The notes under the pieces are model-generated. The model saw only the letters and a list, made by a program, of their open reading frames with translations, had not been told where the DNA came from and made no database searches. Made by a program: the position numbers and the translations under genes. From the NCBI GenBank assembly GCA_963696385.1, contig CAVOKF010000003.1:480001-544000 (forward strand): a stretch of DNA of 64,000 bases. Reading direction: 5' to 3'. Shown here piece after piece: positions 1 through 64,000 of the stretch. Numbering within the stretch: position 1 is the stretch's first letter; each line of letters starts with the position of its first letter. Origin of the DNA: an uncultured delta proteobacterium. GTDB taxonomy: Bacteria; Myxococcota_A; Polyangia; Polyangiales; Polyangiaceae.

Positions 1-1527
1 GAACGGTGGTTCGCGTTGCTCGACAACGATCCGGACCTCAAGCCTGCGACCGTCGGCCGATACAAGGCGAGTTGGACCGGCATCCTTGCAAAGCTGGGCA
101 AGCGCCCCGTGGCCGACCTGACGCCACCGATTCTGCGCACGTGGGTCCTAGAGCAACGCGCGGAGCGGTCCGTGTCGACTGTCCGCAACGACGTCAACGC
201 TCTGACGCGGTGCTTCAAGGACGCGATCTCGCAGCGATGGGTCGCGCTGACGTCCAACCCAATGAAGGACGACTATCTCCGTAGCGCCGTCCCTTCGATG
301 CAAATTCCCGAGGCCGACGAGATCGTACAGTGGTCGCGCGCCGAGCTCGAACGTCTACTCGCTTCGCCGCTCTCCGATCTGCACTTCGGGATGCTGCTCG
401 TCAGTGTGACGACCGGCCTACGCGACGGCGAGCTTCACGGCTTGCGGTTCGCGGACGACGGCGCCGACGCGAAGTACCCCGACGTGCGCCGCCTGTACGT
501 GCTCCGGCAAGCGCTCATGCCGCGCGACGCGAAGACCGAGGCATTCGGACCACCGAAAAGTAAATGGGGGAAACGCAAGGTGCCACTGCATTCCGCCGCT
601 GCGGCATGGATCGATTGGTGGAAGGCCGAGGGGTGGGGGGCGTATGTCGGGCGCCAGCCCGAGGGCAGCGATTTCGTGTTCCCCAACGAGGCCGGCGCCG
701 TTTGGCGCCCGCGCGCCGCGGAGCTCGTTCGCGACCTTCTCGCGGCGGCGGGCCTGCCCACCGCGTTCAAACTGACCGACGGCGAGACGGCGGATTTCAC
801 TTGGCATGCGACACGGCGCACGTTCGCCTCCCTGCTCGCGGATGCCGGCGTGTCGGGCGAGACTTTGGACTACCTGCTCGGGCAGGCGCCGCACACCACG
901 CGCGGCCGCCACTACCAAGCGCCCCCCATGACCGAGCTAGCGCGTGCCGTGGCCCTGCTCACCGTCGCTTTGCCATCGCGCCCAGGCGTGCCATCTTGCC
1001 ACCCTTCACGCCCGCCCCAATCGTCCCGTGAATCGTCCCAAGCCACCGAGGACCCACCCGCGACACACAAGAAAGCGCAATCATTCAGCACACTTGCCCC
1101 CGTAGCTCAGAGGATAGAGCAGCGGTTTCCTAAACCGTTGGCCGGACGTTCGAATCGTCTCGGGGGCGCCTTAGAAATCATTGGTGATTTTGCCTCCTGC
1201 ATAGTGCGACCCGCACTAAGACCCGCACCAAAATCCGCACTAAGACCAGCGGTTATGGTCCCCCCCGGAAATCGCGGTGGTTTGCAGGGTGATCCCGTCG
1301 ACCAAACTGTCCTCCAAACCGATGGTCGCGACCGCCGCTTGAAGTGTGGCGAGCGTCTGCGCTGTGTAGTGTTGCTGGGTTACGCCCGATCCCGCGTGCC
1401 CCATCAGGCGCTTGATGGTGCTCTCGGCAACACCCGCCTCGTTGAGCCACGTGGCGAAGCTGCGACGCGTCGCGTGCGCGGTGTACGGATGCCCCTCGTA
1501 GACGTCCGGCAGGCCCGCTGCGCGTAG
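1..1527 (+). CDS. Tyrosine recombinase/integrase, 5'-truncated by the window; homology ends near 1000 and the ORF reads on through the tRNA
   Basis: Catalytic motifs GLRDGE (R), PKSK (K), WHATRR (HxxR), LLGQ..RHY (Y). The frame is open from base 1. Confidence 0.9.
   Translation, partial: ERWFALLDNDPDLKPATVGRYKASWTGILAKLGKRPVADLTPPILRTWVLEQRAERSVSTVRNDVNALTRCFKDAISQRWVALTSNPMKDDYLRSAVPSMQIPEADEIVQWSRAELERLLASPLSDLHFGMLLVSVTTGLRDGELHGLRFADDGADAKYPDVRRLYVLRQALMPRDAKTEAFGPPKSKWGKRKVPLHSAAAAWIDWWKAEGWGAYVGRQPEGSDFVFPNEAGAVWRPRAAELVRDLLAAAGLPTAFKLTDGETADFTWHATRRTFASLLADAGVSGETLDYLLGQAPHTTRGRHYQAPPMTELARAVALLTVALPSRPGVPSCHPSRPPQSSRESSQATEDPPATHKKAQSFSTLAPVAQRIEQRFPKPLAGRSNRLGGALEIIGDFASCIVRPALRPAPKSALRPAVMVPPGNRGGLQGDPVDQTVLQTDGRDRRLKCGERLRCVVLLGYARSRVPHQALDGALGNTRLVEPRGEAATRRVRGVRMPLVDVRQARCA
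1096..1170 (+). tRNA. tRNA-Arg(CCT)
   Basis: Acceptor stem GCCCCCG/CGGGGGC, D arm TAGCTCAGAGGATAGAGC, anticodon arm GCGGT-TTCCTAA-ACCGT, T arm GGACG-TTCGAAT-CGTCT. Ends G-CC-T, so CCA is not fully encoded. Confidence 0.95.
1211..1247. repeat. Short direct repeats (CCGCAC at 12-bp period; CCGCACTAAGACC twice), candidate integrase arm-type sites
   Basis: CCGCACTAAGACC at 1211-1223 and 1235-1247, CCGCAC at 1223-1228, lying between the tRNA 3' end and the end of the second integrase. Confidence 0.55.
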
Positions 1528-1700
1528 GTCCGCGCGCAGCATCAGGGCCATGTCCGGGCGCCACGGTTCGCCCTTGTCGTTGGGAAACAGGCAGCGCCAC
1601 CCACTCCTCGGCCACCGCATCGGCGAAGAACGCCGTCACGGTGCCGACGATATTGGGGCCCCACCCGCGACGAGCGCCCCAGGGGCTCCGTCTTTCAGTG
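1240..1700 (-). pseudogene. Second tyrosine recombinase, internally deleted remnant
   Basis: C-terminal motifs FPN..G.PWRP, HATRRSFATWL, LMGH, QHY. An upstream frame gives VTAFFADAVAEEWV, matching TRCFKDAISQRWV of integrase 1, and the middle of the gene is missing. Confidence 0.85.
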
Positions 1701-1883
1701 ACGTTCATTGTCCAAACACGCGCTGCAATCGATCTGCACCGCGGCACATGGACCGCGCAATCGGAAATGCATCCCTGACGGCCGTGCCGGTACTGGCACA
1801 CTGTGGCACGGACCAAAGCAAGAAAATAGCAGGTTCCGGGCCTGATTCGGCAGGTTACGGTTTTGCACAGAGTCGATGATGCC

Positions 1884-2990
1884 ATGCAGCCGTTTCGCGT
1901 CTTTGTCGTCCTAGGTGCCTTCGCCGCGCTCGAGCCTGCGTGTTCCAGCCGTCCGAACGGTTCGACAGCGTCGACCCACCAAGCCGGGACAGGCACGACC
2001 ACGGGTTCCGCCGGCGCGGAGCCAACCACGACGCAGGGGGGAGGCAACCAAAACCAAGGCAACAGCTGCTCGGGCGGAGCTTGCTGCCCATTGCCCACTC
2101 AGGAAAGCGCGTGTCCCGGCGCCGATGAGGGTCAGGGCTGTCCGACGTTCATACAATGCCCAGGTGGCCTCAGCTTTGCGGCCGCGCTCACCTGCACGAG
2201 CGGCAGCTGGCAGATCCTCAGCGAGCCTTGCCCCGCCCTGGACGGGGGTCTGACGGCCGAGGGTTGTCCGGCCCAACAACCGTCACCAGGCGCCCCATGT
2301 TTTACATCGGACGCCTCTGGAGTGTGCGGGTACGCAGTCACGTGCACACCGTCCTGCGATGCCGCGCCCGCCGCGGTTCAGAACGCGAACCAGGGCAATA
2401 CGTCGACCGCGTCCGGCAGCGCCTGCGCGACTGTGTCTGAGATAGCCGAAGCGATATGCACAGGCGGACATTGGGCGACGGAACCGCTCGCGCCATGTCC
2501 AGGGCCCAGTGAGCCAACGGACGCGGCAGCGGCGAGTGTTGGCCCGAGCGTGGGCGGTGGCGGTTGCCCCGGAAAAGCCGACGCGGCGGCATGTCCGGCC
2601 CTCCCGTCGGGCTTTTCCGATCCAGGACCGTACTGGGTCGGATGCGAGTTTACGAACTGCTCGTCCGCAACGGCGTGCACCACTTGCTCTTGCGTCGATG
2701 CCGACGGCGGGGCCAACTGGGAATGCGCGAGCAATGACGGATTTCAGCCAGAGACGGATGCTCAGCCCACTCCGTATTGTGGGTTGAATTCGGGCCCCCT
2801 CGACGGCGGCGACCTGGCCGAAGCGAGCCCGTTCGAACAATGCACGCCGCAGTACCCCACGTGCACGCGTCCATCCCCCGAGTCACCGGGCTGGCAATGC
2901 TGCATCGTCTCCGGTGTAGGAGGCATCACCGAGATCTCTTGCATGCCCAATGATGCCGGGGCGTACCGCGGCAATTTCGGCGTTCCGTAG
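1884..2990 (+). CDS. Cys-rich secreted protein/lipoprotein (myxobacterial type)
   Basis: Signal peptide ending EPAC, many spaced Cys residues, DAG/DGG motifs; followed by the hairpin GCCGCCA-TCA-TGGCGGC. Confidence 0.75.
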   Translation: MQPFRVFVVLGAFAALEPACSSRPNGSTASTHQAGTGTTTGSAGAEPTTTQGGGNQNQGNSCSGGACCPLPTQESACPGADEGQGCPTFIQCPGGLSFAAALTCTSGSWQILSEPCPALDGGLTAEGCPAQQPSPGAPCFTSDASGVCGYAVTCTPSCDAAPAAVQNANQGNTSTASGSACATVSEIAEAICTGGHWATEPLAPCPGPSEPTDAAAASVGPSVGGGGCPGKADAAACPALPSGFSDPGPYWVGCEFTNCSSATACTTCSCVDADGGANWECASNDGFQPETDAQPTPYCGLNSGPLDGGDLAEASPFEQCTPQYPTCTRPSPESPGWQCCIVSGVGGITEISCMPNDAGAYRGNFGVP

Positions 2991-3587
2991 CCCGCCGCCA
3001 TCATGGCGGCCGCACCATCCTCACGCTACGAACGGTCGTCCTCTCAAAATCGTTTCGAGAGTTCGACGCAGCGGTGCCGTCAAGTGAAGGTTTGGCCGAT
3101 CGAGATCGGGTCACAGGAAAGGCCACCTACGCGCTGCCGGTCGCCGCGGTGACCGCCCGTTCCGGATACCGGCCCGCGGGGAAGGCTCGCACTGTTTCGT
3201 CCGAATCGCGGGCGAGTAGGCGCTCCAAAGCTTGTCGGCCGACGAAGAGACGCGGAAACCGCCGCGGTCACATAAAATCCCTTATGGGCATTCGTCGTCC
3301 ATGCAACGTCGAACCGATTTGGCGAAGCCATACGGCGACAGATTGGAGTCCATTGGATCGATATCGCATTTGACAGATTCGAATACCGGATTCAGATTGC
3401 CCGTCGCTTCCGAGCATCATCGCCTCCGTGCGAGTGGCGCTCGGACTCGGGGCGAGTGTTCTCAGGCTGCGCGGAAGACCCATTCGTGCGTTGGCGCTTT
3501 TTGTCGCTGCTCGTGCTGTCTCTGGCTAGACTCTGGGCCTCGACCGAGTACGTCGCCGCCGAGCTTCACTACCCTCCCTAGATCGGC

Positions 3588-4480
3588 GTGCCTTGGGTCC
3601 TCGTCGGATCGTGGCCCGCTTATCCGTCCTGGGGTTGGCTTCTCTGGAGCCCGATCGCCGAGTCGCGTGCGCCAACCCTCATTCGCGACGCCAGCGGCAT
3701 CACGACGATCGGCGCGATCGCCGGCTGCTCGGCTGCCGCAATTGCGGCCGTGCACCGCAGGCGTTCGGGCCCAAGCCGCTCCCACGGCAGCGCGCGGTGG
3801 GCCACGACGACCGAGATGCGACGCGCGGGACTCTTGCGCGAGGCCGGGGGGACGCCCTGTTTCGACACACGATCAACGCCGCCGGCCGGACGAAGACCGT
3901 GTTCCGCAAGTCCGGCCGACTCCGCCATGACGGGCCCGAGCACGTCTTCTGCTTCGCCCCCACCCGATCGGGTAAGGGCGTCGGCCTGGTCGTCCCGACG
4001 CTTCTAAGCTGGCCGCACTCGGTTCTCGTCTACGACATAAAAAAGGAAAACTGGGCGCTCACCGCGGGCTGGCGCCGCCAATTCAGTCGGGTCTGGCGCT
4101 TCGAGCCCACGGCCCTCGATTCGCTCCGCTTCAATCCGCTCCTGGAAATCCGCAGAGAATGGAACGAGGTGCGCGACGCCCAGAACGTCGGCGATCTGCT
4201 CGTCGACCGCGCCGGCGAGAAGGACACTCGTGACCACTGGCAAACGACGGCTCACACCCTGCTCACCGGGGCCATCCTGCACGTCCTCTACGCGGAGAGC
4301 GACAAGACCCTGTCCGGCGTCGCCCGGTTCCTCTCCAACCCGGACGCCACCCAGACGCAAACGCTCGAGCGGATGCTAGAGACCCCGCACCTGGGCGATG
4401 CGCCCCATCGCGCCGTGGCCCAAGCCGCGCGCGAGATGCTCAGCAAGAGCGGTGCGATCCGCGGCGAATCGCCTGAATAA
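3588..4480 (+). pseudogene. traG: TraG/VirD4 type IV coupling protein remnant (frameshifted, C-terminally truncated)
   Basis: SHGSARWA in one frame; GPEHVFCFAPTRSGKGVGLVVPTLL, DIKKEN, FNPLLEIR and DHW in the next frame; ends abruptly near 4450. Confidence 0.88.
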
Positions 4481-4602
4481 GACGCGTCCACGAGATTTCG
4501 AGCCACGGAGGGGTGGATCCGACTTTGTTGAATAATATCATTGGTATCGTAACATTGTGACCCACTTGAGACGACTCCCAGGACGATTCGAGGCCTGGCG
4601 AG

Positions 4603-4791
4603 CTCATCGCCGCGAAGCAAGCCAAGGCGGCGCGGCCCCTATCGACGGCGGGCGGACAGCACGCCACGGGGCGGTCCGACCCGAAGCCCGCGCCGACGGC
4701 CAGGTCCGCTCCCGGAAAGCCGGCCCCAGCGACGAAGCGGTCGCGCGCGCGCGACGTCGAGGTCATCGTACGCCGAAAGCCGAACCCGTAA
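4603..4791 (+). pseudogene. 3' fragment of a paralog of the HTH gene at 16270-16788
   Basis: Translates [12 protein letters not shown]...[19 protein letters not shown], compared with [12 protein letters not shown]...[19 protein letters not shown]. Confidence 0.8.
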
Positions 4792-4929
4792 GACGGTGGC
4801 CCGAGTGCCGTTGAATGCGGCAGGGCCTTTGCCGAAACACGTGACCTCGAGCGAATCCGGCGCGAGAACGTCAACGATTCATCGCGAGCCGCGAGGCCGA
4901 GATCCCGGGCACGGCGGGCGGGATACGAT

Positions 4930-5310
4930 TCGATCATGCACGCTCGTCACCGCCGATGTCTTCACGGATCGTGCGTTCGGAGGCAATCCCCTTGCCGTCT
5001 TTCCCGACGCCACCGCCATTGCCGAAGCCCAGCTCGTGCCCATTACTCGCGAGTTCAACTATTCGGAGACCACGTTCGTCTTCCCTCCAACCGATCCGCA
5101 CCATATGCGGCGCGTTCGAATCTTCACTCCGGCGGCGAAACGACTCGAATCACGTTCGAGGAGAACGTCGGGGTCGTGCCGGTCGTCATTCGGACCCGCG
5201 GCGGCGTCCCGGTCTTCGAGCGGCTCTCGGTCGCGAAGTTGCCCGAAGTCGGTCCTTTTGCCGGTCACCCGACGCTGGGGACCGCGCACGTCTTGGCGAC
5301 CCTGGGCACG
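4930..5310 (+). pseudogene. PhzF-family epimerase remnant with segments out of order
   Basis: [32 protein letters not shown], then [17 protein letters not shown], then [14 protein letters not shown]. Confidence 0.85.
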
Positions 5311-5353
5311 ACGCCGCCAAGGAGCCGGTCCCCGGCTGTGTTTGCCCTCTGCG

Positions 5354-5870
5354 ATGGCCCACCATCGTCATCCGGACGGCGCGACAGATTCTGCTGGAAC
5401 AAGGACCCTGCGATGCCCACGACATTTTCGCGCTCAGCGCGGATCTCGAGGTCACGCGCTACACCGGCGGCGACTCGTTCGAGTCCGTGGAATCCGCCCG
5501 ACGCTTCTTCGAGAGCTATCGGCACATTCACCGCCGTGAAGGGATGGCGCGTTGGACGGCACTCGACTCACGGACGGGCGAGTTTCTCGGCTGGTGCGGA
5601 CGGCGGCGTCAATCCGACGGAGACGTCGACCTGGGCTGTCGATACCGTCGATCCGTTTGGGGACGTGGGCTCGCGACCGAAGTGGGGCAGGCTTGCCTTC
5701 GGGTCGCATTCGAGCGCTTGCGGCTCTCGAGTGTCATCGCAAGAGCCCACCCCGAGAACGTGGCCTCTCTGGCGTGATTCAAAAGCTGGACTTCGAGTTC
5801 GAGGCGACTCGTGGTTCGAGGGCTTGCCGGCTGTCGTTCATCGGCTGCGCGTCGACGCTTGCGGTCGCTA
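5354..5870 (+). pseudogene. RimJ/RimL-type GNAT acetyltransferase with frameshifts
   Basis: [21 protein letters not shown]...WGRGLATE, HPENVAS then VIQKLDFEFE in another frame. Confidence 0.75.
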
Positions 5871-6030
5871 GACGCCACCGAGACCCGAACCAGCTGACCA
5901 CGACCCCTCGAGGCGCTCGCGCCTGCGCCGCACGGTCGTCCTTCCGCTCGTGAAGTCTTGCAGGCTCCCGCCCACTTGCACGGCCTTCTTGCCGGAGCTC
6001 GCGCCTCCCGACAGCGGACCCGGCTCCCCA

Positions 6031-6447
6031 TTAGGCCACGAACGGATTAACCACAAGCATGGCCCCGAAGCGCTGCCCTGCGTTCAGATCCTCGGAATAC
6101 AGCCGGTCGCACCCCGCGGTGATCGCGGCTTGCACGACGAGGGCGTCCCAGAAGGAGAGCTTGGCGTGTCGCTGGAGGTCGATCGCGCCGAGCAGGATAG
6201 GCCCGGTGTTGTCGACGACGGTCCAGGTCAAATACTCATCGACGATGTCTCTCGCCTTGCCGACCGCAAGGGGCTTCTTCAGCTTGCGTGTCACCGTCAC
6301 GTAGAACTCCTGGAGGATCTGCACGCTCAGGACTCCGTCGCGAAGGTCCCACAATTGCAGGACGAGGTCGCGTGCCAAGCGCTGCTTGTCCTTCGCGTCG
6401 GAGTCCTCCGCGTAGACGAGGACGTTCGTGTCAACGAAGCTTGGCAC
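6031..6447 (-). CDS. vapC: PIN-domain (VapC) toxin
   Basis: FVDTNVLVY, QILQEF, SFWDALVV, LYSEDL acidic PIN motifs; GTG start overlaps the antitoxin. Confidence 0.9.
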   Translation of the reverse strand: MPSFVDTNVLVYAEDSDAKDKQRLARDLVLQLWDLRDGVLSVQILQEFYVTVTRKLKKPLAVGKARDIVDEYLTWTVVDNTGPILLGAIDLQRHAKLSFWDALVVQAAITAGCDRLYSEDLNAGQRFGAMLVVNPFVA

Positions 6448-6679
6448 GGTCGTGGATCTCGTCGCGAGACGGAAGCTTGCCTCCGCCAAGGGGCTGCCCG
6501 CGACGGAGGCGATTCAGCGCAGCCGCCCTGGCCTTGGCATACTTCTGCTGTCGCCCCACGAGACCAGCAAGCTCGAGCCGAAGAAACGCCGACACGGACA
6601 GGCCGCGTTGCGCCGCGAGAACGCGCGCTTCGCGCAGCGTCTCCTCGTCCAATGTGAGAGTGATGTTCCTCGCGGACAC
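6431..6679 (-). CDS. Ribbon-helix-helix antitoxin (DUF6364-like)
   Basis: NITLTLDEETLREARVLAAQRGLSVS; overlaps the upstream end of the PIN gene. Confidence 0.85.
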   Translation of the reverse strand: MSARNITLTLDEETLREARVLAAQRGLSVSAFLRLELAGLVGRQQKYAKARAAALNRLRRGQPLGGGKLPSRDEIHDRAKLR

Positions 6680-6777
6680 GCAATATACGCGTAACACGTG
6701 TTTTACGTGCGAGCAAGCCGTCGCCCGATGTCACCCGGTGGGGCCGCCCTGACGCCGCCGCTCGCGACGACCTCGCA

Positions 6778-6843
6778 CCGCTCCCACGGCAGCGCGCGGT
6801 GAGCGACCAGGTTGCATCTGCGACGCGCGGGACTTTTGCGCGA
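6778..6843 (+). pseudogene. Second short traG fragment
   Basis: 24-nt identity with 3776-3799 (CCGCTCCCACGGCAGCGCGCGGTG) followed by RRAGLLR; the TGG codon has become TGA. Confidence 0.7.
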
Positions 6844-7043
6844 TAGCCAACGCCTTGTTTCGCGGCCAGAACGGCGCGGGAAAGACGACGTTCGCGTTTC
6901 GATGAGGCCCTCGACAGTCTCTACGCCCACCGGCATGAGACGCCCGACAGGCGAGCAAAAGCGACAAGATGGTCGCGCTTGCCGGCTAGAATGGGGCCGA
7001 GCGGGTGGCAGGTGATTCCAGGCGAGGTAATGTCGAGGCGACG

Positions 7044-7170
7044 ATGACCGACGGCCCGAGCGGACTGCCGCCGCTTACGCTCGGAACCGTCATCAACGAC
7101 CGCTACGGAATTCGGCAGCGCCTCGGCAGGGGCGAGATGGGTGAAGTCTTTCTCGCGTAGCACACGTCTG
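7044..7170 (+). pseudogene. N-terminal fragment of a Hanks-type Ser/Thr protein kinase
   Basis: MTDG..GTVINDRYGIRQRLGRGEMGEVFLA*HT, a subdomain I glycine loop with an in-frame stop. Confidence 0.7.
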
Positions 7171-7199
7171 CGGTTCGAACACGAGACTCGCAACACCCG

Positions 7200-7374
7200 C
7201 GTCGACGTCTCGGATGTCGATCGCACGGTCGTCGAAGGTGTGCGCGCCCGGTTCGACCCCTTCCACGGACGCATCGCCCCACACGCTACGCTCGTCTTCG
7301 CCGTCGACCGCCTCGACGCCGACAGGCTCGGAGCGCACGTCGTCGAGCGTGTCTTGGGTGACGGGGTAGAGTGA
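7200..7374 (+). pseudogene. Fragment of a 2'-5' RNA ligase/2H phosphoesterase family gene
   Basis: VRARFDP...IAPHATLVF (first HxT motif only). Confidence 0.55.
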
Positions 7375-7380
7375 GCGCCG

Positions 7381-8169
7381 ATGAGCGCATCCATCAACGC
7401 CCCTCTGGGCCACGAGCTCGTCGGCTCCGGCCCGTCGCACGTCGTGATCCTGAATGATTGGCTGTGCGACACGTCGACCTGGGACAGCGCCCGGTCGTAC
7501 CTCGACTCTTCGCGATTCACATTCGCCTTCGCCAATCTCCGCGGCTACGGCCGCTCGCGCGGACGTGTTGGCGCTTTCACGGTCGTCGAAGCCGCAAGCG
7601 ATGTCCTCGCTCTCGCGGAGGCGCTGGCTTGGCCTCGGTTCGCGATCGTCGGCCACTCCATGAGCACGCTCGTTGCGCTCCACCTCGCGCAGAATCACAC
7701 AGACCGGATCTCGCACGTCGTCGTGCTCACGCCACCGCCGCTCGCAGGCTTCGGTGCAGACGATGCCGCCCTGGCGCGGGCCGCAGCCTCGCGAGAGCTC
7801 GCGTTCGCCGACGACGCGACGCGATTGGCCGTGCTCTCGCAGCGATTCGCCGCACGCTTGTCGCCGGGTTGGACGCGCTTCAAGGTATCGCGATGGCGTG
7901 CGGGCGCCGATCCGGCCGCGGCAGCCGCCTACGTCGCGATGTTCGCGCTCGACGGTCTGCCGAATCCGAACGCTCGCATCGCCGTCCCCGTGCTCGCGAT
8001 CACCGGCGAGCAGGACCTGCTCCCCATGCGAAGCGGCGCCGTCGCGCACGCGTTGGGGCCTCTTTGCGATCGGCTCGTCGTCTCGCCGCTCGCAGATTCC
8101 GGTCATTATCCTATGCAGGAGATGCCGCCGTTGACCGTGGCGCTCGTGGAGCGATTTCTCGCGAGCTGA
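7381..8169 (+). CDS. Alpha/beta fold hydrolase
   Basis: LRGYGRS, GHSMS nucleophile, GEQD, SGHYPMQE. Confidence 0.9.
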   Translation: MSASINAPLGHELVGSGPSHVVILNDWLCDTSTWDSARSYLDSSRFTFAFANLRGYGRSRGRVGAFTVVEAASDVLALAEALAWPRFAIVGHSMSTLVALHLAQNHTDRISHVVVLTPPPLAGFGADDAALARAAASRELAFADDATRLAVLSQRFAARLSPGWTRFKVSRWRAGADPAAAAAYVAMFALDGLPNPNARIAVPVLAITGEQDLLPMRSGAVAHALGPLCDRLVVSPLADSGHYPMQEMPPLTVALVERFLAS

Positions 8170-8209
8170 CGCGCGCCGCAGATCGGCGCAGGGCTCGCAC
8201 TGAGTCGGG

Positions 8210-8325
8210 GACCCAACCGGGCGCCGACCGGCCCGAAGACCGCGCCGCCGGCCTCCGCTGTGGGACAGTCGGCACCGGTGACGAAGCGGTCGCGCGTGCA
8301 CGACGTCGAGATCATCGTACGGGCG
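8210..8325 (+). pseudogene. Another 3' fragment of the HTH-gene paralog
   Basis: PKTAPPA...VTKRSRVHDVEIIVR. Confidence 0.65.
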
Positions 8326-8607
8326 TCCCGTTTGCACGACGGCCAGGCCGCGATCGTGCCAATGCTTGCCGGCCCTCGAGGAGGAGCGCGCGCCGCGCGC
8401 CCAGCGCGAGGCGAAGCGGCCGCAAACGCGTTTCGGCGGGGGGGGACGAAGGCACCCCTCCGAGGCCCTGGGGTACATTCTCCCGCGATGGTCGACCTCG
8501 CCCCTCAGCAGCTTGCATCGCGTCCCACTTGCCGCGTCCGCTGAACTGCGGAGGAGAACCTTCGGCGACGGCATTCACGATGACCAACAGCCGGTCGACC
8601 GCTCTTT

Positions 8608-9018
8608 TCAAACTCGTTCGATCACGACCTTCCCGAACTCCATTGCGCCGGCCTGAAGCGCGCGGAAATCATCGACATCCGACGTGTAGATCACGTCCCC
8701 TCGTAGCCACGCCGACGTCAGAACAATGGCGTCGATCGTACCCTTGTCCGGCTTCACTCCGTGGACCCGCCCCAGGAACTCGCCCGCCAAGCTGGCCACC
8801 CTCTTGGTCAGGTCTTCCACCAGGACGGAAGCCAGAACGATCTCGCGAAATCGTCGGCCCGCCCCAGCTCGCCACCACTCCGCGATGACCACGGTTGGAA
8901 CGGTGATCGGCACATTGTGACGCTGCGCTGTTGCGTAGACGCGGTCCATCTCCGTGCGCTTGCGTTCCAGTGCAATCAGCGCGCCCGTATCGAACGTGAT
9001 GCCCCTCTGTCGGTTCAT
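8608..9018 (-). CDS. PIN-domain (VapC-like) toxin
   Basis: ITFDTGALIALER, VIAEWWR, IDAIV, YTSDVDD; ATGA overlap with the upstream gene. Confidence 0.88.
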   Translation of the reverse strand: MNRQRGITFDTGALIALERKRTEMDRVYATAQRHNVPITVPTVVIAEWWRAGAGRRFREIVLASVLVEDLTKRVASLAGEFLGRVHGVKPDKGTIDAIVLTSAWLRGDVIYTSDVDDFRALQAGAMEFGKVVIERV

Positions 9019-9368
9019 CTCCGACGCGCCATCGGGCGACTGCCGCGTGCCGGTCGCTGGGCTCTTTTGGCCGGACCATCGAAGGCCGAAACGACCTCGG
9101 CTTCGGTGGGTGGAGGTGGCGCCCGGCCCCACAGCTCGAGGAGCTCCCGCTGCTCCTGTGCCGAGGGCAACTGGTCCGACGGAAACGTCGCCATCACTTC
9201 TTCGGCGGCGCGACGCCGTTCGAGCTCCGCGATGACGTCCGCCAAGTGACGCTCAAGCGCGATGCTGACGAGCGACGACAAGCTGACACCTGTGCGCTCC
9301 GCGGCCGTCTTGGCCAGTCCCAAAGCGTGACGCTCCACGGTCAGGCTCACTTTCGCGGTCGACGCCAT
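9015..9368 (-). CDS. Putative RHH antitoxin
   Basis: KVSLTV..A..A...GVSLSSLVS.AL; translationally coupled to the PIN gene. Confidence 0.8.
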   Translation of the reverse strand: MASTAKVSLTVERHALGLAKTAAERTGVSLSSLVSIALERHLADVIAELERRRAAEEVMATFPSDQLPSAQEQRELLELWGRAPPPPTEAEVVSAFDGPAKRAQRPARGSRPMARRR

Positions 9369-9662
9369 GCTGCCCACGGTACCATGGTGCGATCACAATC
9401 GCACCAAGACGACTATGCTCCTGTCGGCATGGGTCGCAGGAGGCCGCCTCTTGCCTCGTGCACTTCTTGTTCCGTTGCGCGATCGGGCAGCCGTAGCCGG
9501 AGCACGCATTACGCCGGCGCGAACCGCTCGGAGGAGATCCGGCCGACGGCTGGCGCGATCACCGTTCCTACAGAAGGTGCGGCCTGCGCGCGACGCGCGA
9601 CGCGTGCGCAAGGACATCGAGCGGCAAGCTCGGAGCCGTTCAGGAAGTCGACGATCGCGTCC

Positions 9663-10598
9663 TCACGCCGCCGAAGCGCGCGAAAGGCGCTCGTGCTCCT
9701 CGGACGACAGCACGAGTGTCGCCATGGGCAGGAGCTCCTCGAGCTGCTCGCGCGTGCGCGCGCTCGCGAGCACTGACGTCACGCTTGGCCGCGCCGCAAG
9801 CCAGCTGAGCGCGACAGCGGACACGGTGGTCCCCTTCTGGGCGGCGATCGCGTCCAGCGCCCCGAGCACGCGCAGCCCACGCTCGTTCAGGTATGAGCTC
9901 GCTCCCGGCGCGCGAGCACTCTCGACCTTGTTTCCCCACCTATACTTGCCCGTTAAGAACCCCTTCGCGAGCGAATAATAGGGCAAGCACGCGATCTCTT
10001 GCTTCGCGCACAGGGGGGCGAGATCGCGCTCGTACTCGACGCGGTCCATCAGGTTGTAGTGAGGCTGGAGCGCGACGTAAGGCGACAGCCCCTTGCCCTT
10101 CGCGATCGACAGTGCCTCCGCCAGTCGGGGTGCCGTGTAGTTCGATGCAGCGACGTGACGGACCTTTCCTTCCTTCACGAGTGCATCGAACGCGCGCAGC
10201 GTCTCCTCGATCGGCGCCGACTCATCGTCGCGGTGGGCATAGTACAGATCGATGACTTCGGTGCCGAGGCGCTTCAGCGAGGCCTCGGCGGCGGCCCGCA
10301 CGTTCTTGCCGGACAGTCCCTTGAACGAGGGATGCAGCCCAACCTTCGTCGCCACGATGATCCGGGAGCGGTTCTTCCGCGACCCCATCCAGCGGCCGAT
10401 GATCGTCTCGGATTCCCCGCCGGGGTGACCGGCCACCCACGACGAGTACGTGTCCGCGGTGTCGACGAAGTTGCCGCCCGCCGCGGCGTAGGCGTCTAGC
10501 ACCTCGAACGAGACGGCCTCGTCCGCGGTCCAACCGAAGACGTTGCCGCCGAGGCAGAGGGGGAAGACTTGGAGCGAGGTGGAACCAAGGGTTCGCAT
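9663..10598 (-). CDS. Aldo/keto reductase
   Basis: LCLGGNVFGW, DTADTY, ATKVG, IDLYYAH, QPHYNL. Confidence 0.95.
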   Translation of the reverse strand: MRTLGSTSLQVFPLCLGGNVFGWTADEAVSFEVLDAYAAAGGNFVDTADTYSSWVAGHPGGESETIIGRWMGSRKNRSRIIVATKVGLHPSFKGLSGKNVRAAAEASLKRLGTEVIDLYYAHRDDESAPIEETLRAFDALVKEGKVRHVAASNYTAPRLAEALSIAKGKGLSPYVALQPHYNLMDRVEYERDLAPLCAKQEIACLPYYSLAKGFLTGKYRWGNKVESARAPGASSYLNERGLRVLGALDAIAAQKGTTVSAVALSWLAARPSVTSVLASARTREQLEELLPMATLVLSSEEHERLSRASAA

Positions 10599-10879
10599 CG
10601 GCACCTTAGGATGACCCAAAGCATGCTCCGGATGCGGAGCGGTGGCTGCATGGACCGGGAACCCGCCCCGTTCGGGAGGGAGCGCGGCCGGAACCGAACC
10701 CCGGTCTCCCCAAGCAATGGCTCGAGCGCGCCCCATGAACCGGAACGCATGCCCGCGACGCGTTCGGTCTCCGGAAGCCGGGCTGTGCTGCAGGCAGGGC
10801 AATGCGTCACGTGGAAGCAAGTGCCTTGCGGCGCCGAACGCGGCCGCACCCAGATGATGGTTTCGGGGACGGCGTCCGG

Positions 10880-11539
10880 ACGTACCTCGACTCTTCGCGA
10901 TTCACATTTGCTTTCGCCGATCTCCGCGGCTACGGCCGCTCGCGCGGACGCGCTGGCGCCTTCACGGTCGTCGAAGCCGCAAAGCGATGTCCTCGCTCTC
11001 GCCGATGGGCTGAATTGGCTCCGGTTCGCAATCGTCGGCCACTCCACGAGCGCGCTCGTTGCGCTCCACCCCGCGCAGAATCACGCAGACCGGATCTCGC
11101 ACGTCGTCGCGCTCACGCCCCCACCACTCGCGGGCTTCGGTGCAGACGATTCCGCCCTAGCGCGGGCCGCAGCCTCGCGAGAGCTCGCCTTCGCCGACGA
11201 CGCGACGCGGCTGGCCGTACTCTCGCAGCGATTCGCCGCGCGCTTGTCGCCAGGTTGGACGCGCTTCAACGTATCGCGATTGCGTGCCGGCACCGACCCC
11301 GCCGCGGCAGCCGCCTATGTCGCGATGTTCCCGCGCGACGGTCTGCCGAACCCGACCGATCGCATCACCGCACCGGCGAGCAGGACGTGCCCCCCGTGCG
11401 AAGCGACGCCGTCGCGCGCAGACCGGGGCCTCTTTGCGGTCGCCTCGTCGTCTCGCCGCTCGCAGAGTCCGGTCATTATCCCATGCAGGAGATGCCCCCG
11501 CTGACCGTGGCGCTCGTGGAGCGATTTCTCACGACCTGA
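10880..11539 (+). pseudogene. Degraded direct-repeat copy of the 7381-8169 hydrolase
   Basis: Near-identical DNA from YLDSSRF to ERFL; the 5' end is lost, there are two frameshifts, and GHSM has become GHST. Confidence 0.9.
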
Positions 11540-11696
11540 GCGGACCCGGGCCAAGCCCACGTCTTTCGCGAATCTCCGTCGGGGGGGACGATTGGGCGAA
11601 GGCAAGACGCGTCAAGCCGAGCGGCGCGAACTCATCTTCGGCTGAGCACCCGCCGCGCGCTGCCGTGCGCCGCGTCGAGATCGCGGGCGACCCTGC

Positions 11697-12641
11697 TCAG
11701 GCAGCCGGCTGCAATGCGCGTCGCAGCTCCGCCGCGCACAACGCGAGCGCGGTCTCGGCCTCGTCGATCAGCCGGCTCATCGACACGAAGCCGTGCATCT
11801 GGCGCGCGAACAGCACGTAGCTCGCGCGGTTGCCTGCCGCGGTGAGCCGTTTCGCGTACGCCGCCGCTTCGTCGCGCAGCGGATCGAAGCCCGCGGTCAG
11901 CACCAGCGCCGGCGGTAGCCTCGACAGGTCCGGGTGCAGCAGCGGCGAGGCGCGCCAGTCACTGTACTGCGCCGGGTCGGCGACGTAGTGGCGGATGAAC
12001 CAGGCGAGCGTCTCGCGCGGCAGCATGTAGCCCCGGCCGTTCTCGGCGTGCGACGGGGCAGTACAGTGCATGTCGGTGGCCGGGTAGATCAGCAGCTGGA
12101 ACGCGATCGGCAGTTCGCCCCCGTCGCGCGCCGCGATCGAGACAACGGCGGCGAGATTGCCGCCGGCGCTGTCGCCCCCGACCGCGAGCCGCGACCCGTC
12201 GAGGCCGAGCTCGGTGGCGTGCTCGTGCACCCAGCGCGCTGCGGCTATGCCGTCGATCACGGCGGCCGGAAACCGGTGCTCGGGACCTCGGCGGTAGTCG
12301 ACCGCGATCACCGCGCAGCCGGCGCGGTTCGCGAGCTCGCGGCACATGGCGTCGTGCGTGTCGAGATCGCCGAGGACCCAGCCACCGCCGTGGTAGTAGA
12401 CGAGGACTGGCAACGCCCCGCCGGACGCACCGATCGGCCGGTAGTAGCGCAGCCGGATCGCCCCGTCCGGTCCATCCACCGCCAGGTCCCGGACTTCGGC
12501 GACCGCCGGCGGCGGCGATTGCACGGCGCCAACGCGTTCGCGGAAGAATGCACGCGCCTCTGGGACGCTCAGCTCGTGTGCCGGTGGAACTCCGCTCTGC
12601 TCCATCCGATCGAGCAGCGTGCGTGCCTGAGGGTGCAACAT
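11697..12641 (-). CDS. HSL-family esterase/lipase
   Basis: HGGGW, GDSAGGNL, DPLRDE, HGF motifs. Confidence 0.95.
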   Translation of the reverse strand: MLHPQARTLLDRMEQSGVPPAHELSVPEARAFFRERVGAVQSPPPAVAEVRDLAVDGPDGAIRLRYYRPIGASGGALPVLVYYHGGGWVLGDLDTHDAMCRELANRAGCAVIAVDYRRGPEHRFPAAVIDGIAAARWVHEHATELGLDGSRLAVGGDSAGGNLAAVVSIAARDGGELPIAFQLLIYPATDMHCTAPSHAENGRGYMLPRETLAWFIRHYVADPAQYSDWRASPLLHPDLSRLPPALVLTAGFDPLRDEAAAYAKRLTAAGNRASYVLFARQMHGFVSMSRLIDEAETALALCAAELRRALQPAA

Positions 12642-12768
12642 CGGTGGCCCTGCCCGGCGCCGAATAGCCGAGGCCCTTACCGTACCCGAATATCCGCCGG
12701 TGCCCAAGCGGCCGACGGGTGCTTCCGCGCAGACTTCGGCGTTCGCACTGCGCCGTGCCGCCGGCGAC

Positions 12769-13953
12769 TAGTTCCGCTGGACAGAAATTTGGCCAGATTC
12801 CGCGTTTCACGATAGCGGAGCGGCATGATCAATTACGCGGCGTTGGCGCACCGTCGGCACGGCGGGCGCCCGACGGTGCCGCTTGTGCTCTCGGCCGAAG
12901 AGCGGGCGAGGGTGGAGGCGGCCATGCGCCCTGCGACGGCCGAGCAACGGATCGTACGTCGGGCGACGGCCCTACTGATGATGGCGGACGCGGTGCCGGG
13001 GACGGACATCGCCCGCGCGGTGGGGGTGCACATTCGCACGGTGCAGGAGTGGCGTCGGCGCTTTGATGCCGAGCATCCGGCCGACACGCTTGCGGACGCC
13101 CCGCGCTCGGGACGCCCGCCCTCTCTCTCTCGGACGCCGACGCCGCGCGCATCGAGGCCGAGGCGTGCCGTCCACCCGAAGATGTAGGCGTGCCGGTCAC
13201 GCACTGGTCGGAATCGTTGCTCGGCGAGCACGTTCGCCAGCAGGGGATCGAGGTCAGCGACCGCACCGTGGGGCGCATCCTGCACGACGCCGACCTTCAA
13301 CCTCATCGCCAGAAGATGTACCTGACGTCGCACGACGAGGAGTTTCGCGAGAAGCGCGATGACGTGTTGCGCCTCTACTACGAGACGCCCACCGACGAGC
13401 ACATTATCTGCCTCGATGAGAGGACGGGCATCCAGGCGATCGAGCGCCGCTACGCGGACATCCCCATGCAGTCCGGGCAGCCGGTGCGCCGCGAGTTCGA
13501 ATACATCCGTCACGGCACGCTCTGCTGGATGGGTGCATTCGACGTGCGTCGCGGTCGCCCCTTCGGCTTCGCCTCCTGCGACCACAACAGCGATACCTTC
13601 ATCGACCTGCTCGATCTCGTGAACCTCTGCTACCCGGCCGGGCGCGGGCACTTCGTGATGGACAACCTGTCCGCCCACGACACGCCCGACGTCAACGAGT
13701 GGCTCGACGAGCACCCGCGTTGGACCCGACACTTCACGCCCAAGCACGCATCGTGGCTCAACCAGATCGAGTGCTGGTTCTCCATCCTTCAGCGACGCGT
13801 GATCGCTCGAGGTTCCTTCTCCTCGACCGAGCAACTCGCCGAGCGGCTCAACGCCTACGTCCTCTGGCACCTGCGCACTGACCAGCCCTTCCACTGGTCC
13901 TACCGCCCCAAGTCGTGGGGCGAATCCGGTGGGACTTCCGCCGAGCGGAACCA
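12769..13953 (+). mobile_element. IS630-family insertion sequence
   Basis: Imperfect TIRs (left TAGTTCCGCT...GATTC; right reverse complement TGGTTCCGCT...GATTC) enclosing an HTH ORF and a DDE ORF. Confidence 0.85.
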
Positions 13954-13954
13954 G
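12825..13954 (+). CDS. IS630 transposase split into two frames at (CT)5C 13121-13131
   Basis: HTH plus RSGRP in ORF A; CLDE, EYIRHGT, MDNLSAH and ASWLNQIECWF in ORF B. Confidence 0.85.
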
Positions 13955-14279
13955 AGCGACGCTCGTGCAAGAGCGCGAGCGCCGAGCGCTCGTCGGCATG
14001 GAGCGCGAGCATCGCAAAGACAAAGGCCCGCTGCGTCGCCGGATCGGTCGCGGCCGCCCGAATATCCGCTGCGACACTGCAGAACAGCACGCCGTCCATG
14101 CGCTCGGCGCCGGACTGTCCCGGGTTCGTGAGGAGGGCGTCGAAGCGCGCCAAGTGCCGCGTGATGAACGAGGCCTTAAGCATCGCTCGAGAATATCGCA
14201 AGCGACCGCGCGACCGAGCGCGACTTTCGGGGGCCCGGCGGAGGGCTCGTGGCGCTCGCGACCGGGCCGACGTGTCCAT

Positions 14280-14615
14280 GGGGGCATGGCCATCGATGCA
14301 ACGAGCGTCTACTGGACCCATCGCGGAGACCCGACCGGTGGCTACGTGCTGAGCGTGCCCAAAGCGGGTGGCGAGGTCGTCACTCTGGCGGCGGGTGATC
14401 GCCTGTCCGGCATCGCGGTCGACAGCACCCGTGGCTATTGGGTGGCCGGCACCTCTGATGCCTCGAGCGGCGCGGTCATGACGTTGCCCGTCGGCGGGCG
14501 GGACACCGACGACGCTCGCCTCGCGCCCCGGACCGCCTGCCCATCTCGCGGTGGATGCGTCGTACGTCTACTGGACCGAACTCATGGCCGGCACGGTCAT
14601 GAAGGTACCACCCTG
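14280..14615 (+). pseudogene. Fragment of a beta-propeller-type repeat protein (IAVDxxxVYW repeats)
   Basis: AIDATSVYWT..VLSVPKAGGEVVTLA, IAVDSTRGYWV, and LAVDASYVYWT..TVMKV after a frameshift. Confidence 0.6.
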
Positions 14616-14971
14616 ACCCGAAGCGATCCGGAGCCTTTGCGCGGGGCCGGGACGCTCTCGAGAGGGTCGGACGCAGCGTGCCGCTCAGGGCTCGGCGACG
14701 CGCGCTCGTCGAATCGGCAACAATATCCAGACCGCGGCACCTGGAAGGACCACTGCCCCGACCCGTCGGAGCGGAATAACGAGGACTGAAGGTCCTCGTC
14801 GACGAGCGCGAGCCGCGCCTGCCTCTCCTCGACGTCATTGCCAGCATCCAACGCATGGGGCGTCCCGTGCGATGCGGCGAGCCGACCTCGTTTCCATCCC
14901 TACGACGCGCAGAACGACGCCGCGTCGCAGGCTCACGTCTGGCCGTGTAAATCCGATTGTCCTGATCGATC

Positions 14972-15478
14972 ATGAACGCCCCCGCCGATCTCTCCGCCTG
15001 GACGAACTTCTTGGTGACCTCCGCGGGCGCGTCGGCGGCCCTCGTTGGCCTGCTCTTCGTCGCCGTGTCCATCAACCTGGCGACCATTCTGGAGCACGCG
15101 TGGCTGCCCGCCCGTGCAGCCCTGGTGGTCATCATTCTGGTGGGCGCACTCGCGTGCGGCCTCGTCGGCCTCGTCCCCGGCCTGTCGATCCCGACGTCGG
15201 GCGTCCTCTTTTTCGTGATTGGCCTGATCGCGTCGGCTCTCACCGCATTCGTGCAGACAAGGGCGCGCGCGCCCGCGCACTCCTACGTCTCGCCGACGAC
15301 CCTCACGGTGTTGCAGATCGCTGCGGTCCAGGCCGGCCCTCTGTCGTTCGGGATCGCCGGTGCGTCGCTCGTCTGGGGACGAGGTGGCGGACTCTATTGG
15401 GTCGTCCCAGGGATGCTGTTCACGTTCATCGGGGCAATGTTCGTCTCGTGGGTGCTGCTCATCGAGATCCGTCGGTGA
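14972..15478 (+). CDS. Conserved integral membrane protein
   Basis: W.NF....GASAALVGLLFVAVSIN N-terminus; about 5 hydrophobic helices. Confidence 0.75.
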   Translation: MNAPADLSAWTNFLVTSAGASAALVGLLFVAVSINLATILEHAWLPARAALVVIILVGALACGLVGLVPGLSIPTSGVLFFVIGLIASALTAFVQTRARAPAHSYVSPTTLTVLQIAAVQAGPLSFGIAGASLVWGRGGGLYWVVPGMLFTFIGAMFVSWVLLIEIRR

Positions 15479-15536
15479 CGGGCTCGGAGACCACGCTCGT
15501 CTTCCCTGCCATCGACGGCGCCTTCGCCGATCGGCC

Positions 15537-15887
15537 CTACGCGGGACGATCGACCCCTTCTTCGCTGCGCTCACCCGTTCCGTTTCGAACGGCTTCGACG
15601 ACGTCGGATATGAACACGGTATTGTCATGCCCGTCGCCGATTCCTGGCATCGTCTCCAATACCTCAAGGATACCGGGGACAACATCATCCTGAACCATCA
15701 TCACGACCTCGACCTTGGACGTGAAGTCCACGACGTACGACGATCCCCGGTAAACTTCGCGCCGGCCAGTTCCTCGGTCAAAGACCTTGGCCTCGCGTAC
15801 GGTCATGCCCAGGATGCCGGCTTCCGCGAGGGCGTCCCTAAGCTCATCAAGCTTCTCGGGAGGCATGATCACCTCGACGCGCTTCAT
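15537..15887 (-). CDS. P-II family nitrogen regulator, divergent
   Basis: MKRVEVIM.PEKLDELRDAL..GI.GMTV, T-loop EVYRGSSYVVDF..KV, C-terminal TGER. Confidence 0.8.
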   Translation of the reverse strand: MKRVEVIMPPEKLDELRDALAEAGILGMTVREAKVFDRGTGRREVYRGSSYVVDFTSKVEVVMMVQDDVVPGILEVLETMPGIGDGHDNTVFISDVVEAVRNGTGERSEEGVDRPA

Positions 15888-15976
15888 GGCGTTTCCGCGG
15901 TGCGTCCAAGATGCCGTAGCGCGTCCAGCGGCCTGCGGCCTTTCGGCCTTGGATGCATAGGGCAATCGATGCAACG

Positions 15977-15990
15977 GCAACATGGTGGCC
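15977..15990 (-). promoter_or_regulatory. Possible sigma-54 -24/-12 promoter for the P-II gene
   Basis: Minus strand GG-CCACCATGTT-GC (GG-N10-GC with TTGC), about 90 nt upstream of the ATG. Confidence 0.3.
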
Positions 15991-16269
15991 TCGCTCTCGG
16001 CGAGAATTGTAACCGGCGCAAACTAAATATTCGCTAAACGCCTTTCGAATGCGTTCCGTCTGCGACGATCCTCCAGCGAGCGTCGCTGGGCGGCGGGTCC
16101 CCTCCCCCGAGCGCTCGTCCCCGCCGATCCGCTCCAGCGCCGACCGCAGACGGGATCGCCGGCCGACCGTTTGCGAGGCGCTTCGCGTCATCCGCGACCC
16201 CAGACCCCTGGAACCTGCCATCCTAAGGGTTCCGGCCGTCGGCGTACGATGCGGGCTCAGGCCATCCTG

Positions 16270-16788
16270 CTAAGGGTTCGGCCGTCGGCGTACGATGACC
16301 TCGACGTCGCGCGCCCTCGACCGCTTCGTCGCCGCGGCCTGCCTCTGCGGGGTGAGCTTGGACTGCGACGCGGGCTTCGGGGCGGGCGCAGTCGGATGCC
16401 TTGCCGTCATCGACGGGGGCACTCCCTTGCGCGCCGCCTTGGCTTGCTTCGCTGCAATGAGGGCGGCATGCGCGAGTTGCCGATCGGCCCTGCGCTGCGC
16501 GGCCGCGGCCACCTGTGCGGCTTCGCGCTGGGCGTGTTGCGCGCGCTCCTCCGCGAGGCGCGGCAGCATCGGGACGATCGCGGCCGTCGCATCCTCGATC
16601 GAGTAGAGCCGCGGCGACGTCCGGACGAACCGCACTCGTTCGGCGAGCTCGTGGCGCAACAGGGTGTTCAACGTGTTTCTCGAAATGCCCAGGATCTTGG
16701 CGATCTCGGCTTCGGTCGCGAGCTCGGCGCCAGCGGCGATGAGTCCATGAGGGTCGCGATCGCGCGGGGGGACGTTCGTCGTCGTCAT
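16270..16788 (-). CDS. HTH DNA-binding protein with a basic tail (excisionase/RDF-like)
   Basis: TEAEIAKILGISRNTLN..PRLYSIED; GGAG Shine-Dalgarno upstream. Confidence 0.7.
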   Translation of the reverse strand: MTTTNVPPRDRDPHGLIAAGAELATEAEIAKILGISRNTLNTLLRHELAERVRFVRTSPRLYSIEDATAAIVPMLPRLAEERAQHAQREAAQVAAAAQRRADRQLAHAALIAAKQAKAARKGVPPSMTARHPTAPAPKPASQSKLTPQRQAAATKRSRARDVEVIVRRRPNP

Positions 16789-17013
16789 GGCTTCGGCTCC
16801 CATAGTGGCATGAGAGATTCGATCCTCGGTACGTCTACGGGCGGTAGCGCGAATTCGACGCACCACGTTGCGATACGAATCTTTTCGTCAAAGGACGACA
16901 CACTCTCACGCTTTCTGGCCGGTGGCCCCAAGCGTAGTCGCGACCGACCGCGGCGGCGACCTCGATCCGCACAATCGCGGGCCGGGATGCGGATTCTCTG
17001 CGCGGAGGCACAT

Positions 17014-17087
17014 TTTTCTCGGAGTAGGCGACTTGAACGGGGCGAGTGCCTTTTCTCGGAGTAGGCGACTTGAACGGGGCGAGTGCC
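17014..17087. repeat. Perfect tandem duplication of a 37-bp unit
   Basis: TTTTCTCGGAGTAGGCGACTTGAACGGGGCGAGTGCC at 17014-17050 and 17051-17087. Confidence 0.95.
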
Positions 17088-17149
17088 CCCGCGGGGACGA
17101 TGGATCTCGACGCCGCCTCGCCTCGACCGTTCGGGGGCTCGCGCGAACC

Positions 17150-17460
17150 CGCTCGTCGACGCTGAACTCACCGCGATGGCGACTGCCGCACTGAAGATCT
17201 GCATGACGCGCTTGACGAGTTCGTGCAGTCGGCCGACGAGGTCGCCGACCCGGTCCTTGGCTGCGACGACGGAGTCGACCAGGGTTGCGCGGCCATCCTC
17301 TACGCCGTGACGGTGCCCATGTCCAAGCACCTGGGCCAGATGCTGACCGGACTGCGGGTATCTCGAGCGCATTGCCGACCATGCGACCAACATCGCGGAG
17401 CAGGTCATTTTCATGATCCGAGCGGACGACGTTCGCCACGGGCAGTGGCAATCTTTGGCG
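17150..17460 (+). pseudogene. phoU: PhoU C-terminal remnant
   Basis: LDEFV...VL..DD.VD, then after a frameshift GYLERIADHATNIAEQVIFMIRADDVRHG. Confidence 0.75.
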
Positions 17461-17559
17461 GGGCCGAGGTCTCGCTGATTGGAAACGATCGATCGGATCG
17501 CTATCGATGCCGAGCGGGGGGCGACGTGTGCGGGCCGTCGGAGCTCGATTCGTCATTCA

Positions 17560-20001
17560 TTACGGGATCGGCGGTCGCCGCGCTCCGGCTCCGCCCGGAA
17601 AAGGCGGTGGTGGCGCGGCGTGACGAACGACGTAAATCGGGTTCGTGAACGCAAGGGGGGCAATGGGGACGAACGGAAGCACGTCGGTCATCGGCCGCAG
17701 GCCGCGGGCGATCACCATCGCCCATCCGTTGCCCGGTCCCACGACCACGTCCAGGTCGCGGTCGAACCGGATCGTGCGTGCTCGTGCCTCGTCAAGTGTC
17801 CCGGCCTCGGGTCCGATGACGGTCGGCCGAGTCGGCACATCGAAGGTTTGCGCGATGGTCCATCCCCCGCCGATCTGTCCCACCACGACCTGCACGCTCG
17901 TCACATCGACCCACGGCGCGGCGCGCACGCGCAGATGACCGTGGATCGGATCTTCCGGGGTCGCGATCTCGTCGCCGGGGCTTGCACTTTGGAGTACAAA
18001 CTCGATGAGGGGTCCACTGGTGACGGTCGCGTGACCTTTTTTCAAGCTGGTCACCACGTCGAGCGGATCGGCGGGTAGCGCGTCGGACGCTGGCAGCGAG
18101 TCGACCGCGACCATCGTTCTTGGGTATCCTGCCCACTGATATTGAATTCGGTGCGAGTCGCTGCTGCCCGTTGCCGTATACCGCCAGCCGAAGTCGAGCA
18201 GGGCCCAATAATCGCGCAATACCTGATCCACTCGGTCGGGCTCCGCGCTGTCAAATCCATTGTACACTTCGATTCCGTCGAAGTCGACCCGACTTCGGAT
18301 GAGCGACCGCGGTCCGTGAGGGTCGAATCCGATGTTGTCGAAGTAACCAATGCCGCCAGGGAGCCTTGGATGGTTGAGCTGAAAATAGCGACGGTTGTCG
18401 CTTCGCACCGCGCGAAAAATTGCGGACATCGTAGTGTGCTTGAAGGGCGGAACGCGCGCGGCCGGCGAGAACGGAAATACCCCGAAGTGACCAAAACCAA
18501 CATTGTACGTCGTCACTTCAACCCCGGGAACAGACATGAACTCGTGGCCGAGATCGAGTGTATCAATGGCCGATGAGTAATCGCCGACGCGATTGTGCTC
18601 GGTGGGAACTGCGAAATCGATCCCGGCGGCGGCCAACGACAGTACGCGGTCCTCCGGGGTCACGGGAGCGTCGAAGCTGGGACGAGCGTGCACATGCAGG
18701 TCGCAGCCCAGCGTGCCTGGGGTCGGAACGACATGACGGGGCGCCAGAATCACCTCGGCTAGGCGACCCGGGACTACGTCGACAACCTTGGCGTCCATGC
18801 TCCACTCGATTCCCTTGGTCGCCGCAATGCGATACCTGCCCGCCGGCAACGAAGTCGTGACGTCGCCGCGAAGCGAGTCGATGAGCGGCCCGGCTCCGGA
18901 AGCGCGATAGTCCGGGCCGAAATTGGGGTCGACGCTGCCGTCCAGGCCATGAAAGAGAAGACGCGCGGTGAGAGGAGCACCCGTGTCGGCATCCACCACG
19001 GCAACATGGATGTCGCCCGCGCGAGCTACGTCGAGAACGAGGTCGCCCCCGCCTTCCGAGGGAAATACGGTCAGCGCGCTCGCCCTTCCGGGGCCCGTCT
19101 CTGCGTACCACTGAACGACCGAGGCGGGCACCTCGAGATCGAACACGCCCCCGCTCGTGGTCAGTGCGCGGACTTGAGGGCTTCCTTGGGCGTCGCGACC
19201 CACGACGTGCGGTCGGTCGTCGGTTCCTATCACTCGCCCGCGCACGGACACGGTAGGCAGACCGCCCAACGCCGCCAGACTGCGCCAAATCCCCGCGCTC
19301 GACGCGCCGACCACCAAGTGCAATTCGGCCGAGGGATGATCGGCAGCGGTAGCCGCCGGGCTGCGGACCGCCACCCGCATGGGCTCGCCCGGACCCAAGC
19401 TTTCCTCGGAAATGGTCTCGACCCCCACAGGGCCTACGGACGAGGCAATCGCGAGCGGATGAGGCTCGAGCTCGACCAGCAGGGCGTTTCCTGAAACCGT
19501 CGCGCGCTCGGAGACTCGGCCGACCCCCGAGACAAAGATGCCCGCGGCGTCACTCGCCATCTCTGCCCGGAGGGCGAACCGGTGCGTCCGGGCTTCGGGC
19601 CCTTGGGGCAGAGCGAGCTGAATCCGCACGGCATCATTGGCGGCATCGGTCATAATCTCCAGATCGGCGTCTGCCGTCGAACGTCCCAGCGCGATCGGAA
19701 TGCGTGCACGGACGCCGCCGGACTCCGGATGCAATGCGGCATGCTCAAGAAGAATCGGCTGCACCGCTTCGTCCACCACCACGGTCACGTCTACATCCTG
19801 GCTCAGGGCACCATCCACGCTCGCGAAGGTCAGGAGCGGGGCGTGCAAGTGCAGTGCGAATGTCGCGTTGCGGGTCGCGAATACGCGGGGCGTCCGCAGC
19901 GACGTCGTCGCTCGAGGTTGCGTCCAGCTCATCAGGCCAAACGCGACCGCTCCCGCGATGACTCCCATGGCGGCGCGTTCGACTGCGACGCGAGGTTTCA
20001 T
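17560..20001 (-). CDS. CehA/McbA-family PHP metallohydrolase, secreted
   Basis: CDLHVH, TEHN, NHPR, EVYNG, TGSSDSH, AFTNPI. Confidence 0.88.
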   Translation of the reverse strand: MKPRVAVERAAMGVIAGAVAFGLMSWTQPRATTSLRTPRVFATRNATFALHLHAPLLTFASVDGALSQDVDVTVVVDEAVQPILLEHAALHPESGGVRARIPIALGRSTADADLEIMTDAANDAVRIQLALPQGPEARTHRFALRAEMASDAAGIFVSGVGRVSERATVSGNALLVELEPHPLAIASSVGPVGVETISEESLGPGEPMRVAVRSPAATAADHPSAELHLVVGASSAGIWRSLAALGGLPTVSVRGRVIGTDDRPHVVGRDAQGSPQVRALTTSGGVFDLEVPASVVQWYAETGPGRASALTVFPSEGGGDLVLDVARAGDIHVAVVDADTGAPLTARLLFHGLDGSVDPNFGPDYRASGAGPLIDSLRGDVTTSLPAGRYRIAATKGIEWSMDAKVVDVVPGRLAEVILAPRHVVPTPGTLGCDLHVHARPSFDAPVTPEDRVLSLAAAGIDFAVPTEHNRVGDYSSAIDTLDLGHEFMSVPGVEVTTYNVGFGHFGVFPFSPAARVPPFKHTTMSAIFRAVRSDNRRYFQLNHPRLPGGIGYFDNIGFDPHGPRSLIRSRVDFDGIEVYNGFDSAEPDRVDQVLRDYWALLDFGWRYTATGSSDSHRIQYQWAGYPRTMVAVDSLPASDALPADPLDVVTSLKKGHATVTSGPLIEFVLQSASPGDEIATPEDPIHGHLRVRAAPWVDVTSVQVVVGQIGGGWTIAQTFDVPTRPTVIGPEAGTLDEARARTIRFDRDLDVVVGPGNGWAMVIARGLRPMTDVLPFVPIAPLAFTNPIYVVRHAAPPPPFPGGAGARRPPIP

Positions 20002-20095
20002 TCGTCGAAAAACCTAATCACCGCAGGCGTTCCTCGCTCTCGGTTGGTTTTCCTTTGTGCATCGGGTCGCGCTCGTCCGGCGTCGGAAGTCCGAC

Positions 20096-21139
20096 TCAGT
20101 GGTCGTGGTGCGGGTCCGGCGTGTGGGCGTGATCGTGCTCGATTGGTTCGTGCGTGTGCTCGTGCGAGTGCGCGCCCTCTACCCGCGGATCATGGATGTG
20201 ATCGTGGTGCAGGTCATCGTGACGGTGGGCGTGCTCGTGCGTCAGCGGGCGGTGGCGATGCGGATGCGCGTGCCGTTCGGTCAGGTGGAGACCGAGACCG
20301 ACCAGCATCGGGACGAGGGCCACGCCGGTCGACCATCCACCCCATGGCTCGCCGAAGCCGATGGCGACGCCGGCGGCGATGAACGGCGCGATCGCGAAGA
20401 TCGACGCCGTACGCGCGGCCCCGACGCGGCGTTGGGCGAGCAAATACAGGCGAAGGCTCAGACCGTAGCCGGTGGCACCGCACATGAGGAGCCCGATGAC
20501 CGACGCCCTCGTCGGCGGTCGTTCGTCGAACGCGAATGCGAGGGTGGCGGACCCCAGCGCACCGAGCGACGCCTTGACGAGGACGACTTTCGCCGTGTCC
20601 AGCAAGGCGACCGCGTTCGACAAGGCGTTGTCGAGGCCCCACGCAAGCGTGGCTGCGGTGACGGCCACGAGTCCTGCGAGTTGCGCCGTTCCTTCCTGAG
20701 CGCGGCCCAGCACGAGCAGGATGCCGCCGATCGTCATCAGCCCGAGCGCCAGCGCGATGCGGCGGCCCACGTGCTCCCGGTAGAGGAGCCAGCCGAACGC
20801 GGCGGTAAACACCGCTTCGAGATTGAGCGCGAGACTCGCGCTCAAGCCACTGGTCCGCTGAAGCCCCCACGCCAGCGCTGCGGGAGCCACCACGGCTCCG
20901 GCGAACGCCATGGCCAGGAGCCGCGGCGCGTGCGATGCGCGGAGCGGTGCCTCTTCGCTGGCGCGCCGGCGCGTCACGAGAGCGACCAAGGCCGCACCGG
21001 CGTACAGGAGCGCCGCGGTCGCGAACGGACCCACGCCCCGGCCGGAGCGCTGCACGAGCGGAGTGGTCACACCGAAGCTCGCGGCCGCGAGCAGCGCCCA
21101 TCCCAAGCCGCTCCGAATGGCTCGATTGGAGGGGAACAT
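20096..21139 (-). CDS. EamA/DMT transporter with a His-rich C-terminus
   Basis: About 10 TM helices, LNLEAVFTA, WGLDN; tail HxHxH...HTPDPHHDH. Confidence 0.9.
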   Translation of the reverse strand: MFPSNRAIRSGLGWALLAAASFGVTTPLVQRSGRGVGPFATAALLYAGAALVALVTRRRASEEAPLRASHAPRLLAMAFAGAVVAPAALAWGLQRTSGLSASLALNLEAVFTAAFGWLLYREHVGRRIALALGLMTIGGILLVLGRAQEGTAQLAGLVAVTAATLAWGLDNALSNAVALLDTAKVVLVKASLGALGSATLAFAFDERPPTRASVIGLLMCGATGYGLSLRLYLLAQRRVGAARTASIFAIAPFIAAGVAIGFGEPWGGWSTGVALVPMLVGLGLHLTERHAHPHRHRPLTHEHAHRHDDLHHDHIHDPRVEGAHSHEHTHEPIEHDHAHTPDPHHDH

Positions 21140-21228
21140 CCTGGCTCGACCTCCGTTGCGAGCAGCGTACACCGCATCGCGTCGAGCTCCGATTCGAGGC
21201 CCTGCCCTGGTGGATTGGCGCCCTCTGT

Positions 21229-21292
21229 CACAATCGCACAATCGCACAATCGCACAATCGCACAATCGCACAATCGCACAATCGCACAATCG
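21229..21292. repeat. Simple sequence repeat (CACAATCG)8
   Basis: Eight perfect 8-bp units in the divergent intergenic region. Confidence 0.97.
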
Positions 21293-21333
21293 CGCGGACA
21301 CGTCGGCCGGTATGCCATGATGATCCATCGCGC

Positions 21334-22617
21334 GTGAGCGAGCAAGAGCGCCGAAACCGACAGGGCCCGACCGAGGTCGTCCGACCGGCACGACGGCCGT
21401 ACGCGGCCGATTGGCTGCCGACCGCCACGATGACGTTGCTGTCGCTGCTCAGCTACGTCGACCGGAACGCGCTCGCACTTCTCGCGAACACCATCCGTGA
21501 CGAGACGGGACTGAACGCTGAGCAATACGGGTGGATCATCAGCGCGTTCTCGGCGGGATACCTTATCGGGAATCCCTTCTGGGGGCGGGTGCTCGATCGA
21601 TTCGGCGTACGCGCGGGGCTCGTTGCCGCGGTCGCCCTCTGGACTCTCGCGTCGGCGTCGCACGCTTTCGCCACGACCCTGCTCGCGTTCGCGATGGCCC
21701 GCGCCATCTTGGGATTCGGCGAAGGGGCCACCTTCCCCGCTGGACTGCTCACGGCCACGAAGACTCTTGCTCTGCACTCGCGCGGTCGGGGCATCGCTCT
21801 CGCGTACAGCGGCGCCTCTCTCGGAGCCCTTGTCACGCCCATCCTGGTCACGCCCATCGCGCTTCGCTGGGGATGGCGCGGTGGGTTCCTCTTCACCGGC
21901 ATGCTCGGCGTCGCTTGGATCGTACTCTGGACCTTCGTCGCACGCGATCCGCGGCTGCACGGGCCCCGCGCGGCCCAAGCCGCCACGGTGACTGGACCAC
22001 GATTGAACCTCGGGCCTGCCGTAGGGGGCTTCATGGCCGCCTATGCGTTCGGCGGTCTGCCCATTGGCTTCGTGACGTACGGCGCCCCGATTCATCTGGG
22101 GCGGGCGCTCGGCTGCGACCAAGCGACGCTTGGGCGGGTGTTGTGGATTCCTCCGCTGGGTTGGGAGATCGGCTACCTGTTCTGGGGCTGGGTCGTCGAC
22201 CGAACCGCCCGGCGCCGTACACTCGGTGCCCACACCTTCGCCCGCCTCTTCGGGCTGCTTGCGCTGCTCGCGCTGCCGCTCGCTGCCGCACCGCTGTTTC
22301 ACGCTCGCGCGGTGGTCCTCGCCCTCCTCTTTTTCGCCATGTTCATTTCGGCCGGATTCGTCATCGCCTCGCTGGCGGAAACGACAGGCCGACACGCGGG
22401 CAAGCATGGCGCCTACATCGCAGGCCTGGGGGCCGGTGCGTGGTCGGGCCTGATGGCGCTCGCGATGCCCGTGTTTGGTCGACTCTTCAATCGGGGCGCG
22501 TACGGCGCCGCCTATGCCATTGCCGCCGTTTCGCCCCTTGTCGGGTACTTCGTCTGGAGCGCCTTCGGACGCCGTCTCGCGGTCGAATGCGGCGGACCGC
22601 AAGAAGGTCGCCGCTGA
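21334..22617 (+). CDS. MFS transporter (ExuT/ACS-like); start may be 21430
   Basis: SYVDRNAL, GRVLDRFG, LGFGEGATFP. Confidence 0.88.
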   Translation: MSEQERRNRQGPTEVVRPARRPYAADWLPTATMTLLSLLSYVDRNALALLANTIRDETGLNAEQYGWIISAFSAGYLIGNPFWGRVLDRFGVRAGLVAAVALWTLASASHAFATTLLAFAMARAILGFGEGATFPAGLLTATKTLALHSRGRGIALAYSGASLGALVTPILVTPIALRWGWRGGFLFTGMLGVAWIVLWTFVARDPRLHGPRAAQAATVTGPRLNLGPAVGGFMAAYAFGGLPIGFVTYGAPIHLGRALGCDQATLGRVLWIPPLGWEIGYLFWGWVVDRTARRRTLGAHTFARLFGLLALLALPLAAAPLFHARAVVLALLFFAMFISAGFVIASLAETTGRHAGKHGAYIAGLGAGAWSGLMALAMPVFGRLFNRGAYGAAYAIAAVSPLVGYFVWSAFGRRLAVECGGPQEGRR

Positions 22618-22887
22618 CCAAGGGGCCGACGGGCGTGCCTGCGTCGGCCTTGCTTCTCAGCGCCCGACCCGTAGGCGCCCATTCGAGGGCTCAGGCGCCG
22701 TCCGCGTCTGGCTGGTGCTCCGCGTGCGCTCGCACGAACGAGGAAAGCGCGGAGCATGCTCGGTCGACTGCGCACAGCGTCGCGAACGGCTCGAGATCAA
22801 TCCCGAAGCGTCGTGCGAAGTGCATCTGCCCGTACGCCCGCGACGGCTCCTGTGAGTCCCGGACGCTTCTGCCATGTGGGTTGGAAT

Positions 22888-24678
22888 CTATCGAATGGCA
22901 AGGAAGTACGGCAGGGCACACGCCAGGCTCTCGCGTTCGGTCAGCAAGCCCAAGCTCTCGATGAACGGCGCCGCGTCGGCAAGCGGCCCAGCGAGCCTGG
23001 AGAGACCCGTCGGACCGCGCACCGCCGGCGCGCGCGATTCGCTGTCGCCGAGGAGGCGCATAATCCCGCTCGATTCCCCAGCGACGCCCACTCGGGCATC
23101 GCGACCGAGGCCGGCGGCCGAGCGGGCGCGTGCGACGGCGTCGCGCAGGCCTCCGATCTCATCGACCAGTCCCCTCCTCTGGCCTTCACGGCCGCTGAAA
23201 ATTCGTCCCTCGGCCGAAGCGGCGACCCGCTCCACCGGAATTCCCCTGCCCTCGGATACCCGAGTAAGAAATAATTGATAGATCCCCGTCATCGTATCCA
23301 GCATGCGAGCGCGCGTTTCCCGATCCCACGGCACGAAAAGCGAGTCCGACGCGGCGCGAGACGCGGCATGGGGATCGTCACGCTTCGCAGCAAAGGTCTC
23401 GGCATGCATGCCGATTTTTTCCAGTGCGCGATCTGCGGCGATTTTACCGCCGACGACTCCAATGGACCCGACAATGCTCGTTTCGTCCGCGAAGACGACC
23501 GCGCCCGTCGACGCAAGGTAGTAACCACCGCTCGCCGCCATATCCCCGATGCTCACGACGAGCGTCTTTCTGGCCCGGAGCCGCATCAGAGCGTGCCACA
23601 GCAAGTCACTCGCGAGGGCGCTACCGCCCGGAGAATCGATGCGAAGCACGATCGCTCTGACGTCTTCGTCGCGCTCGAGTCGGGCCAAGGTCCCGAGCAA
23701 CCGCCGCCCTACGATCCCATCGCCTCCACCGAGAATTCCGCCGCCGTCCATAGAAATGGCACCTGTGGCTCGCACCACAACGACCGGCGCAGACGTCATC
23801 GACTCTCCCGCGAAGGCGCGAAGCGTCTCGATCCACTCGTCCGCGCCACCCGACGTGGCGCCGTCGCCCAAGCGCACTTCGGCACGCACCGCGCCGGTTG
23901 ACTTCTCGAGTGCCGTGCGAGCGTCGTCGAAGTAGCCGACATCGTCGATGAGCCCCCGGTCCTTCGCCTCCTGAGCGGTGTAGGGGCCCGATTCGGCGAC
24001 CGACTCCACCAGCGCCGGGCGCGCGCTCCGAATCCCCTCGAGCCACGCCGCTCGCAAGTCCGCGAGCGTCGAGACAAGCGATTCTCGCGCCTCGTCGCTC
24101 GGGCCATCTCGCGTGAATGGCTCCTCCGCCCCCTTGAATTTCCCGACCTGCAGAAAGTCGACTTCGAGCCCCAGTTCGTCGGTAAGCAGCTTGTGAAAAT
24201 ACAGCGTCTGCGCGGCTAGGCCAATCGCGTCGACGCTGCTCGCTGGGGGAGCCCAAATGCGCGTGCATCCGCGCGCGGCCAGAAGGAGGGAGCCGTTGCC
24301 GTAGTCGTCGGCGTAGCACCAGACGGGGTGCTTCGTGCCCACGGCGGCAAGCGCGGCGCCGACTTCCGCTGCGCGACCGAGACCCACGCCCGCTGTGCCC
24401 AACCGAACCAGAACGCCGCGGACGTCCTTTTGGCCCTCGACAAGCTCCGCTTGCCGCACGAAGTCTTCCAACGAGGTGCCTCGCGGCGACAGGCCCAGCC
24501 ACCCGCCCGGACCCTGCTCAGGAACGCCATCAGCCAGATCGAAAACGGCAATGGCCGGACCGAACGACGGCTCGTCGCCCGCCGTCACGGACCGACCGCT
24601 CGACCGGGGCCTCCCGTCGCAAGCGGCTAGAGCCAACAGGGCCCCGAGCCGAGCGGCGCGACGAATCTCCGGTCTCAT
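22888..24678 (-). CDS. sppA: Signal peptide peptidase SppA (S49), lipoprotein
   Basis: GKFKGAEE, IDSPGGS, AASGGYY, GSIGV, AEGRIFSG; lipobox LAAC. Confidence 0.9.
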   Translation of the reverse strand: MRPEIRRAARLGALLALAACDGRPRSSGRSVTAGDEPSFGPAIAVFDLADGVPEQGPGGWLGLSPRGTSLEDFVRQAELVEGQKDVRGVLVRLGTAGVGLGRAAEVGAALAAVGTKHPVWCYADDYGNGSLLLAARGCTRIWAPPASSVDAIGLAAQTLYFHKLLTDELGLEVDFLQVGKFKGAEEPFTRDGPSDEARESLVSTLADLRAAWLEGIRSARPALVESVAESGPYTAQEAKDRGLIDDVGYFDDARTALEKSTGAVRAEVRLGDGATSGGADEWIETLRAFAGESMTSAPVVVVRATGAISMDGGGILGGGDGIVGRRLLGTLARLERDEDVRAIVLRIDSPGGSALASDLLWHALMRLRARKTLVVSIGDMAASGGYYLASTGAVVFADETSIVGSIGVVGGKIAADRALEKIGMHAETFAAKRDDPHAASRAASDSLFVPWDRETRARMLDTMTGIYQLFLTRVSEGRGIPVERVAASAEGRIFSGREGQRRGLVDEIGGLRDAVARARSAAGLGRDARVGVAGESSGIMRLLGDSESRAPAVRGPTGLSRLAGPLADAAPFIESLGLLTERESLACALPYFLAIR

Positions 24679-26834
24679 TCGAGGCGCCCATCGGAAGCGG
24701 ACGGCGGCGCTGCACTCGTACCGCCCGATTCGGGCACCCCATTGGGGGCGGGCGCGGGCGCGACCGCTGCGGCGTTGCGCTGGGATACATAGGCGGGGTA
24801 CGTCCCCTCGGGGAAGCGATCGATCACGTCCGTGTACGTGCGGACCGCGAGCGACCGATTTCCGTTTGCCCATTCCGTATCTGCCAGCCCGAGAAGCGCC
24901 GGGAGATAGGACGGATTGACAGCGATCGCACGCTTGTATGCCACGATTGCGGAGACCGGATCACCCTGCAAACGCGCTACGTCGCCGAGACCTGCGATGG
25001 CCTCCGAATCCGCAGGGTTGCGGTCCACAATCGCCTGATAAATCTGACGCGCGCGCACGAAATCGGCTCTCTTGATGGCAAGCGCCGCGGCCTGCATCGC
25101 CACCCGTGGATCCGCGCTCAAGGCGTCGGGGCCGGTGGGCACGGGCGCCGGACCCGGGACCCCCGGTGTCGCGCGAAGGACAGGCCCCTTCGCCGCATCG
25201 GAACGAGGCCCACTCGACGACGCGTCCGCCGACGGCGCAGCGGACCGGTCGACGAACGCGTGCAAGCTTGGCAAGAGCGGATACGGACGAGCACGGGCGT
25301 CAATCTTGGCCAGCTCGGCTCTCGCCGCCGAGACGTTTCCGGATTTCGCGAGCGCGTAAGTGAGCGCGGCCTGCGCCCGCCCGGCGTTGCCCTCGGCGGC
25401 CGCCGCAAACCGCAAGCGCTCTATCACGGTCGTCCAAAGGGGCGTGGGCTCGGCCAGATCGAGCGCCGCCAGAACGTAGGCCGTCTCCGGCTGAGAAGCC
25501 TGACCGCTCACTCGCGACACGTATGCGCGTGCCGCGTCCAGGTCGTTTTCCAGGCGAAGCGCGTCGATTTTAGAGCGTACGGCGGCTACATCGTCGGGCG
25601 TTGCGGCGAGCGCATCGTCGGCCGAATGGCGAACGCGGACCATCAGCTCGTCGAATTGAGCCTTTGTCGTCCGAACGTCATCCGAAGCCTCGGGTGGCAG
25701 CAGTCGAAGCCGCAACCACGGAATATCGGCCTTTGCTGCCGCGATGCGGGCCTCGTCCAAGAGCACGCGCGAGTCTTTCTCCGATAGGGCGCTCGCCTTG
25801 TCGAAGTCTTCCTGGGCGACGTCGAGGCTCCCATCCGCCATCGCCTTCTCGCCCTCGGCCAGAAACGATCGCGCGCGGGGATCGACTTGCGCGGCCGTAC
25901 CCGCCTCGTGCGCAACGAGGTACGGCTTTGCGACGGCCCAGCCGACCACTCCCACCGCGAGCAGCAGGACCAGGGTGACCACCCAGCCCCCAACGCCACG
26001 TCGGCGGGGAACGGGGTACGAGTCGTCGCTTGACGAAGGGGGCCCGAGCCGCGGGCTCGCGAAATCGTCCTCGCGGTAGGGCACCGATCGTCGGACTGGA
26101 CGCGTTGGGGGCGGCAGCCGAGAGTCGGCGTTGGAAACAAGCGGCTCGGTCGCATTCCCCGACGGCCATCCGGTGTCGTCGTAAACCACCGGCACCGATT
26201 CCTCCGGCGAGGCCAACGCGACGGGCTGAGCCGCGACGACGGATGCGGGCGGAGGGACCGGGGCCGCAGTCGGCGGCGGACGCAGCGTGTCGACCTTGCC
26301 GCGCAACGCGGTTGCATGCGGCAGCGTTGAAGGAGAAGAAGGAGAAACCGAGGGGGAGCGATAGAACTCCTTGGGTCTTTCGGGTGCGGCCGTCGAGGGA
26401 TTCGGGTCCACCGCGAACGCCGCGGCGGCCCCGTGCCGTCCGCTCGACGGCTCCGGAAGGACGCTAGGCGTCGACCGCTCCGGGGACGCCCCGGTGGCCT
26501 TTGGGCGATTGGACGCGCGTCCCTCGAAGAACGGCTCAAGCTCGGTGATCGAGCCGAGAGATCTCGGCGGACCGCCTCCCCGCATGAGCAGATCCGAGCG
26601 TCGGACCTGTTTCGACAGAATCGCCTGTTGCAGTTGCCGGAGCGTCAGAAACTCGATTTCCGGGCCGCCGTCCGCGCGAACGATCCACGGATGCTCGGCC
26701 ATTCCGCTGCCCTGGGCAGGGCGCACCTTGAATTGGTGGCCGCAGTGAGTGCACCGAACGGTCGTCCCGCGCCCGCTGACGAGAGCGTCGTCAAATTCGT
26801 ATTCGGTCCTGCAACGTTCGCACTGAACATCCAT
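24675..26834 (-). CDS. MJ0042 zinc-ribbon/TM/TPR protein
   Basis: N-terminal CERC...CTHC, Pro-rich linker, TM helix, C-terminal TPRs; ATGA overlap with sppA. Confidence 0.85.
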   Translation of the reverse strand: MDVQCERCRTEYEFDDALVSGRGTTVRCTHCGHQFKVRPAQGSGMAEHPWIVRADGGPEIEFLTLRQLQQAILSKQVRRSDLLMRGGGPPRSLGSITELEPFFEGRASNRPKATGASPERSTPSVLPEPSSGRHGAAAAFAVDPNPSTAAPERPKEFYRSPSVSPSSPSTLPHATALRGKVDTLRPPPTAAPVPPPASVVAAQPVALASPEESVPVVYDDTGWPSGNATEPLVSNADSRLPPPTRPVRRSVPYREDDFASPRLGPPSSSDDSYPVPRRRGVGGWVVTLVLLLAVGVVGWAVAKPYLVAHEAGTAAQVDPRARSFLAEGEKAMADGSLDVAQEDFDKASALSEKDSRVLLDEARIAAAKADIPWLRLRLLPPEASDDVRTTKAQFDELMVRVRHSADDALAATPDDVAAVRSKIDALRLENDLDAARAYVSRVSGQASQPETAYVLAALDLAEPTPLWTTVIERLRFAAAAEGNAGRAQAALTYALAKSGNVSAARAELAKIDARARPYPLLPSLHAFVDRSAAPSADASSSGPRSDAAKGPVLRATPGVPGPAPVPTGPDALSADPRVAMQAAALAIKRADFVRARQIYQAIVDRNPADSEAIAGLGDVARLQGDPVSAIVAYKRAIAVNPSYLPALLGLADTEWANGNRSLAVRTYTDVIDRFPEGTYPAYVSQRNAAAVAPAPAPNGVPESGGTSAAPPSASDGRLE

Positions 26835-27272
26835 CGTCTATTTTCCACGCCTGCTGCGCGCGGCGCGCACACCTACCGAGCCGCTCGTGTCGTTTGGGCA
26901 TCCGCTAGCTCGTGCGCTTTGGAGGCGGAGGTGAGATCGATCGCGCGCTTCGGGGTGGCGCCAACTTACACGGGGCGTTCCAGCCTGTCGATTCAACGCG
27001 GCAAGCTCGCTCGAGTTCGCGCTCACTCGATTTTTCGCAATCGCCGAATTTAGGGCGGCCCGGAACTGACAGTCGATCCGTGAACGCCCGTATACACCTG
27101 CTGCCGAGCCGAACGAAATGTGCCGATAGGGACCCCGGGCGAGCCGATTCGTCAAGAGGCATGTGCGTTGCTAGCATGCGTCCCGTATGGGGAAGCGGAC
27201 GGCTTCGCGCGTGGACGGCGAACGACCCTGCTTTCCCCGTCGAGGGTGCGAACCCAAAACCACGGTGAAGTC

Positions 27273-28550
27273 ATGAAGCGTCTTTGGCTTGGCGTCACGA
27301 TCCTTGGTGCGATCGCCGTGCTTGCAGGCTGTCCGATCTATTCGGACTCGAGCAACTACCGCGTTTGCACGTCGACGGCTTGCTACGACTGCCCCGACCC
27401 CACTCTGTCGAACGCGTGCATCGAGTGGCAATGTGGCACGTCCGCGGATTGTGGGGCTGGGTACGTTTGCAACGGCAATGCGTGTGCGCCCGAGACAGCC
27501 GCCGCGACCGACGCTGCCAGCGCCTCGCCGGAGCCTTGTCGGACCCCCATGCAGTGCCCGATCGGATCGGTGTGCGGACAAGATGAAACGTGCCATGGCG
27601 GCGACTGCGCGTACTGGGGCTGCCCCCCTGGGTTCGGGTGCTTCAGGGGCGCCTATGGCGAGGCCTCGTGCATCGAGGATGTCGACACGATCGACGCGAC
27701 GGGCGGGTCGTCAAGCTCGGACGCATCCGTCGAGGCGGCTCGGGACGCGGCCACAACGGCAACCGGCGACGGGGCCGCCGAAGCGTCATGGGATGCTTCA
27801 TCGAATGCTTTGACCGACGCGCCCCCGGCGGTTTCCGCGGAGGCGTCGTTGGATGCCGCGGACGCGGCATGGGTCGATGCCGCAGGCGATGCTCAGGGTC
27901 CCTTGGCTGCCGCGCTGACACCTTGCAATTTCGACGGACAGTGCGGTGGCGGCGGAAGTCGGTGCGTGAACGGCAATTGCACGCCACAAAGCGGACTTTG
28001 CTCCGACGGGACGCAGTGCTCCGCTGGGGAATCATGCGTCGACGGCGAATGCACGCCGCACTGCTCGGCGGCATTGCCGTGCGCGATTGGCTTCGAATGC
28101 GATCTCAACCGGGGCGTGTGCAGCCTCAATTCGACCGTGTGCGCGAGTACCGCCGACTGCCTTGGCGGCACAGTGTGCGTGCAAGCCCATTGCGTGGCCC
28201 CCTGCTCGTCCCCTGATGCAGGAGCCATCTGCCCCGCCACCGAAGTCTGCGCCAACGGCGGCTGCATTCCGAACCAGGCTGCATCGTTCGCTTGCACGAA
28301 CGACGGGTACACCGGTCCGGTCGCCAACAGCTGCGAACTCGGGGCCATTTGCCTGCACGACGATTGCTATGTCGAGTGCAGCCTGGATGGCGGTGTCTGC
28401 ACGGCGGGGCAGGTTTGCAAGGAGGTCACCACCCTTCAGGGCACATTTGCCGTCTGCGGTCCGCCTTCCGAGCTCGGGAGTGAGTGCGACTCCGCTGCCG
28501 GGTTGTACTGCCCGCCAGGCGAGCTCTGCATCGACGGATATTGCAAATGA
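27273..28550 (+). CDS. Cys-rich lipoprotein
   Basis: Lipobox LAGC; repeated C..C.G..C.NG.C modules. Confidence 0.8.
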   Translation: MKRLWLGVTILGAIAVLAGCPIYSDSSNYRVCTSTACYDCPDPTLSNACIEWQCGTSADCGAGYVCNGNACAPETAAATDAASASPEPCRTPMQCPIGSVCGQDETCHGGDCAYWGCPPGFGCFRGAYGEASCIEDVDTIDATGGSSSSDASVEAARDAATTATGDGAAEASWDASSNALTDAPPAVSAEASLDAADAAWVDAAGDAQGPLAAALTPCNFDGQCGGGGSRCVNGNCTPQSGLCSDGTQCSAGESCVDGECTPHCSAALPCAIGFECDLNRGVCSLNSTVCASTADCLGGTVCVQAHCVAPCSSPDAGAICPATEVCANGGCIPNQAASFACTNDGYTGPVANSCELGAICLHDDCYVECSLDGGVCTAGQVCKEVTTLQGTFAVCGPPSELGSECDSAAGLYCPPGELCIDGYCK

Positions 28551-28605
28551 TCTGCGCATTTCGGCGCAATTTATTCCGCCGACTCGCAGGCGCGGTCGGC
28601 GCGCC

Positions 28606-28692
28606 AGCGGCCCGGAAATCCCGGTTCGTGAGCCGTCGCGAGCCCGCTCTCTTGAGCGGCCGGAAATCCCGGTTGGCGAGCCCGCTTTCAAG
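28606..28692. repeat. Imperfect direct repeat in a convergent intergenic region
   Basis: AGCGG(C)CCGGAAATCCCGGTT...GCGAGCCCGCT occurs twice. Confidence 0.6.
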
Positions 28693-29551
28693 GTTGCAGC
28701 CGCCCGGTAACACAGCCAACGTTGACGGTTAGTTCGAAGCTCCCGTCGCTCCAGTATTTGTCGATGGCCTCGTGCACATACGACAGCGGCACGTCGGCGT
28801 GCTCGATTCCAAGTTCGGACCGAACTTCCGGCAAAATGAGCAATCTCGCGATCGGATCCTCGAAAAAGTCGCGGCCGTTACGGAACGTCAGCACGGTCGG
28901 TCGCAGCGAGACGTCGACGAAGTCGAACCCGGCATTTTCAAGCTCTGCCGCCAAGACCTCGACCGTTGGCCGTTCCGTCGCCGCACGTTCGATCGCGCGA
29001 CCCACCGCTGCGTCGTCGTATTTGAGAGAATACTCACGCAGCAGGTCCGCGAGTTCTTGGAAGCTCCCGCGCATCGGCATGGCGAGAACCGCCTGCCCGT
29101 GCACCGCCAGCAGACGAGTGCATTCCCCAATCACGCACGCGCGTTCGGCCGCGTCGCCCAAGCCGTGCAGTTCGAGAGCGTGAGAGAAGGCGGACTCGGG
29201 CAGTGGCGTAGGAAAACCATCCGCCAAGTGGTACTCGAGGACTGCGTCTGGCATCGTTGCTGCTTTCGCGCGGGCCAGCGCCAGTGCAGCGTCCGAATCG
29301 TCGACTCCGACGACATAGGCACCACGCAACCGCGCGGCGACTTCGTGATCGGGGTATCCCGTTCGACAATTCAGGTGAACGACCTGAGCATCCTCGCAGT
29401 CGGCGATCATCTCGAGGGCGAGTTCGGCAAACAGCGATAAATAGCGGGGGACGACGAACGTCTCGAAGATGGCGGCTTCGGTAGACGCCAAGCGCAGCCG
29501 AGCAAGCGGTCCCGACGGGCGCTCCCGCTCCGCGTCGGATGCGCCGCTCAT
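28688..29551 (-). CDS. Class I SAM-dependent methyltransferase-like protein
   Basis: Degenerate motif I HLNCRTG, VVGVD.S..AL..AR; TAATG coupling to the upstream gene. Confidence 0.75.
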   Translation of the reverse strand: MSGASDAERERPSGPLARLRLASTEAAIFETFVVPRYLSLFAELALEMIADCEDAQVVHLNCRTGYPDHEVAARLRGAYVVGVDDSDAALALARAKAATMPDAVLEYHLADGFPTPLPESAFSHALELHGLGDAAERACVIGECTRLLAVHGQAVLAMPMRGSFQELADLLREYSLKYDDAAVGRAIERAATERPTVEVLAAELENAGFDFVDVSLRPTVLTFRNGRDFFEDPIARLLILPEVRSELGIEHADVPLSYVHEAIDKYWSDGSFELTVNVGCVTGRLQP

Positions 29552-30210
29552 TACGCGGGCGCCCTCTTCGAGATCAATGTGCGCGCCTCAGCCACCAGCT
29601 CGCCGAGAGTCGCCTCGGCTTCGGTTCCGCCCTCATCCTCAAGCTGCACCCGCCGCATGTCGCCCTCGAGTGGATCGAGCAAGGCGAGCGCACCGAGATC
29701 GCCTCGCTCGACGACCGCCTCGATCGCGGACGCGACGGCATCGACGTCCGATGATGCCAGGAACCGGGCGAGCAGCCGGGCCACGCCGGGCTCGGGCACT
29801 TCGGCGAGAAGATACGGCAGTTCCGCGAGCGCCGGGCTGCCTTCCGGAAGGCGATCGAGCGCGCGCTCCACACCGACCGCGACCTCCTTGAATCGGTCGA
29901 ACGCGAGTTCCGACAAGGCTTCGCCCGCGGCACGGCGAACCTCCGCGTCCTCCGAACCGAGTATGTCGATGAGCAGGTCGACGACCCGCGACCCGTGCAG
30001 CTCCCCTAAGACCCCGGCAATTCGCACCAATCGCAACGATGCTTCGTCGTCGTCGGACGGCTCCAGTTCGCGAGCCTTGCTGGCGGCTCGCTCAAGCGCA
30101 GAAACGATCTGTGCCAAATCGGCATCGACGAGTTCGTCGTGAGCGATCCTCGCCGCACGCTCCGCGTCGAACAGCGCACTCAGCGTGGCGTCGAGATCGG
30201 CACGGGGCAT
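29551..30210 (-). CDS. HEAT-repeat protein
   Basis: LIDILGSEDAEVRRAAGEAL and similar helical repeats. Confidence 0.8.
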   Translation of the reverse strand: MPRADLDATLSALFDAERAARIAHDELVDADLAQIVSALERAASKARELEPSDDDEASLRLVRIAGVLGELHGSRVVDLLIDILGSEDAEVRRAAGEALSELAFDRFKEVAVGVERALDRLPEGSPALAELPYLLAEVPEPGVARLLARFLASSDVDAVASAIEAVVERGDLGALALLDPLEGDMRRVQLEDEGGTEAEATLGELVAEARTLISKRAPA

Positions 30211-30421
30211 GTCGGGACCGATACCCGGCGGCGAGAAAGCTTGCAACCGAGACCGCGATCGGACGCGCATCCAGATCCACGGCGACGCGATCCGACCCCC
30301 GGATTTTCCAGGTTCCGCGCCGCAGTCCTTCGGTGGATCCAAGCCGTGGGGCCGGACGCGGTGGCCGCGGTCTATTTTCGTTCGGGAACAAACGCGCTGA
30401 TCACGGCATCATCACCGGAAC

Positions 30422-31243
30422 GTGCCGACTTCGATCCGCGTTTCTGCCGCTATGAGCATCGGCTTGCTGTGGGTCCTGTCGACCGGCGCAGGCTCCCCCC
30501 GGAGGTTTCCCACGGCGCGGGGACCGCATCCGCCGTTGGGCATGGCCCCTCTCGCAAGCTTGCCTTGCCCGCCTGGCAGCCTTCCGGACGGAAGCATTTG
30601 CGTGCGCGTGTCGACCGACGAGAGCGCACCCGTTGCCGAGAGCGTCGCCCTTGCCCATCACGATCCCGCCGACAATTGGGTCCTTTATGATCCAATTCCT
30701 CGACGTCCGGATCGGCCGGCCGATTACGCCGCCTACCGGTATCCCATCGCGTGCGACGCCTGCGTCGTGAGCGGCTACGATCTGGATCGTCCTGACGAGC
30801 AGCAACGCCGCGTGCGGCATCTGACGCAAGTCGGTCCGGGAGCGATTGATCTGTCTGCGCACAGAGGTGCCGCAGTCTCGCTCGTGGCTCTGGAACACCA
30901 GCAGGGACCTGCCGTCCTCATCCTCGTGGGGCCGCTTTTCGGTACGACCGTCGTGACCCTTCACCACGTCCGCGAGGGGGGCGAGCTGCGCGAATACCTC
31001 GTATTCTTCGGGCACCTCGATGCTGCGGCGCCGGCCTTGCCGGAGCACTCCGGCGCTCCGCTGGGCGATGGGCAGCTGCTGGGCTTCGTGGGCGACAGCG
31101 GTTCGCCCGGATTCGTTCACCTGCACCTCGAGGTGCGACGCGTCCGCGGCGGCGTCGATGCGAACAAGCTCACCCCAGCCGCGCTGGTCGACAATGCAAA
31201 CACGATCGTCTGCGATCCCCGCAACGTGCTACCGCTGAAATAA
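30422..31243 (+). CDS. M23 peptidase-like protein
   Basis: AIDL, FGHL, LGFVGDSG..HLHLEVR. Confidence 0.75.
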   Translation: MPTSIRVSAAMSIGLLWVLSTGAGSPRRFPTARGPHPPLGMAPLASLPCPPGSLPDGSICVRVSTDESAPVAESVALAHHDPADNWVLYDPIPRRPDRPADYAAYRYPIACDACVVSGYDLDRPDEQQRRVRHLTQVGPGAIDLSAHRGAAVSLVALEHQQGPAVLILVGPLFGTTVVTLHHVREGGELREYLVFFGHLDAAAPALPEHSGAPLGDGQLLGFVGDSGSPGFVHLHLEVRRVRGGVDANKLTPAALVDNANTIVCDPRNVLPLK

Positions 31244-31355
31244 TCCAGGTCAACAATACAATCGCTTGGCTTTTTCCGTTGCCGGCGATGCGCACCTTCG
31301 AGGTGCACCGTGCAATTGCTGACAAAATCAGGAAGGTGGTAGCCTCCGCGGCGCG

Positions 31356-34300
31356 ATGGATGGGAGTCAGATCGACGCGCTCGTGCACCGGCTCGTTGCC
31401 AACCCGCACGACGAGCAAGCGCTCGCGGCAGCACATCAGGCCGGGACGGCGGATCCAAAATCGTACGCCATGTTCCTGGAGCGCGTGGGAACGCAATCCC
31501 AGGATCCGGCTTACGCTTCCCACTGGCTGAGTGAGGCCGCAAACGTCTGGTCGACGACCCTCGGCGATGCGCACCGCGCGGCGCGTGCGCTGATGCAAGC
31601 GATCGATCGCGATCCGACCCAACGGACGGCCGCAGAGCGACTTGCCGAACTCTACCGTCAAAAGGGAGACATCAAAGCGCTCGTTGCCTTGCTCGAGGTG
31701 CGTGCCAAGGCCTTGACGCCGCTCGCCGGACAGAGCGACGAAGTTCGCGGAGAGCTCGGAGCCATTCACGAAGAGCTCGGTCGGCTGTGGGGCGAGAGTC
31801 TGCAGCAGCCGAAGAAGGCGCTCGACCACTTCCGTCGCGCGGTCGAGTGCGATTCGAGAAACGCTTACGCCGTTTACGGCGCGAGAGAGATCCACAAGTC
31901 GCTCGGGCAATGGCGCGAGGCTTTCGACTTGTACGAGGCCGAGCTTGCATTCGAGCGGGATCCAGCCCGGAGAGTGGCGTTGTTGCGCGACGAAGCGGCC
32001 GCGCGACGCGCTGCGGGCGATCTGAGGGGCGCGTCCCTGGCCATCGCAAACGCGCGTGAAAGCGACTCCCTGGATGCTGCGCTTCAGCAAGAATACGCTT
32101 CGACGATCATCGAGCGCATCGCGGGAGGCGAGGCCGTATCTGCTCCGGAGCGGACCGTTGGCGCCGAGCTCCTCGTCGGCCTGGCGGAGGCCTACGACGG
32201 CGAGCACGGGCTCGCGTATTCGAGCGGCGCTCTCGACATCGACCCCGGCCACGATCGGGCGATGCAGCTTTACGCGTACTACGCGCGTGCCCTGCAGCGC
32301 GAGGGCGACGTTTCATCGCGCTATCTCGCCTACATTCAAACGAATCCGGACGGCGCTCTTGCCCCCGACGCGCGATGGTCGCTCGCCGCCAGCTACGAGG
32401 CGGCCGGGCAACCGAACGAAGCCATCCGCGTTCTCGAGCCGCTGGGCGTTGCAGGCGACCCGCAAGCGACTGCGCACCTGCGGGAGCTCTACGCGCTCCT
32501 GGGGGAGAGCGCTTCGCCGATGGTCACCCCGCCTGCGCCGGCGTCTCCCGCGCCGAGCGAAACGGCCGCGACGCACCCACCGCCCCCCCCGCGACCGTTG
32601 AGCGCCATCGAGAAGGCGCAATCGCTGGCTACGGCGGGGAAGCGCGACGAGGCGTACGCGGCGTACCTTGGCGTCCTCGACCGCGATCCGGCTCAGGCCG
32701 AAGCCCTGTCCTGGGTCGAGGATTACCTGCGGACGACTCGGGAGTACCGCGCACTGCGCGATGTTCTGGTGGCCGCGGCGGGCGCGCCGGGCAGCCCCGT
32801 CGACTGGCGGCAACAGAAACTGCGCGAAGTGGCTGCGCTGAGCGAAGGCAACCTGCGCGACCCGGGGGGCGCGATAGAAGCTTGGAAGCAGCTTCTTCTC
32901 TTGGATCGCGGCGACGAGGTGGCCCGCCAGTCACTGACGCGCGCGCTCGAGAAGTCTCAACGCTGGGACGACCTCGCCGCTCTTCTCGAGCGCGAGGCGA
33001 CTCAGGAAAGCGATCTCGAGAAAAAAATTGCGCTCGAAAAGCGGCTCGCCGCACTGCACGAGCACAAGACGCTCGATTTCGGCAAAGCGGGAGAGGCGTG
33101 GGAGCACATCGCCCATCTCACGCCCGAAGACGACGATGCCATCCTGACGGCGTCTCTGCTCTACGAGAGAGCGGGCACGTTCGAACGTGCCGCACAAATC
33201 ATTGCGGCCGGCGCCTCTGGGGTCGACGACGTCGCAGCCCGCGCCACACTGCTCGAGCGTTTGGGCCTGCTCCGCGAGCGACTCCAGGACGCCGCCGGCG
33301 CCGGCGAAGCTTACTCGGAGGCCGCGACCGCTCAGCCGAGCGCAAGGCTCTGGGACGCAGCCGAGCGCTGCTTGGTCACTGCGGGCCAATGGGAGCGCGC
33401 GGGCCTGGCAACGAATCACCGCTCGGAGCTCGAGCCGACACCGAATGCCAAGGGACGCCATCTCGCGCGCGCGGCCAATCACTTTGCCCGTGCCGGGGAC
33501 GAGAACGCGGTCATCGAAAACCTCGAGAAGGCCACCGACCTCGACCCTTCGAGCGACGAGTTCGCGACGCGTCTTGCAGAGCGCTACACGGTCGCCGCCC
33601 GTTGGCCCGAACTGGTCGCCCTTTTCTCGAAGCGCGGGGATCGGATCGCGGACCGTGAAAAGCGCGTGGCCGCGCGACGCGAAGCCGCGCGTCTTCTCAC
33701 GAGCCGACTCGCTGACCCGCGAGCCGCCAGCGAGACCTGGCGCAAAGTGCTCGAAGACGGCGACGACAAGGAGGCCCTTGAGCGGCTCGTCGACGACGCG
33801 GTCGAGCGCGAAGACTACGAAGAAGCGACACAGCTGCTGCGTCGGTTGGAAAAAGTCGCTGCCGACGGGCCCGAGCGCGCTCGCATCGCGTTGCGTGAAG
33901 CCGAGCTCGTTGCCGACGGTCTGGGCGACGTCGACACGGCGGTCGCACGCTACGAGCGAATCCTCGCCGAGTTGGACTCGCGCTGTCGGCCCGCGCTCCA
34001 GGCCATCGCCGACCTCCAGGAGGCGCGCGACAGGCCGGCGGCGGCCGCCGATGCACTCGAGCGCGAAATCACGCTCGTCGAGGGTGGGGCCGAGCGTGGA
34101 CCGATCGCAAGCCGACTCGCACGCCTGTACGAGCAACTCGATGACTTGCCCAATGCCATTCGCGCGCTCGAGATCGTTCGCATTTCTGATCCGGACGACT
34201 TCGACGCATTGGGCCGCTTGTGCGAACTGTGCGAGAAAACGAAGGAGTGGGCCAAGCTCGCAGAGCTTTTGGCTCAGCGCATCGACGTCGAAGCCGATGA

Positions 34301-36482
34301 TGGCGAGATCAGCCAGTTGACCAACAAGCTCGCTCGGATCCTCGCAGACGAACTCGATCGTGGGGACGAGGCGCTCGCCGTTTTGACCGAACTCGCCGAC
34401 GGCGGCGACGAGGGCATTCGCAAGACCTACGTCGAATTGGGCGATCGACTCGGATGGCGCGGGATCGTCGCGGGCAAACTGGTCGAATGGTGGTTCGGTG
34501 CCAAGCCGAGTGCCGAGCGCACGCCGTTCCTGCGTGGAGCGTTCGAGCGATTCGCAGAAGTCGGGCGCGACGAGGAAGCCGTGCGCGTCGGCTGCGAAAT
34601 CGTACGAAGCAGAGGCGGGGATCTCGACCTGGGCCGGCACCTCGAAGCGCTCGCCGTGAAGATGCGCGATCTGGACGCGATCTCGACCGCACACGATCTG
34701 CTGGAGCGCGACCTCAGCGGCGCCGCAAGGGCCGAGGAGCTCGTGCGGCAAGCGGAAGTGAGGCACAAGAACGGAGCGCCGCGGCTCGAGGCGTTGCACC
34801 ACGGGGAACTGGGTCTGACCAGCATCGCCCCGGCGAAGGCCGAAGAGCTGCTTCAACGTCTTGCCGCGATTGCCGAAGAGGCGACGGACGTGATCGACCT
34901 GTATGAGCGGCAGATCGGACGTTGCAAGACGCCGTCTGACCGCGTGGCGGCACTTGCGCGCGCCGCTCAGGTAGCCGGAGCGTTCGAACAGATGGATCGA
35001 GCGAGGGCGCTGTTCGATCTCGCGCTCAGCGGAACGCCGACGGATGACGCCGTGAAGACGCTCGAGGAGGCGGCGCGAGAGGCGGATGCACACATCGACG
35101 GCAACCGGATGCGCCATGCGCTGAGCATGTCGATGTCGAGCGGCGGCCAGGGAGCCCGCGACGGTGGACGAACGCGTGGCGCACTGCTGCGTCGAGCCGC
35201 TTCCATCGCGCACAGCGAGCTGGGCGACGACGAGCAGGCATTCGCATGGCTGGGAGACGCCCTGGTCGCCCATGTCGAAGCACCGACTCTCGACATGCTG
35301 GACGGGCTCGCCAAGGAGCTTCGGGATCCGCAGCGAGCGGAGGCCACGTTGTCGCGGGCGCTCCTGGACGTCTTTGACGGACCGCTCGTCCGCCAACTTC
35401 TTGCACGGCGGGCCAGACTTCGGCGAGACGATTTGAAAGACAAAGCTGGCGCGGCCAGCGATCTCAAGAAGTTGTACGAACTCGGTCCGGGCGAGCCGTC
35501 GGTCGTCGACGAACTCTCAGCGCTGCTCACGGAAATCGGAGACCACCGATCCAGGGTGCAGCTTTACGAAGATCAGATTCTGCGCGGAAAAGAAGTGCAC
35601 GATCGCGCCGATCTGGCCCGCCGCGTGGCCGGCATGTGGGAAAACGAGCTAGCCGATCCTCGCGAGGCCGCGGACGCGTGGCGACGGGTCCTGCGGATGA
35701 AGCCCGGAGACGCCGAGGCCGTTGCTGGGCTCGAGCGCGCCAAGGCGAACATGCTCCGCCGACCTGCACCAGCGGTTTCCGGCGACGACGTCGATACGAC
35801 CGCGCCGGCGGAGGCTTCTCGGGACGTATCGTCCATGACACCGGAAGCCACTGCTGGCGGATCCGAACTCGCGGGGTCCGAGGAGAGCCCGGGCCGATCT
35901 GGCGTGACGCGAGACGCAAACATGAGCGGGTCCGAAACCGCGCAGACTCGAGATGAGCCCGCGGATTCTGCTGGCGTTCTGCACCAGGGGCAGGACGCCG
36001 AGGGCGCACGATCCACGTACGACGACCGCGCTCGGACGATGGGCATCACCGCCTGCGCGGACGAAACCGGCGACCGCGGCATCGAGGGCGAACCGATCGG
36101 TGCGTCACCCGCCATCACCCCTTCCTTGGTCGACGACCGTCACGACCCGGCCAAGGCCATCCCGATCGCGGTGGAGGAAGCTCTGGCCCCGGACGTGTTG
36201 CCTGTTGTAGACGCCCAGGCATTGCCCGATTCATCGAACTCTGCGCACGACGCGTCCGCGGCGCTCACCCACCCGATCGAAGCCGCGAATGAAGGTGCGC
36301 AAGCCATCGACGGCGAAGAGCTGGCAGCCGACGCCGAAGAAGACGTGGTCATCGCCGACGACTTTGCCGAGATCATCGACGATGAAGACGAAGTCGTCCC
36401 AGTAGAAGCCGAGGCGGCCGCGAACAAGGAGCCATCCGGACCCACCAAGCGAAGCGTTCCGCCCCCGCTGCCGCGTACATAG
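31356..36482 (+). CDS. Large TPR-repeat protein (myxobacterial AgmK-like)
   Basis: 1708 aa of TPR-like helices; acidic tail ending SVPPPLP. Confidence 0.85.
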   Translation: MDGSQIDALVHRLVANPHDEQALAAAHQAGTADPKSYAMFLERVGTQSQDPAYASHWLSEAANVWSTTLGDAHRAARALMQAIDRDPTQRTAAERLAELYRQKGDIKALVALLEVRAKALTPLAGQSDEVRGELGAIHEELGRLWGESLQQPKKALDHFRRAVECDSRNAYAVYGAREIHKSLGQWREAFDLYEAELAFERDPARRVALLRDEAAARRAAGDLRGASLAIANARESDSLDAALQQEYASTIIERIAGGEAVSAPERTVGAELLVGLAEAYDGEHGLAYSSGALDIDPGHDRAMQLYAYYARALQREGDVSSRYLAYIQTNPDGALAPDARWSLAASYEAAGQPNEAIRVLEPLGVAGDPQATAHLRELYALLGESASPMVTPPAPASPAPSETAATHPPPPPRPLSAIEKAQSLATAGKRDEAYAAYLGVLDRDPAQAEALSWVEDYLRTTREYRALRDVLVAAAGAPGSPVDWRQQKLREVAALSEGNLRDPGGAIEAWKQLLLLDRGDEVARQSLTRALEKSQRWDDLAALLEREATQESDLEKKIALEKRLAALHEHKTLDFGKAGEAWEHIAHLTPEDDDAILTASLLYERAGTFERAAQIIAAGASGVDDVAARATLLERLGLLRERLQDAAGAGEAYSEAATAQPSARLWDAAERCLVTAGQWERAGLATNHRSELEPTPNAKGRHLARAANHFARAGDENAVIENLEKATDLDPSSDEFATRLAERYTVAARWPELVALFSKRGDRIADREKRVAARREAARLLTSRLADPRAASETWRKVLEDGDDKEALERLVDDAVEREDYEEATQLLRRLEKVAADGPERARIALREAELVADGLGDVDTAVARYERILAELDSRCRPALQAIADLQEARDRPAAAADALEREITLVEGGAERGPIASRLARLYEQLDDLPNAIRALEIVRISDPDDFDALGRLCELCEKTKEWAKLAELLAQRIDVEADDGEISQLTNKLARILADELDRGDEALAVLTELADGGDEGIRKTYVELGDRLGWRGIVAGKLVEWWFGAKPSAERTPFLRGAFERFAEVGRDEEAVRVGCEIVRSRGGDLDLGRHLEALAVKMRDLDAISTAHDLLERDLSGAARAEELVRQAEVRHKNGAPRLEALHHGELGLTSIAPAKAEELLQRLAAIAEEATDVIDLYERQIGRCKTPSDRVAALARAAQVAGAFEQMDRARALFDLALSGTPTDDAVKTLEEAAREADAHIDGNRMRHALSMSMSSGGQGARDGGRTRGALLRRAASIAHSELGDDEQAFAWLGDALVAHVEAPTLDMLDGLAKELRDPQRAEATLSRALLDVFDGPLVRQLLARRARLRRDDLKDKAGAASDLKKLYELGPGEPSVVDELSALLTEIGDHRSRVQLYEDQILRGKEVHDRADLARRVAGMWENELADPREAADAWRRVLRMKPGDAEAVAGLERAKANMLRRPAPAVSGDDVDTTAPAEASRDVSSMTPEATAGGSELAGSEESPGRSGVTRDANMSGSETAQTRDEPADSAGVLHQGQDAEGARSTYDDRARTMGITACADETGDRGIEGEPIGASPAITPSLVDDRHDPAKAIPIAVEEALAPDVLPVVDAQALPDSSNSAHDASAALTHPIEAANEGAQAIDGEELAADAEEDVVIADDFAEIIDDEDEVVPVEAEAAANKEPSGPTKRSVPPPLPRT

Positions 36483-36487
36483 CGCGT

Positions 36488-37405
36488 TCAATTCACTGGG
36501 GGTGCGCTTTCGGCAGGTACCCCCAACCGAATGTCGCCATCCCCCACTGCGGCTGGCTGGCCCAAGACGAAGGCGTCGTTAACGTCGCCGTGCCCAAAGG
36601 GCGCGCCGAACAGCACGGGGATACCGAGCGATCGCGTCCGCTCTTCGAGAACCTCCCCGATGGTGGGCCCATCTGCACCCTCGACGCGGCAGCGGTCGAA
36701 CGCTCCGAAGACGAGCGCGGACACATTCGCGAGATGGCCGCCCAGTACGAGAGAGGTCAGCATGCGATCGATTCTGTATGGCAGCTCGGCAACATCCTCG
36801 AGCGCGAGAACGCTTCCGCGGGGCACCGAGAGGCGACCGCCGGCGGCCAGGGCATGAAGGACTGCGAGGTTGCCACCGATCAGGGGACCTTGCGCGAACC
36901 CTCCGTGCAACACCCGTAGCCCCCGCCACTGCCGTCGAGCGGTCGGCCTCTCGAGGGCCCCAATCCAAGCCGCTCGCAGACGTGGCGTCGCCCGACTTCC
37001 CAGGCCAACCACGTTCGGACCGTGAATGGATGCCACCCCCGCTCGCCACGCCGCGGCATGGAGTACCGTGATATCGCTGAAGCCCACGAGCCACTTCGGC
37101 CGCAGGGCGAACTTGCCCCAAGGCAGATCGTCGATCATGCGTATTGCACCGTAGCCTCCACGAGTCGCGACAATCGCGCCGACCTCCGGGTCGAGCATCG
37201 CGCGCGAAAGCTCACTTCTCCGCCTGGCGTCGTCGCCCGCCAGATACCCGTCGCGGGAGAGTGCCCCTACGGACATCCGAAGTCGATAGCGGGCCCGAAG
37301 CCACCCCAGACCTCGCCAGAGCTCCTCTCGAGAACACGGACCCGACGGAGCGACCACGGCAGCCATGTCGCCCGGCGCGAGCGGTGCCGGAAATGCCAGC
37401 TGCAC
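36488..37405 (-). CDS. ldcA: LD-carboxypeptidase (S66)
   Basis: TRGGYG, GFSDIT, GGNL, LEDV, FGH triad motifs. Confidence 0.92.
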   Translation of the reverse strand: MQLAFPAPLAPGDMAAVVAPSGPCSREELWRGLGWLRARYRLRMSVGALSRDGYLAGDDARRRSELSRAMLDPEVGAIVATRGGYGAIRMIDDLPWGKFALRPKWLVGFSDITVLHAAAWRAGVASIHGPNVVGLGSRATPRLRAAWIGALERPTARRQWRGLRVLHGGFAQGPLIGGNLAVLHALAAGGRLSVPRGSVLALEDVAELPYRIDRMLTSLVLGGHLANVSALVFGAFDRCRVEGADGPTIGEVLEERTRSLGIPVLFGAPFGHGDVNDAFVLGQPAAVGDGDIRLGVPAESAPPVN

Positions 37406-37745
37406 CTGCGAAGCATAACGCCGTTGAGCGCGGGCGGTTCGGCCTTTCCGGCCCTGCTCGTGGACCAGTTCGCGCGCTGTCGCGATACCGCGACGAACGT
37501 TCTACGCACTCCATCGAGACGTCGGTCGCGCCGCGCAAAGGACTCGCCAGATGGCACAATGTGACACACTGCCGCGGCGCGAGCGCTGCGGAAACTTCGC
37601 ACATGGGCAGGCACGAGCCGTGTTGCGGCAACGATCGATGAACCAGCCTCGAACCGACAAAAGCGCGAGCGACTCGGCACATCGCCCGGATCGGAGCGTG
37701 TTGGCGCCCGCTGGAGTTCGCGGGGCAGTAGACTGCGTGCCCATC

Positions 37746-39227
37746 ATGCGCCTTCGCGCCGTTCTAGGTTTCCGAACTTTGTTCACGCTGCGCCGCTCCT
37801 GGATATGGCTTCTCTTGGTCGTTGGCCTCATCTACGGGTGTCGGTTGAATCGACCCGAAACAGGCCGCCTGGAAGACGGCAAATGGCTCTATGCGTACGA
37901 CGAGAACTATACCGTTTTGACAGCGCGTCGCATCGCAGTCGGCGACAAGAACGTATGGGACGCGTGGCGGCATCCGGACGACGGGGCGGACCGGCGATTT
38001 ACGTCGATTTTCAGCACAGCCGATCTGGGTAACGACGACAGTCGCTATGAGTGGGTGCATCCGCCAACGCCCCGGGTCATCATGGCCGCGATCATTCGGA
38101 TCGCCGGGATGAATCCGGCCCTTTATCGCATTCCGAGCGTGCTGCTCGGGCTGCTCATCGTCGGGATGGTGTGGGTCGTCGGCAACCGGATGCGCGGGCC
38201 TGGTTTCGGCCTGTTCGCGGCGACACTCACTGCGGCCGATGGGTGGCTTTTCTGTCTGTCGCGCGTCGGAATGACCGACATCTATTACATCTCCATGACC
38301 GTCGCGGCGTACGCCGCTTTTTACATCTACTGGACAACCCCAACACGACGCATTCGCTGGATCGCCATCGTCGGCGCCGTGTGCGGCGCAGCACTCGCCA
38401 TGAAATGGAGTGCGCTCGCCCCCATCATGGGTCTGGTCGGGCTCACCGTCGCGCGCATCGCGCTGGATTGGCGAAACTCACCCGCGACTCGCGCCCAGAC
38501 GGTCCGAGAGGCGGGCGCCGCACTCGCGTCGTTCGCAGTCCTGCCCCCGCTCATTTACTTTGCGTCGTTCTGGCCATTCTTTGCGGCCGGCCATTCCCTC
38601 GACGAGTGGGTCAAGCTTCACAAAGCGATCGTCGACTACAATATGGGCGCGCCCGCGTCGTCGCCGGGATCTTCACGCTGGTATCAATGGCCGCTCGACC
38701 GCGGGTCTACCTGGTTTCTCACACGGGCCAAGAACGGATCCTGCCAGTACACGTACGCCTCGGGCAACTGGTTCGCGTGGTGGCCATTCGTCCCCGCAAT
38801 GTGTTACGCGGCCGAGCAGTTCACGAGCGAACCCAAGTTCGAGCGCGCGTTCGTCATCGTGGGTGGCTGCGCCACCTGGCTTCCCTACGCGATGGTGCAT
38901 CGGTTCGTCTACACTCGCTACTTCGCCGCCACCGTACCGTTCAGCGCTCTCGCCATTTCGATGGCCATCTTCGATCTCGACTCCTATTGTCGCGCGTGGA
39001 TCGAAGAGATGAGAGCTGCCCGGTCGGGCGAGGCCGCGGGGCACAACGACACGATGGCGCGGCTGAGGGCGCTCGCGTCCCGGATCGGGCAGGCTCTGCG
39101 TCCGATGTATATCGGCGCGGCCGTCGTGTTCTTCGCCCTTCGCTACCCGCTGTGGGCCGGAGTGCCGCTGCCATGCAATTCCGTCCAAGGAAGGTCGTTC
39201 ACCGAATGGGTTCATGCCTTCCGCTGA
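37746..39227 (+). CDS. PMT/GT39-like membrane glycosyltransferase (start uncertain, 37551-37746)
   Basis: YDE.Y, EWVHPP, SRVGMTD, KWS, SS.WYQWP motifs. Confidence 0.85.
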   Translation: MRLRAVLGFRTLFTLRRSWIWLLLVVGLIYGCRLNRPETGRLEDGKWLYAYDENYTVLTARRIAVGDKNVWDAWRHPDDGADRRFTSIFSTADLGNDDSRYEWVHPPTPRVIMAAIIRIAGMNPALYRIPSVLLGLLIVGMVWVVGNRMRGPGFGLFAATLTAADGWLFCLSRVGMTDIYYISMTVAAYAAFYIYWTTPTRRIRWIAIVGAVCGAALAMKWSALAPIMGLVGLTVARIALDWRNSPATRAQTVREAGAALASFAVLPPLIYFASFWPFFAAGHSLDEWVKLHKAIVDYNMGAPASSPGSSRWYQWPLDRGSTWFLTRAKNGSCQYTYASGNWFAWWPFVPAMCYAAEQFTSEPKFERAFVIVGGCATWLPYAMVHRFVYTRYFAATVPFSALAISMAIFDLDSYCRAWIEEMRAARSGEAAGHNDTMARLRALASRIGQALRPMYIGAAVVFFALRYPLWAGVPLPCNSVQGRSFTEWVHAFR

Positions 39228-39269
39228 AGGCGACCCGTCGGTAGCGTCTGCCAAAGCGCCCGATCGTTT

Positions 39270-39369
39270 GGGGCGAAGCCCCAAGAAGTCATTTTAGTAC
39301 AGCGCCAGCCTGCAACGCAGACGTACCCAGCGCAGCAGGGTACCGCTCCCACGGGGCGCAGTACCGAAG
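39270..39369 (-). repeat. Copy A of a ~100-nt structured dispersed repeat (copy B at 58795-58895)
   Basis: Shared core CTGCGTTGCAGGCTGGC(A/G)CTGTACTAA..TGA.TTC.TTGGGGCTTCG; includes the hairpin TTGGGGC-GAA-GCCCCAA at 39268-39284. Confidence 0.85.
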
Positions 39370-39462
39370 AGCGCCTTGACCCCCCGTTTCCCCCGAAACC
39401 TCACAGCATCGCGCTACCGACGGAGGCGAAACGATTTCGGCGCACGCGCTCGGACGGCCCTT

Positions 39463-39687
39463 TCACCGCAGCCGGCCATCGAGCGCGATTGCCGCGTTGG
39501 CCGTCATGGTCGCTTCTCGAAGCAGGCGCAGCGCCGCGGTTTGATCCGCCGACGGAGGCGTGTTGGCAAGGATGACCGCCGCGAAGTGCTTCGCGGCGGC
39601 GTGGATCGCTTCATAGTGATGGAGCTTTTCGGGCGTCGGATGGTGGTGGGTGAAAACGTAGTCGGGATCGAAATCGGCGGGGCTCAT
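39463..39687 (-). CDS. Small helical-hairpin protein resembling the Acb2/Tad1-hairpin family
   Basis: FTHH.P....YEAI..AAK.FA.VI..NTP.SADQT.A.R.LREA.MTANAAIAL; strong SD AGAGGAG upstream. Confidence 0.7.
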   Translation of the reverse strand: MSPADFDPDYVFTHHHPTPEKLHHYEAIHAAAKHFAAVILANTPPSADQTAALRLLREATMTANAAIALDGRLR

Positions 39688-39745
39688 CGAGATCTCCTCT
39701 TGCTCGATGAATACCCCCGACCCGACCGTTGTCGCACGGCTTAAG

Positions 39746-40240
39746 CTAAGGGGAGGTCGCTGAAGTCGCTAGGGCGGCCGTTCCCTCGTACCCGCAGCTC
39801 GCGGGCCCGAGAGCGGCCGTGGCGTTCGTCGTGGAGGCGTCGACGCTCGTCGGAAGGATGAACGAGACCGTCTGGACGTAGTTGCTTGGCGGGTTGGTGA
39901 CGGCCGTCGATGTGCCGCCGCACGAGACCGTTTGTCCGCAGATGAGGTCGATTTGACAGCTGCCCGCCGGACACCCCACGCAGGTTTCCCCGTTCAACGA
40001 CACGGACGCCCCCGACAGAGAAATCTGGATCGACTGCGGAGTGGTCGACGAGCAGTCGCCGCTGAGATTCTCGCTCTGCCCGGTCGGCGACAGCGTCAGC
40101 GAATACGTTCCGTCCGGCTTCGCGCACTCCGGTGCGGTGGTCGCCCCCGACGAGGACGAACAGCCGATGGATGCCGCAGTCGCCGCCGTTGCGACCACCC
40201 AAAAGGAGATCCGGCGCGAGAAAGCGCGTTCGTGAGACAT
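39746..40240 (-). CDS. Lipoprotein, hypothetical
   Basis: Signal peptide ending SIGC, Cys-rich mature part, GGAGG-like SD. Confidence 0.7.
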   Translation of the reverse strand: MSHERAFSRRISFWVVATAATAASIGCSSSSGATTAPECAKPDGTYSLTLSPTGQSENLSGDCSSTTPQSIQISLSGASVSLNGETCVGCPAGSCQIDLICGQTVSCGGTSTAVTNPPSNYVQTVSFILPTSVDASTTNATAALGPASCGYEGTAALATSATSP

Positions 40241-40280
40241 CGTGGCCACTTCCCCTCCCCCCCACGGGTCGCGCGACACT

Positions 40281-41618
40281 TCAGGGCACGCTACCCGATG
40301 TCGCCATCACGGATTTCACATCACCGCCTTCGTCCTCGTCACCGTCCTTCGGATTCGGAAACGGAGCCTTCCAAGCGGCGATAACGCTCGGAATAGACGC
40401 GATGAGAACGAAGATGAAGAATGTACGATACCCCATGCGATCGGCCAGCCACCCGCTGGCGCCCTGTGTGGGGATGAGAACCAGGTTCATGAGCGACGTG
40501 GCGAATGCGTAATGCGTCATCTTGTACTTGCCGGGCGCAATCTGCTGCATCATGTACAGCATGTTTCCGGTAAATCCGAAACTATAACCGAACTTCTCGA
40601 TGCTCACGAGAAGCAAGATGAGCGTGAAGGGCAACTGCCGGTCGGGTGTCGCCGCGTGGCTCAAGAAAATGTAGCAGAGATGCGGGATATTCATGCAGAG
40701 CGCGAGAACGAACAGCGTTCGCTTCAGCGTGTATTTTGCAATGAATACGCCGGCGAGCAACCCGGCTACCGAGCCCATGACCGTGCTCACCGTTCCGTCG
40801 ACCCAGGCCTTCTGGGTCAGCGTGAGACCGAGTCCCCCGCTCGCCAACGGAGCCTGGATGAAAAGGGGCGCTTCTTGCAACAAGAAGCCTTCGCCGCTTC
40901 GATACAAGAAGACGAACAGAAGCATTCCCCAAATCGATTTTTTTCGGAAGAACGCTTTGACCTCGTCCCAGAACGTCTCGAAAATCTCCGCGGCTCCCTC
41001 GGGCCTATGGGAGATAGACCCCGTCGGAAGCATGAAATAATGATAGACGCCGAGCGCCCCCATCGATGCCGACGCGAGTCCGACGGCCTCGGTCCAGGCG
41101 GTCTTGGCGTCGTGACCCGCGCGCTCCAACGCGCCGGCGGTGGCGACGATCGCCGCCGTGGCGAAGATGCGGCCGACGTTCCAGCAAACCCCTTGGACCC
41201 CGATCCACGCCGCTTGCTGTTCTTTTGTGAGGGCGCTGATGTAGATGCCGTCTACGCAAATGTCCTGAGTGGCCGACGCAAACGCGAGAATCCACAACGT
41301 CCCGATGACTAGCGTGAAATAGTTCGGCAAGTGGAGAGACACGCCGACAGCGGCAAGGAGTGCGCAGAGAACGAATTCCATCGAGAGGACCCAGAACTTT
41401 TTGGTCCGGGACATATCGAGGAAGCCGGCCCAAAACGGCTTGAGTGACCATGCGATACCAATGGAAGCCGTGCTGAGGGTAATTTGACCGTCCGTGTAGC
41501 CCAAATCCTTGAACATCGTGCCCACGACCCAGGTCACCATCGCAAAAGGGATCCCCTCGGCGAGGTACGAGGTCGGCACCCATGCTCCGGGATGGCGCAC
41601 GCGATTGCTCCCGTTCAT
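40281..41618 (-). CDS. AmpG-family MFS permease
   Basis: WVPTSYLAEGIP, WSLKPFWA, SATQDICVDG.Y, FGYSFGF. Confidence 0.9.
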   Translation of the reverse strand: MNGSNRVRHPGAWVPTSYLAEGIPFAMVTWVVGTMFKDLGYTDGQITLSTASIGIAWSLKPFWAGFLDMSRTKKFWVLSMEFVLCALLAAVGVSLHLPNYFTLVIGTLWILAFASATQDICVDGIYISALTKEQQAAWIGVQGVCWNVGRIFATAAIVATAGALERAGHDAKTAWTEAVGLASASMGALGVYHYFMLPTGSISHRPEGAAEIFETFWDEVKAFFRKKSIWGMLLFVFLYRSGEGFLLQEAPLFIQAPLASGGLGLTLTQKAWVDGTVSTVMGSVAGLLAGVFIAKYTLKRTLFVLALCMNIPHLCYIFLSHAATPDRQLPFTLILLLVSIEKFGYSFGFTGNMLYMMQQIAPGKYKMTHYAFATSLMNLVLIPTQGASGWLADRMGYRTFFIFVLIASIPSVIAAWKAPFPNPKDGDEDEGGDVKSVMATSGSVP

Positions 41619-41842
41619 GGCCGGGGTCGTAAACGAGCGGGCGCCGATTGTAAACGCCGAGTTTGCCTCGCATCGGGCCCCTGCCGCGCGGGCTTCGGAG
41701 CCTTGACTCTCGCCCAGGCACGCCGAAGCCTCGGGCATCCCGAACCCGCGTGACTCACGGGCTGTGGGCGAGCAGCGACGCTTCGTACGTCCTGAGCGGC
41801 CCTTAACCGGTGCGTCGAACGTCCCGTCGCTCATGTGGGGAG

Positions 41843-42103
41843 ATGCCGAAGCGCTCACCTGGCCCGAGCCCCACGCGACGGCGGGCTCGGCCCTTCCATC
41901 AGCTGTCCCGGACGCTAGGAAAGCGGGTGCGCGAGCTGCGCGTCGAACGCGGCTGGAGCCAGCGCTCCGCGGCCATCCACATCGGAATCGGGGCCGCGGT
42001 GGTGCGACGGCTCGAGACCGGTTCGGCGAACCCTTCGCTCGCTGTCCTCGTCAGCGTCGCGCGCGCTTTTGGCGTACCGCTCAAGCGATTGCTCGGACCG
42101 TAG
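41843..42103 (+). CDS. XRE-family HTH regulator
   Basis: LGKRVRELRVERGWSQ...RRLETGSANPSL; SD GGGGAG. Confidence 0.85.
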   Translation: MPKRSPGPSPTRRRARPFHQLSRTLGKRVRELRVERGWSQRSAAIHIGIGAAVVRRLETGSANPSLAVLVSVARAFGVPLKRLLGP

Positions 42104-42220
42104 CGCGGCAAAGTCACAGTGTGTCGGCTCTGCTCCTGCCGCTTCGCGATGATGGGCCGCCCAATCTACACACCCCCGTCACGTCAATCCGCCGCCCCCC
42201 TCGATGCCCGAGTGGGCGCA

Positions 42221-44125
42221 TCAATGCGGAATCGACGGCGGCGGCGGCGGGATTTGAAAGTAATCCCATGCCGGGGTGTGGTTGTGCTCCGTCTCCGGTT
42301 GATTCCAGAAGTAGAGGGCGCCAAATTGCTGCCAATTGCCGGCCGCATCAATCACCAGCGCCGTCAGGTAAAGCTGCGGACCGTCGGCGCTGTAGGGATC
42401 GCGCGTCGAACTGAAGACCAGCCAATAAAACTTTCGCCCGTCGGCGACCGTGCCGACGGCGGGGGCCCACTTCGGCCAACTGTTCGTCACGCCAGGGCTC
42501 ACCCTGCCGGTGCAAGCAGGCGGATCGTTCACGGCGAGGCGACCCACCGGAGCGACGGTCGCGGCATCCGAATTATTGGGCGCACCGACAACGTAGAGCT
42601 CGGCCAGTGGGTTACTGTACATCGTCGTTCCGCTCGCCACTTTGTCGAACGCGATCAGCTGATCGTCAGGCGACCAGGTCGGGTAGTACTCGCTCGCCGC
42701 CGGGTCGCTCGCGCCCGCCAGAGGCGCCGCGGTACCCCCTGCCTTGTCCGCATACGGGATCACGTAAACGTCCGCCGGACCGACCGACAAACGACCATCC
42801 ATATTGGCGTTCGTGGAGACGTACGCGATCTGCGTGCCGTCGTGGCTCCAACTCGGCGCACCCGCGTGGAGCGGATCGCCGGTCCGCTGGAGGATGCCCA
42901 TGGCGGGAGCGGTGGTCGCCTCGACGTCGATCCAAGCGAGCTCGGAATCTGCGTTATCCATGGGGTTATAGGCCGTAATTTCGATCCGATCGCCCGCGGT
43001 CCAATGAGCGGGCGAAAACGTGTGTATGCCGAGCGTTCCCGTCTCGATCACCGCACGCCCCGCGGCTCCGAGCCAGGGCGGAAGACCGCCGGTCTGGTTC
43101 GGCTGAATATCCGCGAATCCGTTGGCCCATTGGTCGTAGCTCGATGAAAACGACGCATAGTCACCATCGGGCGTCGCGTTGTGACATCCGATGCAGGTCG
43201 TCGCGTACTCGGTGACCTGCCCCGGCTGCAGAACCGGAGTTACGGTTTCGTCTCCCACGGCGAAGCCCTTGAGCGCAGTCCCACTCGTGGGAGTCCAGTA
43301 AACGATCGTGCCGGGGGCGATGACGGGAGCGATGCCGATCGTGCCGGCAGACCCGAGCGCCTCGCCGGTCAACGCGTCCCCCGCGAGAGCTCCGCCGCGA
43401 ATCGTCACGTTGATGGGCTCATCGTAGGAGTCAGCCCGGAGCGCATCCCACATCGCGTCCGGCATCGTCCACTCGTTCGACGTCGTGTAGACGACGAGAG
43501 GATTCGTTTGATTGGCAATCTGAAGCCGAAGCTCAAAAATATTTTCATCTTGCGGAACGACCCAGCGGAAGCGGGGCCGCAGCCAATTGTCGGGATAGAG
43601 TGCGCCAAGCTCCGGCTCGATCAGGCACGGACCGCCCGTCTGGGCACCTTGCGACGAGGCGCCGAAGAGCTCCGGCGCGTTGCTCGGGAGTGTCGTGACA
43701 ACGGACCCGTCCGAGTCCGCTCCGTCGACTGCCTCGGACGCGTCGGCGTCCGATCCGTCGAGAACCCCGGCATCCGTGTCCACTCCGTCGAGAACCGGAG
43801 TCGATGGAAAATCCGCATACATCATCCCGGCCACTTTGGTATCGGGTTCGCCGCTGGTGCCCGACGCGGAACCGTCGCGAGCGAGGGTGATGCCGCACAC
43901 CAGACACGGTCCCCCGTCGTTGAACGCCGCCAGGCCACTCGAAAGACTCGCGTCGACTGCCCCATTCGACGCGCTCGATGAACTGTGGAACGTGGAATTC
44001 CCGTTCGAACCCGCCCCGAGCGGCGTCGCGCCTCCCGCACACCCCGCAGCGACTGCGATGAGCAGCCCGACGGCGACGGAAATTGGGTGCCTGATAGACG
44101 CTACGAGACGGTACTGTAGCCTCAT
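42221..44125 (-). CDS. TolB-like (PD40) beta-propeller lipoprotein
   Basis: Lipobox AAGC, CIGCH, PSWSHDG, YPTWSPDD, NSWPKW, NHTPAW. Confidence 0.82.
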   Translation of the reverse strand: MRLQYRLVASIRHPISVAVGLLIAVAAGCAGGATPLGAGSNGNSTFHSSSSASNGAVDASLSSGLAAFNDGGPCLVCGITLARDGSASGTSGEPDTKVAGMMYADFPSTPVLDGVDTDAGVLDGSDADASEAVDGADSDGSVVTTLPSNAPELFGASSQGAQTGGPCLIEPELGALYPDNWLRPRFRWVVPQDENIFELRLQIANQTNPLVVYTTSNEWTMPDAMWDALRADSYDEPINVTIRGGALAGDALTGEALGSAGTIGIAPVIAPGTIVYWTPTSGTALKGFAVGDETVTPVLQPGQVTEYATTCIGCHNATPDGDYASFSSSYDQWANGFADIQPNQTGGLPPWLGAAGRAVIETGTLGIHTFSPAHWTAGDRIEITAYNPMDNADSELAWIDVEATTAPAMGILQRTGDPLHAGAPSWSHDGTQIAYVSTNANMDGRLSVGPADVYVIPYADKAGGTAAPLAGASDPAASEYYPTWSPDDQLIAFDKVASGTTMYSNPLAELYVVGAPNNSDAATVAPVGRLAVNDPPACTGRVSPGVTNSWPKWAPAVGTVADGRKFYWLVFSSTRDPYSADGPQLYLTALVIDAAGNWQQFGALYFWNQPETEHNHTPAWDYFQIPPPPPSIPH

Positions 44126-44282
44126 TGCCCGTAGCTGTGACCTAAGCGGGAAGCGCTGTAAAGGGCGCCCAGCCGACTCGTTTGTGGCGCCGTGCGATTC
44201 TTGCGAGGGGTGCGTGCTACACGAACACACCTATTTGCCCTAACGCTGGCGCTTTTCGCGCAGATCAGGCACCGTCAGAGTT

Positions 44283-45808
44283 ATGAGCCAAGCGGGCGCC
44301 CGGGGACCTGGAAACCCCGCCAAGACGCACCCTACGAGCCCGGCCGCTGCTGAGTCCCCCAAGGCACCCCCGGTCGCCCCCAAGGTCGGTGCGGCCGAGC
44401 CGCTGCCGGAGGACGCGACAATCGCCTCAGCGACGCCCGCAAAGCCAGCCGCAGCTCGTTCCACTGCGGCTGGGGGAGCACCGCCACAGGCGGCTATGGC
44501 TGCGACAACGAGCCAGACGAAGGGAGCACCCTCGCCGGCCGCATCGGCACCGGCCGGGCAGAGGCCGCGAGCGCCGTCGGCCCCGCAGATCGCCGACCGT
44601 CCGTCCCCCAACGCCCCACCTACGGGCTCCTCGAGAGTGACCGGAGCCTCGACCCAGCCGAATCTCGGCGATCGGCCTGGCGTCACGGGAGCGACGCCTG
44701 CTGCCGCGCCGAGAGCGCCCGCTCCATCCTCGCAGCCAAATCTCGGCGATCGATCGGCGGCCCCAGCAGGCGCAACGGCCTCCACGGCGCGAACCGCCGC
44801 TCCGTCGCAGCCGAATCTCGGCGATCGATCGGCCGCTGCAGCGACCCCTGCCGCGCGGACCGCCGCTCCGTCGCAGCCGAATCTCGGCGATCGATCGGCG
44901 GCTGCAGCGACCCCTGCTGCGCGGGCCGCCGCTCCATCGCAGCCGAATCTCAGCGATCGACCTGCCGCCAGGACCGCGACGACTTCCGCCGCGCGACCCA
45001 CCGTTCCATCGCAGCCGAATCTCGGTGATGGCTCCCCCCCGCCCGCGACGGCCCCGCGAGCGGCTGCGGCTTCGCAGCCCCTGATCGGCGATCGACCGAA
45101 CGCGCCAGCAGCCGCCGCCGCCGCTGCGCGAGCCGCGGCCACGACGACCTCCACGAAAGGAGGCACCCCCCCCCCGTGCCGGGCGCACCGGCCACGCCCC
45201 CATCCCGCGGCCCCAGCGCGACGTTGCCGCTCATCCTGGAGCGAGGTCCGGAACAGGCCGCGGCCTCTATGCCACCGCCGCTTCCGGCCCTCGGATCCGA
45301 TCGCGACGCCGACGAGGACGCCACCGTCGTGGTGAGCCGGCATGCGACCGCTATGGCGATGCAGGGCGCCGTGCCCCCACCTCTTCCGGCACCGGTGGTT
45401 GGCGAAGCCGGACCCGACTTGCGTGCCCAGGTCCGCGCCGCGGTGGACGAAGCGGTGGCCCCGTTGCAGCGCGCATTTCAAAATCACGAGCGCGCCCTCG
45501 TCGAATTCAAACAGCGCCTCGATGAACTGGAGCGACGACCTGCTGCAGCAGGCCCCTCCGCGAGGCCGCCGCCGAGTGCGTACCCTGTGCCCATCGCTGC
45601 CGTTTCGGTCGCTCCGGGCGCGCCGCCGGTCGCCGGCGCTCTGCCTTCACCCACCGATCTGTCGGCGCTCGATCGCGATGTCTTGGCTGCGCTCGAAGGC
45701 CGGTCACGACGACGACACCTGGTGATCACGACGGTGCTTGTCTTCGTGTTGCTCTTCGGCGGGTTGTCGATCGCGCTGGCACTCAGCTACTTGCCGCATC
45801 CATCCTGA
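44283..45808 (+). CDS. Pro/Ala-rich repeat protein with coiled coil and C-terminal TM; frameshift at C10 (45166-45175)
   Basis: ORFs 44283-45335 and 45176-45808 join in frame if the C run is 11 long. Confidence 0.7.
44650..45097 (+). repeat. Seven coding repeats (SQPNLGDR motif) with 63-78 nt spacing
   Basis: CAGCC(G/A)AATCTCGGCGATCG-like units at 44655, 44733, 44808, 44874, 44940, 45012 and 45075; all spacings are multiples of 3. Confidence 0.9.
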
Positions 45809-46003
45809 ACCGTCCACCTCGGGCGGCGTGCCCCCGATGGTCGAGCGTTCCTTCCGCCGGATGCCAACGTATCGGAGACCGCCGCGCGACCTACCGGTCC
45901 GGCGGGGGCGCGCCGCGCACGTGCCGATCGGACGCGGCGTCCAGCACTCGAAACAAGAGCGCGGACGGCCATCGAAGACGACGACGGCAGCGTGCATCAT
46001 AGA

Positions 46004-47806
46004 CTACGCAAGCACGCGAAGCGCACGGGCCCCCTTGCCTCCACCGCTCGGGCCGGCGGGGGCTTGGGGCGGCGGATGCCAGACCGCAAAATCCTTCGCC
46101 AGAGGGCCGGGAAGCGTAGGCTGCGAACGCCGCTCCAGCAGTTGAAAGTCGTGCGTCGCGAGGAGATCGAGCGACGCGACATCCGACGACGGCTGCGCCG
46201 CCCAGCGCTCGATCACATCCGCATTGCGCGCGATGACCCCATGTTGAGGATCGCGGCTCATCGCCTCCGAGAAGCGCTGTTGCATGCCTACGGCGTCGCC
46301 TCGCAGCGCGGCGATGCAAGCCAGATAGTTGAGCGCGAGCCCCGGCGCCGGATACTGCAGCTCGAGAGCCCGGCTCGCGTGGCGCTCGGCCTCGTCGAGC
46401 CGGCCCTCTCGGAAGTACGCGCCGGCCAAATCGAGATGCGCCGCGTGGTGGTCGCCCAAACGGCCCAGGATGGCCTCGTACTCCACGATGCCTTCGCGGA
46501 ACCCGTCGCGGAGGCCCTTGTTTCGCCGGAACCAATCGCGAAGGAACGCCGTGTCCTCGTCCGAAGCGTCGAACGTGGTTTTGAGTTCCTGAAAGTCGCG
46601 CTCGAAATAAAACTCGGCGTCGAGCCAGCCGGCCGCCACGGCCAAGTCGTAATCGCGCGTTCCCGGATAAACGGACAGGCAAGCAAAAATGGATTGATGC
46701 GGTTTGGCCCGTTCGAGAAACCTCAAGGTCTCCGCAAAAGTTTCCTGCGTCTCCCCGCGGTTGCCGATCATCATGTAATACCGGATCTTGATGCCGTACT
46801 TCTTCGCGAGTTCGCTCGAAGCGATGATCTCGTCAGGCGTAATCTTCTTGTCGATGGCGTCGAGAATTTTCTGCGAACCGGACTCGACCCCAAGGCTCAG
46901 CCGCTCGCATCCAGCGAGGCGCATCTCTCGCAAGAGCTCGTCACCGAGAACGTCAACGCGGGTGTCGCAGCTCCAGAGGAAGCGGATGTTGCGCTCCCGA
47001 ATTCCCCGGCAGAGAGCAAGCACACGCTTGCGGTTCGTCGTGAACGTGTCGTCCTTGATCTGAAGCATCTTGACCGGCGCCCGCGCGACCGCCTTCTCGA
47101 GGGCATCGAGCACGTACGGAACGGACTGACCGCGGTAGCCCCGCCCCCAGCTCGCCTCCGCACCGCAGAACGTGCAACGCCACGCGCAGCCGCGCGACGT
47201 CATCACAATGTGCGTGTCGAAGTAGTCGTGCACGGAAGCGAGCGCGTCGAGATCTTCGATCGCTGCCCGCTTTGGCGCAACGGCGAGCCGATGCCCATCC
47301 CGATAGACCGTTCCGGCGATGCCGGCCGGGCTCTCGCGCCGCTGCAATCGGTCGAGGATCTCGAGAAAGGTCTGCTCGCTCTCGCCGACGGCGATCGTGT
47401 CGATGTCTTCGTGGTGCGCGAGCATCTCTCGCGCGAGTGGCGTCGCGTGAGGACCGCCAACGACGACGTGCGATCTCGGGTGGATGCGCTTGATCTCGCG
47501 CGCAACCAGGGCCACCCCGCGCCGATTGGCCGTCCAACACGACAGGCCGTACACGTCGGCCTCCAAGACACCGATCGCGTGCTCAACGTGCCGCCAGGGA
47601 TAAGCGGATAGGTTGATGACCTTTACCGAATGTCCGGCGCGAAGCGCCTGCGCCCCGAGTGCGAAGAGACCGTACGGAGTCTGGAAGAAATCGCCGTCGA
47701 GGTCGCCCTGCGCGTACTCGGTCGGAGGCCCGTCGCCGAGAGGGTCGGGGGCTTCACCCGGCAAGGGGATTTTCCACGGGGGTGGGTACAACAACGCAAC
47801 GCGCAT
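46004..47806 (-). CDS. B12-binding domain radical SAM protein with C-terminal TPR
   Basis: GGPHAT, GESE, SRGCAWRCTFC, DDTF, GVESGS. Confidence 0.9.
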   Translation of the reverse strand: MRVALLYPPPWKIPLPGEAPDPLGDGPPTEYAQGDLDGDFFQTPYGLFALGAQALRAGHSVKVINLSAYPWRHVEHAIGVLEADVYGLSCWTANRRGVALVAREIKRIHPRSHVVVGGPHATPLAREMLAHHEDIDTIAVGESEQTFLEILDRLQRRESPAGIAGTVYRDGHRLAVAPKRAAIEDLDALASVHDYFDTHIVMTSRGCAWRCTFCGAEASWGRGYRGQSVPYVLDALEKAVARAPVKMLQIKDDTFTTNRKRVLALCRGIRERNIRFLWSCDTRVDVLGDELLREMRLAGCERLSLGVESGSQKILDAIDKKITPDEIIASSELAKKYGIKIRYYMMIGNRGETQETFAETLRFLERAKPHQSIFACLSVYPGTRDYDLAVAAGWLDAEFYFERDFQELKTTFDASDEDTAFLRDWFRRNKGLRDGFREGIVEYEAILGRLGDHHAAHLDLAGAYFREGRLDEAERHASRALELQYPAPGLALNYLACIAALRGDAVGMQQRFSEAMSRDPQHGVIARNADVIERWAAQPSSDVASLDLLATHDFQLLERRSQPTLPGPLAKDFAVWHPPPQAPAGPSGGGKGARALRVLA

Positions 47807-48089
47807 CCGGAGAAGCATTGTAGCTCCGGGCCGACGCGTTATGTGCAGGGCTTCACTTGGACGGAACCTCTTGCCCTCTCCGGCCCGGCGCGCGCCCCCA
47901 CGTCGGCCTCGGCGTGAACGACACGCAACGGCTGCCCCGCGGCGGGCGAAGGGGAAAAAGACCGATGGCCATTCCGCTCGGCAGACTCGCCTCGCTCCGC
48001 GCCGTTCCGAACCGCCGCCCCGGCTGGAGCCGCTCGACACGCTCCCGGATGTTCGCAAACATCTGCCACGCGAGGTCACCACCCCCCCG

Positions 48090-51000
48090 ATGACCATCCT
48101 CGTCGTTGCCGAAAAGCCAAGCGTCGCGCGCGACATTGCGCATGTGCTGGGGGCCCGCACCCGGTCCGAAGGCTACTTTCACGGCCCCGGTCACATCGTG
48201 ACATGGGCCCTGGGTCACCTCGTCACGCTGGCCGAGCCGCACGAGATCCATCCCGCGTGGAGAACTTGGCGGCTTGCCAATCTCCCGCTTCTTCCCCCGG
48301 CGTGGCCCTTGGTGGTCGCCGAAGGCACGCGCGCCCAGTTCGAAGTGGTTCGCAATTTGCTGCTGTCAAGCGAAATTCGCACCGTCATTTGCGCTACCGA
48401 TGCGGGTCGCGAGGGAGAGCTCATCTTCCGGTACATCTACGAGGCGGCCGGCGCGACCAAGCCCGTTCGCCGTTTGTGGATCTCGTCGTTGACGCCGGAG
48501 GCCATCGCCGCTGGCTTGCGTACGCTCAAGGATGGGAGCGCGTTCGACCGCCTCGCCGATGCAGCTCGTGGTCGCAGCCGCGCAGACTGGCTGGTCGGGA
48601 TGAACCTGTCGCGAGCGTATAGCGTCCTCCACGACGACAACCTGTCGGTCGGACGCGTGCAGACGCCGACGTTGGCCATGGTCGTGGAACGCGAGATCGG
48701 GATCCGAACCTTCGTGCCCGAGGATTATCTCGAGGTCGTCGCGACCTTCGGCCCGCAGACGCGCGATTTCGATCCCGACGATCCGAAGAGGGAGCGCCAG
48801 ACGTACGAGGGGACGTATCTGCGGGGTGGGACCCGTGAGCGAGACGCGCAGCGCCTGCCGCCGGACGGCAAAGACGCGGCCGCGATCGTCGAGCGCGCCC
48901 AACGCGGCTTCGCACGCATCGAGTCGATCGATCGTCGTTCGCGACACGTGCCGGCACCGGCACTTTACGATCTGACGGAACTCCAGCGTCATGCAAATCG
49001 GATCTACGGGTTTACCGCGCAGCACACGCTCGAGGTCGCGCAGACTCTCTATGAGAAATGGAAGCTTCTGAGTTATCCGCGGACGGACAGCCGACACCTC
49101 TCGAGCGCCGTCGCCGAAACCCTCGCGGCGGTCGTCGGAGCGATCGCCGCTCCCTACCAGGGGCTTGTCGCCGAGGGGACTGGGACACGACCGCTCGGTC
49201 CCCGCTTCGTAGACGACGCACGCGTCACCGACCACCACGCGATCCTTCCGACCGCCACCGTGGCCCCCGCCAGCCTGCCCGCAGACGAGCAAGCGATTTA
49301 CGATCTGGTATGCCGGCGCCTCCTCGCGGCGTGGCACAACAATCACGTCTACGCCGTGACGACGGTGCTCACGACCGTACAGTGGAACGCCGACCGGGAC
49401 CGCTACACGAGCGCGGGAACGAGCATCGAGAACGTGGGGTGGCGCGCGTTGGACCCCCAACCGGCGGGGGCCTCCGAGACTCGTCCGAAGGAAGGCCCAC
49501 GCGCCCCGGACCCATCGTTGCCGGGCGGCCTTGAAGCCGGTCTGCCTCGGCGCGTGGTCAACGCCAGGTCGGTCGCCAAGAGGACCCGACCGCCGCCGCG
49601 CTTCACCGACGGCACGCTGCTGACGGCGATGGAGACAGCGGGACGAACCCTCGACGAAGCCGAGGTCTCTCGTGCCATGCGCGAATGCGGCCTCGGCACA
49701 CCCGCGACACGGGCCGCGATCCTCGAGACTCTGGTTCGACGCGAATACGTCGTGCGCGAGGGAAAGACGCTCCAAGCGACGGACAAGGGAGTGGCGCTCG
49801 TCGAGATCGTGCATGAGCGCGTGAAGAGCCCCGCGATGACGGGCGAATGGGAATCCAAGCTTGCGCGGATCGAGCGCGGCGAGGAAAACCTCGCAAACTT
49901 CATGCGCGAGATCGAGATCTACGTCCGAGACGTCGTGGCAAGTGTGGCGTCGGGCACAGCGACGAGCGCCGGTCCCGATCGCGCGCCCGCCGGAACCCCA
50001 GCATCCCGCTACGTCCGAGACGTCGTGGCGAGTGGGGCGTCGGGCGCGGCGACCAGCACCGATCCGGATCGCCCGCCCGCCGGAACGCCGACACACCGCA
50101 CGGCGCGGTCGAACGACCTCGGCGTTCTGCTACGGACGTCGTTCGGCTTTCCCTCGTTTCGCCCGTACCAGGAAAACGTCTGCGTCGCGGCAGCGACGGG
50201 CAAGGACGTCCTTCTCGTCATGCCGACCGGCGCCGGCAAGTCGCTTTGCTATCAGCTTCCGGGCATCGCCCGCGGAGGAACGACACTCGTCGTGAGCCCG
50301 CTCATTGCGCTGATGGAGGACCAGGTCGCGCAGCTCTCCCGACGCGGCTTCGCCGCCGAGCGGATTCATTCCGGCCGCAATCGCGCAGACTCGCGCGCCG
50401 TATGCCGGGCTTATCTGGACGGCGCACTCGACTTTCTTTTCATCGCACCCGAGCGCCTCAAGGTACCCGGGTTTCCGGAGATGCTGGCGCGCCGCAAGCC
50501 CACGCTGGTGGCGATCGACGAAGCGCACTGCATTTCGCAATGGGGCCACGATTTCCGGCCCGACTACCGGATGCTGGGAGCACGCCTGCCCCTTCTGCGT
50601 CCCGCACCGGTCATCGCCCTCACAGCGACGGCAACCCCGATGGTTCAAGGCGACATCGTCGACGAGCTCCGACTCGAATCGCCGATGCGCTTCATTCACG
50701 GATTCCGTCGAACCAATATCGGCGTCGAAGTGATCGAACGAAGCCCGGGCGTCCGCGCGGACATCGTCCAGCGCCTGCTCGATAAAGCCGAGCGGCGACC
50801 GGCCATCGTCTACGCGCCGACTCGCAAGGAGGCCGAACAGCTTGCTCAAGAGCTGTCTCCGCGATTGCGCGCCGCTGCCTACCACGCGGGGCTTCGCGCC
50901 AGCGCGCGAGACGACGTCCAATCGGCGTTTCTCGGGGGCAAGCTCGACGCGATCGTCGCGACGACCGCGTTTGGAATGGGCATCGACAAGGCCGACGTTC

Positions 51001-52181
51001 GCCTGGTGGTGCACACCGCCCTACCCGCCTCCATCGAAGGGTACTATCAGGAGATTGGCCGCGCCGGACGCGACGGGAGGCCTTCGCGCGCCGTACTGAT
51101 CCATTCGTTCGTCGACACGAAAACACACGAGTTCTTTCTCGAGCGCGACTACCCTGACGCGAGCGTACTCGAGCGAGTGCAGGATGCCCTTTCGGCCGAC
51201 GCGAAATCCATCGCCGACGTCGCCGTGCGTTCTGGGGTGCCGGCCCCGGTCTTCGAGAAAGCGCTCGAGAAGCTCTGGGTCCACGGCGGTGCCCTCGTGG
51301 ACCCCGACGATACCATTCGGCGCGGTGGCGCGGACTGGCGCAGTGCCTACGAACGGCAGCGCGTTCACAAGAGCGAGCAACTCGCCAAGATGCGTCGCTA
51401 CGCGGAAACTCCCTCGTGTCGCATGCTTGCTCTCGTGGCGCACTTTGGCGATCTCAACGACCACGGATCTCCGTGCGGACTTTGCGACGTCTGCGCCCCT
51501 TCCGCGTGCGTCGGGCAGGCCTTTCGGAACCCGAATGCCGCCGAGCAACGCGCGGCGGCGCGCATCCTCGCCGCGCTTCGCGAGCGTGACGGACGGCCCG
51601 CGGGTCAACTGCACCGAGACCTCTTCGGCAACGGCGAGCTCGACCGGCGCTCGCTCGATCATGTGCTGGGAGGCCTTGCTCGATCGTCGCAGGTCACGAT
51701 CACCGGAGACGAGTTCGTGAAGGACGGCGCGACCATCGCCTTCCAGCGCATTTACCTGGGGCCGGCCGGGCGAAAGGCCGACACCCTTGCCGCGACCGAG
51801 ATCCGCATCGCCGTGGTTCCCGACGGCGCGCCTCGCGGAAGCCGGGGCAAGCCGGCCAAGCGAGGCGCCCGCCGACACGGGGCGCCTCCAGCCGCGAAGA
51901 GACGCGACAAGGATTCCGCGCAGCTCAACCATGTCAACCCGTCGAAATCAAGGGACGAAGCCTCGTCGCTCGAAGGAGCGCTGCGCGCGTGGCGCACCAA
52001 GGAAGCGAAGAGACGCGGCGTGCCTGCGTTCCGCATCCTCACGGACCGTACCTTGCTCGGAGTCGTGCGCGCGCGCCCAGCCGACGAAAATGAGCTCCTC
52101 GACGTCACGGGAATAGGGCCTACGCTCCTCGACAAGTACGGCCGTGAGCTCTTGGCGATCGTCGCCCAATCGGAGGCGTGA
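48090..52181 (+). CDS. topB: DNA topoisomerase III - RecQ helicase - HRDC fusion (1363 aa)
   Basis: AEKP, DAGREGE, GRVQTPT, SYPRTDS, GLGTPATRA; then MPTGAGKS, DEAH, SQWGHDFRPDY, TATA, QEIGRAGRDG, CR...CGLCDVC and an HRDC domain, all in one uninterrupted frame. Confidence 0.95.
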   Translation: MTILVVAEKPSVARDIAHVLGARTRSEGYFHGPGHIVTWALGHLVTLAEPHEIHPAWRTWRLANLPLLPPAWPLVVAEGTRAQFEVVRNLLLSSEIRTVICATDAGREGELIFRYIYEAAGATKPVRRLWISSLTPEAIAAGLRTLKDGSAFDRLADAARGRSRADWLVGMNLSRAYSVLHDDNLSVGRVQTPTLAMVVEREIGIRTFVPEDYLEVVATFGPQTRDFDPDDPKRERQTYEGTYLRGGTRERDAQRLPPDGKDAAAIVERAQRGFARIESIDRRSRHVPAPALYDLTELQRHANRIYGFTAQHTLEVAQTLYEKWKLLSYPRTDSRHLSSAVAETLAAVVGAIAAPYQGLVAEGTGTRPLGPRFVDDARVTDHHAILPTATVAPASLPADEQAIYDLVCRRLLAAWHNNHVYAVTTVLTTVQWNADRDRYTSAGTSIENVGWRALDPQPAGASETRPKEGPRAPDPSLPGGLEAGLPRRVVNARSVAKRTRPPPRFTDGTLLTAMETAGRTLDEAEVSRAMRECGLGTPATRAAILETLVRREYVVREGKTLQATDKGVALVEIVHERVKSPAMTGEWESKLARIERGEENLANFMREIEIYVRDVVASVASGTATSAGPDRAPAGTPASRYVRDVVASGASGAATSTDPDRPPAGTPTHRTARSNDLGVLLRTSFGFPSFRPYQENVCVAAATGKDVLLVMPTGAGKSLCYQLPGIARGGTTLVVSPLIALMEDQVAQLSRRGFAAERIHSGRNRADSRAVCRAYLDGALDFLFIAPERLKVPGFPEMLARRKPTLVAIDEAHCISQWGHDFRPDYRMLGARLPLLRPAPVIALTATATPMVQGDIVDELRLESPMRFIHGFRRTNIGVEVIERSPGVRADIVQRLLDKAERRPAIVYAPTRKEAEQLAQELSPRLRAAAYHAGLRASARDDVQSAFLGGKLDAIVATTAFGMGIDKADVRLVVHTALPASIEGYYQEIGRAGRDGRPSRAVLIHSFVDTKTHEFFLERDYPDASVLERVQDALSADAKSIADVAVRSGVPAPVFEKALEKLWVHGGALVDPDDTIRRGGADWRSAYERQRVHKSEQLAKMRRYAETPSCRMLALVAHFGDLNDHGSPCGLCDVCAPSACVGQAFRNPNAAEQRAAARILAALRERDGRPAGQLHRDLFGNGELDRRSLDHVLGGLARSSQVTITGDEFVKDGATIAFQRIYLGPAGRKADTLAATEIRIAVVPDGAPRGSRGKPAKRGARRHGAPPAAKRRDKDSAQLNHVNPSKSRDEASSLEGALRAWRTKEAKRRGVPAFRILTDRTLLGVVRARPADENELLDVTGIGPTLLDKYGRELLAIVAQSEA
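49920..50090 (+). repeat. 90-bp tandem duplication in the Topo-RecQ linker
   Basis: YVRDVVAS.ASG.ATS..PDR.PAGTP occurs twice, starting at 49920 and 50010. Confidence 0.9.
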
Positions 52182-52209
52182 GTGAGGAGAAGCCGATGGC
52201 CTGCCCGAC

Positions 52210-53070
52210 TCAGGGCGCCGTCCCCCACGCAATAGTGGCGCCGATGTCGACCACGATATGCATGTTGGCGGTGAGCTTCGTGTCGTCCATGGCATTGTAC
52301 GAATAGTCGTTCGTCTGCGCGAACTCCATCGAGTAGCTCGGGTCGTGCAGCTCGCCCTTGAAGTAGAAGAAATCTCCAACCGGCACCGAGCCTGCTGCAC
52401 CCGTAAACCTGATCGTCAGTACGCTGTCGGCAGTCGCGGTAGATGGCGTGAAAGCGCTGACCGCGCCCGACACGGCTGCGACCCCAACCGCAGCGTAGGC
52501 ACTGCTGGCGGCGTTGTTGATATACGACGTGTAGACGTCGAAAATGAATCCAGAAAGACCGTCCGCTACAAAATAGTATTTCACGCTGACGGTGCTCAGA
52601 TCCAGCGCGGTCGTCCCCGTATTGACGATTTCAATCTCGAACGCTGCGCCACCGGTTTTCGTGGCATTGTCGGACTCGTACGTCAGCTCGACTGCACACG
52701 TCGTGCACGGGGCAGCCGCCTCCAGCGTCGATGCATCGTCGAGCGCCGACCCATCCTCCAGCGTCGATGCCTCCTCCGTCGTCGACGCATCCTCGGGCGC
52801 CGACGCGTCCGTGGCACTGCTGCTCTCGGAGCTTGTCTGCCCACCGCCACCCGAAGTGCCGGCGTCGTCGCTACTGCTCGATGGGGCATACACCGCGCTG
52901 TTGCCGGTCGACGAGGCACTCGAGCTTGGAACGGGTGCGGACGAAGCGGTCGATGCTTGCGTGACGGGTTGGGCGGTCTTGGCTACGTCGCCCGTGTCGG
53001 CAGCGCATGCGAAGAAGATGGCCGCGGGGACGAAGAACGCAGCGTGCTTAGCGTGACAGGCGTTGCGCAT
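52210..53070 (-). CDS. Lipoprotein with a C-terminal CBM3-like cellulose-binding module
   Basis: I.NTGT..LDLS.V..KYYF, QTNDYSY, WGTAP; lipobox FFAC and a Ser/Asp-rich linker. Confidence 0.8.
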   Translation of the reverse strand: MRNACHAKHAAFFVPAAIFFACAADTGDVAKTAQPVTQASTASSAPVPSSSASSTGNSAVYAPSSSSDDAGTSGGGGQTSSESSSATDASAPEDASTTEEASTLEDGSALDDASTLEAAAPCTTCAVELTYESDNATKTGGAAFEIEIVNTGTTALDLSTVSVKYYFVADGLSGFIFDVYTSYINNAASSAYAAVGVAAVSGAVSAFTPSTATADSVLTIRFTGAAGSVPVGDFFYFKGELHDPSYSMEFAQTNDYSYNAMDDTKLTANMHIVVDIGATIAWGTAP

Positions 53071-53293
53071 GGCGGGAAGCTGCGGGTCGAACGGAGCGCT
53101 CAGCCCAATCGCCGCGCGCCCCAACTCCGACTTTAATGTGGTAGCAAAAGTACGAATCACGTTCCACGACTCCCGCTATGATTCTCGACTCGGTGGTTTC
53201 GCGGTGGGTGTTTGTGTCAGCCCCTTGCGGCCACCACGATGCCGAACATGAGCCGCCCGAGTGCAGAAGAACGGGAAAGGAACCGGAGGATCC

Positions 53294-54652
53294 GTGATTC
53301 GATCTTGGCCTCGCTTTGGGTCGCTCGTCCCGATCCTGTCCGCAGTCTTTTTCGCGTCGCATGCCGCGCTGGGGGCCGCCCACGACGCGGACGCCGCGAA
53401 GCTTCGAGAAGCAGCGATCTATTCGGATTATCTGGCGACGGATTTTGCATCGGCTGAGAAGAAGCTTACGCAGGCTCTCGCGCTTTGCGAGAAGCCGGGC
53501 GACTGTTCATCGGCCGTGCGCGCGCGCCTGCGTTGCGACCTCGGAGTCGTTGAATTCGCGTCTCAGAAGATCGCAGACGGACGTGCACAATTCGCTCTGG
53601 CCGTCAAAGAAGACCCGAACATCGAACTCGACAAGGACCTCACCACGCCCGACCTTCAGAAAGAGCTGGGGGCCGCGAAGGCAAACGGCGCATCCACGCT
53701 TCCGGTTCGAGACGCCGGCCCCCCCGCCGAAGAGACCCAAGAGATCGGCCCCGCGAAGCCCAGCGGGGCATCCAAACCTCCGGCCGGAGACGGCGGTCCC
53801 TCCGCAGAAGTGAATGGATCGGCGGGTGGCGAACCGGCGACGGGGGACGCCAAGGCATCCACGGCGCCGGTGAAGTCCAGCCCTTCCGAGGGCGATTGCC
53901 CCCCCGGCTTCCCGGGTTGCAAGTCCTCCGAATCCAGCGAGTCGTGCAGCAACGACGACGACTGCGGCCCCGGCGAGAAGTGCGACGGCGGAACCTGCAA
54001 GGATACGCACATCACCGGGACGCCGGGCCGGGCCAACTGGCTCAGCCTATCGTTTCAGCTCGATGCGCCTATCTTGCCGGCCAAAAGCAACGTGTGCGCC
54101 GGCAATCAAGGCTACTCGTGCTTCAACACCAACGGCTCTTGGTATTCGCAAACACCGGCCCAGGGCGGCGGGGGCGAAGTCCAGTCCGCGGGACTCCAGC
54201 CCGGCACCATGCGTGTTTTTCTCGGATACGATCGCGCCCTGTTCAACAATGTCACGTTGGGCGGAGCCGTCGGGTTCGCCTTCCACGGGGGCCCGACTCG
54301 CCCCGGCGGAACGGCGTTCCTTCCGGTGAGCGCCGATGTCCGTGCCAAATTCTGGCTCGGTCATTTCCCCCTCGGACGCGCAGGTTTCCGCTTCTATGGC
54401 ATGATCGACGGAGGCTTTGCCGAGGTCGCCGCATCGCTGACGACCTTCGTGTATGCGACGCCGAGCTCACAGCCAGTCGCCAAGGATGCTTGGTACCACA
54501 TGGGCCGCGGATACGCGGGAATCGGCCTCGGCAGCATGTTGGCAATCAATCCGAACATGGGAATTTTCCTCGAATTGCGCGCCATGGAGTTGTTTCCGAC
54601 CGCAGGCACGGCGATTGCCGCCCAGCTCGGCTATGCGCTGAGCCTCTTCTGA
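53294..54652 (+). CDS. Secreted protein (helical N-terminus, Cys-rich middle, beta-barrel-like C-terminus)
   Basis: SD GGAGGA with GTG start, signal peptide, amphipathic beta strands, C-terminal Phe. Confidence 0.75.
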   Translation: MIRSWPRFGSLVPILSAVFFASHAALGAAHDADAAKLREAAIYSDYLATDFASAEKKLTQALALCEKPGDCSSAVRARLRCDLGVVEFASQKIADGRAQFALAVKEDPNIELDKDLTTPDLQKELGAAKANGASTLPVRDAGPPAEETQEIGPAKPSGASKPPAGDGGPSAEVNGSAGGEPATGDAKASTAPVKSSPSEGDCPPGFPGCKSSESSESCSNDDDCGPGEKCDGGTCKDTHITGTPGRANWLSLSFQLDAPILPAKSNVCAGNQGYSCFNTNGSWYSQTPAQGGGGEVQSAGLQPGTMRVFLGYDRALFNNVTLGGAVGFAFHGGPTRPGGTAFLPVSADVRAKFWLGHFPLGRAGFRFYGMIDGGFAEVAASLTTFVYATPSSQPVAKDAWYHMGRGYAGIGLGSMLAINPNMGIFLELRAMELFPTAGTAIAAQLGYALSLF

Positions 54653-54737
54653 ACGAACCATTCCCTTCGCCCGATCGCGGGCCGAGGCGTCTTGGACGGC
54701 TGTCCGCTCCGTATTGGCACCATCGGATCACCGTCGG

Positions 54738-55220
54738 TCAGGCATCCTCAGTCAAATGACGCCGGTTACGCCATGCGAACGCGATGACGGCAATGCTCCC
54801 GCCGAGGCAAGCCAGGTTAATCAAGACTTCCACGGCGACGTTGGCCGCGTTGCCATGCCAGTAGATTCCGTTCTCGACATCGAAAAGGATGTCCATGCTC
54901 GCAAGGTACAACGTGGCGCTCCCGGTCAACAGCATCCACAAAAGCGCGCTGGCCCGACGCCGCTGGAGTGCGAGGGCCGCCAACGCACCAGTCCCCGCCA
55001 TCCAGGCATCCGCGAGCGGAAACGCGTTCTCGTACGCGTAGTACTCGCGGGTATCGGTCGTCGCGAGCCAGCTGCGGTCAATCCCGAACCAGATTACCCA
55101 ATAGGCGGTGGTGGCCCCAGCCCCGAACCATAAGAGCCCCGTCATGAACCGGCGGCTCGAGACCGACGGCGCCTCGGGGGGCGCCTGCGCCGGCCCGGCC
55201 TCTTGCGATGCTGATGTCAT
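54738..55220 (-). CDS. Membrane protein
   Basis: Four TM helices; YENAFPLADAW motif. Confidence 0.7.
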   Translation of the reverse strand: MTSASQEAGPAQAPPEAPSVSSRRFMTGLLWFGAGATTAYWVIWFGIDRSWLATTDTREYYAYENAFPLADAWMAGTGALAALALQRRRASALLWMLLTGSATLYLASMDILFDVENGIYWHGNAANVAVEVLINLACLGGSIAVIAFAWRNRRHLTEDA

Positions 55221-55312
55221 GTTGGTGCCGCCGCTACCCTACGCGATGGCTCCTCGGCCGGAAACGTTGTTTGGCAGACGACGCGGTGACGGCCGCGCAC
55301 ACGCTCGATTCG

Positions 55313-55918
55313 CTACGGCATGATGAACTCGGCGTGCCGGCGAACGTGATGGCACGCCGGATGAGGGCACCCGGTACCTTGCGCAGAAAGCGTGAGCCAC
55401 GTGACAACCCCCATCGCGACCGAGACCGCGACCAGCGCGCCGACGTTCCACCGGAGCGCGGCGGCCGCTGCAACCGGGGATCCGGACGCGACTACCTCGA
55501 ACTGCTCGGTCGAGCGGTACGGCGCTTCCGACGGCACGGCGCACACCCAGTCGTCTCCGAGCCCGAAGTCAATCCCGGGTTGAGACGGCGGCTGACCGCG
55601 GCGCCAGCGCCGTGCCTCCCGCGCCGCGCAAGCCCAGGCAAGCGAGACGAGGGCCAGCGTCACGAGCAGAGCCGCGAACGCGGCGAGAGTGAGCGCCTCG
55701 AGGATGCGGTCAAAGTCCGGCGACTCGGCACGGGGCGAGGCGAGGCACCACAAGAATGCGGTAGGCAACAGCACCCACGCCGCGATGGCGCTTTGAACGT
55801 CCGATCGGTGGACCCTCGAGCCTCGCCGGGCACGGGCCAGCCGATGCATCGTTGCGCACATGAAGACGAGCGCGGGCAGGAACATGATGGTGATCCCTCG
55901 GTCGGCCAAGACAAGCAT
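55313..55918 (-). CDS. Hypothetical membrane protein (start uncertain)
   Basis: Hydrophobic segments plus DFGLGD and PYR motifs. Confidence 0.45.
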   Translation of the reverse strand: MLVLADRGITIMFLPALVFMCATMHRLARARRGSRVHRSDVQSAIAAWVLLPTAFLWCLASPRAESPDFDRILEALTLAAFAALLVTLALVSLAWACAAREARRWRRGQPPSQPGIDFGLGDDWVCAVPSEAPYRSTEQFEVVASGSPVAAAAALRWNVGALVAVSVAMGVVTWLTLSAQGTGCPHPACHHVRRHAEFIMP

Positions 55919-56171
55919 GACATTCAGGCGGCGCGGCGCACGCCACTCCGAGCACGTCTCGAACCGCCGCTCGCGTACGCCGGAGACGACCACGGGTCGC
56001 CCGGGCGACCCGTGACACCGCGCGGCAAACCGACCCGATGGACAGGGTGGGCGAAAAAATCCAGCCACAGAGTCCACCATCGCTGAGATCCGGATCGTGC
56101 CGCAATCGACGCGAATCTCGGACAGGAGCGCCCCGCCCCGACAGCGCGCCGTCCACCTCTGCCGCCTCCGA

Positions 56172-58724
56172 TCAGCGCGGTGCCCGCGCGCCATCCCCCG
56201 GTGGCGCGACGTCCACCTTGATCGGAGCGATTCCCCAAATCTCGCGCGCATAGGCACGTATCGTGGCATCGCTCGAGAACGCGCTGCCTCCGACGATGTT
56301 GAAGAGCGATCTCCTGGCCCAGTCTCTGGGCGACCGGTACGCGGCCGCGGCTTCCCGCAGCGCAGAGGCATAGGAATCGAAGTCCGCGCAGACCATGTAG
56401 GGGTCGGTTTCACGGAGCGTCCGAACGACGCCTGCGTACCGGGAGGGATCGCTCAGCGCGAAAAACGAGGATTCGAGTAGATCGAGAGATCGAGCGAGCT
56501 CAGGGCTCCGGGCGATGAAGCGACTCGGGGCGTAGCCGCTGCGCCAAAGCGCCTGGACTTGCTCAATCGTGTGCCCGCATAGAAAGAAATTCTCGGGACC
56601 CACAGCCTCGCGCAGCTCGATGTTCGCGCCGTCGAGAGTACCGACGGTGAGGGCGCCATTCATTGCGAGCTTCATATTGCTCGTGCCGGAAGCCTCCTTT
56701 CCTGCTTGCGAAATCTGTAACGATACGTCGATCGCGGGGATGATCGCCTGCGCCAGCGACACGCCGTAGTTCGGCACGAACACCACCTTCAATCGATCCC
56801 GGGTGGCTGGATCCCCGTTGACGACGTCTGCGACATCGTTGATGAGGCGGATGTGCGCCTTGGCCGTCGCGTACCCGGCCGCCGCCTTCCCCGCGAAAAT
56901 ATACACGCGTGGCGTAAGCCCCAGTTCGGTCGGCGCACCTTTGAGAAACGCATAGTGTGCGATGACTTCCAAGCACGCAAGCAGCTGCCGCTTGTATTCG
57001 TGAATGCGCTTGATTTGCGCAATGAACATCGCATTCGGGTCGACCGCGACCCCGGTGCGCTCTGCGAGCCGCGTCGCAAGCGCTCGCTTGTTCTCGAGTT
57101 TGGTAGCCCACAAGGCGTCGAGCAGCTCCGGTTGGGCGGCGCGCGTCGCCAGGCTCGAAAGCTGGGCAAAGTCGCCGCCGATCCAGTCGGCGCCGAGATT
57201 TTCGGACAGCAATCGAGCGAGCGACGGATTGGAATAAAGGAGCCAGCGGCGCGGTGTAACCCCGTTCGTCTTGTTGTTGAAGCGGCCCGGGAACATTTCA
57301 TAAAAATCGGGGAGCAAGTCGCTCTTTATGAGTTCGGTGTGCAGCTTTGCCACCCCGTTGACGCTGTGAGAGCCGAGGACGGCCAGGTGCGCCATTCGAA
57401 CTTGCGGAACCGGGCCCTCCTCGATGATCGACATTCGGCTCATGCGCGAGGAATCCATGGGCCAATGAATACTCACGTCGCGCATGAACCGATGATTGAT
57501 TTCGAAAATGATCTTCAGATGCCGAGGAAGGACACGCCCCAGCATCGGTACGGCCCACTTTTCGAGCGCTTCCGGCATCAGAGTATGGTTGGTGTATCCA
57601 ATGGATCGCTGAGTGAGATCCCACGCGAGATCCCAGCCGAGTCCCTCCTGATCGACCAGAACACGCATCAATTCGGCGACGGCGATGGAGGGGTGCGTGT
57701 CGTTCAAGTGGATGGCTGCGCGATCGGGAAACAGACGAAAATCGTCGTGCGCGCGCTTGAACTCCGCGACGATATCGGCAATCGAGCACGCCACGAAAAA
57801 ATATTGCTGCTTGAGACGCAGCTCCTTGCCGTGCTCGGTTTGGTCGTTCGGGTAGAGCACCTTCGAGATGTTCTCCACCTCCACCTTCTCTTCCACCGCG
57901 CGCAGGTAGTCGCCTTCATTGAAGAGGCGCAAATCGAAATCGCGCGACGCTCGGGCCGACCAGAGCCGGAGCGTATTGACGGTATCGGTCTCGTGGCCGA
58001 CGATGAACGAGTCGTAGGGAAGCCCGAGCACCAGCTGCCCGCCAACCCAGGCGACCACCAAACGCCCCCCGTCGTCGTGGCGCATCTCGGTCGTCCCATA
58101 AAAGCGCACGCGCTGCATTCGGTCGTGCCGCGGGAGTTCCCAGGGGTTGCCGTATTGAAGCCAATTGTCCGTGTGTTCGACTTGGTTGCCGCGCTCAATC
58201 CGTTGTTCGAAAATCCCATGCTCGTATCGGATGCCGTACCCGACGGCCGGCAACTCAAGCGTCGCCAGCGAATCCATGAAGCACGCCGCGAGTCGACCGA
58301 GCCCCCCGTTGCCCAACCCCGGATCGCCCTCCGCTTCGAGAACCTCGGCCAGGTCGTATCCGAGGGAGGATGCGACTTGATCAGCGGCGCCGTAAAGGCC
58401 GAGATTGAGCAGGCAGAGCCCTAAGCTCCGTCCGGTCAGAAATTCGGCGGACAGGTAATGCACCCTCTTGACGTCGTGCTCGACGTATGTGCGCTGAGTG
58501 GCGAGCCAGCGCTGAACCAACCGGTCGCGGACGCTATGCGCCATAGCCCGGTAGATGTCGACGGGGCCCGCCTCGTGTGCGTCTTTCACGCACGTGTAAA
58601 GTAGATGCTTCAGCAGGTCGCGTCGGAATTCCTCCGGGTCTCGCGAAGGCAGAGGCGACGAAGGGCCAAGGACCTTGCCATGGGGGCCGGAATCCACGTT
58701 CTTGTTCAGTCTGTTCGTCGTCAC
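56172..58724 (-). CDS. glgP: Glycogen/starch phosphorylase
   Basis: GLGNGGLGRLAACF, KELRLKQQYF, NDTHP, KRIHEYKRQ, EASGTSNMK. Confidence 0.97.
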   Translation of the reverse strand: MTTNRLNKNVDSGPHGKVLGPSSPLPSRDPEEFRRDLLKHLLYTCVKDAHEAGPVDIYRAMAHSVRDRLVQRWLATQRTYVEHDVKRVHYLSAEFLTGRSLGLCLLNLGLYGAADQVASSLGYDLAEVLEAEGDPGLGNGGLGRLAACFMDSLATLELPAVGYGIRYEHGIFEQRIERGNQVEHTDNWLQYGNPWELPRHDRMQRVRFYGTTEMRHDDGGRLVVAWVGGQLVLGLPYDSFIVGHETDTVNTLRLWSARASRDFDLRLFNEGDYLRAVEEKVEVENISKVLYPNDQTEHGKELRLKQQYFFVACSIADIVAEFKRAHDDFRLFPDRAAIHLNDTHPSIAVAELMRVLVDQEGLGWDLAWDLTQRSIGYTNHTLMPEALEKWAVPMLGRVLPRHLKIIFEINHRFMRDVSIHWPMDSSRMSRMSIIEEGPVPQVRMAHLAVLGSHSVNGVAKLHTELIKSDLLPDFYEMFPGRFNNKTNGVTPRRWLLYSNPSLARLLSENLGADWIGGDFAQLSSLATRAAQPELLDALWATKLENKRALATRLAERTGVAVDPNAMFIAQIKRIHEYKRQLLACLEVIAHYAFLKGAPTELGLTPRVYIFAGKAAAGYATAKAHIRLINDVADVVNGDPATRDRLKVVFVPNYGVSLAQAIIPAIDVSLQISQAGKEASGTSNMKLAMNGALTVGTLDGANIELREAVGPENFFLCGHTIEQVQALWRSGYAPSRFIARSPELARSLDLLESSFFALSDPSRYAGVVRTLRETDPYMVCADFDSYASALREAAAAYRSPRDWARRSLFNIVGGSAFSSDATIRAYAREIWGIAPIKVDVAPPGDGARAPR

Positions 58725-58794
58725 GCTAGCATCATGACGTCCACCCGGAAGACCGGGTCGCGTCCGCTTGTTTTCGTCTACGTTTCCTGCATGA

Positions 58795-58895
58795 CTTCGT
58801 GCGGCGCGCCCCGTCGAACTGCACCCCGCTGTCCGGGGTGAGCCTGCGTTGCAGGCTGGCACTGTACTAAGGTGATTTCCTTGGGGCTTCGTCCC
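58795..58895 (+). repeat. Copy B of the structured dispersed repeat
   Basis: Reverse-complement match to 39270-39369; stems CACCCCG/CGGGGTG and AGCCTGC/GCAGGCT. Confidence 0.85.
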
Positions 58896-59002
58896 CCCCC
58901 CACTCGCCGCCCGGCGATCGAAGTACGCCGCCCGACTGACCCTTTTTGATCCGGGGCGGTGTACTTAGCCTGGACGGTCGAACGACCGCGCGAGACTCCA
59001 CC

Positions 59003-59761
59003 ATGACCTATTGCGTCGGCGTTCTTCTCCATGAGGGTATCATCTTCGCGTCCGACTCCCGCACCCACGCGGGCGTGGATAATTTCGCCTCGTTTTGCAA
59101 GATGACCGTCTTCGAAAAGGCCGGCGATCGCGTCCTGGTCCTGCTGAGCTCGGGCAATCTTGCGGGTACGCAGGCGGTCATCAGCGTGCTGCGACAGCGA
59201 AGCAACGCGACGGACGGTATGCCGAATCTTTGGACTGCGCGCACGATGTTCGACGTGGTCGTTCTCGTCTCCGACGCGATGCGCGACATCGAGCGCCGGG
59301 ACCGCCCCCACCTCGAGCGCAGCGAACTCAGCTTCAACGCGTCGTTCATCGTCGGCGGGCAGATCAAGGGCGAACCATTGCGCCTCTTTCGAATCTATGC
59401 CGAAGGAAACTTCATCGAGGCGGGCCCCGACACCCCATTCTTTCAGACGGGCGAAGCGAAGTACGGCAAGCCTATCCTCGATCGGGTGATCACACCTTCG
59501 ACGAGCCTTACGGCTGCGGCGAAATGCGTCCTCGTCTCGTTCGATTCGACCATGCGAAGCAACTTGTCGGTCGCGATGCCGATCGATCTGCTCTGCTACG
59601 AGCGCGACAGTCTGGCCGTTCGAATGCGGCGACGCTTCGATCAAAACGACGCGTATTTCACGACATTGAGCCGCCAATGGAGCGAAGGGGTTCGCACCGT
59701 CTTTGGGCAACTCCCAGAGCTCCCGTGGGTAAGCCCGACTCGCGGCGCGACCCCGTCCTAG
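59003..59761 (+). CDS. Anbu proteasome-type protease
   Basis: MTYCVG (N-terminal Thr), SDSRT.AGVD, GNLA.TQ, GGQI.GE, GNFIEA, GE.KYGKPILDR, STMRSNLSV. Confidence 0.92.
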   Translation: MTYCVGVLLHEGIIFASDSRTHAGVDNFASFCKMTVFEKAGDRVLVLLSSGNLAGTQAVISVLRQRSNATDGMPNLWTARTMFDVVVLVSDAMRDIERRDRPHLERSELSFNASFIVGGQIKGEPLRLFRIYAEGNFIEAGPDTPFFQTGEAKYGKPILDRVITPSTSLTAAAKCVLVSFDSTMRSNLSVAMPIDLLCYERDSLAVRMRRRFDQNDAYFTTLSRQWSEGVRTVFGQLPELPWVSPTRGATPS

Positions 59762-59920
59762 AGCACCGAACCCCTTGCCGGAGCGAGGATTTCAAGAATT
59801 CCCGGCCTCTCGCCAGACGCGGGTGACGAGCCATGCTTGCCGCATGGTGGGGAGCAGCAACTCCGCTAGAGGCGGGAAAGCCGCGGAAAAGCCGACGGGG
59901 CCAACATGTGCGGTGCTCTC
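59759..59920. mobile_element. MITE-like element (~160 bp) with terminal inverted repeats
   Basis: AGAGCACCGAAC ... GTGCGGTGCTCT (11/12 inverted match); internal hairpin CCATGC-TTGCC-GCATGG; the left end is the TAG stop of the Anbu gene. Confidence 0.65.
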
Positions 59921-60033
59921 GTCGATACCGGCAGCAAACCATGGCGGCGGGGCTTTTCGAGCCTACGGAGCCGGGGCTGGGCCGCCGGCCACTCCGAGGC
60001 GCGTGTGCACGCAAGTGTCTTGTTCGCGTGGCC

Positions 60034-60737
60034 CTAACCCATCGCGATTCCGAGGATGCGCCCGATCGCCGCCGTTGCGGCCATGGCCAGGCCGCCGCCG
60101 ACGATGACACGAAACGCCGCCCGCCCCATCGGCGCCCCCCGAGGTGCCCCCCGAGCGCGCCCAGCGCGGCAAGACTGGCCAACGACAGTCCGGCGATCGC
60201 AGGAACCCGAAAGAGGTTCGGCGTAACGATCAGGGCAACGAGTGGAACGGTGGCGAACGACGCGAAGCTGACTGCCGAGATCCACGCCGCCTGCAATGGG
60301 CGCGAAAGCGACCCAGGCTCGATTCCAAGCTCGTCGCGCATGTGAGCGGCCAGACGGTCGTGCGCGCTAAGCTCTATCGCAACCTTCATCGCAAGGTCCC
60401 GGTCGAGACCCCGTCTCGCATAAATCATCGCAAGCTCGTTGAGCTCGGCCTGCGGGTCCGCCGCGAGCTCGCGCTGTTCGCGGTCGATGTCCGCCTGTTG
60501 CGCATCGCGCTGCGAACTGACCGAGATGTACTCGCCCACCGCCATCGACATCGACCCGGCCACCAGCCCAGCGACACCCGCCACAAGAACCGCGGCTTTC
60601 GACGCGGCAGAAGCCGCCACGCCGACCATCAAGCTCGCCGTGGACACGATCGCGTCATCGGAACCCAGGACGGCAGCCCGTAGCCACGCCGCCCGCCCGC
60701 TCTGATGGCGCTCGAGATGGGTGCCAACTTTTCGCAT
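60034..60737 (-). CDS. VIT1/CCC1 iron/manganese transporter (single frameshift at a G6 run near 60135)
   Basis: WLRAAVLG..D, SMAVGEY.SVSSQRD, AHMRDELG; the C-terminus continues in the 60034-60285 frame. Confidence 0.85.
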
Positions 60738-61080
60738 TCGAGCGGGCTTTAGCACGGGGTCCCGAAGGCCGGAAAAGCTCGACGATTTCTGCGGCGCGGG
60801 CGCGGCCCCTGCCGCAAACCTCTGACCTCCACGGGCCGGATCGCGGCCGGATCGCGGTGTTCCCCGGCAGATCGCCGGGTCAACGCCCCGCGCGAGCGAA
60901 ATCTTGCGCGAAGCTTGCACGACGCATCCCAGCCGGTGCCGGAGGGTGCTGGCCGAGCGCTTCCGCGACCCCGATGTTTGCAGAGAGCGACAGCTGTGGT
61001 CCCGGACGCCGTCGGTCGTTTTTTCAGTTTCGCACACGATAACTGGCAAACCGTCGCGGCTCGCTGGATCATGACCCTGG

Positions 61081-62127
61081 ATGGCGCCTAGCTCCTTGCA
61101 CTGCGCGCGCGGAGGCCGCGCCTTGTCCTTCTTCGCACTCTTTTGGGTGCTCGCGGCTTGCTTGACGGCCCATTCACCAGCAAGCTCGATGGGATCCCCG
61201 GCGGCGCGCGCTGCCCCGGATGCCGGCGATTCGCGCTCGCGCGACGATGGCGCCGCCCCGACCGCTAGCCCCTCGGCATCCATGGACCCGCAAGTCGTGC
61301 GGAATGAGGACCCGCCAGCCCCGGTGACCAAGGAGCTGCCTCGGGGCGGTCGAACCATCTTTCCGATTCACCGGCTCGTCGGCTTCTGCGGCACGCCAGG
61401 CGCACCTGCGCTCGGCGAACTGCAGGGCAATCTGCCGGTAAAGGTCAAGGCGCTCGAGGCCCAAGCCGCGCACTACGCCGACGGATCGCGCACGCTGCTT
61501 CCGGTGTTCGAGCTCATCGCGGTGGTCGTGCAGTCCGGGCCCGGACCCGACGGCAAATACCGTCGACGCGTGGATGACTCCGTGGTCGACGAATACTTGC
61601 GCTTGGCCCGGAAGGCGAAGGGGCTGATGCTCCTCAACATTCAGCCTGGGCAATCGGATTTCATGACAGAAGTCAAGTCGTTCGATGCGTACTTGCGGGA
61701 GCCCGACGTCGGTGTTGCGCTCGACCCCGAGTGGGCCATGAAGCCGAAGCAACGGCCTGGCGTCTTCTTCGGACAGACGACCGGGCAGATCGTCAACGAA
61801 GTCGCGGAATATCTATCGGGCCTCGTCGCGACAGGCGGACTCCCGGAAAAGGCCCTCGTATTCCACGAGGTCAATCGGGAGGTGTTGAAGGACGAATTCG
61901 TCGTCAGACCCTATCCGGGCGTCGCCGTCATCAAGAGCGTGGACGGGCTGGGGCCCGTGCATGCCAAGATGGCCACGTACCGGAACCTTATGGAGGTCAT
62001 GGCTCCCGGGGTACACCCCGGCTTCAAACTCTTTTTCGATGAGGACAGCCGGAACGGACACCGCCTGATGACCCCGAAGGAGGTCTTGTCGCTGTCGCCC
62101 CAGCCTGAATATGTGATGTACGAGTAG
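61081..62127 (+). CDS. Conserved exported hypothetical protein
   Basis: Signal peptide; FELIAVV, LNIQPG, ALDPEW, DGLG, GFKLFF.ED motifs. Confidence 0.75.
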   Translation: MAPSSLHCARGGRALSFFALFWVLAACLTAHSPASSMGSPAARAAPDAGDSRSRDDGAAPTASPSASMDPQVVRNEDPPAPVTKELPRGGRTIFPIHRLVGFCGTPGAPALGELQGNLPVKVKALEAQAAHYADGSRTLLPVFELIAVVVQSGPGPDGKYRRRVDDSVVDEYLRLARKAKGLMLLNIQPGQSDFMTEVKSFDAYLREPDVGVALDPEWAMKPKQRPGVFFGQTTGQIVNEVAEYLSGLVATGGLPEKALVFHEVNREVLKDEFVVRPYPGVAVIKSVDGLGPVHAKMATYRNLMEVMAPGVHPGFKLFFDEDSRNGHRLMTPKEVLSLSPQPEYVMYE

Positions 62128-62219
62128 CCAAATGTAGGACGGACCAGCCGGTCGGTCTGTCTGCGAGGCATTTCTGAGCCGAAATCGACGCGGCGCGCTA
62201 CTGCTACGACAAAGGCAGC

Positions 62220-62855
62220 ATGCCCCTCTCGCCTCGGCCCCCGCTCCGCGTAGTCAGAAGCCACGGGCAAGCACTTACCGCCGATCCCGAGTTGGCGGAC
62301 GCGCTCATTTCGGGCGAGGCGTGGGCCGCGGCGGCTACCTGGAACAAGCACGCACCGATGGTTTTTCGTTTCTTGCACCGAGCGCTTGGCCCGAACGCCG
62401 ACGTTGAGGATCTCACGCAGGAGGCGTTCGTCGGCGTGTTCTCCAGCGTACGCGCTCTTCGGAATCGCGAGGCGCTCCGCAGCTTCATCTTCTCCGTCGC
62501 CGTCCGCACGCTCCGAGGGGAGCTGCGTCGCCGCCGTGCGCGCCGGCTCTTTCAGCTCTCGGCAATCGGACAGCTTCCGGACGTGGCCGTTCCGGCGCTC
62601 GACGCCGAGTCTCGTCAGGCGCTCCGGCGTTTCTACGGAATCCTCGACCTCTTGAGTGCAGACGAGCGGTCGGCATTCGTTCTTCGCCACCTGGAGGGTC
62701 TGCAGCTCGAGGAGGTGGCAGAAGCGCTCGACATTTCGCTAGCGACGGCCAAACGTCGCCTTCGGCGGGCTTCAGAGCTCGTCGCGCGCCATGCGCATCG
62801 CGATGCGGCCCTCGCGCCGTACGCCAAGACGAGCGGGGCCAGCGATGAGATCTGA
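62220..62855 (+). CDS. ECF sigma-70 factor
   Basis: DVEDLTQEAF in region 2; region 4 FVLRHLEG..LEEVA.AL.IS.ATAKRRL. Confidence 0.92.
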   Translation: MPLSPRPPLRVVRSHGQALTADPELADALISGEAWAAAATWNKHAPMVFRFLHRALGPNADVEDLTQEAFVGVFSSVRALRNREALRSFIFSVAVRTLRGELRRRRARRLFQLSAIGQLPDVAVPALDAESRQALRRFYGILDLLSADERSAFVLRHLEGLQLEEVAEALDISLATAKRRLRRASELVARHAHRDAALAPYAKTSGASDEI

Positions 62856-64000
62856 CGACAACAGCGCACGGCTGAGTGACCGCGTGGCGGGCCTCACGGA
62901 GCTCGCACGAGACTCGCTCGGCGAGATGACGGAGCGACAGCGAATACGCGGCCTGGAGGCGCTCCGGACTCGCCTATCCGAGCAGGGCCGCAGCATTTGG
63001 AACGTGCGGCGGTCCGCACTGGCGCTCACCGGGGGATTGGTGCTGGTCGGCTGCGTCGCGCTCGGCGTATCGATCGCCGACCATCGGCGCGAGCACGCGC
63101 CCGCGCTGGCCCTGCGTGTCCAAGGCGGCGAGCTTCTCGATGGGGGCGCCATTCAAGCGTCTGGAAAGGCTCGCCCGCTTCTTCGATTCTCCGACGGAAG
63201 CGAGGTCGCGCTCGGCGAGGGGGCGCACGTGCGTGTGCGTTCGATGGACGCGCATGGCGCGAGGGTGACGCTGCAGGACGGCGACGCGCATGTCTACGTG
63301 GTGCACGCCTCGGGGACTCGCTGGGCTTTCGATGCCGGGCCATTCGTCGTCAACGTCACGGGAACCGCGTTCGGCTTGTCGTGGCATGAGGACACGCAAC
63401 AGCTCGATTTGCAGCTCGAGAATGGAACGGTCACCGTGAGCGGACCTGCGTCCGACGCCCCGCTTGCGATCCGTGCAGGTCAGTGGCTGACGGTGCGGGG
63501 TGGCGACGTGCTGATTCGCAGCTTGACCGCCGAGCAAGCAGACGTTTCCAGCACCGAAAACGCGGGCGTGAAGCCGCCTTCCGAGGAGCTCGCCGCGAGT
63601 GCGCCGTCGGTAGCGGGTCACGATGTTGGCGAACCTGCTGGAGCGCGCCGTGCGGCGCCGCGACGTGCCAGTGCCCATCACTGGGTGGAGGACCTGGCGA
63701 ATGGTCGCTTCGAGGCCATCGTGTCTCAGGCGGTCGCCCTGGGTACCGAAACGGCGATCGCCGAAAGCTCGGCCGATGAACTCGCAGCCTTGGCCGACGC
63801 CGCCCGGTACACTCGGCGCCAGGACATCGCCCACAGCGCTCTCATAGGCCTGCGGCGTCGTTTCCCGGCATCGGAGCACGCCAATGTGGCGGCCTTTCAC
63901 CTCGGACGAATGTCCGAGGCGGACGGAGATACGCGCACGGCATTTTCGTGGTTTGACACGTATCTGGGAGAGGATCCGAACGGCGCTTACGCTTCGGAGG
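62845..64000 (+). CDS. FecR-domain anti-sigma protein with TPR (3'-truncated by the window; absent from the ORF track)
   Basis: TM helix, LRFSDGSEVAL, AGPFVV.VTGTAF, G.V.V, then TPR-like helices; overlaps the sigma factor stop. Confidence 0.88.
   Translation, partial: MRSDDNSARLSDRVAGLTELARDSLGEMTERQRIRGLEALRTRLSEQGRSIWNVRRSALALTGGLVLVGCVALGVSIADHRREHAPALALRVQGGELLDGGAIQASGKARPLLRFSDGSEVALGEGAHVRVRSMDAHGARVTLQDGDAHVYVVHASGTRWAFDAGPFVVNVTGTAFGLSWHEDTQQLDLQLENGTVTVSGPASDAPLAIRAGQWLTVRGGDVLIRSLTAEQADVSSTENAGVKPPSEELAASAPSVAGHDVGEPAGARRAAPRRASAHHWVEDLANGRFEAIVSQAVALGTETAIAESSADELAALADAARYTRRQDIAHSALIGLRRRFPASEHANVAAFHLGRMSEADGDTRTAFSWFDTYLGEDPNGAYASE

Follow-up and report, generated by a model that had tools for sequence, protein, structure and literature searches.

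The Acb2, Tad1 and Tad2 types of sponge protein are regarded as phage weapons. The 64,000-nucleotide stretch analysed here (hereafter the window), from an uncultured member of the Polyangiaceae, raises the question of what such a protein might do when the bacterium itself encodes it. A preliminary description made from the sequence alone had assigned a 74-residue ORF to the Acb2/Tad1 hairpin family, and had read it as a domesticated nucleotide sponge that could buffer the host's own signals or as a variant repurposed for metal binding. The features of the locus are as follows.

39266..39364, no strand assigned: copy of an approximately 100-bp dispersed repeat just 3' of the target stop codon, with a GC-rich hairpin at 39267-39285
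39463..39687, minus strand: target, an Acb2/Tad1-hairpin (Acb2-like) gene of 74 aa belonging to the myxobacterial 'HH...H29' clade (ORF call and translation, PF24729, AF2 model, 9PTQ match, dN/dS)
39694..39699, minus strand: Shine-Dalgarno motif GAGGAG, read from the sequence, 6 nt 5' of the target ATG
39746..40279, minus strand: ORF of 177 aa with a signal-peptide-like start ending in ...ASIGC, directly upstream of the target and on the same strand
40281..41858, minus strand: gene for an AmpG-family-like MFS transporter, upstream of the target and co-directional with it, start codon uncertain
41810..42100, plus strand: ORF of 97 aa for an XRE-type HTH regulator, divergent from the MFS gene, with PHROG and NCBIfam HTH matches

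Gene, family and fold of the target

The target ORF begins with an ATG and has no in-frame start further 5'; the strong Shine-Dalgarno motif reported for it is indeed present. Its GC content at codon positions 1/2/3 (0.69/0.48/0.76) resembles that of neighbouring genes. Given 188 homologues in the protein collection and dN/dS values of 0.10-0.15 against the two closest species (0.149 and 0.10), it is a real gene, beyond a chance ORF. The translation (MSPADFDPDYVFTHHHPTPEKLHHYEAIHAAAKHFAAVILANTPPSADQTAALRLLREATMTANAAIALDGRLR) fits the residue pattern FTxHxP...ANAAIA noted earlier and contains the seven His residues that had been counted within residues 1-34 (positions 14, 15, 16, 23, 24, 29 and 34). 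However, only H14, H15 and H29 are fixed across the clade described below; the remaining four vary, and clade proteins contain between 3 and 7 His residues each (median 5).

The family assignment held up in the profile search that the preliminary description had proposed. The Pfam signature PF24729 (Acb2/Tad1 hairpin) matches the target with an E-value of 4.3e-10 and 40.1 bits, above the cut-off of 27, and residues 14-68 align with profile positions 2-57 of 58. Homologues from three family-level loci (L012, L015 and L017) likewise score above that cut-off, and the phage protein families PHROG 31113 and PHROG 1454 match the target at E-values of about 2e-12. An NCBIfam search with the target protein assigned no family, and phmmer, run with the single protein as query, returned zero matches among PDB sequences at E-values up to 10.

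The AF2 model (pLDDT 87.3) consists of helices 19-42 and 47-69, which form a two-helix hairpin, preceded by an N-terminal segment of moderate confidence (pLDDT 70-77) that carries H14 and H15. Among 48,161 solved chains, the top structural match is 9PTQ, Acb2 homolog 43 (Acb2_43), with a Z-score of 7.5 and an rmsd of 1.8 Å over 61 residues at 23% identity. The same entry is the top PDB profile match (E = 0.083), followed by Vs.4, the Acb2 of phage T4 (E = 0.85). The Foldseek comparison, also proposed earlier, gave a split outcome: phage hairpin proteins in BFVD match the model at TM scores of about 0.8, but nothing in the PDB does so at E ≤ 0.001, with Vs.4 ranking second at E = 3.2. We conclude that the target is a helical-hairpin protein of the PF24729 family, closest to Acb2.

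According to a preprint covering 84 tested sponges (bioRxiv 10.1101/2025.08.24.671296), Acb2_43 is a phage sponge of the Acb2 family; its ligand is 3'cADPR, and it inhibits type I Thoeris. The two proteins are of similar size (a 76-aa chain for Acb2_43, 74 aa for the target) and share the two-helix hairpin, the Pro at the hairpin turn and a [KR]EA-x-M motif. Unlike Acb2_43, which has beta-strands at both termini, the target model lacks terminal strands, its termini being of low confidence. With the Acb2 proteins of PaMx33 and T4 (Vs.4; 8H2J, 7UQ2), the target shares the Pfam hairpin domain, a residue pair spaced by 15 positions and predicted self-association; it differs from them in being shorter (74 versus 89-94 aa), in not residing in a phage and in having a host without a SMODS match.

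The likeness to Tad1 (CbTad1; 7UAV, 7UAW, 8KBF) is confined to the shared hairpin domain, which is N-terminal in Tad1 and defines PF24729. Tad1 chains of 116-125 residues have an additional C-terminal part, whereas the target is the hairpin alone. The further structure of Tad1 beyond the hairpin forms the gcADPR site. Foldseek matches of the target to 7UAV, 7UAW and 8KBF are weak (E = 8.8-9.3, TM 0.27-0.34). The one paper found to name PF24729 describes Tad1-like cassettes between the mycobacteriophage genes gp53 and gp52 and has no bearing on the function of the target. The two-helix hairpin is a low-information fold, and unrelated chains score up to Z = 6.9 against the target model.

Self-association of the target is supported by modelling. 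The complex prediction with four copies scored 0.78, and the best of 3 controls 0.00. Among proteins with solved structures, 20 of 30 that pair as one chain attain the score mark used, as does 1 of 23 that are single chains; these counts are only a rough guide here, the prediction having relied on a custom alignment and four copies. Contacts are at least 82% concordant between runs, with partner pLDDT values of at least 72. The confident interface is of the dimer type only, and its confidently placed residues do not include the N-terminal stretch carrying H14 and H15. Acb2 oligomers are already among the solved structures, and the favourable prediction may reflect likeness to them.

A host-encoded clade and its genetic environment

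Phylogenetic analysis placed the target in a clade of 48 sequences, found only in Myxococcota and mainly in Polyangiaceae, which forms one side of a branch with an SH-aLRT value of 97. Protein length stays at 73-77 aa throughout the 48 clade species, and the clade dN/dS has a median of 0.24 (628 of 1128 pairs with 0.1<dS<1.5), for an overall range of about 0.1-0.25; the target gene is under purifying selection. A literature search found no paper on this Myxococcota 'HH...H29' clade.

Phage and prophage members of this subfamily fall into PHROG 31113 and PHROG 1454 and include gp101 of Tunturiibacter phage Tunturi_1 and gp146 of Mycobacterium phage Phabba. They share F12, H15, P44, D48, R57, E58, M61 and the ANAAIA tail with the target, and four phage records are 47.6-58.3% identical to it over about 60 residues. 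Unlike the target clade, they carry Tyr14 and Arg29, sit among phage early or structural genes and span many phyla, a spread that mobile genes would be expected to show. We know of no phage or prophage member of this subfamily that has been functionally characterised.

None of the 18 clade loci that we scanned has matches to head, tail, connector, lysis or integration PHROGs, versus 10 of 12 loci of non-myxobacterial relatives. Together with the well-supported clade, purifying selection and synteny within subclades, this supports the proposal that the gene is host-encoded, outside any prophage and domesticated. It is the breadth of phage-borne diversity, and not a rooted tree, that makes transfer from phage to host most likely.

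It is hardly credible that the gene is a relic of a prophage or other mobile element, now in decay and without present function. The family is overwhelmingly phage-borne, with 316 IMG/VR contigs encoding relatives, and the available text of one study places 97% of the detectable Acb2 genes of bacterial genomes in prophages (PMC11724313). Patchy carriage within the family (9 of 81 genomes) and the dispersed repeat adjoining the gene would fit decay as well. However, the low dN/dS (0.10-0.25) and constant length in 48 species contradict it, as does synteny that is stable within subclades; the start codon and Shine-Dalgarno motif are intact, codon composition is host-like and the 18 loci contain no phage gene. 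The patchy carriage marks the function as accessory.

The dispersed repeat has 42 matches in its own genome, at 76-100% identity, and is also found in the same-genus genome G060. Rfam has no family for it; in the window, Rfam searches yielded only one tRNA, with nothing meaningful in the region 39150-39800.

Within about 10 kb, the target is surrounded by genes for an LD-carboxypeptidase (LdcA-like), a PMT-type glycosyltransferase, the AmpG-like MFS transporter, a PD40 protein and a topoisomerase-RecQ fusion; as had been noted, phage genes are absent among these neighbours. The 177-aa ORF has no Pfam or NCBIfam match, and a homologue in the same position occurs only in the closest relative, L032. 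The MFS gene matches MFS_1 (E = 2e-14) and also TIGR00901, the AmpG family (E = 3.6e-41), its 141 bits lying below the 350-bit cut-off of the latter. MFS homologues are found directly upstream and on the same strand in seven species (the window, L032, L033, L035, L036, L039 and L063), and this gene is the only target neighbour retained in all of them. A homologue of the HTH regulator also adjoins the MFS gene in L063; its tie to the target is only positional.

Other subclades retain stable neighbours of their own. No neighbour common to the whole clade was found, so that no pathway is indicated, and eight family-level loci (L012-L019) have no neighbours in common with the window, shared synteny with which was seen only among closer species. 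The synteny across Polyangiaceae that the preliminary description had asked about is therefore conserved within subclades, but not for any neighbour clade-wide.

We scanned 39100-42300 for sigma-70 promoters and found no site near the target gene. Comparison of four metatranscriptome runs with the region 39200-42000 yielded one contig, at least 99% identical, spanning 39562-39980; it bridges the gap between the 177-aa ORF and the target, and leaves the 3' half of the target (39463-39561) uncovered. This gives a weak hint that the target is transcribed, as such contigs cannot give the strand or rule out DNA carry-over.

These neighbours raise the possibility that the hairpin binds a protein partner and no small ligand, acting as an adaptor or regulator, for instance of the AmpG-like permease or of cell-wall recycling. 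Its appeal stems from the co-directional AmpG-like gene of the seven species, the LdcA-like carboxypeptidase close by in the window and the RNA-library contig joining the target to the ORF upstream; moreover, helical hairpins are frequent protein-protein modules. We nevertheless regard it as unlikely: only 7 of 48 clade members show the association with the MFS gene, the AmpG-like match is under the family cut-off, and the strongest conservation is at residues common with ligand-binding relatives, among them some ligand-contact positions of 9PTQ.

Predicted pocket residues and candidate ligands

The alignment of the target with 9PTQ is gapless, with an offset of 10, and pairs H15 with H5 and residue 29 with K19. 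In the available part of the preprint, H5 contacts 3'cADPR and K19 contacts the diphosphate (bioRxiv 10.1101/2025.08.24.671296). H15 is present in 48/48 clade members and 35/35 relatives. Among the Acb2_43 ligand residues T4, H5, L6, V7, K19 and K55, the target keeps only H5 (as H15); T4 is replaced by H14, K19 by H29 and K55 by Ala65, an Ala that is invariant in the clade. A further difference from Acb2_43 is that the target is host-encoded.

Y11 and K26 of Acb2 are 15 residues apart (PMC10312549), a spacing identical to that of target residues 14 and 29. By an alignment to solved Acb2 that is weak, the latter are predicted counterparts of Tyr11 and Lys26, which contact the dinucleotide; the Tyr14 and Arg29 of relatives appear to match this pair in both spacing and chemistry. 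In our alignments, residue 14 is His in 47/48 clade members and Tyr in 32/35 relatives, and residue 29 is His in 48/48 clade members and Arg in 35/35 relatives. No His29 occurs among 115 relatives or among the best 80 IMG/VR viral homologues. The Acb2 Tyr described in partial texts as base-stacking (PaMx33 Y11, T4 Y8; PMC10312549, PMC12657218) is thus not retained in the target, the aligned position being His14, nor is the phosphate-binding Lys (PaMx33 K26), replaced by His29. F12, D48, R57 and M61 are invariant in both the clade and its relatives.

D48 aligns, weakly, with D61 of T4 Acb2, a position that probably corresponds to PaMx33 R67; a T4 D61R mutant appears in the primer table of PMC10312549. 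The cyclic-trinucleotide site is therefore probably not canonical, within the limits of that weak alignment.

The clade-fixed His residues revive the metal-binding variant considered at the outset. H14, H15 and H29 from several protomers might form a site for Ni, Zn, Cu or Fe, and the protein would then buffer or deliver metal rather than bind nucleotides. Each of these residues is present in 47-48 of the 48 clade members, and two of them replace the Tyr and Arg of relatives; the window copy has 7 His, and in a subclade of about 9 species, genes for a glutathione peroxidase, a ferritin-like protein and a BFD-like [2Fe-2S] protein adjoin the target homologue. However, H15 is equally invariant in phage-borne relatives (35/35), so that it characterises the family and is no newly gained metal ligand, and the unchanged F12, D48, R57 and M61 argue for continued use of the ancestral pocket. 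In addition, the ferritin and peroxidase neighbours are convergent, not co-transcribed, and restricted to that one subclade, and beyond the HH(H) segment the protein lacks the Cys or His-x-His repeats typical of metallochaperones. We therefore consider metal binding improbable.

The preliminary description had also envisaged that the protein could buffer immune or cyclic-nucleotide signals of its host, those sequestered by the phage sponges belonging to CBASS and Thoeris. A host sponge for such immune signals, protecting for example against autoimmunity, would be in keeping with the known family members, which sequester them (available parts of bioRxiv 10.1101/2025.08.24.671296 and PMC10312549), and some carriers do have SMODS (G020) or TIR_2 (G005, G020 and G033). 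Nevertheless, the window's own genome, which is 96.4% complete, has no SMODS, TIR_2 or ThsB_TIR match, although other signalling systems, such as type III CRISPR, Pycsar or divergent CD-NTases, may be present. Matches to SAVED (PF18145) and the DncV-like NTase (PF21654) are also absent from this genome, and equally so from the control genomes, making these two signatures non-discriminating. SMODS is not enriched among carriers of the target gene (1/9 carriers versus 10/72 non-carriers), nor is TIR_2 (3/9 versus 22/72), and no defence gene was found as a conserved neighbour of clade members. With no matches to SMODS, TIR_2 or ThsB_TIR in the genome, and no enrichment of SMODS or TIR_2 among carriers, this claim is unsupported, and we judge immune buffering to be quite unlikely.

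We take as established that the target belongs to the family, folds as a hairpin, is under purifying selection in a non-phage context, falls in one clade and carries the changes at residues 14 and 29. The explanation we lean towards, and hold to be somewhat probable, is that of a captured sponge scaffold, retained by the host and predicted to be re-tuned to a different ligand. A Myxococcota lineage most likely captured a phage sponge gene and then kept it. The protein would form a homo-oligomer resembling the Acb2 hexamer, with pockets where the F12-H14-H15 segments of neighbouring protomers and H29 meet, and these pockets may bind and sequester a small phosphorylated, probably nucleotide-like, ligand. 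Because His is fixed at positions 14 and 29 in the clade, the ligand, or the pH or metal dependence of its binding, is expected to differ from that of classical Acb2 proteins and their cyclic dinucleotides. In the host, the protein would probably buffer or store a metabolite or second messenger made by the cell itself, and not control CBASS or Thoeris. Against this explanation speak the replaced Tyr and Lys of canonical Acb2, the Ala at the K55 position, the moderate confidence of the segment carrying H14 and H15, an interface confident only as a dimer, the low-information fold, the absence of significant Foldseek matches in the PDB, the patchy carriage and the lack of a clade-wide neighbour.

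A more specific version of this captured-scaffold explanation, which we put forward only tentatively, holds that Polyangiaceae captured the sponge and that the His14/His29 switch turned it into a cellular buffer for one of the host's second messengers or nucleotide metabolites, with His protonation or a bound metal gating the binding. Candidate ligands would then be c-di-GMP, cGAMP made by GGDEF proteins, a derivative of ADP-ribose or, in connection with the AmpG-like neighbour, a nucleotide precursor of the cell wall, and release could follow a pH or metal cue. If so, a host sponge would be a regulated reservoir and not an immune antagonist.

Apyc1 offers a precedent for a single family, acting on nucleotide signals, in which some members serve phage anti-defence and others are chromosomal housekeeping proteins; the available sections of the source describe it as an enzyme whose bacterial form is proposed to be ancestral (PMC11724313). 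The target family differs in its far wider phage-borne diversity, and the target would act by binding rather than by hydrolysis. The existence of a chromosomal, lineage-restricted clade under purifying selection shows that bacteria can retain a sponge scaffold for their own use. The Tyr/Arg to His/His switch (48 versus 115 sequences) amounts to a natural experiment on sponge specificity, in a short, easily expressed protein with which new ligands, or new ways of buffering signals, could be sought in myxobacteria.

The hairpin gene and its neighbours

The gene under study is a 74-codon ORF (39463-39687, - strand) with an ATG start, no in-frame start further upstream and a GAGGAG motif six bases 5' of the ATG. 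Its GC contents at codon positions 1, 2 and 3 (0.69, 0.48 and 0.76) follow the same pattern as in the flanking genes. The product harbours seven His residues within its first 34 positions (14, 15, 16, 23, 24, 29 and 34), and ORF reading and translation thus bore out the ORF, Shine-Dalgarno sequence, sequence motif and early His residues of the preliminary description. In a profile search of its own genome, it was the sole copy over the cut-off. The following genes surround it:

Genes in the vicinity of the hairpin gene
36488-37405, - strand, LdcA-like LD-carboxypeptidase gene (match under the NCBIfam equivalog cut-off)
37551-39227, + strand, PMT-type glycosyltransferase gene
39463-39687, - strand, Acb2/Tad1 hairpin gene (74 aa)
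39746-40279, - strand, 177-aa ORF with a lipoprotein-like start
40281-41858, - strand, AmpG-family-like MFS transporter gene (TIGR00901, E 3.6e-41, under the equivalog cut-off of the model)
Neighbour in the window, PD40-repeat protein gene
47613-52181, + strand, topoisomerase-RecQ fusion gene (1522 aa, domain matches)

Domain, PHROG and NCBIfam-type family searches revealed no phage genes among these neighbours, from the LD-carboxypeptidase to the topoisomerase-RecQ gene, in agreement with the preliminary description. The LdcA-like and AmpG-like genes, both named from these sub-threshold matches, are 3 kb apart, which suggests a cell-wall recycling neighbourhood. The fusion gene codes for a single chain with Toprim, type IA topoisomerase and full RecQ helicase (DEAD, Helicase_C, RecQ_Zn_bind and HRDC) domains. 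Further out, a 1708-aa ORF (31356-36482, + strand) is rich in Ala, Glu, Leu and Arg, with apparently helical repeats, a faint ARM-repeat match only (E 7.5e-4) and no clear family. Directly past the stop codon of the hairpin gene, an intergenic dispersed repeat of ~100 bp (39266-39364), which includes the GC-rich hairpin TTTGGGGCGAAGCCCCAAG, has 42 matches in the same genome at 76-100% identity. It is also found in the same-genus genome G060 and matched no Rfam family.

Family membership and predicted fold

The protein belongs to the Acb2/Tad1 hairpin family, with residues 14-68 matching Pfam PF24729 (E 4.3e-10, 40.1 bits for a cut-off of 27). Two PHROG families without assigned function also match it at about 2e-12; no NCBIfam family did, and no PDB chain was matched by the single sequence. 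With a profile of 28 homologues, the first PDB match was 9PTQ, Acb2 homolog 43 (hereafter called Acb2_43; E 0.083), and the second T4 Vs.4 (E 0.85). AlphaFold2 (pLDDT 87.3) models the protein as two helices, 19-42 and 47-69, folded into a hairpin. A comparison with 48,161 representative solved chains again ranks 9PTQ closest to this model (Z 7.5, rmsd 1.8 Å over 61 residues, 23% identity), but unrelated helical chains score up to Z 6.9, so that the fold alone says little. Foldseek found nothing significant in the PDB, whereas its best matches in BFVD were phage 'Acb2/Tad1 hairpin' proteins (TM about 0.8). Together, the PF24729, 9PTQ and BFVD matches uphold the family assignment of the preliminary description, and they place the protein nearer Acb2 than Tad1.

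The protein would assemble like Acb2. Its four-copy prediction yielded an ipSAE of 0.78, compared with 0.00 for the best of three controls, and three runs agreed in at least 82% of contacts, with partner pLDDT of at least 72. Twenty of 30 proteins solved as one-chain pairs, and 1 of 23 solved as single chains, attain this mark; the counts are only rough here because a custom alignment and four copies were used. The pass may also reflect likeness, since solved Acb2 oligomers exist. The interface predicted with confidence pairs residues 24-74 of two copies in antiparallel fashion; placement of the N-terminal segment was not confident.

A Myxococcota clade in non-phage chromosomal settings

A word-indexed search retrieved 188 homologues, mostly of 74 residues, on contigs of up to 4 Mb, several of them named Polyangiaceae or Myxococcales MAG proteins. 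An exhaustive profile search yielded 6214 representatives at E ≤ 0.001, of which 2114 reach E ≤ 1e-10; many representatives have N- or C-terminal extensions of 40-150 residues. Relatives are encoded on 316 IMG/VR contigs, and phage homologues include gp101 of Tunturiibacter phage Tunturi_1 (58% identity, amid small early genes) and gp146 of Mycobacterium phage Phabba (49%). The latter (L031, 2977-3405) is 142 residues long, its hairpin domain being followed by an Ala/Pro-rich extension.

A set of 80 GTDB loci, the window protein and the two phage proteins fell into two groups. The myxobacterial clade comprises 48 sequences of 73-77 residues from Myxococcota MAGs (mostly Polyangiaceae, some Polyangiales and one Sandaracinaceae; one record is labelled Pseudomonadota). 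The 35 other sequences, hereafter called relatives, come from Acidobacteriota, Gemmatimonadota, Planctomycetota, Chloroflexota, Saccharimonadota, archaea, one Polyangiaceae MAG and phages. A quick-search maximum-likelihood tree of 83 rows and 74 columns, unrooted and short, with inner forks mostly not settled, puts the 48 myxobacterial sequences on one side of a branch (SH-aLRT 97). The remainder is taxonomically scrambled, as would be expected of mobile genes.

We scanned the genes within 4.5 kb on either side of hairpin loci for PHROG matches (E ≤ 1e-6). Ten of 12 relatives' loci (142 proteins) had matches in the head/packaging, connector, tail, lysis or integration categories, including major head, portal, terminase, tape measure, endolysin and integrase genes. 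Of the other two, one had a RecE-like exonuclease alone, and one had no match but shares neighbours with a head-gene locus. In contrast, none of the 18 clade loci including the window (136 proteins) had matches in these categories, which argues for the initial view of a host-encoded gene outside any prophage. We infer from this unrooted comparison that the gene was probably captured from phages, because phage-borne diversity is far wider and taxonomically scrambled. Prophages reportedly harbour 97% of the Acb2 genes that can be detected in bacterial genomes, and nearly all of the Tad1 genes (PMC11724313). Literature searches on non-phage or bacterial Acb2 homologs, Acb2 in Myxococc*, PF24729 and domesticated sponges yielded no description of the myxobacterial clade.

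Several prophages carry the Tyr/Arg-type hairpin gene (see below) inside the head/packaging module (L093, 7103-7321; L104, 7914-8192; L107, L083 and L088, near 8000), flanked by terminase and portal or by portal and scaffold, or next to the major head gene, an unusual site for a presumed anti-defence gene. L083 and L088, on two contigs of one Candidatus Angelobacter MAG, have near-identical copies with the same flanking phage structural genes, suggesting two related prophages or one duplicated element. Host-type and phage-type forms coexist in the Polyangiaceae MAG SMAG_U4764, in which L053, of the His14/His29 type, is chromosomal and L102, of the Tyr/Arg type, adjoins a RecE-like exonuclease gene.

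In seven species (the window, L032, L033, L035, L036, L039 and L063), the hairpin gene is directly preceded, on the same strand, by an AmpG-family-like MFS gene, the gap being 59 to 357 bp or occupied by the extra 177-aa ORF. A protein-binding adaptor tied to this permease, a rival reading, would fit such an arrangement, which is limited to these species. Elsewhere in the clade, a subclade of about nine species has glutathione peroxidase, ferritin-like and BFD-like genes as neighbours, five species have an Hsp70-like gene, and five have EF-G, SDR and desaturase genes. As subclades each keep different neighbours, the chromosomal place of the gene is stable within subclades but not clade-wide. 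Present in 9 of 81 GTDB-family genomes searched, the gene is accessory rather than universal.

The gene is under purifying selection. Its Nei-Gojobori dN/dS is 0.149 relative to L032 (dS 0.21) and 0.10 relative to L033 (dS 0.90), and the clade has a median of 0.24 and a maximum of 0.63 over the 628 of 1128 pairs with 0.1<dS<1.5, the other 500 being mostly saturated. Selection and synteny both contradict a dead remnant. Small stretches of 39200-42000 are represented in six metatranscriptome runs. Among contigs from the four of these compared with it, one (at least 99% identity) spans 39562-39980, running from the 177-aa ORF across the 58-bp gap into the 5' part of the hairpin gene; others match parts of the MFS gene. 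This is a weak hint of co-transcription, since the contigs show neither strand nor absence of DNA.

Residues 14 and 29 and the putative ligand

Profile and structural alignments to 9PTQ concur, gap-free and with an offset of 10. Acb2_43 is reported to hold 3'cADPR via T4, H5, L6 and V7 of its N-terminal segment, K19 and K55 (bioRxiv 10.1101/2025.08.24.671296), which correspond to H14, H15, H16, P17, H29 and A65. H5 is thus conserved as H15, whereas K19 and K55 differ from H29 and A65. In PaMx33 Acb2, cyclic dinucleotides are described as stacking on Y11, with K26 of two protomers forming salt bridges (PMC10312549), the same 15-residue spacing as between positions 14 and 29; Y8 and F82 are said to matter in T4 Acb2 (PMC12657218).

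Position 14 is His in 47 of 48 clade sequences and Tyr in 32 of 35 relatives; position 29 is His in all 48 and Arg in all 35; position 15 is His throughout both groups, in which F12, D48, R57 and M61 are also invariant. The best 80 viral loci have Y-H-R (71), H-H-R (6), Y-H-N (2) or F-H-R (1) at residues 14/15/29, with no His29 among them. At the sequence level, a Tyr/Arg to His/His switch is therefore fixed in the clade. By alignment, His15 is ancestral to the family, and His14 and His29 replace the counterparts of classical Acb2 ligand residues. Clade proteins harbour 3-7 His residues (median 5), and those beyond 14, 15 and 29 vary, so that the His-richness first noted, although real in the window protein, comes down to three fixed residues. 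A metal site formed by this triad, as in the metal-binding variant first envisaged, is a rival reading.

The preliminary description had also proposed buffering of host CBASS or Thoeris signals, a reading that found no support in genome content or carriage counts. No match to SMODS, TIR_2 or ThsB_TIR was found in the genome itself (96.4% complete). Searches with SAVED and DncV-like models found nothing either, but they were equally empty in their control genomes and so carry no weight. SMODS was found in 11 of 81 genomes (1/9 carriers of the hairpin gene, 10/72 non-carriers) and TIR_2 in 25 (3/9 and 22/72), with no sign of association, the nine carriers being few and kin not independent.

We favour a putative pocket made of F12, H14, H15 and H29 that would bind a phosphorylated, probably nucleotide-like ligand other than that of classical Acb2, and the host role would be the buffering of an endogenous molecule. 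Apyc1, another anti-defence family, is reported to have housekeeping host members (PMC11724313).

What the first reader, a model, noticed from the sequence alone, without database searches (positions are those of the whole stretch)
48090..52181. Single-chain topoisomerase III-RecQ-HRDC: a candidate one-protein bacterial 'dissolvasome'
Seen: one uninterrupted ORF with an intact type IA topoisomerase (TOPRIM acidic residues, catalytic Tyr in SYPRTDS), a flexible linker, all RecQ helicase motifs, the four-Cys Zn module and HRDC. Known: RecQ and Topo III cooperate as separate proteins (E. coli RecQ-TopB, yeast Sgs1-Top3, human BLM-TOP3A) to resolve converging forks and dissolve double Holliday junctions; reverse gyrase is a different helicase-topo IA fusion with the opposite domain order. 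Inference: a covalently coupled, ATP-driven decatenase/dissolvase. I know of no biochemical characterisation, but cannot check the literature here.
Basis: partly seen in the sequence, partly recalled or inferred. Interest (0 to 1): 0.85.

Follow-up and report, generated by a model that had tools for sequence, protein, structure and literature searches.

The report
Natural topoisomerase III–RecQ fusion protein
This soil myxobacterium makes its DNA-untangling enzyme (topoisomerase III) and that enzyme's usual partner, the RecQ unwinding motor, as one 1363-residue protein; the fusion is kept in many bacteria of at least three phyla, and I found no published study of it.

Summary
Window 48090-52181 (+) is one intact 1363-codon ORF (148.7 kDa). 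It encodes Toprim + Topoisom_bac (Topo III type, Tyr329), a disordered linker of about 45-60 residues, then a complete RecQ: DEAD, Helicase_C, four-Cys Zn module, winged helix, HRDC.

It is neither a misassembly nor strain-private. Contigs from 4 runs of 4 studies bridge the junction. All 120 listed full-length homologues are fused. At least 38 of 401 genomes of the phylum carry it, as do Acidobacteriota and Oligoflexus records. 65 of the 150 best 50%-identity representatives have both modules, always topo then RecQ.

Every catalytic residue checked in both modules is invariant in 121 fused homologues. In this genome the fusion is the only Topo III and the only RecQ.

Topo modules form one clade. 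RecQ modules do not (AU p 3e-61), which fits one fusion event followed by repeated loss of the topo half.

AlphaFold gives two confident modules and no fixed mutual geometry (pTM 0.50).

The most likely function is a tethered helicase-fed decatenase/dissolvase. That function is inferred, not shown. Eight full-text searches and term look-ups in three reviews found no description.

This scan had already reported the same architecture in two other genomes.

The parts
48090..52181 (+). Whole gene: Topo III-linker-RecQ-HRDC, 1363 aa plus stop, 148.7 kDa
   Evidence: The start is supported by the homologue consensus and by the alignment to E. coli Topo III.
48099..48488 (+). Toprim domain (res 4-133), with Glu8 (48111-48113) and TDAGREGE (Asp104-Glu108 at 48399-48413)
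   Evidence: Pfam. Glu8 is kept in 118 of 121 homologues (the other 3 are gaps). Asp104, Gly106 and Glu108 are kept in 121 of 121. The DxG form is shared with Bacillus-type TopB.
48546..49904 (+). Topoisom_bac core (res 153-605); catalytic Tyr329 at 49074-49076; Topo III-type loop res 515-533 at 49632-49688
   Evidence: Pfam 1.6e-103. NCBIfam Topo III models are passed: NF005829 at 619.5 bits (cut-off 597) and TIGR01056 at 523.9 (cut-off 515.75). Tyr329 aligns to E. coli Tyr328 and is kept in 121 of 121. The predicted fold matches E. coli Topo III, TMt 0.81-0.88. The loop is present here but is a 16-residue gap in the genome's own TopA.
49956..50090 (+). Disordered inter-module linker (res 623-667 by pLDDT below 50; the unconserved stretch is about res 617-676)
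   Evidence: AF2 gives pLDDT 26-47 and no secondary structure. Column conservation is 0.41 (res 601-640) and 0.23 (res 641-680). The q612-682 stretch is 34-183 aa long (median 55) in 121 homologues and is rich in A/P/S/R/G.
49919..50086 (+). In-frame 90-nt tandem duplication (1.9 copies, 88% matches) inside the linker
   Evidence: The 30-aa duplication is also in P0003, which is 93% identical. Contigs of 4 runs lie across it without indels.
50160..51077 (+). RecQ helicase lobes: DEAD (res 691-849; Lys717 at 50238-50240; DEAH at 50517-50528) and Helicase_C (res 891-996)
   Evidence: Pfam. TIGR00614 recQ_fam scores 386.1 bits (cut-off 219.8). E. coli RecQ core 1oyw matches at E 6e-90. The motifs are invariant in 121 of 121, except His813 at 120 of 121.
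51159..51323 (+). Insertion of about 55 residues (res 1024-1078), absent from E. coli RecQ; predicted as three helices plus two short strands
   Evidence: The alignment to 1oyw breaks between query module residues 351 and 437. AF2 secondary structure of module residues 349-403 has pLDDT above 90. Its function is unknown.
51345..51494 (+). RecQ zinc-binding module (res 1086-1135) with Cys1110, 1129, 1132, 1135
   Evidence: Pfam 2.7e-08. The four Cys are kept in 121 of 121.
51537..51758 (+). Winged-helix (RQC-like) domain with a long beta-hairpin (res about 1150-1223)
   Evidence: No Pfam RQC hit, even at E<=10. The AF2 RecQ-module model (pLDDT 91.5, pTM 0.81) aligns through this region to the E. 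coli RecQ core (1oyw: Z 36.0, 473 of 516 residues, chain 12-516) and to the D. radiodurans core (Z 41.4).
51861..51959 (+). Second disordered spacer (res 1258-1290) before HRDC
   Evidence: pLDDT is below 50 at module residues 583-615. Column conservation is 0.17.
51978..52163 (+). HRDC domain (res 1297-1358)
   Evidence: Pfam 1.3e-18. By my count of rows, 90 of the 120 listed homologues list it and 30 lack it.

Best explanation
The gene encodes a real, bifunctional, single-chain enzyme. An N-terminal type IA topoisomerase of the Topo III kind is joined by a floppy, fast-evolving linker to a complete RecQ helicase, which sits where stand-alone type IA enzymes usually carry a C-terminal DNA-binding domain.

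Proposed mechanism:
1. The RecQ module (winged-helix hairpin, HRDC) binds branched or gapped DNA such as converging forks, hemicatenanes, double Holliday junctions or D-loops.
2. It uses ATP (Lys717, DEAH, Arg991/994) to unwind 3'->5'. This exposes the single-stranded DNA that a type IA enzyme needs.
3. The tethered Topo III module cuts that strand through Tyr329, passes another strand or duplex through the gate, and reseals.
4. The result is unlinking or dissolution without crossover.

The tether enforces 1:1 stoichiometry and a high local concentration. It replaces the bridging done by SSB in E. coli, or by the N-terminus of Sgs1/BLM in eukaryotes.

Shown here: the intact ORF, both catalytic sets under purifying selection, the folds of both modules, a disordered linker, and that the fusion is the sole Topo III and sole RecQ of the genome.

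Inferred: every catalytic step, the substrates and any cis-coupling.
For: - Architecture and family scores.
- Alignments to E. coli Topo III (E 2.4e-82) and the E. coli RecQ core (E 6e-90), with catalytic residues aligned.
- All checked catalytic residues of both modules are invariant in 121 fused homologues of 60-100% identity.
- The Topo III-specific loop is present; it is absent from the genome's own TopA.
- AF2 modules are confident (mean pLDDT 83.1 for res 1-1200; 91.5 for the RecQ module) and match E. coli Topo III and RecQ catalytic cores, including the winged helix.
- In G000 (96.4% complete) Topoisom_bac hits only two loci, a TopA-like gene and this one. recQ_fam passes its cut-off only here.
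- In 5 of 5 other fused genomes tested, the fusion is again the only non-TopA type IA enzyme.
- Conservation: all 120 listed homologues are fused. At least 38 of 401 phylum genomes, in 9 families, carry it. 14 of 80 named loci have both modules, including Acidobacteriota and Oligoflexus. 65 of the 150 best 50%-identity representatives have both modules, all in the order topo then RecQ. 15 of 16 divergent representatives were confirmed by Pfam.
- Junction: bridged by contigs of 4 runs from 4 studies.
- Established knowledge. E. coli RecQ and Topo III cooperate on converging forks and junctions (passage in PMC2647321). The Sgs1 N-terminus binds Top3/Rmi1 (title of PMC3905885 in the listing).
Against: - No biochemical, expression or proteomic data exist. 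No listed run that holds the stretch is on record as RNA.
- AF2 gives pTM 0.50 for residues 1-1200 despite confident modules, so there is no predicted fixed interface.
- Linker length is very variable, 34-183 aa.
- The topo half is dispensable in evolution. Stand-alone RecQs nest among fused ones: G075 is sister to fused G175 with support 100. At least 7 changes are needed on the 52-row tree (9 on the 97-row tree), and monophyly of the fused RecQ modules is rejected at p-AU 2.9e-61.
- 4 of 5 same-family genomes with such a stand-alone RecQ have no Topo III above cut-off at all.
- 3 of 5 other fused genomes also carry a separate RecQ-family gene.
Confidence: 0.7

Rival explanations
1. The fusion is mechanistically neutral. 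Two independently acting enzymes are merely co-expressed from one gene for stoichiometry or co-regulation, and the tether adds no activity that the separate proteins lack.
For: - No fixed inter-module geometry: pTM 0.50.
- Linker of 34-183 aa, low complexity, with independent repeat expansions.
- Repeated loss of the topo half while RecQ is kept.
- In E. coli the two proteins work in trans (passage in PMC2647321).
- Listeria keeps them as adjacent separate genes.
Against: - The fused form persists over deep divergence, down to 34-36% identity per module.
- 65 of the 150 best 50%-identity representatives carry both modules, all in the same order and none reversed.
- Both active sites are invariant.
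- Topo modules of fused genes form one clade, SH-aLRT 99. This points to long retention after a single event rather than repeated accidents.
Confidence: 0.15
2. It is an ATP-driven supercoiling machine, working like reverse gyrase or like PICH with TOP3A (the latter recalled). The helicase partitions twist, and the type IA module relaxes only the underwound side. The net product is positive supercoils rather than dissolved junctions.
For: - It shares with reverse gyrase the general parts list: an SF2 ATPase plus a type IA core in one chain.
- The ESM Atlas lists reverse gyrase as a feature neighbour at 0.86.
- NCBIfam rgy gives a partial match of 103.2 bits.
Against: - The rgy score is far below its cut-off of 471.7.
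- The domain order is opposite, and the helicase is a full RecQ with Zn, winged-helix and HRDC modules rather than reverse gyrase's helicase-like domain.
- The linker is long, disordered and variable, instead of an intimate interface.
- The runs holding the stretch are soil, wetland and peat metagenomes, not a hot habitat.
Confidence: 0.08
3. It belongs to a mobile element or defence island, as plasmid-borne Topo III genes and RecQ-like defence helicases do, rather than to chromosome maintenance.
For: - Patchy distribution across phyla, with fused clades that mix Myxococcota, Acidobacteriota and Oligoflexus. This suggests horizontal transfer.
- Weak DpdF match of 198 bits, below its cut-off of 550.
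- Neighbours are not conserved.
Against: - 0 of at least 5000 matching plasmid records has one place covering 80% or more of the protein.
- It is the only Topo III and only RecQ of the genome.
- The flanking genes are a radical-SAM/B12 protein and a CBM_3 protein, not mobility genes.
- GC content is even across the region.
Confidence: 0.04
4. Artefact: a misassembly, or a sequencing read-through of two adjacent genes.
For: In some long-read MAGs the gene appears split by frame changes (L030, L038, L043, L062). Many short 'Topo III' database entries end in tails that look out of frame. Errors around this locus do therefore occur, but they run in the opposite direction.
Against: Independent contigs from 4 studies bridge the junction without indels. 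Hundreds of fused homologues exist.
Confidence: 0.01

Closest known systems
E. coli RecQ + topoisomerase III (TopB), with SSB, as separate proteins
   Same: Both enzyme families are the same. The topo module aligns to E. coli Topo III over residues 4-607 (E 2.4e-82) and shares its fold (TMt up to 0.88). The RecQ module aligns to the E. coli RecQ core (E 6e-90; Z 36.0). The expected joint job is resolving converging forks and junctions (passage in PMC2647321).
   Different: - Here the two are one polypeptide, with no need for a bridging protein.
- The topo module is of the Bacillus-type subfamily: it passes NF005829 and has a DxG TOPRIM motif.
- It has no C-terminal tail of its own.
- The RecQ has a roughly 55-residue insertion and a winged helix too divergent for Pfam RQC.
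Eukaryotic BLM-TOP3A-RMI1/2 (yeast Sgs1-Top3-Rmi1) dissolvasome
   Same: A RecQ-family helicase with HRDC works with a Topo III-type enzyme. The topoisomerase is held at the N-terminal side of the helicase; in yeast this is through the disordered Sgs1 N-terminus (title of PMC3905885, listing). The predicted RecQ module aligns to a BLM construct through HRDC (7aud: Z 40.4, model 1-688).
   Different: The link is covalent instead of a non-covalent complex. No RMI1-like subunit was found, but that search was uninformative because its control rang nowhere. The bacterial Topo III loop is present instead.
Reverse gyrase
   Same: It is the only widely cited natural helicase-type IA topoisomerase fusion. 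The abstract start of PMC7245102, in the listings, says hyperthermophiles 'uniquely' fused these units. It is one chain with an SF2 ATPase plus Toprim/Topoisom_bac.
   Different: - Opposite domain order.
- Its helicase-like domain is not a RecQ and has no Zn module, winged helix or HRDC.
- TIGR01054 scores 103.2 against a cut-off of 471.7.
- The present protein has a long disordered linker and comes from mesophilic soil or wetland bacteria.
Bacillus-type TopB (NCBIfam NF005829 / PRK07726)
   Same: This is the best-scoring curated family for the topo module: 619.5 bits against a cut-off of 597. It has the same TDAGREGE/GDAGREGE TOPRIM motif and the same YPRTDS Tyr motif.
   Different: The Bacillus proteins are stand-alone (open frames of about 727-731 aa), with their own C-terminal region and no helicase.
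Adjacent recQ-topB gene pair in Listeria monocytogenes
   Same: It gives an independent genomic link between the two functions. recQ and the DNA topoisomerase III gene lie 23 nt apart on the same strand (record NZ_LR134400.1).
   Different: They are two separate genes in the order recQ then topB, the reverse of the fusion's domain order. The fusion is therefore not a simple read-through of that arrangement.

Membership tests
Type IA topoisomerase, Topo III subfamily | Curated family models passed | tested here: met
   NF005829 scores 619.5 (cut-off 597) and TIGR01056 scores 523.9 (cut-off 515.75). The topA models are far below their cut-offs.
Type IA topoisomerase, Topo III subfamily | Catalytic tyrosine in domain III and TOPRIM acidic residues | tested here: met
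   Tyr329 aligns to E. coli Tyr328. Glu8, Asp104 and Glu108 are present. The second Asp is Gly106, as in Bacillus-type TopB. All are invariant in the fused family.
Type IA topoisomerase, Topo III subfamily | Topo III-specific loop (the 'decatenation loop' of E. coli Topo III; name and residue numbers recalled) that TopA lacks | tested here: met
   Residues 515-533 align without a large gap to the E. coli, Serratia and Bacillus Topo III loop. The genome's own TopA has a 16-residue gap there. The loop is flexible in the model, pLDDT below 50 at 519-534. Its function was not tested.
Type IA topoisomerase, Topo III subfamily | Toroidal four-domain fold | tested here: met
   The AF2 model matches E. 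coli Topo III at TMt 0.81-0.88 over about 640 columns.
Type IA topoisomerase, Topo III subfamily | Relaxation and decatenation activity | not testable with these tools
   Needs purified protein.
RecQ helicase family | Curated family model passed | tested here: met
   TIGR00614 recQ_fam (subfamily model) scores 386.1 against a cut-off of 219.8.
RecQ helicase family | Equivalog of E. coli RecQ (TIGR01389, NF008279) | tested here: not met
   TIGR01389 scores 479.4 against a cut-off of 640.2. NF008279 scores 382.9 against 1015. The module belongs to a separate RecQ clade shared with stand-alone Myxococcota and Acidobacteriota RecQs.
RecQ helicase family | SF2 motifs 0-VI with DEAH, the aromatic-rich loop and the arginine finger | tested here: met
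   FRPYQ, MPTGAGKS, DEAHCISQWGHDFRP, LTATA and QEIGRAGRDG are all conserved in 121 homologues and align to 1oyw.
RecQ helicase family | Four-Cys zinc-binding module | tested here: met
   Pfam RecQ_Zn_bind at 2.7e-08. Cys1110/1129/1132/1135 are kept in 121 of 121.
RecQ helicase family | RQC winged-helix domain with a beta-hairpin | tested here: met
   By predicted fold only. The model aligns to E. coli RecQ chain residues 12-516 (Z 36.0) and to D. radiodurans residues 11-512 (Z 41.4). Three helices plus two long strands lie at module residues 475-548. Pfam RQC is not detected by sequence.
RecQ helicase family | HRDC domain | tested here: met
   Pfam 1.3e-18. It is optional in the fused family: by my count of rows, 30 of 120 lack it.
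Reverse gyrase | Family model passed; helicase-like domain N-terminal to the topoisomerase | tested here: not met
   TIGR01054 scores 103.2 against a cut-off of 471.7. The order here is topoisomerase then helicase.
Eukaryote-type dissolvasome (RecQ-Top3-RMI1) | RMI1 OB-fold subunit | tested here: inconclusive
   PF08585 has no hit in G000, but the control rang in 0 of 14 genomes, so the search is uninformative.
Eukaryote-type dissolvasome (RecQ-Top3-RMI1) | Double-Holliday-junction dissolution activity | not testable with these tools
   Needs biochemistry.

The most novel reading that the evidence does not exclude
The covalent tether creates an emergent, processive activity that the separate proteins do not have at physiological concentrations. 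The enzyme would be a self-contained, SSB- and RMI1-independent single-chain 'dissolvasome' that migrates and unlinks hemicatenanes or double Holliday junctions in cis, possibly with ATP-directed strand passage. It would then be the minimal natural model of BLM-TOP3A-RMI and a mesophilic counterpart to reverse gyrase.
Probability: 0.25. Interest if true: 0.75.

Novelty: new variant of a known kind. Interest (0 to 1): 0.6.

Why it matters
RecQ-Topo III cooperation is conserved from bacteria to humans (BLM-TOP3A). How the helicase hands DNA to the topoisomerase is hard to study, because the complexes are multi-subunit and often weak.

A natural single-chain version with 1:1 stoichiometry would be a convenient object for cryo-EM and single-molecule work. 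It has no accessory subunit conserved next to it. It occurs in cultured, non-pathogenic myxobacteria: Labilithrix luteola and Pendulispora albinea are named among the homologues. It also comes in natural variants, with or without HRDC and with linkers of 34-183 residues.

It also qualifies the statement in the field that reverse gyrase is the unique helicase-type IA fusion (abstract start of PMC7245102, seen in the listings).

The repeated evolutionary loss of the topo half gives natural 'experiments' on what the coupling is worth.

For annotation, databases name these proteins after one half only, either 'DNA topoisomerase 3' or 'ATP-dependent DNA helicase RecQ'. Long-read MAGs often split them by frame errors.

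Tried and rejected
- **Complex prediction.** Complex prediction (topo 1-615 against RecQ 680-1060) was not available, so module docking is untested. AF2 monomer models were used instead.
- **Expression.** No listed run that holds the stretch is on record as RNA, so nothing can be said about expression.
- **SOS control.** A LexA-box-like consensus, recalled for Myxococcus and not verified, gave one match in the whole window. It lies far from the gene (15104-15120) and is no more than chance gives (expected 1.6).
- **Promoters and terminators.** The scan gave nothing useful near the gene.
- **Conserved neighbours or partner gene.** None was found across 14 loci or 22 loci, apart from three near relatives within one family. 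Flanks were only 1.5-5 kb.
- **Topo remnant upstream of the stand-alone RecQ of G075.** None at E<=10.
- **RMI1 search.** Uninformative; its control was silent.
- **Pfam RQC.** Not found by sequence. The fold search then showed that the winged helix is present.
- **Larger 'open frames' of some stand-alone RecQs.** Checked in 3 loci. Two give ordinary ORFs of 745 and 743 aa. The third gives 1104 aa from a TTG start, probably over-extended. There is no extra domain to report.
- **True stand-alone Topo IIIs inside the fused-topo clade.** The short hits are mostly marked 'partial' or end in tails that look out of frame. I could neither show nor exclude real fission.
- **Literature.** Eight full-text searches and term look-ups in three reviews (PMC10969213, PMC2647321, PMC8191776) gave no description of a natural Topo III-RecQ fusion. 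Subscription-only papers are not covered.
- **Earlier findings.** The look-up by sequence found nothing. The look-up by words found two earlier reports of the same architecture.

Full report
**1. What is there**

Between window positions 47613 and 52181 the + strand has one open frame. The start supported by homology is ATG 48090, giving 1363 residues and a stop at 52179-52181. The mass is 148.7 kDa and the pI 9.3. The N-terminus MTILVVAEKPS equals the consensus N-terminus of 68 aligned homologues, and residue 4 aligns to residue 3 of E. coli Topo III.

Pfam finds, all above cut-off:

| Domain | Residues |
|---|---|
| Toprim | 4-133 |
| Topoisom_bac | 153-605 |
| DEAD | 691-849 |
| Helicase_C | 891-996 |
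| RecQ_Zn_bind | 1086-1135 |
| HRDC | 1297-1358 |

NCBIfam passes the Topo III models NF005829 (619.5 against 597) and TIGR01056 (523.9 against 515.75), and the RecQ-family model TIGR00614 (386.1 against 219.8). It does not pass the E. coli-RecQ equivalog (479.4 against 640.2) or reverse gyrase (103.2 against 471.7).

The gene looks monocistronic. Upstream lies a divergent B12-binding radical-SAM/TPR gene, and downstream a convergent CBM_3 gene. GC content is even.

**2. Active sites**

The topo half aligns to E. coli Topo III over residues 4-607 (E 2.4e-82). Tyr329 falls on E. coli Tyr328 (that this is the catalytic Tyr is recalled).

The TOPRIM motif is TDAGREGE, with Gly where E. coli has the second Asp. 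The same form occurs in three Bacillus TopB genes that pass NF005829. A Serratia TopB and this genome's own TopA have DPDRE.

The loop that distinguishes Topo III from TopA is present at residues 515-533. The genome's TopA shows a 16-residue gap there.

The RecQ half aligns to the E. coli RecQ core (E 6e-90).

In an alignment of 121 fused proteins (the query plus the 120 listed), all of the following are invariant, apart from three N-terminal gaps at Glu8 and one His813 substitution:
- Glu8, Asp104, Gly106, Glu108, Tyr329, Arg331.
- The Walker A motif with Lys717.
- DEAH and the aromatic-rich loop.
- Motif VI.
- The four Zn cysteines.

**3. Structure predictions**

- Residues 1-1200 with 76 sequences: mean pLDDT 83.1 but pTM only 0.50. 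pLDDT is below 50 at 459-471, 519-534 and 623-667, and the last stretch has no secondary structure.
- Foldseek against the PDB: E. coli Topo III is best for the first half (TMt 0.81-0.88) and RecQ catalytic cores for the second. No solved chain covers both (TMq at most 0.46).
- The RecQ module alone (residues 676-1363, 74 sequences): pLDDT 91.5, pTM 0.81. The disordered spacer is at module residues 583-615.
- That model aligns to the D. radiodurans RecQ core (Z 41.4, 461 of 501 residues), to E. coli RecQ chain residues 12-516 (Z 36.0, 473 of 516) and to a BLM construct through HRDC (Z 40.4).

A winged helix with a long hairpin is therefore present, although Pfam RQC does not see it. A confidently folded insertion of about 55 residues (1024-1078) has no counterpart in E. 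coli RecQ.

**4. The junction**

The linker holds an in-frame 90-nt duplication at 49919-50086. The 93%-identical homologue P0003 has it too.

Across the 121 proteins, the stretch between the last conserved topo helix and the first RecQ helix is 34-183 residues long, with a median of 55. It is rich in Ala, Pro, Ser, Arg and Gly. Several lineages carry their own internal repeats (P0019, P0032, P0034, P0047).

Public metagenome contigs lie across the junction with no indels listed. The four runs come from four studies, and one may be the window's source:

| Run and record | Span | Differences |
|---|---|---|
| X1 record 3 | 49374-50653 | 0 |
| X2 record 17 | 47900-50568 | 8 |
| X10 record 11 | 49635-50132 | 2 |
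| X9 records 28 and 29 | 49707-50074 and 50046-50550 | 3 and 0 |

**5. Distribution**

- **Large protein collection.** All 120 listed full-length hits (60-93% identity) carry Topoisom_bac + DEAD + Helicase_C + RecQ_Zn. By my count of the rows, 118 also list Toprim and 90 list HRDC. Named sources include Polyangiaceae, Labilithrix luteola, Pendulispora albinea and Myxococcales.
- **401 genomes of the phylum.** 29 show one match spanning both modules. 9 more show both halves in one open frame of more than 1300 codons. That makes at least 38 genomes in 9 families. Three further cases are ambiguous: G063, G071 (split by contig ends) and G308 (frame change). The list was cut at 150 of 766 matches, so this is a floor.
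- **80 named loci from one-genome-per-species contigs.** 14 carry both modules, 3 of them with frame changes and 1 cut by a contig end. Their record titles name Polyangiaceae, Myxococcaceae, Solibacteraceae, Terriglobia, Acidobacteriaceae, Bryobacterales, Thermoanaerobaculia, Oligoflexus and 'uncultured proteobacterium'.
- **50%-identity representative library.** The query was residues 401-1100. 65 of the best 150 have both modules, always in the order topo then RecQ. 30 of these are near full length (1137-1450 aa).
- **Pfam check.** The architecture was confirmed in 15 of 16 divergent representatives.
- **ESM Atlas.** Six clusters have this family set; the three largest hold 322, 96 and 70 members.
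- **Plasmids.** No plasmid record among at least 5000 matching ones carries the fused form.

**6. Place in its genome, and evolution**

In G000 (6.94 Mb, 96.4% complete), Topoisom_bac hits only a TopA-like gene and this gene. recQ_fam passes its cut-off only here, and the next best hit scores 65.9 bits.

Five other fused genomes each have just TopA plus the fusion. Three of the five also have a separate RecQ-family gene.

On a tree of topo domains, 22 fused modules form one clade (SH-aLRT 99). They stand apart from 18 stand-alone Myxococcota Topo IIIs and from Bacillus TopB.

On a tree of 97 RecQ domains, all 24 fused modules lie in a clade of 47 (support 99) that also holds 23 stand-alone RecQs. 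Canonical RecQs lie on the other side.

After dropping three contig-truncated rows and keeping six outgroups (52 rows), holding the fused RecQs together costs 197.6 log-likelihood units (p-AU 2.9e-61), and at least 7 changes are needed. The group was defined by architecture, but it was named after I had seen the first tree.

The stand-alone RecQ of G075 is sister to fused G175 (support 100). It has no topo remnant upstream.

Four of five such same-family genomes (G070, G075, G080, G230) have no Topo III above cut-off at all. G002 has separate genes on different contigs.

The simplest reading is one fusion event, spread across phyla, and repeated loss of the topo half.

Caveats:
- Both trees are quick-search trees under LG+G4.
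- My stand-alone Topo III sample did not include the closest short database hits. Many of those are partial or end in tails that look out of frame.

**7. Function**

Everything computable fits a two-activity enzyme in which RecQ supplies single-stranded DNA to a tethered Topo III. That would be a helicase-fed decatenase/dissolvase, as inferred from the separate E. coli proteins (passage in PMC2647321) and from the eukaryotic complexes.

Placing the topoisomerase at the N-terminal side of the helicase mirrors Top3 binding to the disordered Sgs1 N-terminus (title of PMC3905885, listing).

Against obligatory coupling stand three observations: the lack of a predicted interface, the very variable linker and the dispensability of the topo half.

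The main rival is mere co-expression of two independent enzymes. A reverse-gyrase-like supercoiling activity and a mobile-element role are less likely. An artefact is excluded as far as sequence data can.

**8. Novelty**

Eight full-text searches and term look-ups in three reviews of type IA enzymes gave no description of this fusion. One abstract states that reverse gyrase is the unique fusion of these units (PMC7245102, listings). Subscription journals were not searched.

Databases annotate the proteins after one half only.

This scan had already reported the same architecture in two other genomes, with the same conclusions (e1-7193247 and e1-6721993). I re-derived those points independently here.

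I class it as a new variant of a known kind, with interest 0.6. It is a useful and apparently unstudied natural single-chain version of a well-known partnership, but it is not a conceptual surprise.

Noticed in passing
P0293 (from; Pfam): A 1400-aa relative from the 50%-identity library. It carries a Ser/Thr protein kinase domain and eight Sel1 repeats in front of a RecQ module of the same kind (DEAD, Helicase_C, RecQ_Zn, HRDC), where the fusion has Topo III. The N-terminus of this RecQ clade seems to accept different partners.
   Followed up: partly
L138 (Listeria monocytogenes record NZ_LR134400.1, locus 2480-6429): recQ and a DNA topoisomerase III gene are adjacent on one strand, 23 nt apart, in the order recQ then topB. 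This links the two functions independently through gene neighbourhood, in the opposite order to the fusion.
   Followed up: partly
G070, G075, G080, G230 (loci L024-L027): These same-family genomes keep a stand-alone RecQ of the fused clade but show no Topo III above cut-off anywhere. G075 is in the same genus as the fused G175 and G215, and its RecQ is sister to G175's. This is a recent clean loss of the topo half.
   Followed up: partly
Homologues P0034, P0042, P0049-P0051, P0055, P0057-P0061, P0064 and others: A subgroup of about 1210-1430 aa lacks the HRDC domain: 30 of the 120 listed, including Labilithrix luteola and Pendulispora albinea. HRDC is therefore optional in the fused family.
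   Followed up: no
Linkers of P0019, P0032, P0034, P0047; window 49919-50086: The linker has expanded independently, by different tandem peptide repeats in different lineages, up to 183 residues in the Pendulispora protein. The window's own 30-residue duplication is one such event.
   Followed up: partly
L030, L038, L043, L062; P0230 and other short hits: In several MAGs the fused gene is broken by frame changes. P0230 lies on the same 289,043-base contig as the frame-shifted L038. Many 'stand-alone' or 'partial' Topo III entries close to the fusion end in Arg/Cys/Pro-rich tails that look out of frame. Database counts of separate versus fused forms are therefore unreliable.
   Followed up: partly
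window 51159-51323 (res 1024-1078): A confidently folded insertion of about 55 residues (three helices plus two short strands) lies between helicase lobe 2 and the Zn module. It is absent from E. coli RecQ and of unknown role.
   Followed up: no
window 46004-48160 (-): The mechanical ORF of the divergent B12-binding radical-SAM/TPR gene runs 71 nt into the start of the fusion gene. Its first Pfam domain begins only at residue 161, and its first 24 residues merely mirror the topo N-terminus on the other strand. Its true start is probably further downstream.
   Followed up: no
G215, G293, G123: Three of five other fused genomes also carry a second, stand-alone RecQ-family gene above cut-off, in open frames of 686, 697 and 532 aa. 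G000 has none.
   Followed up: no
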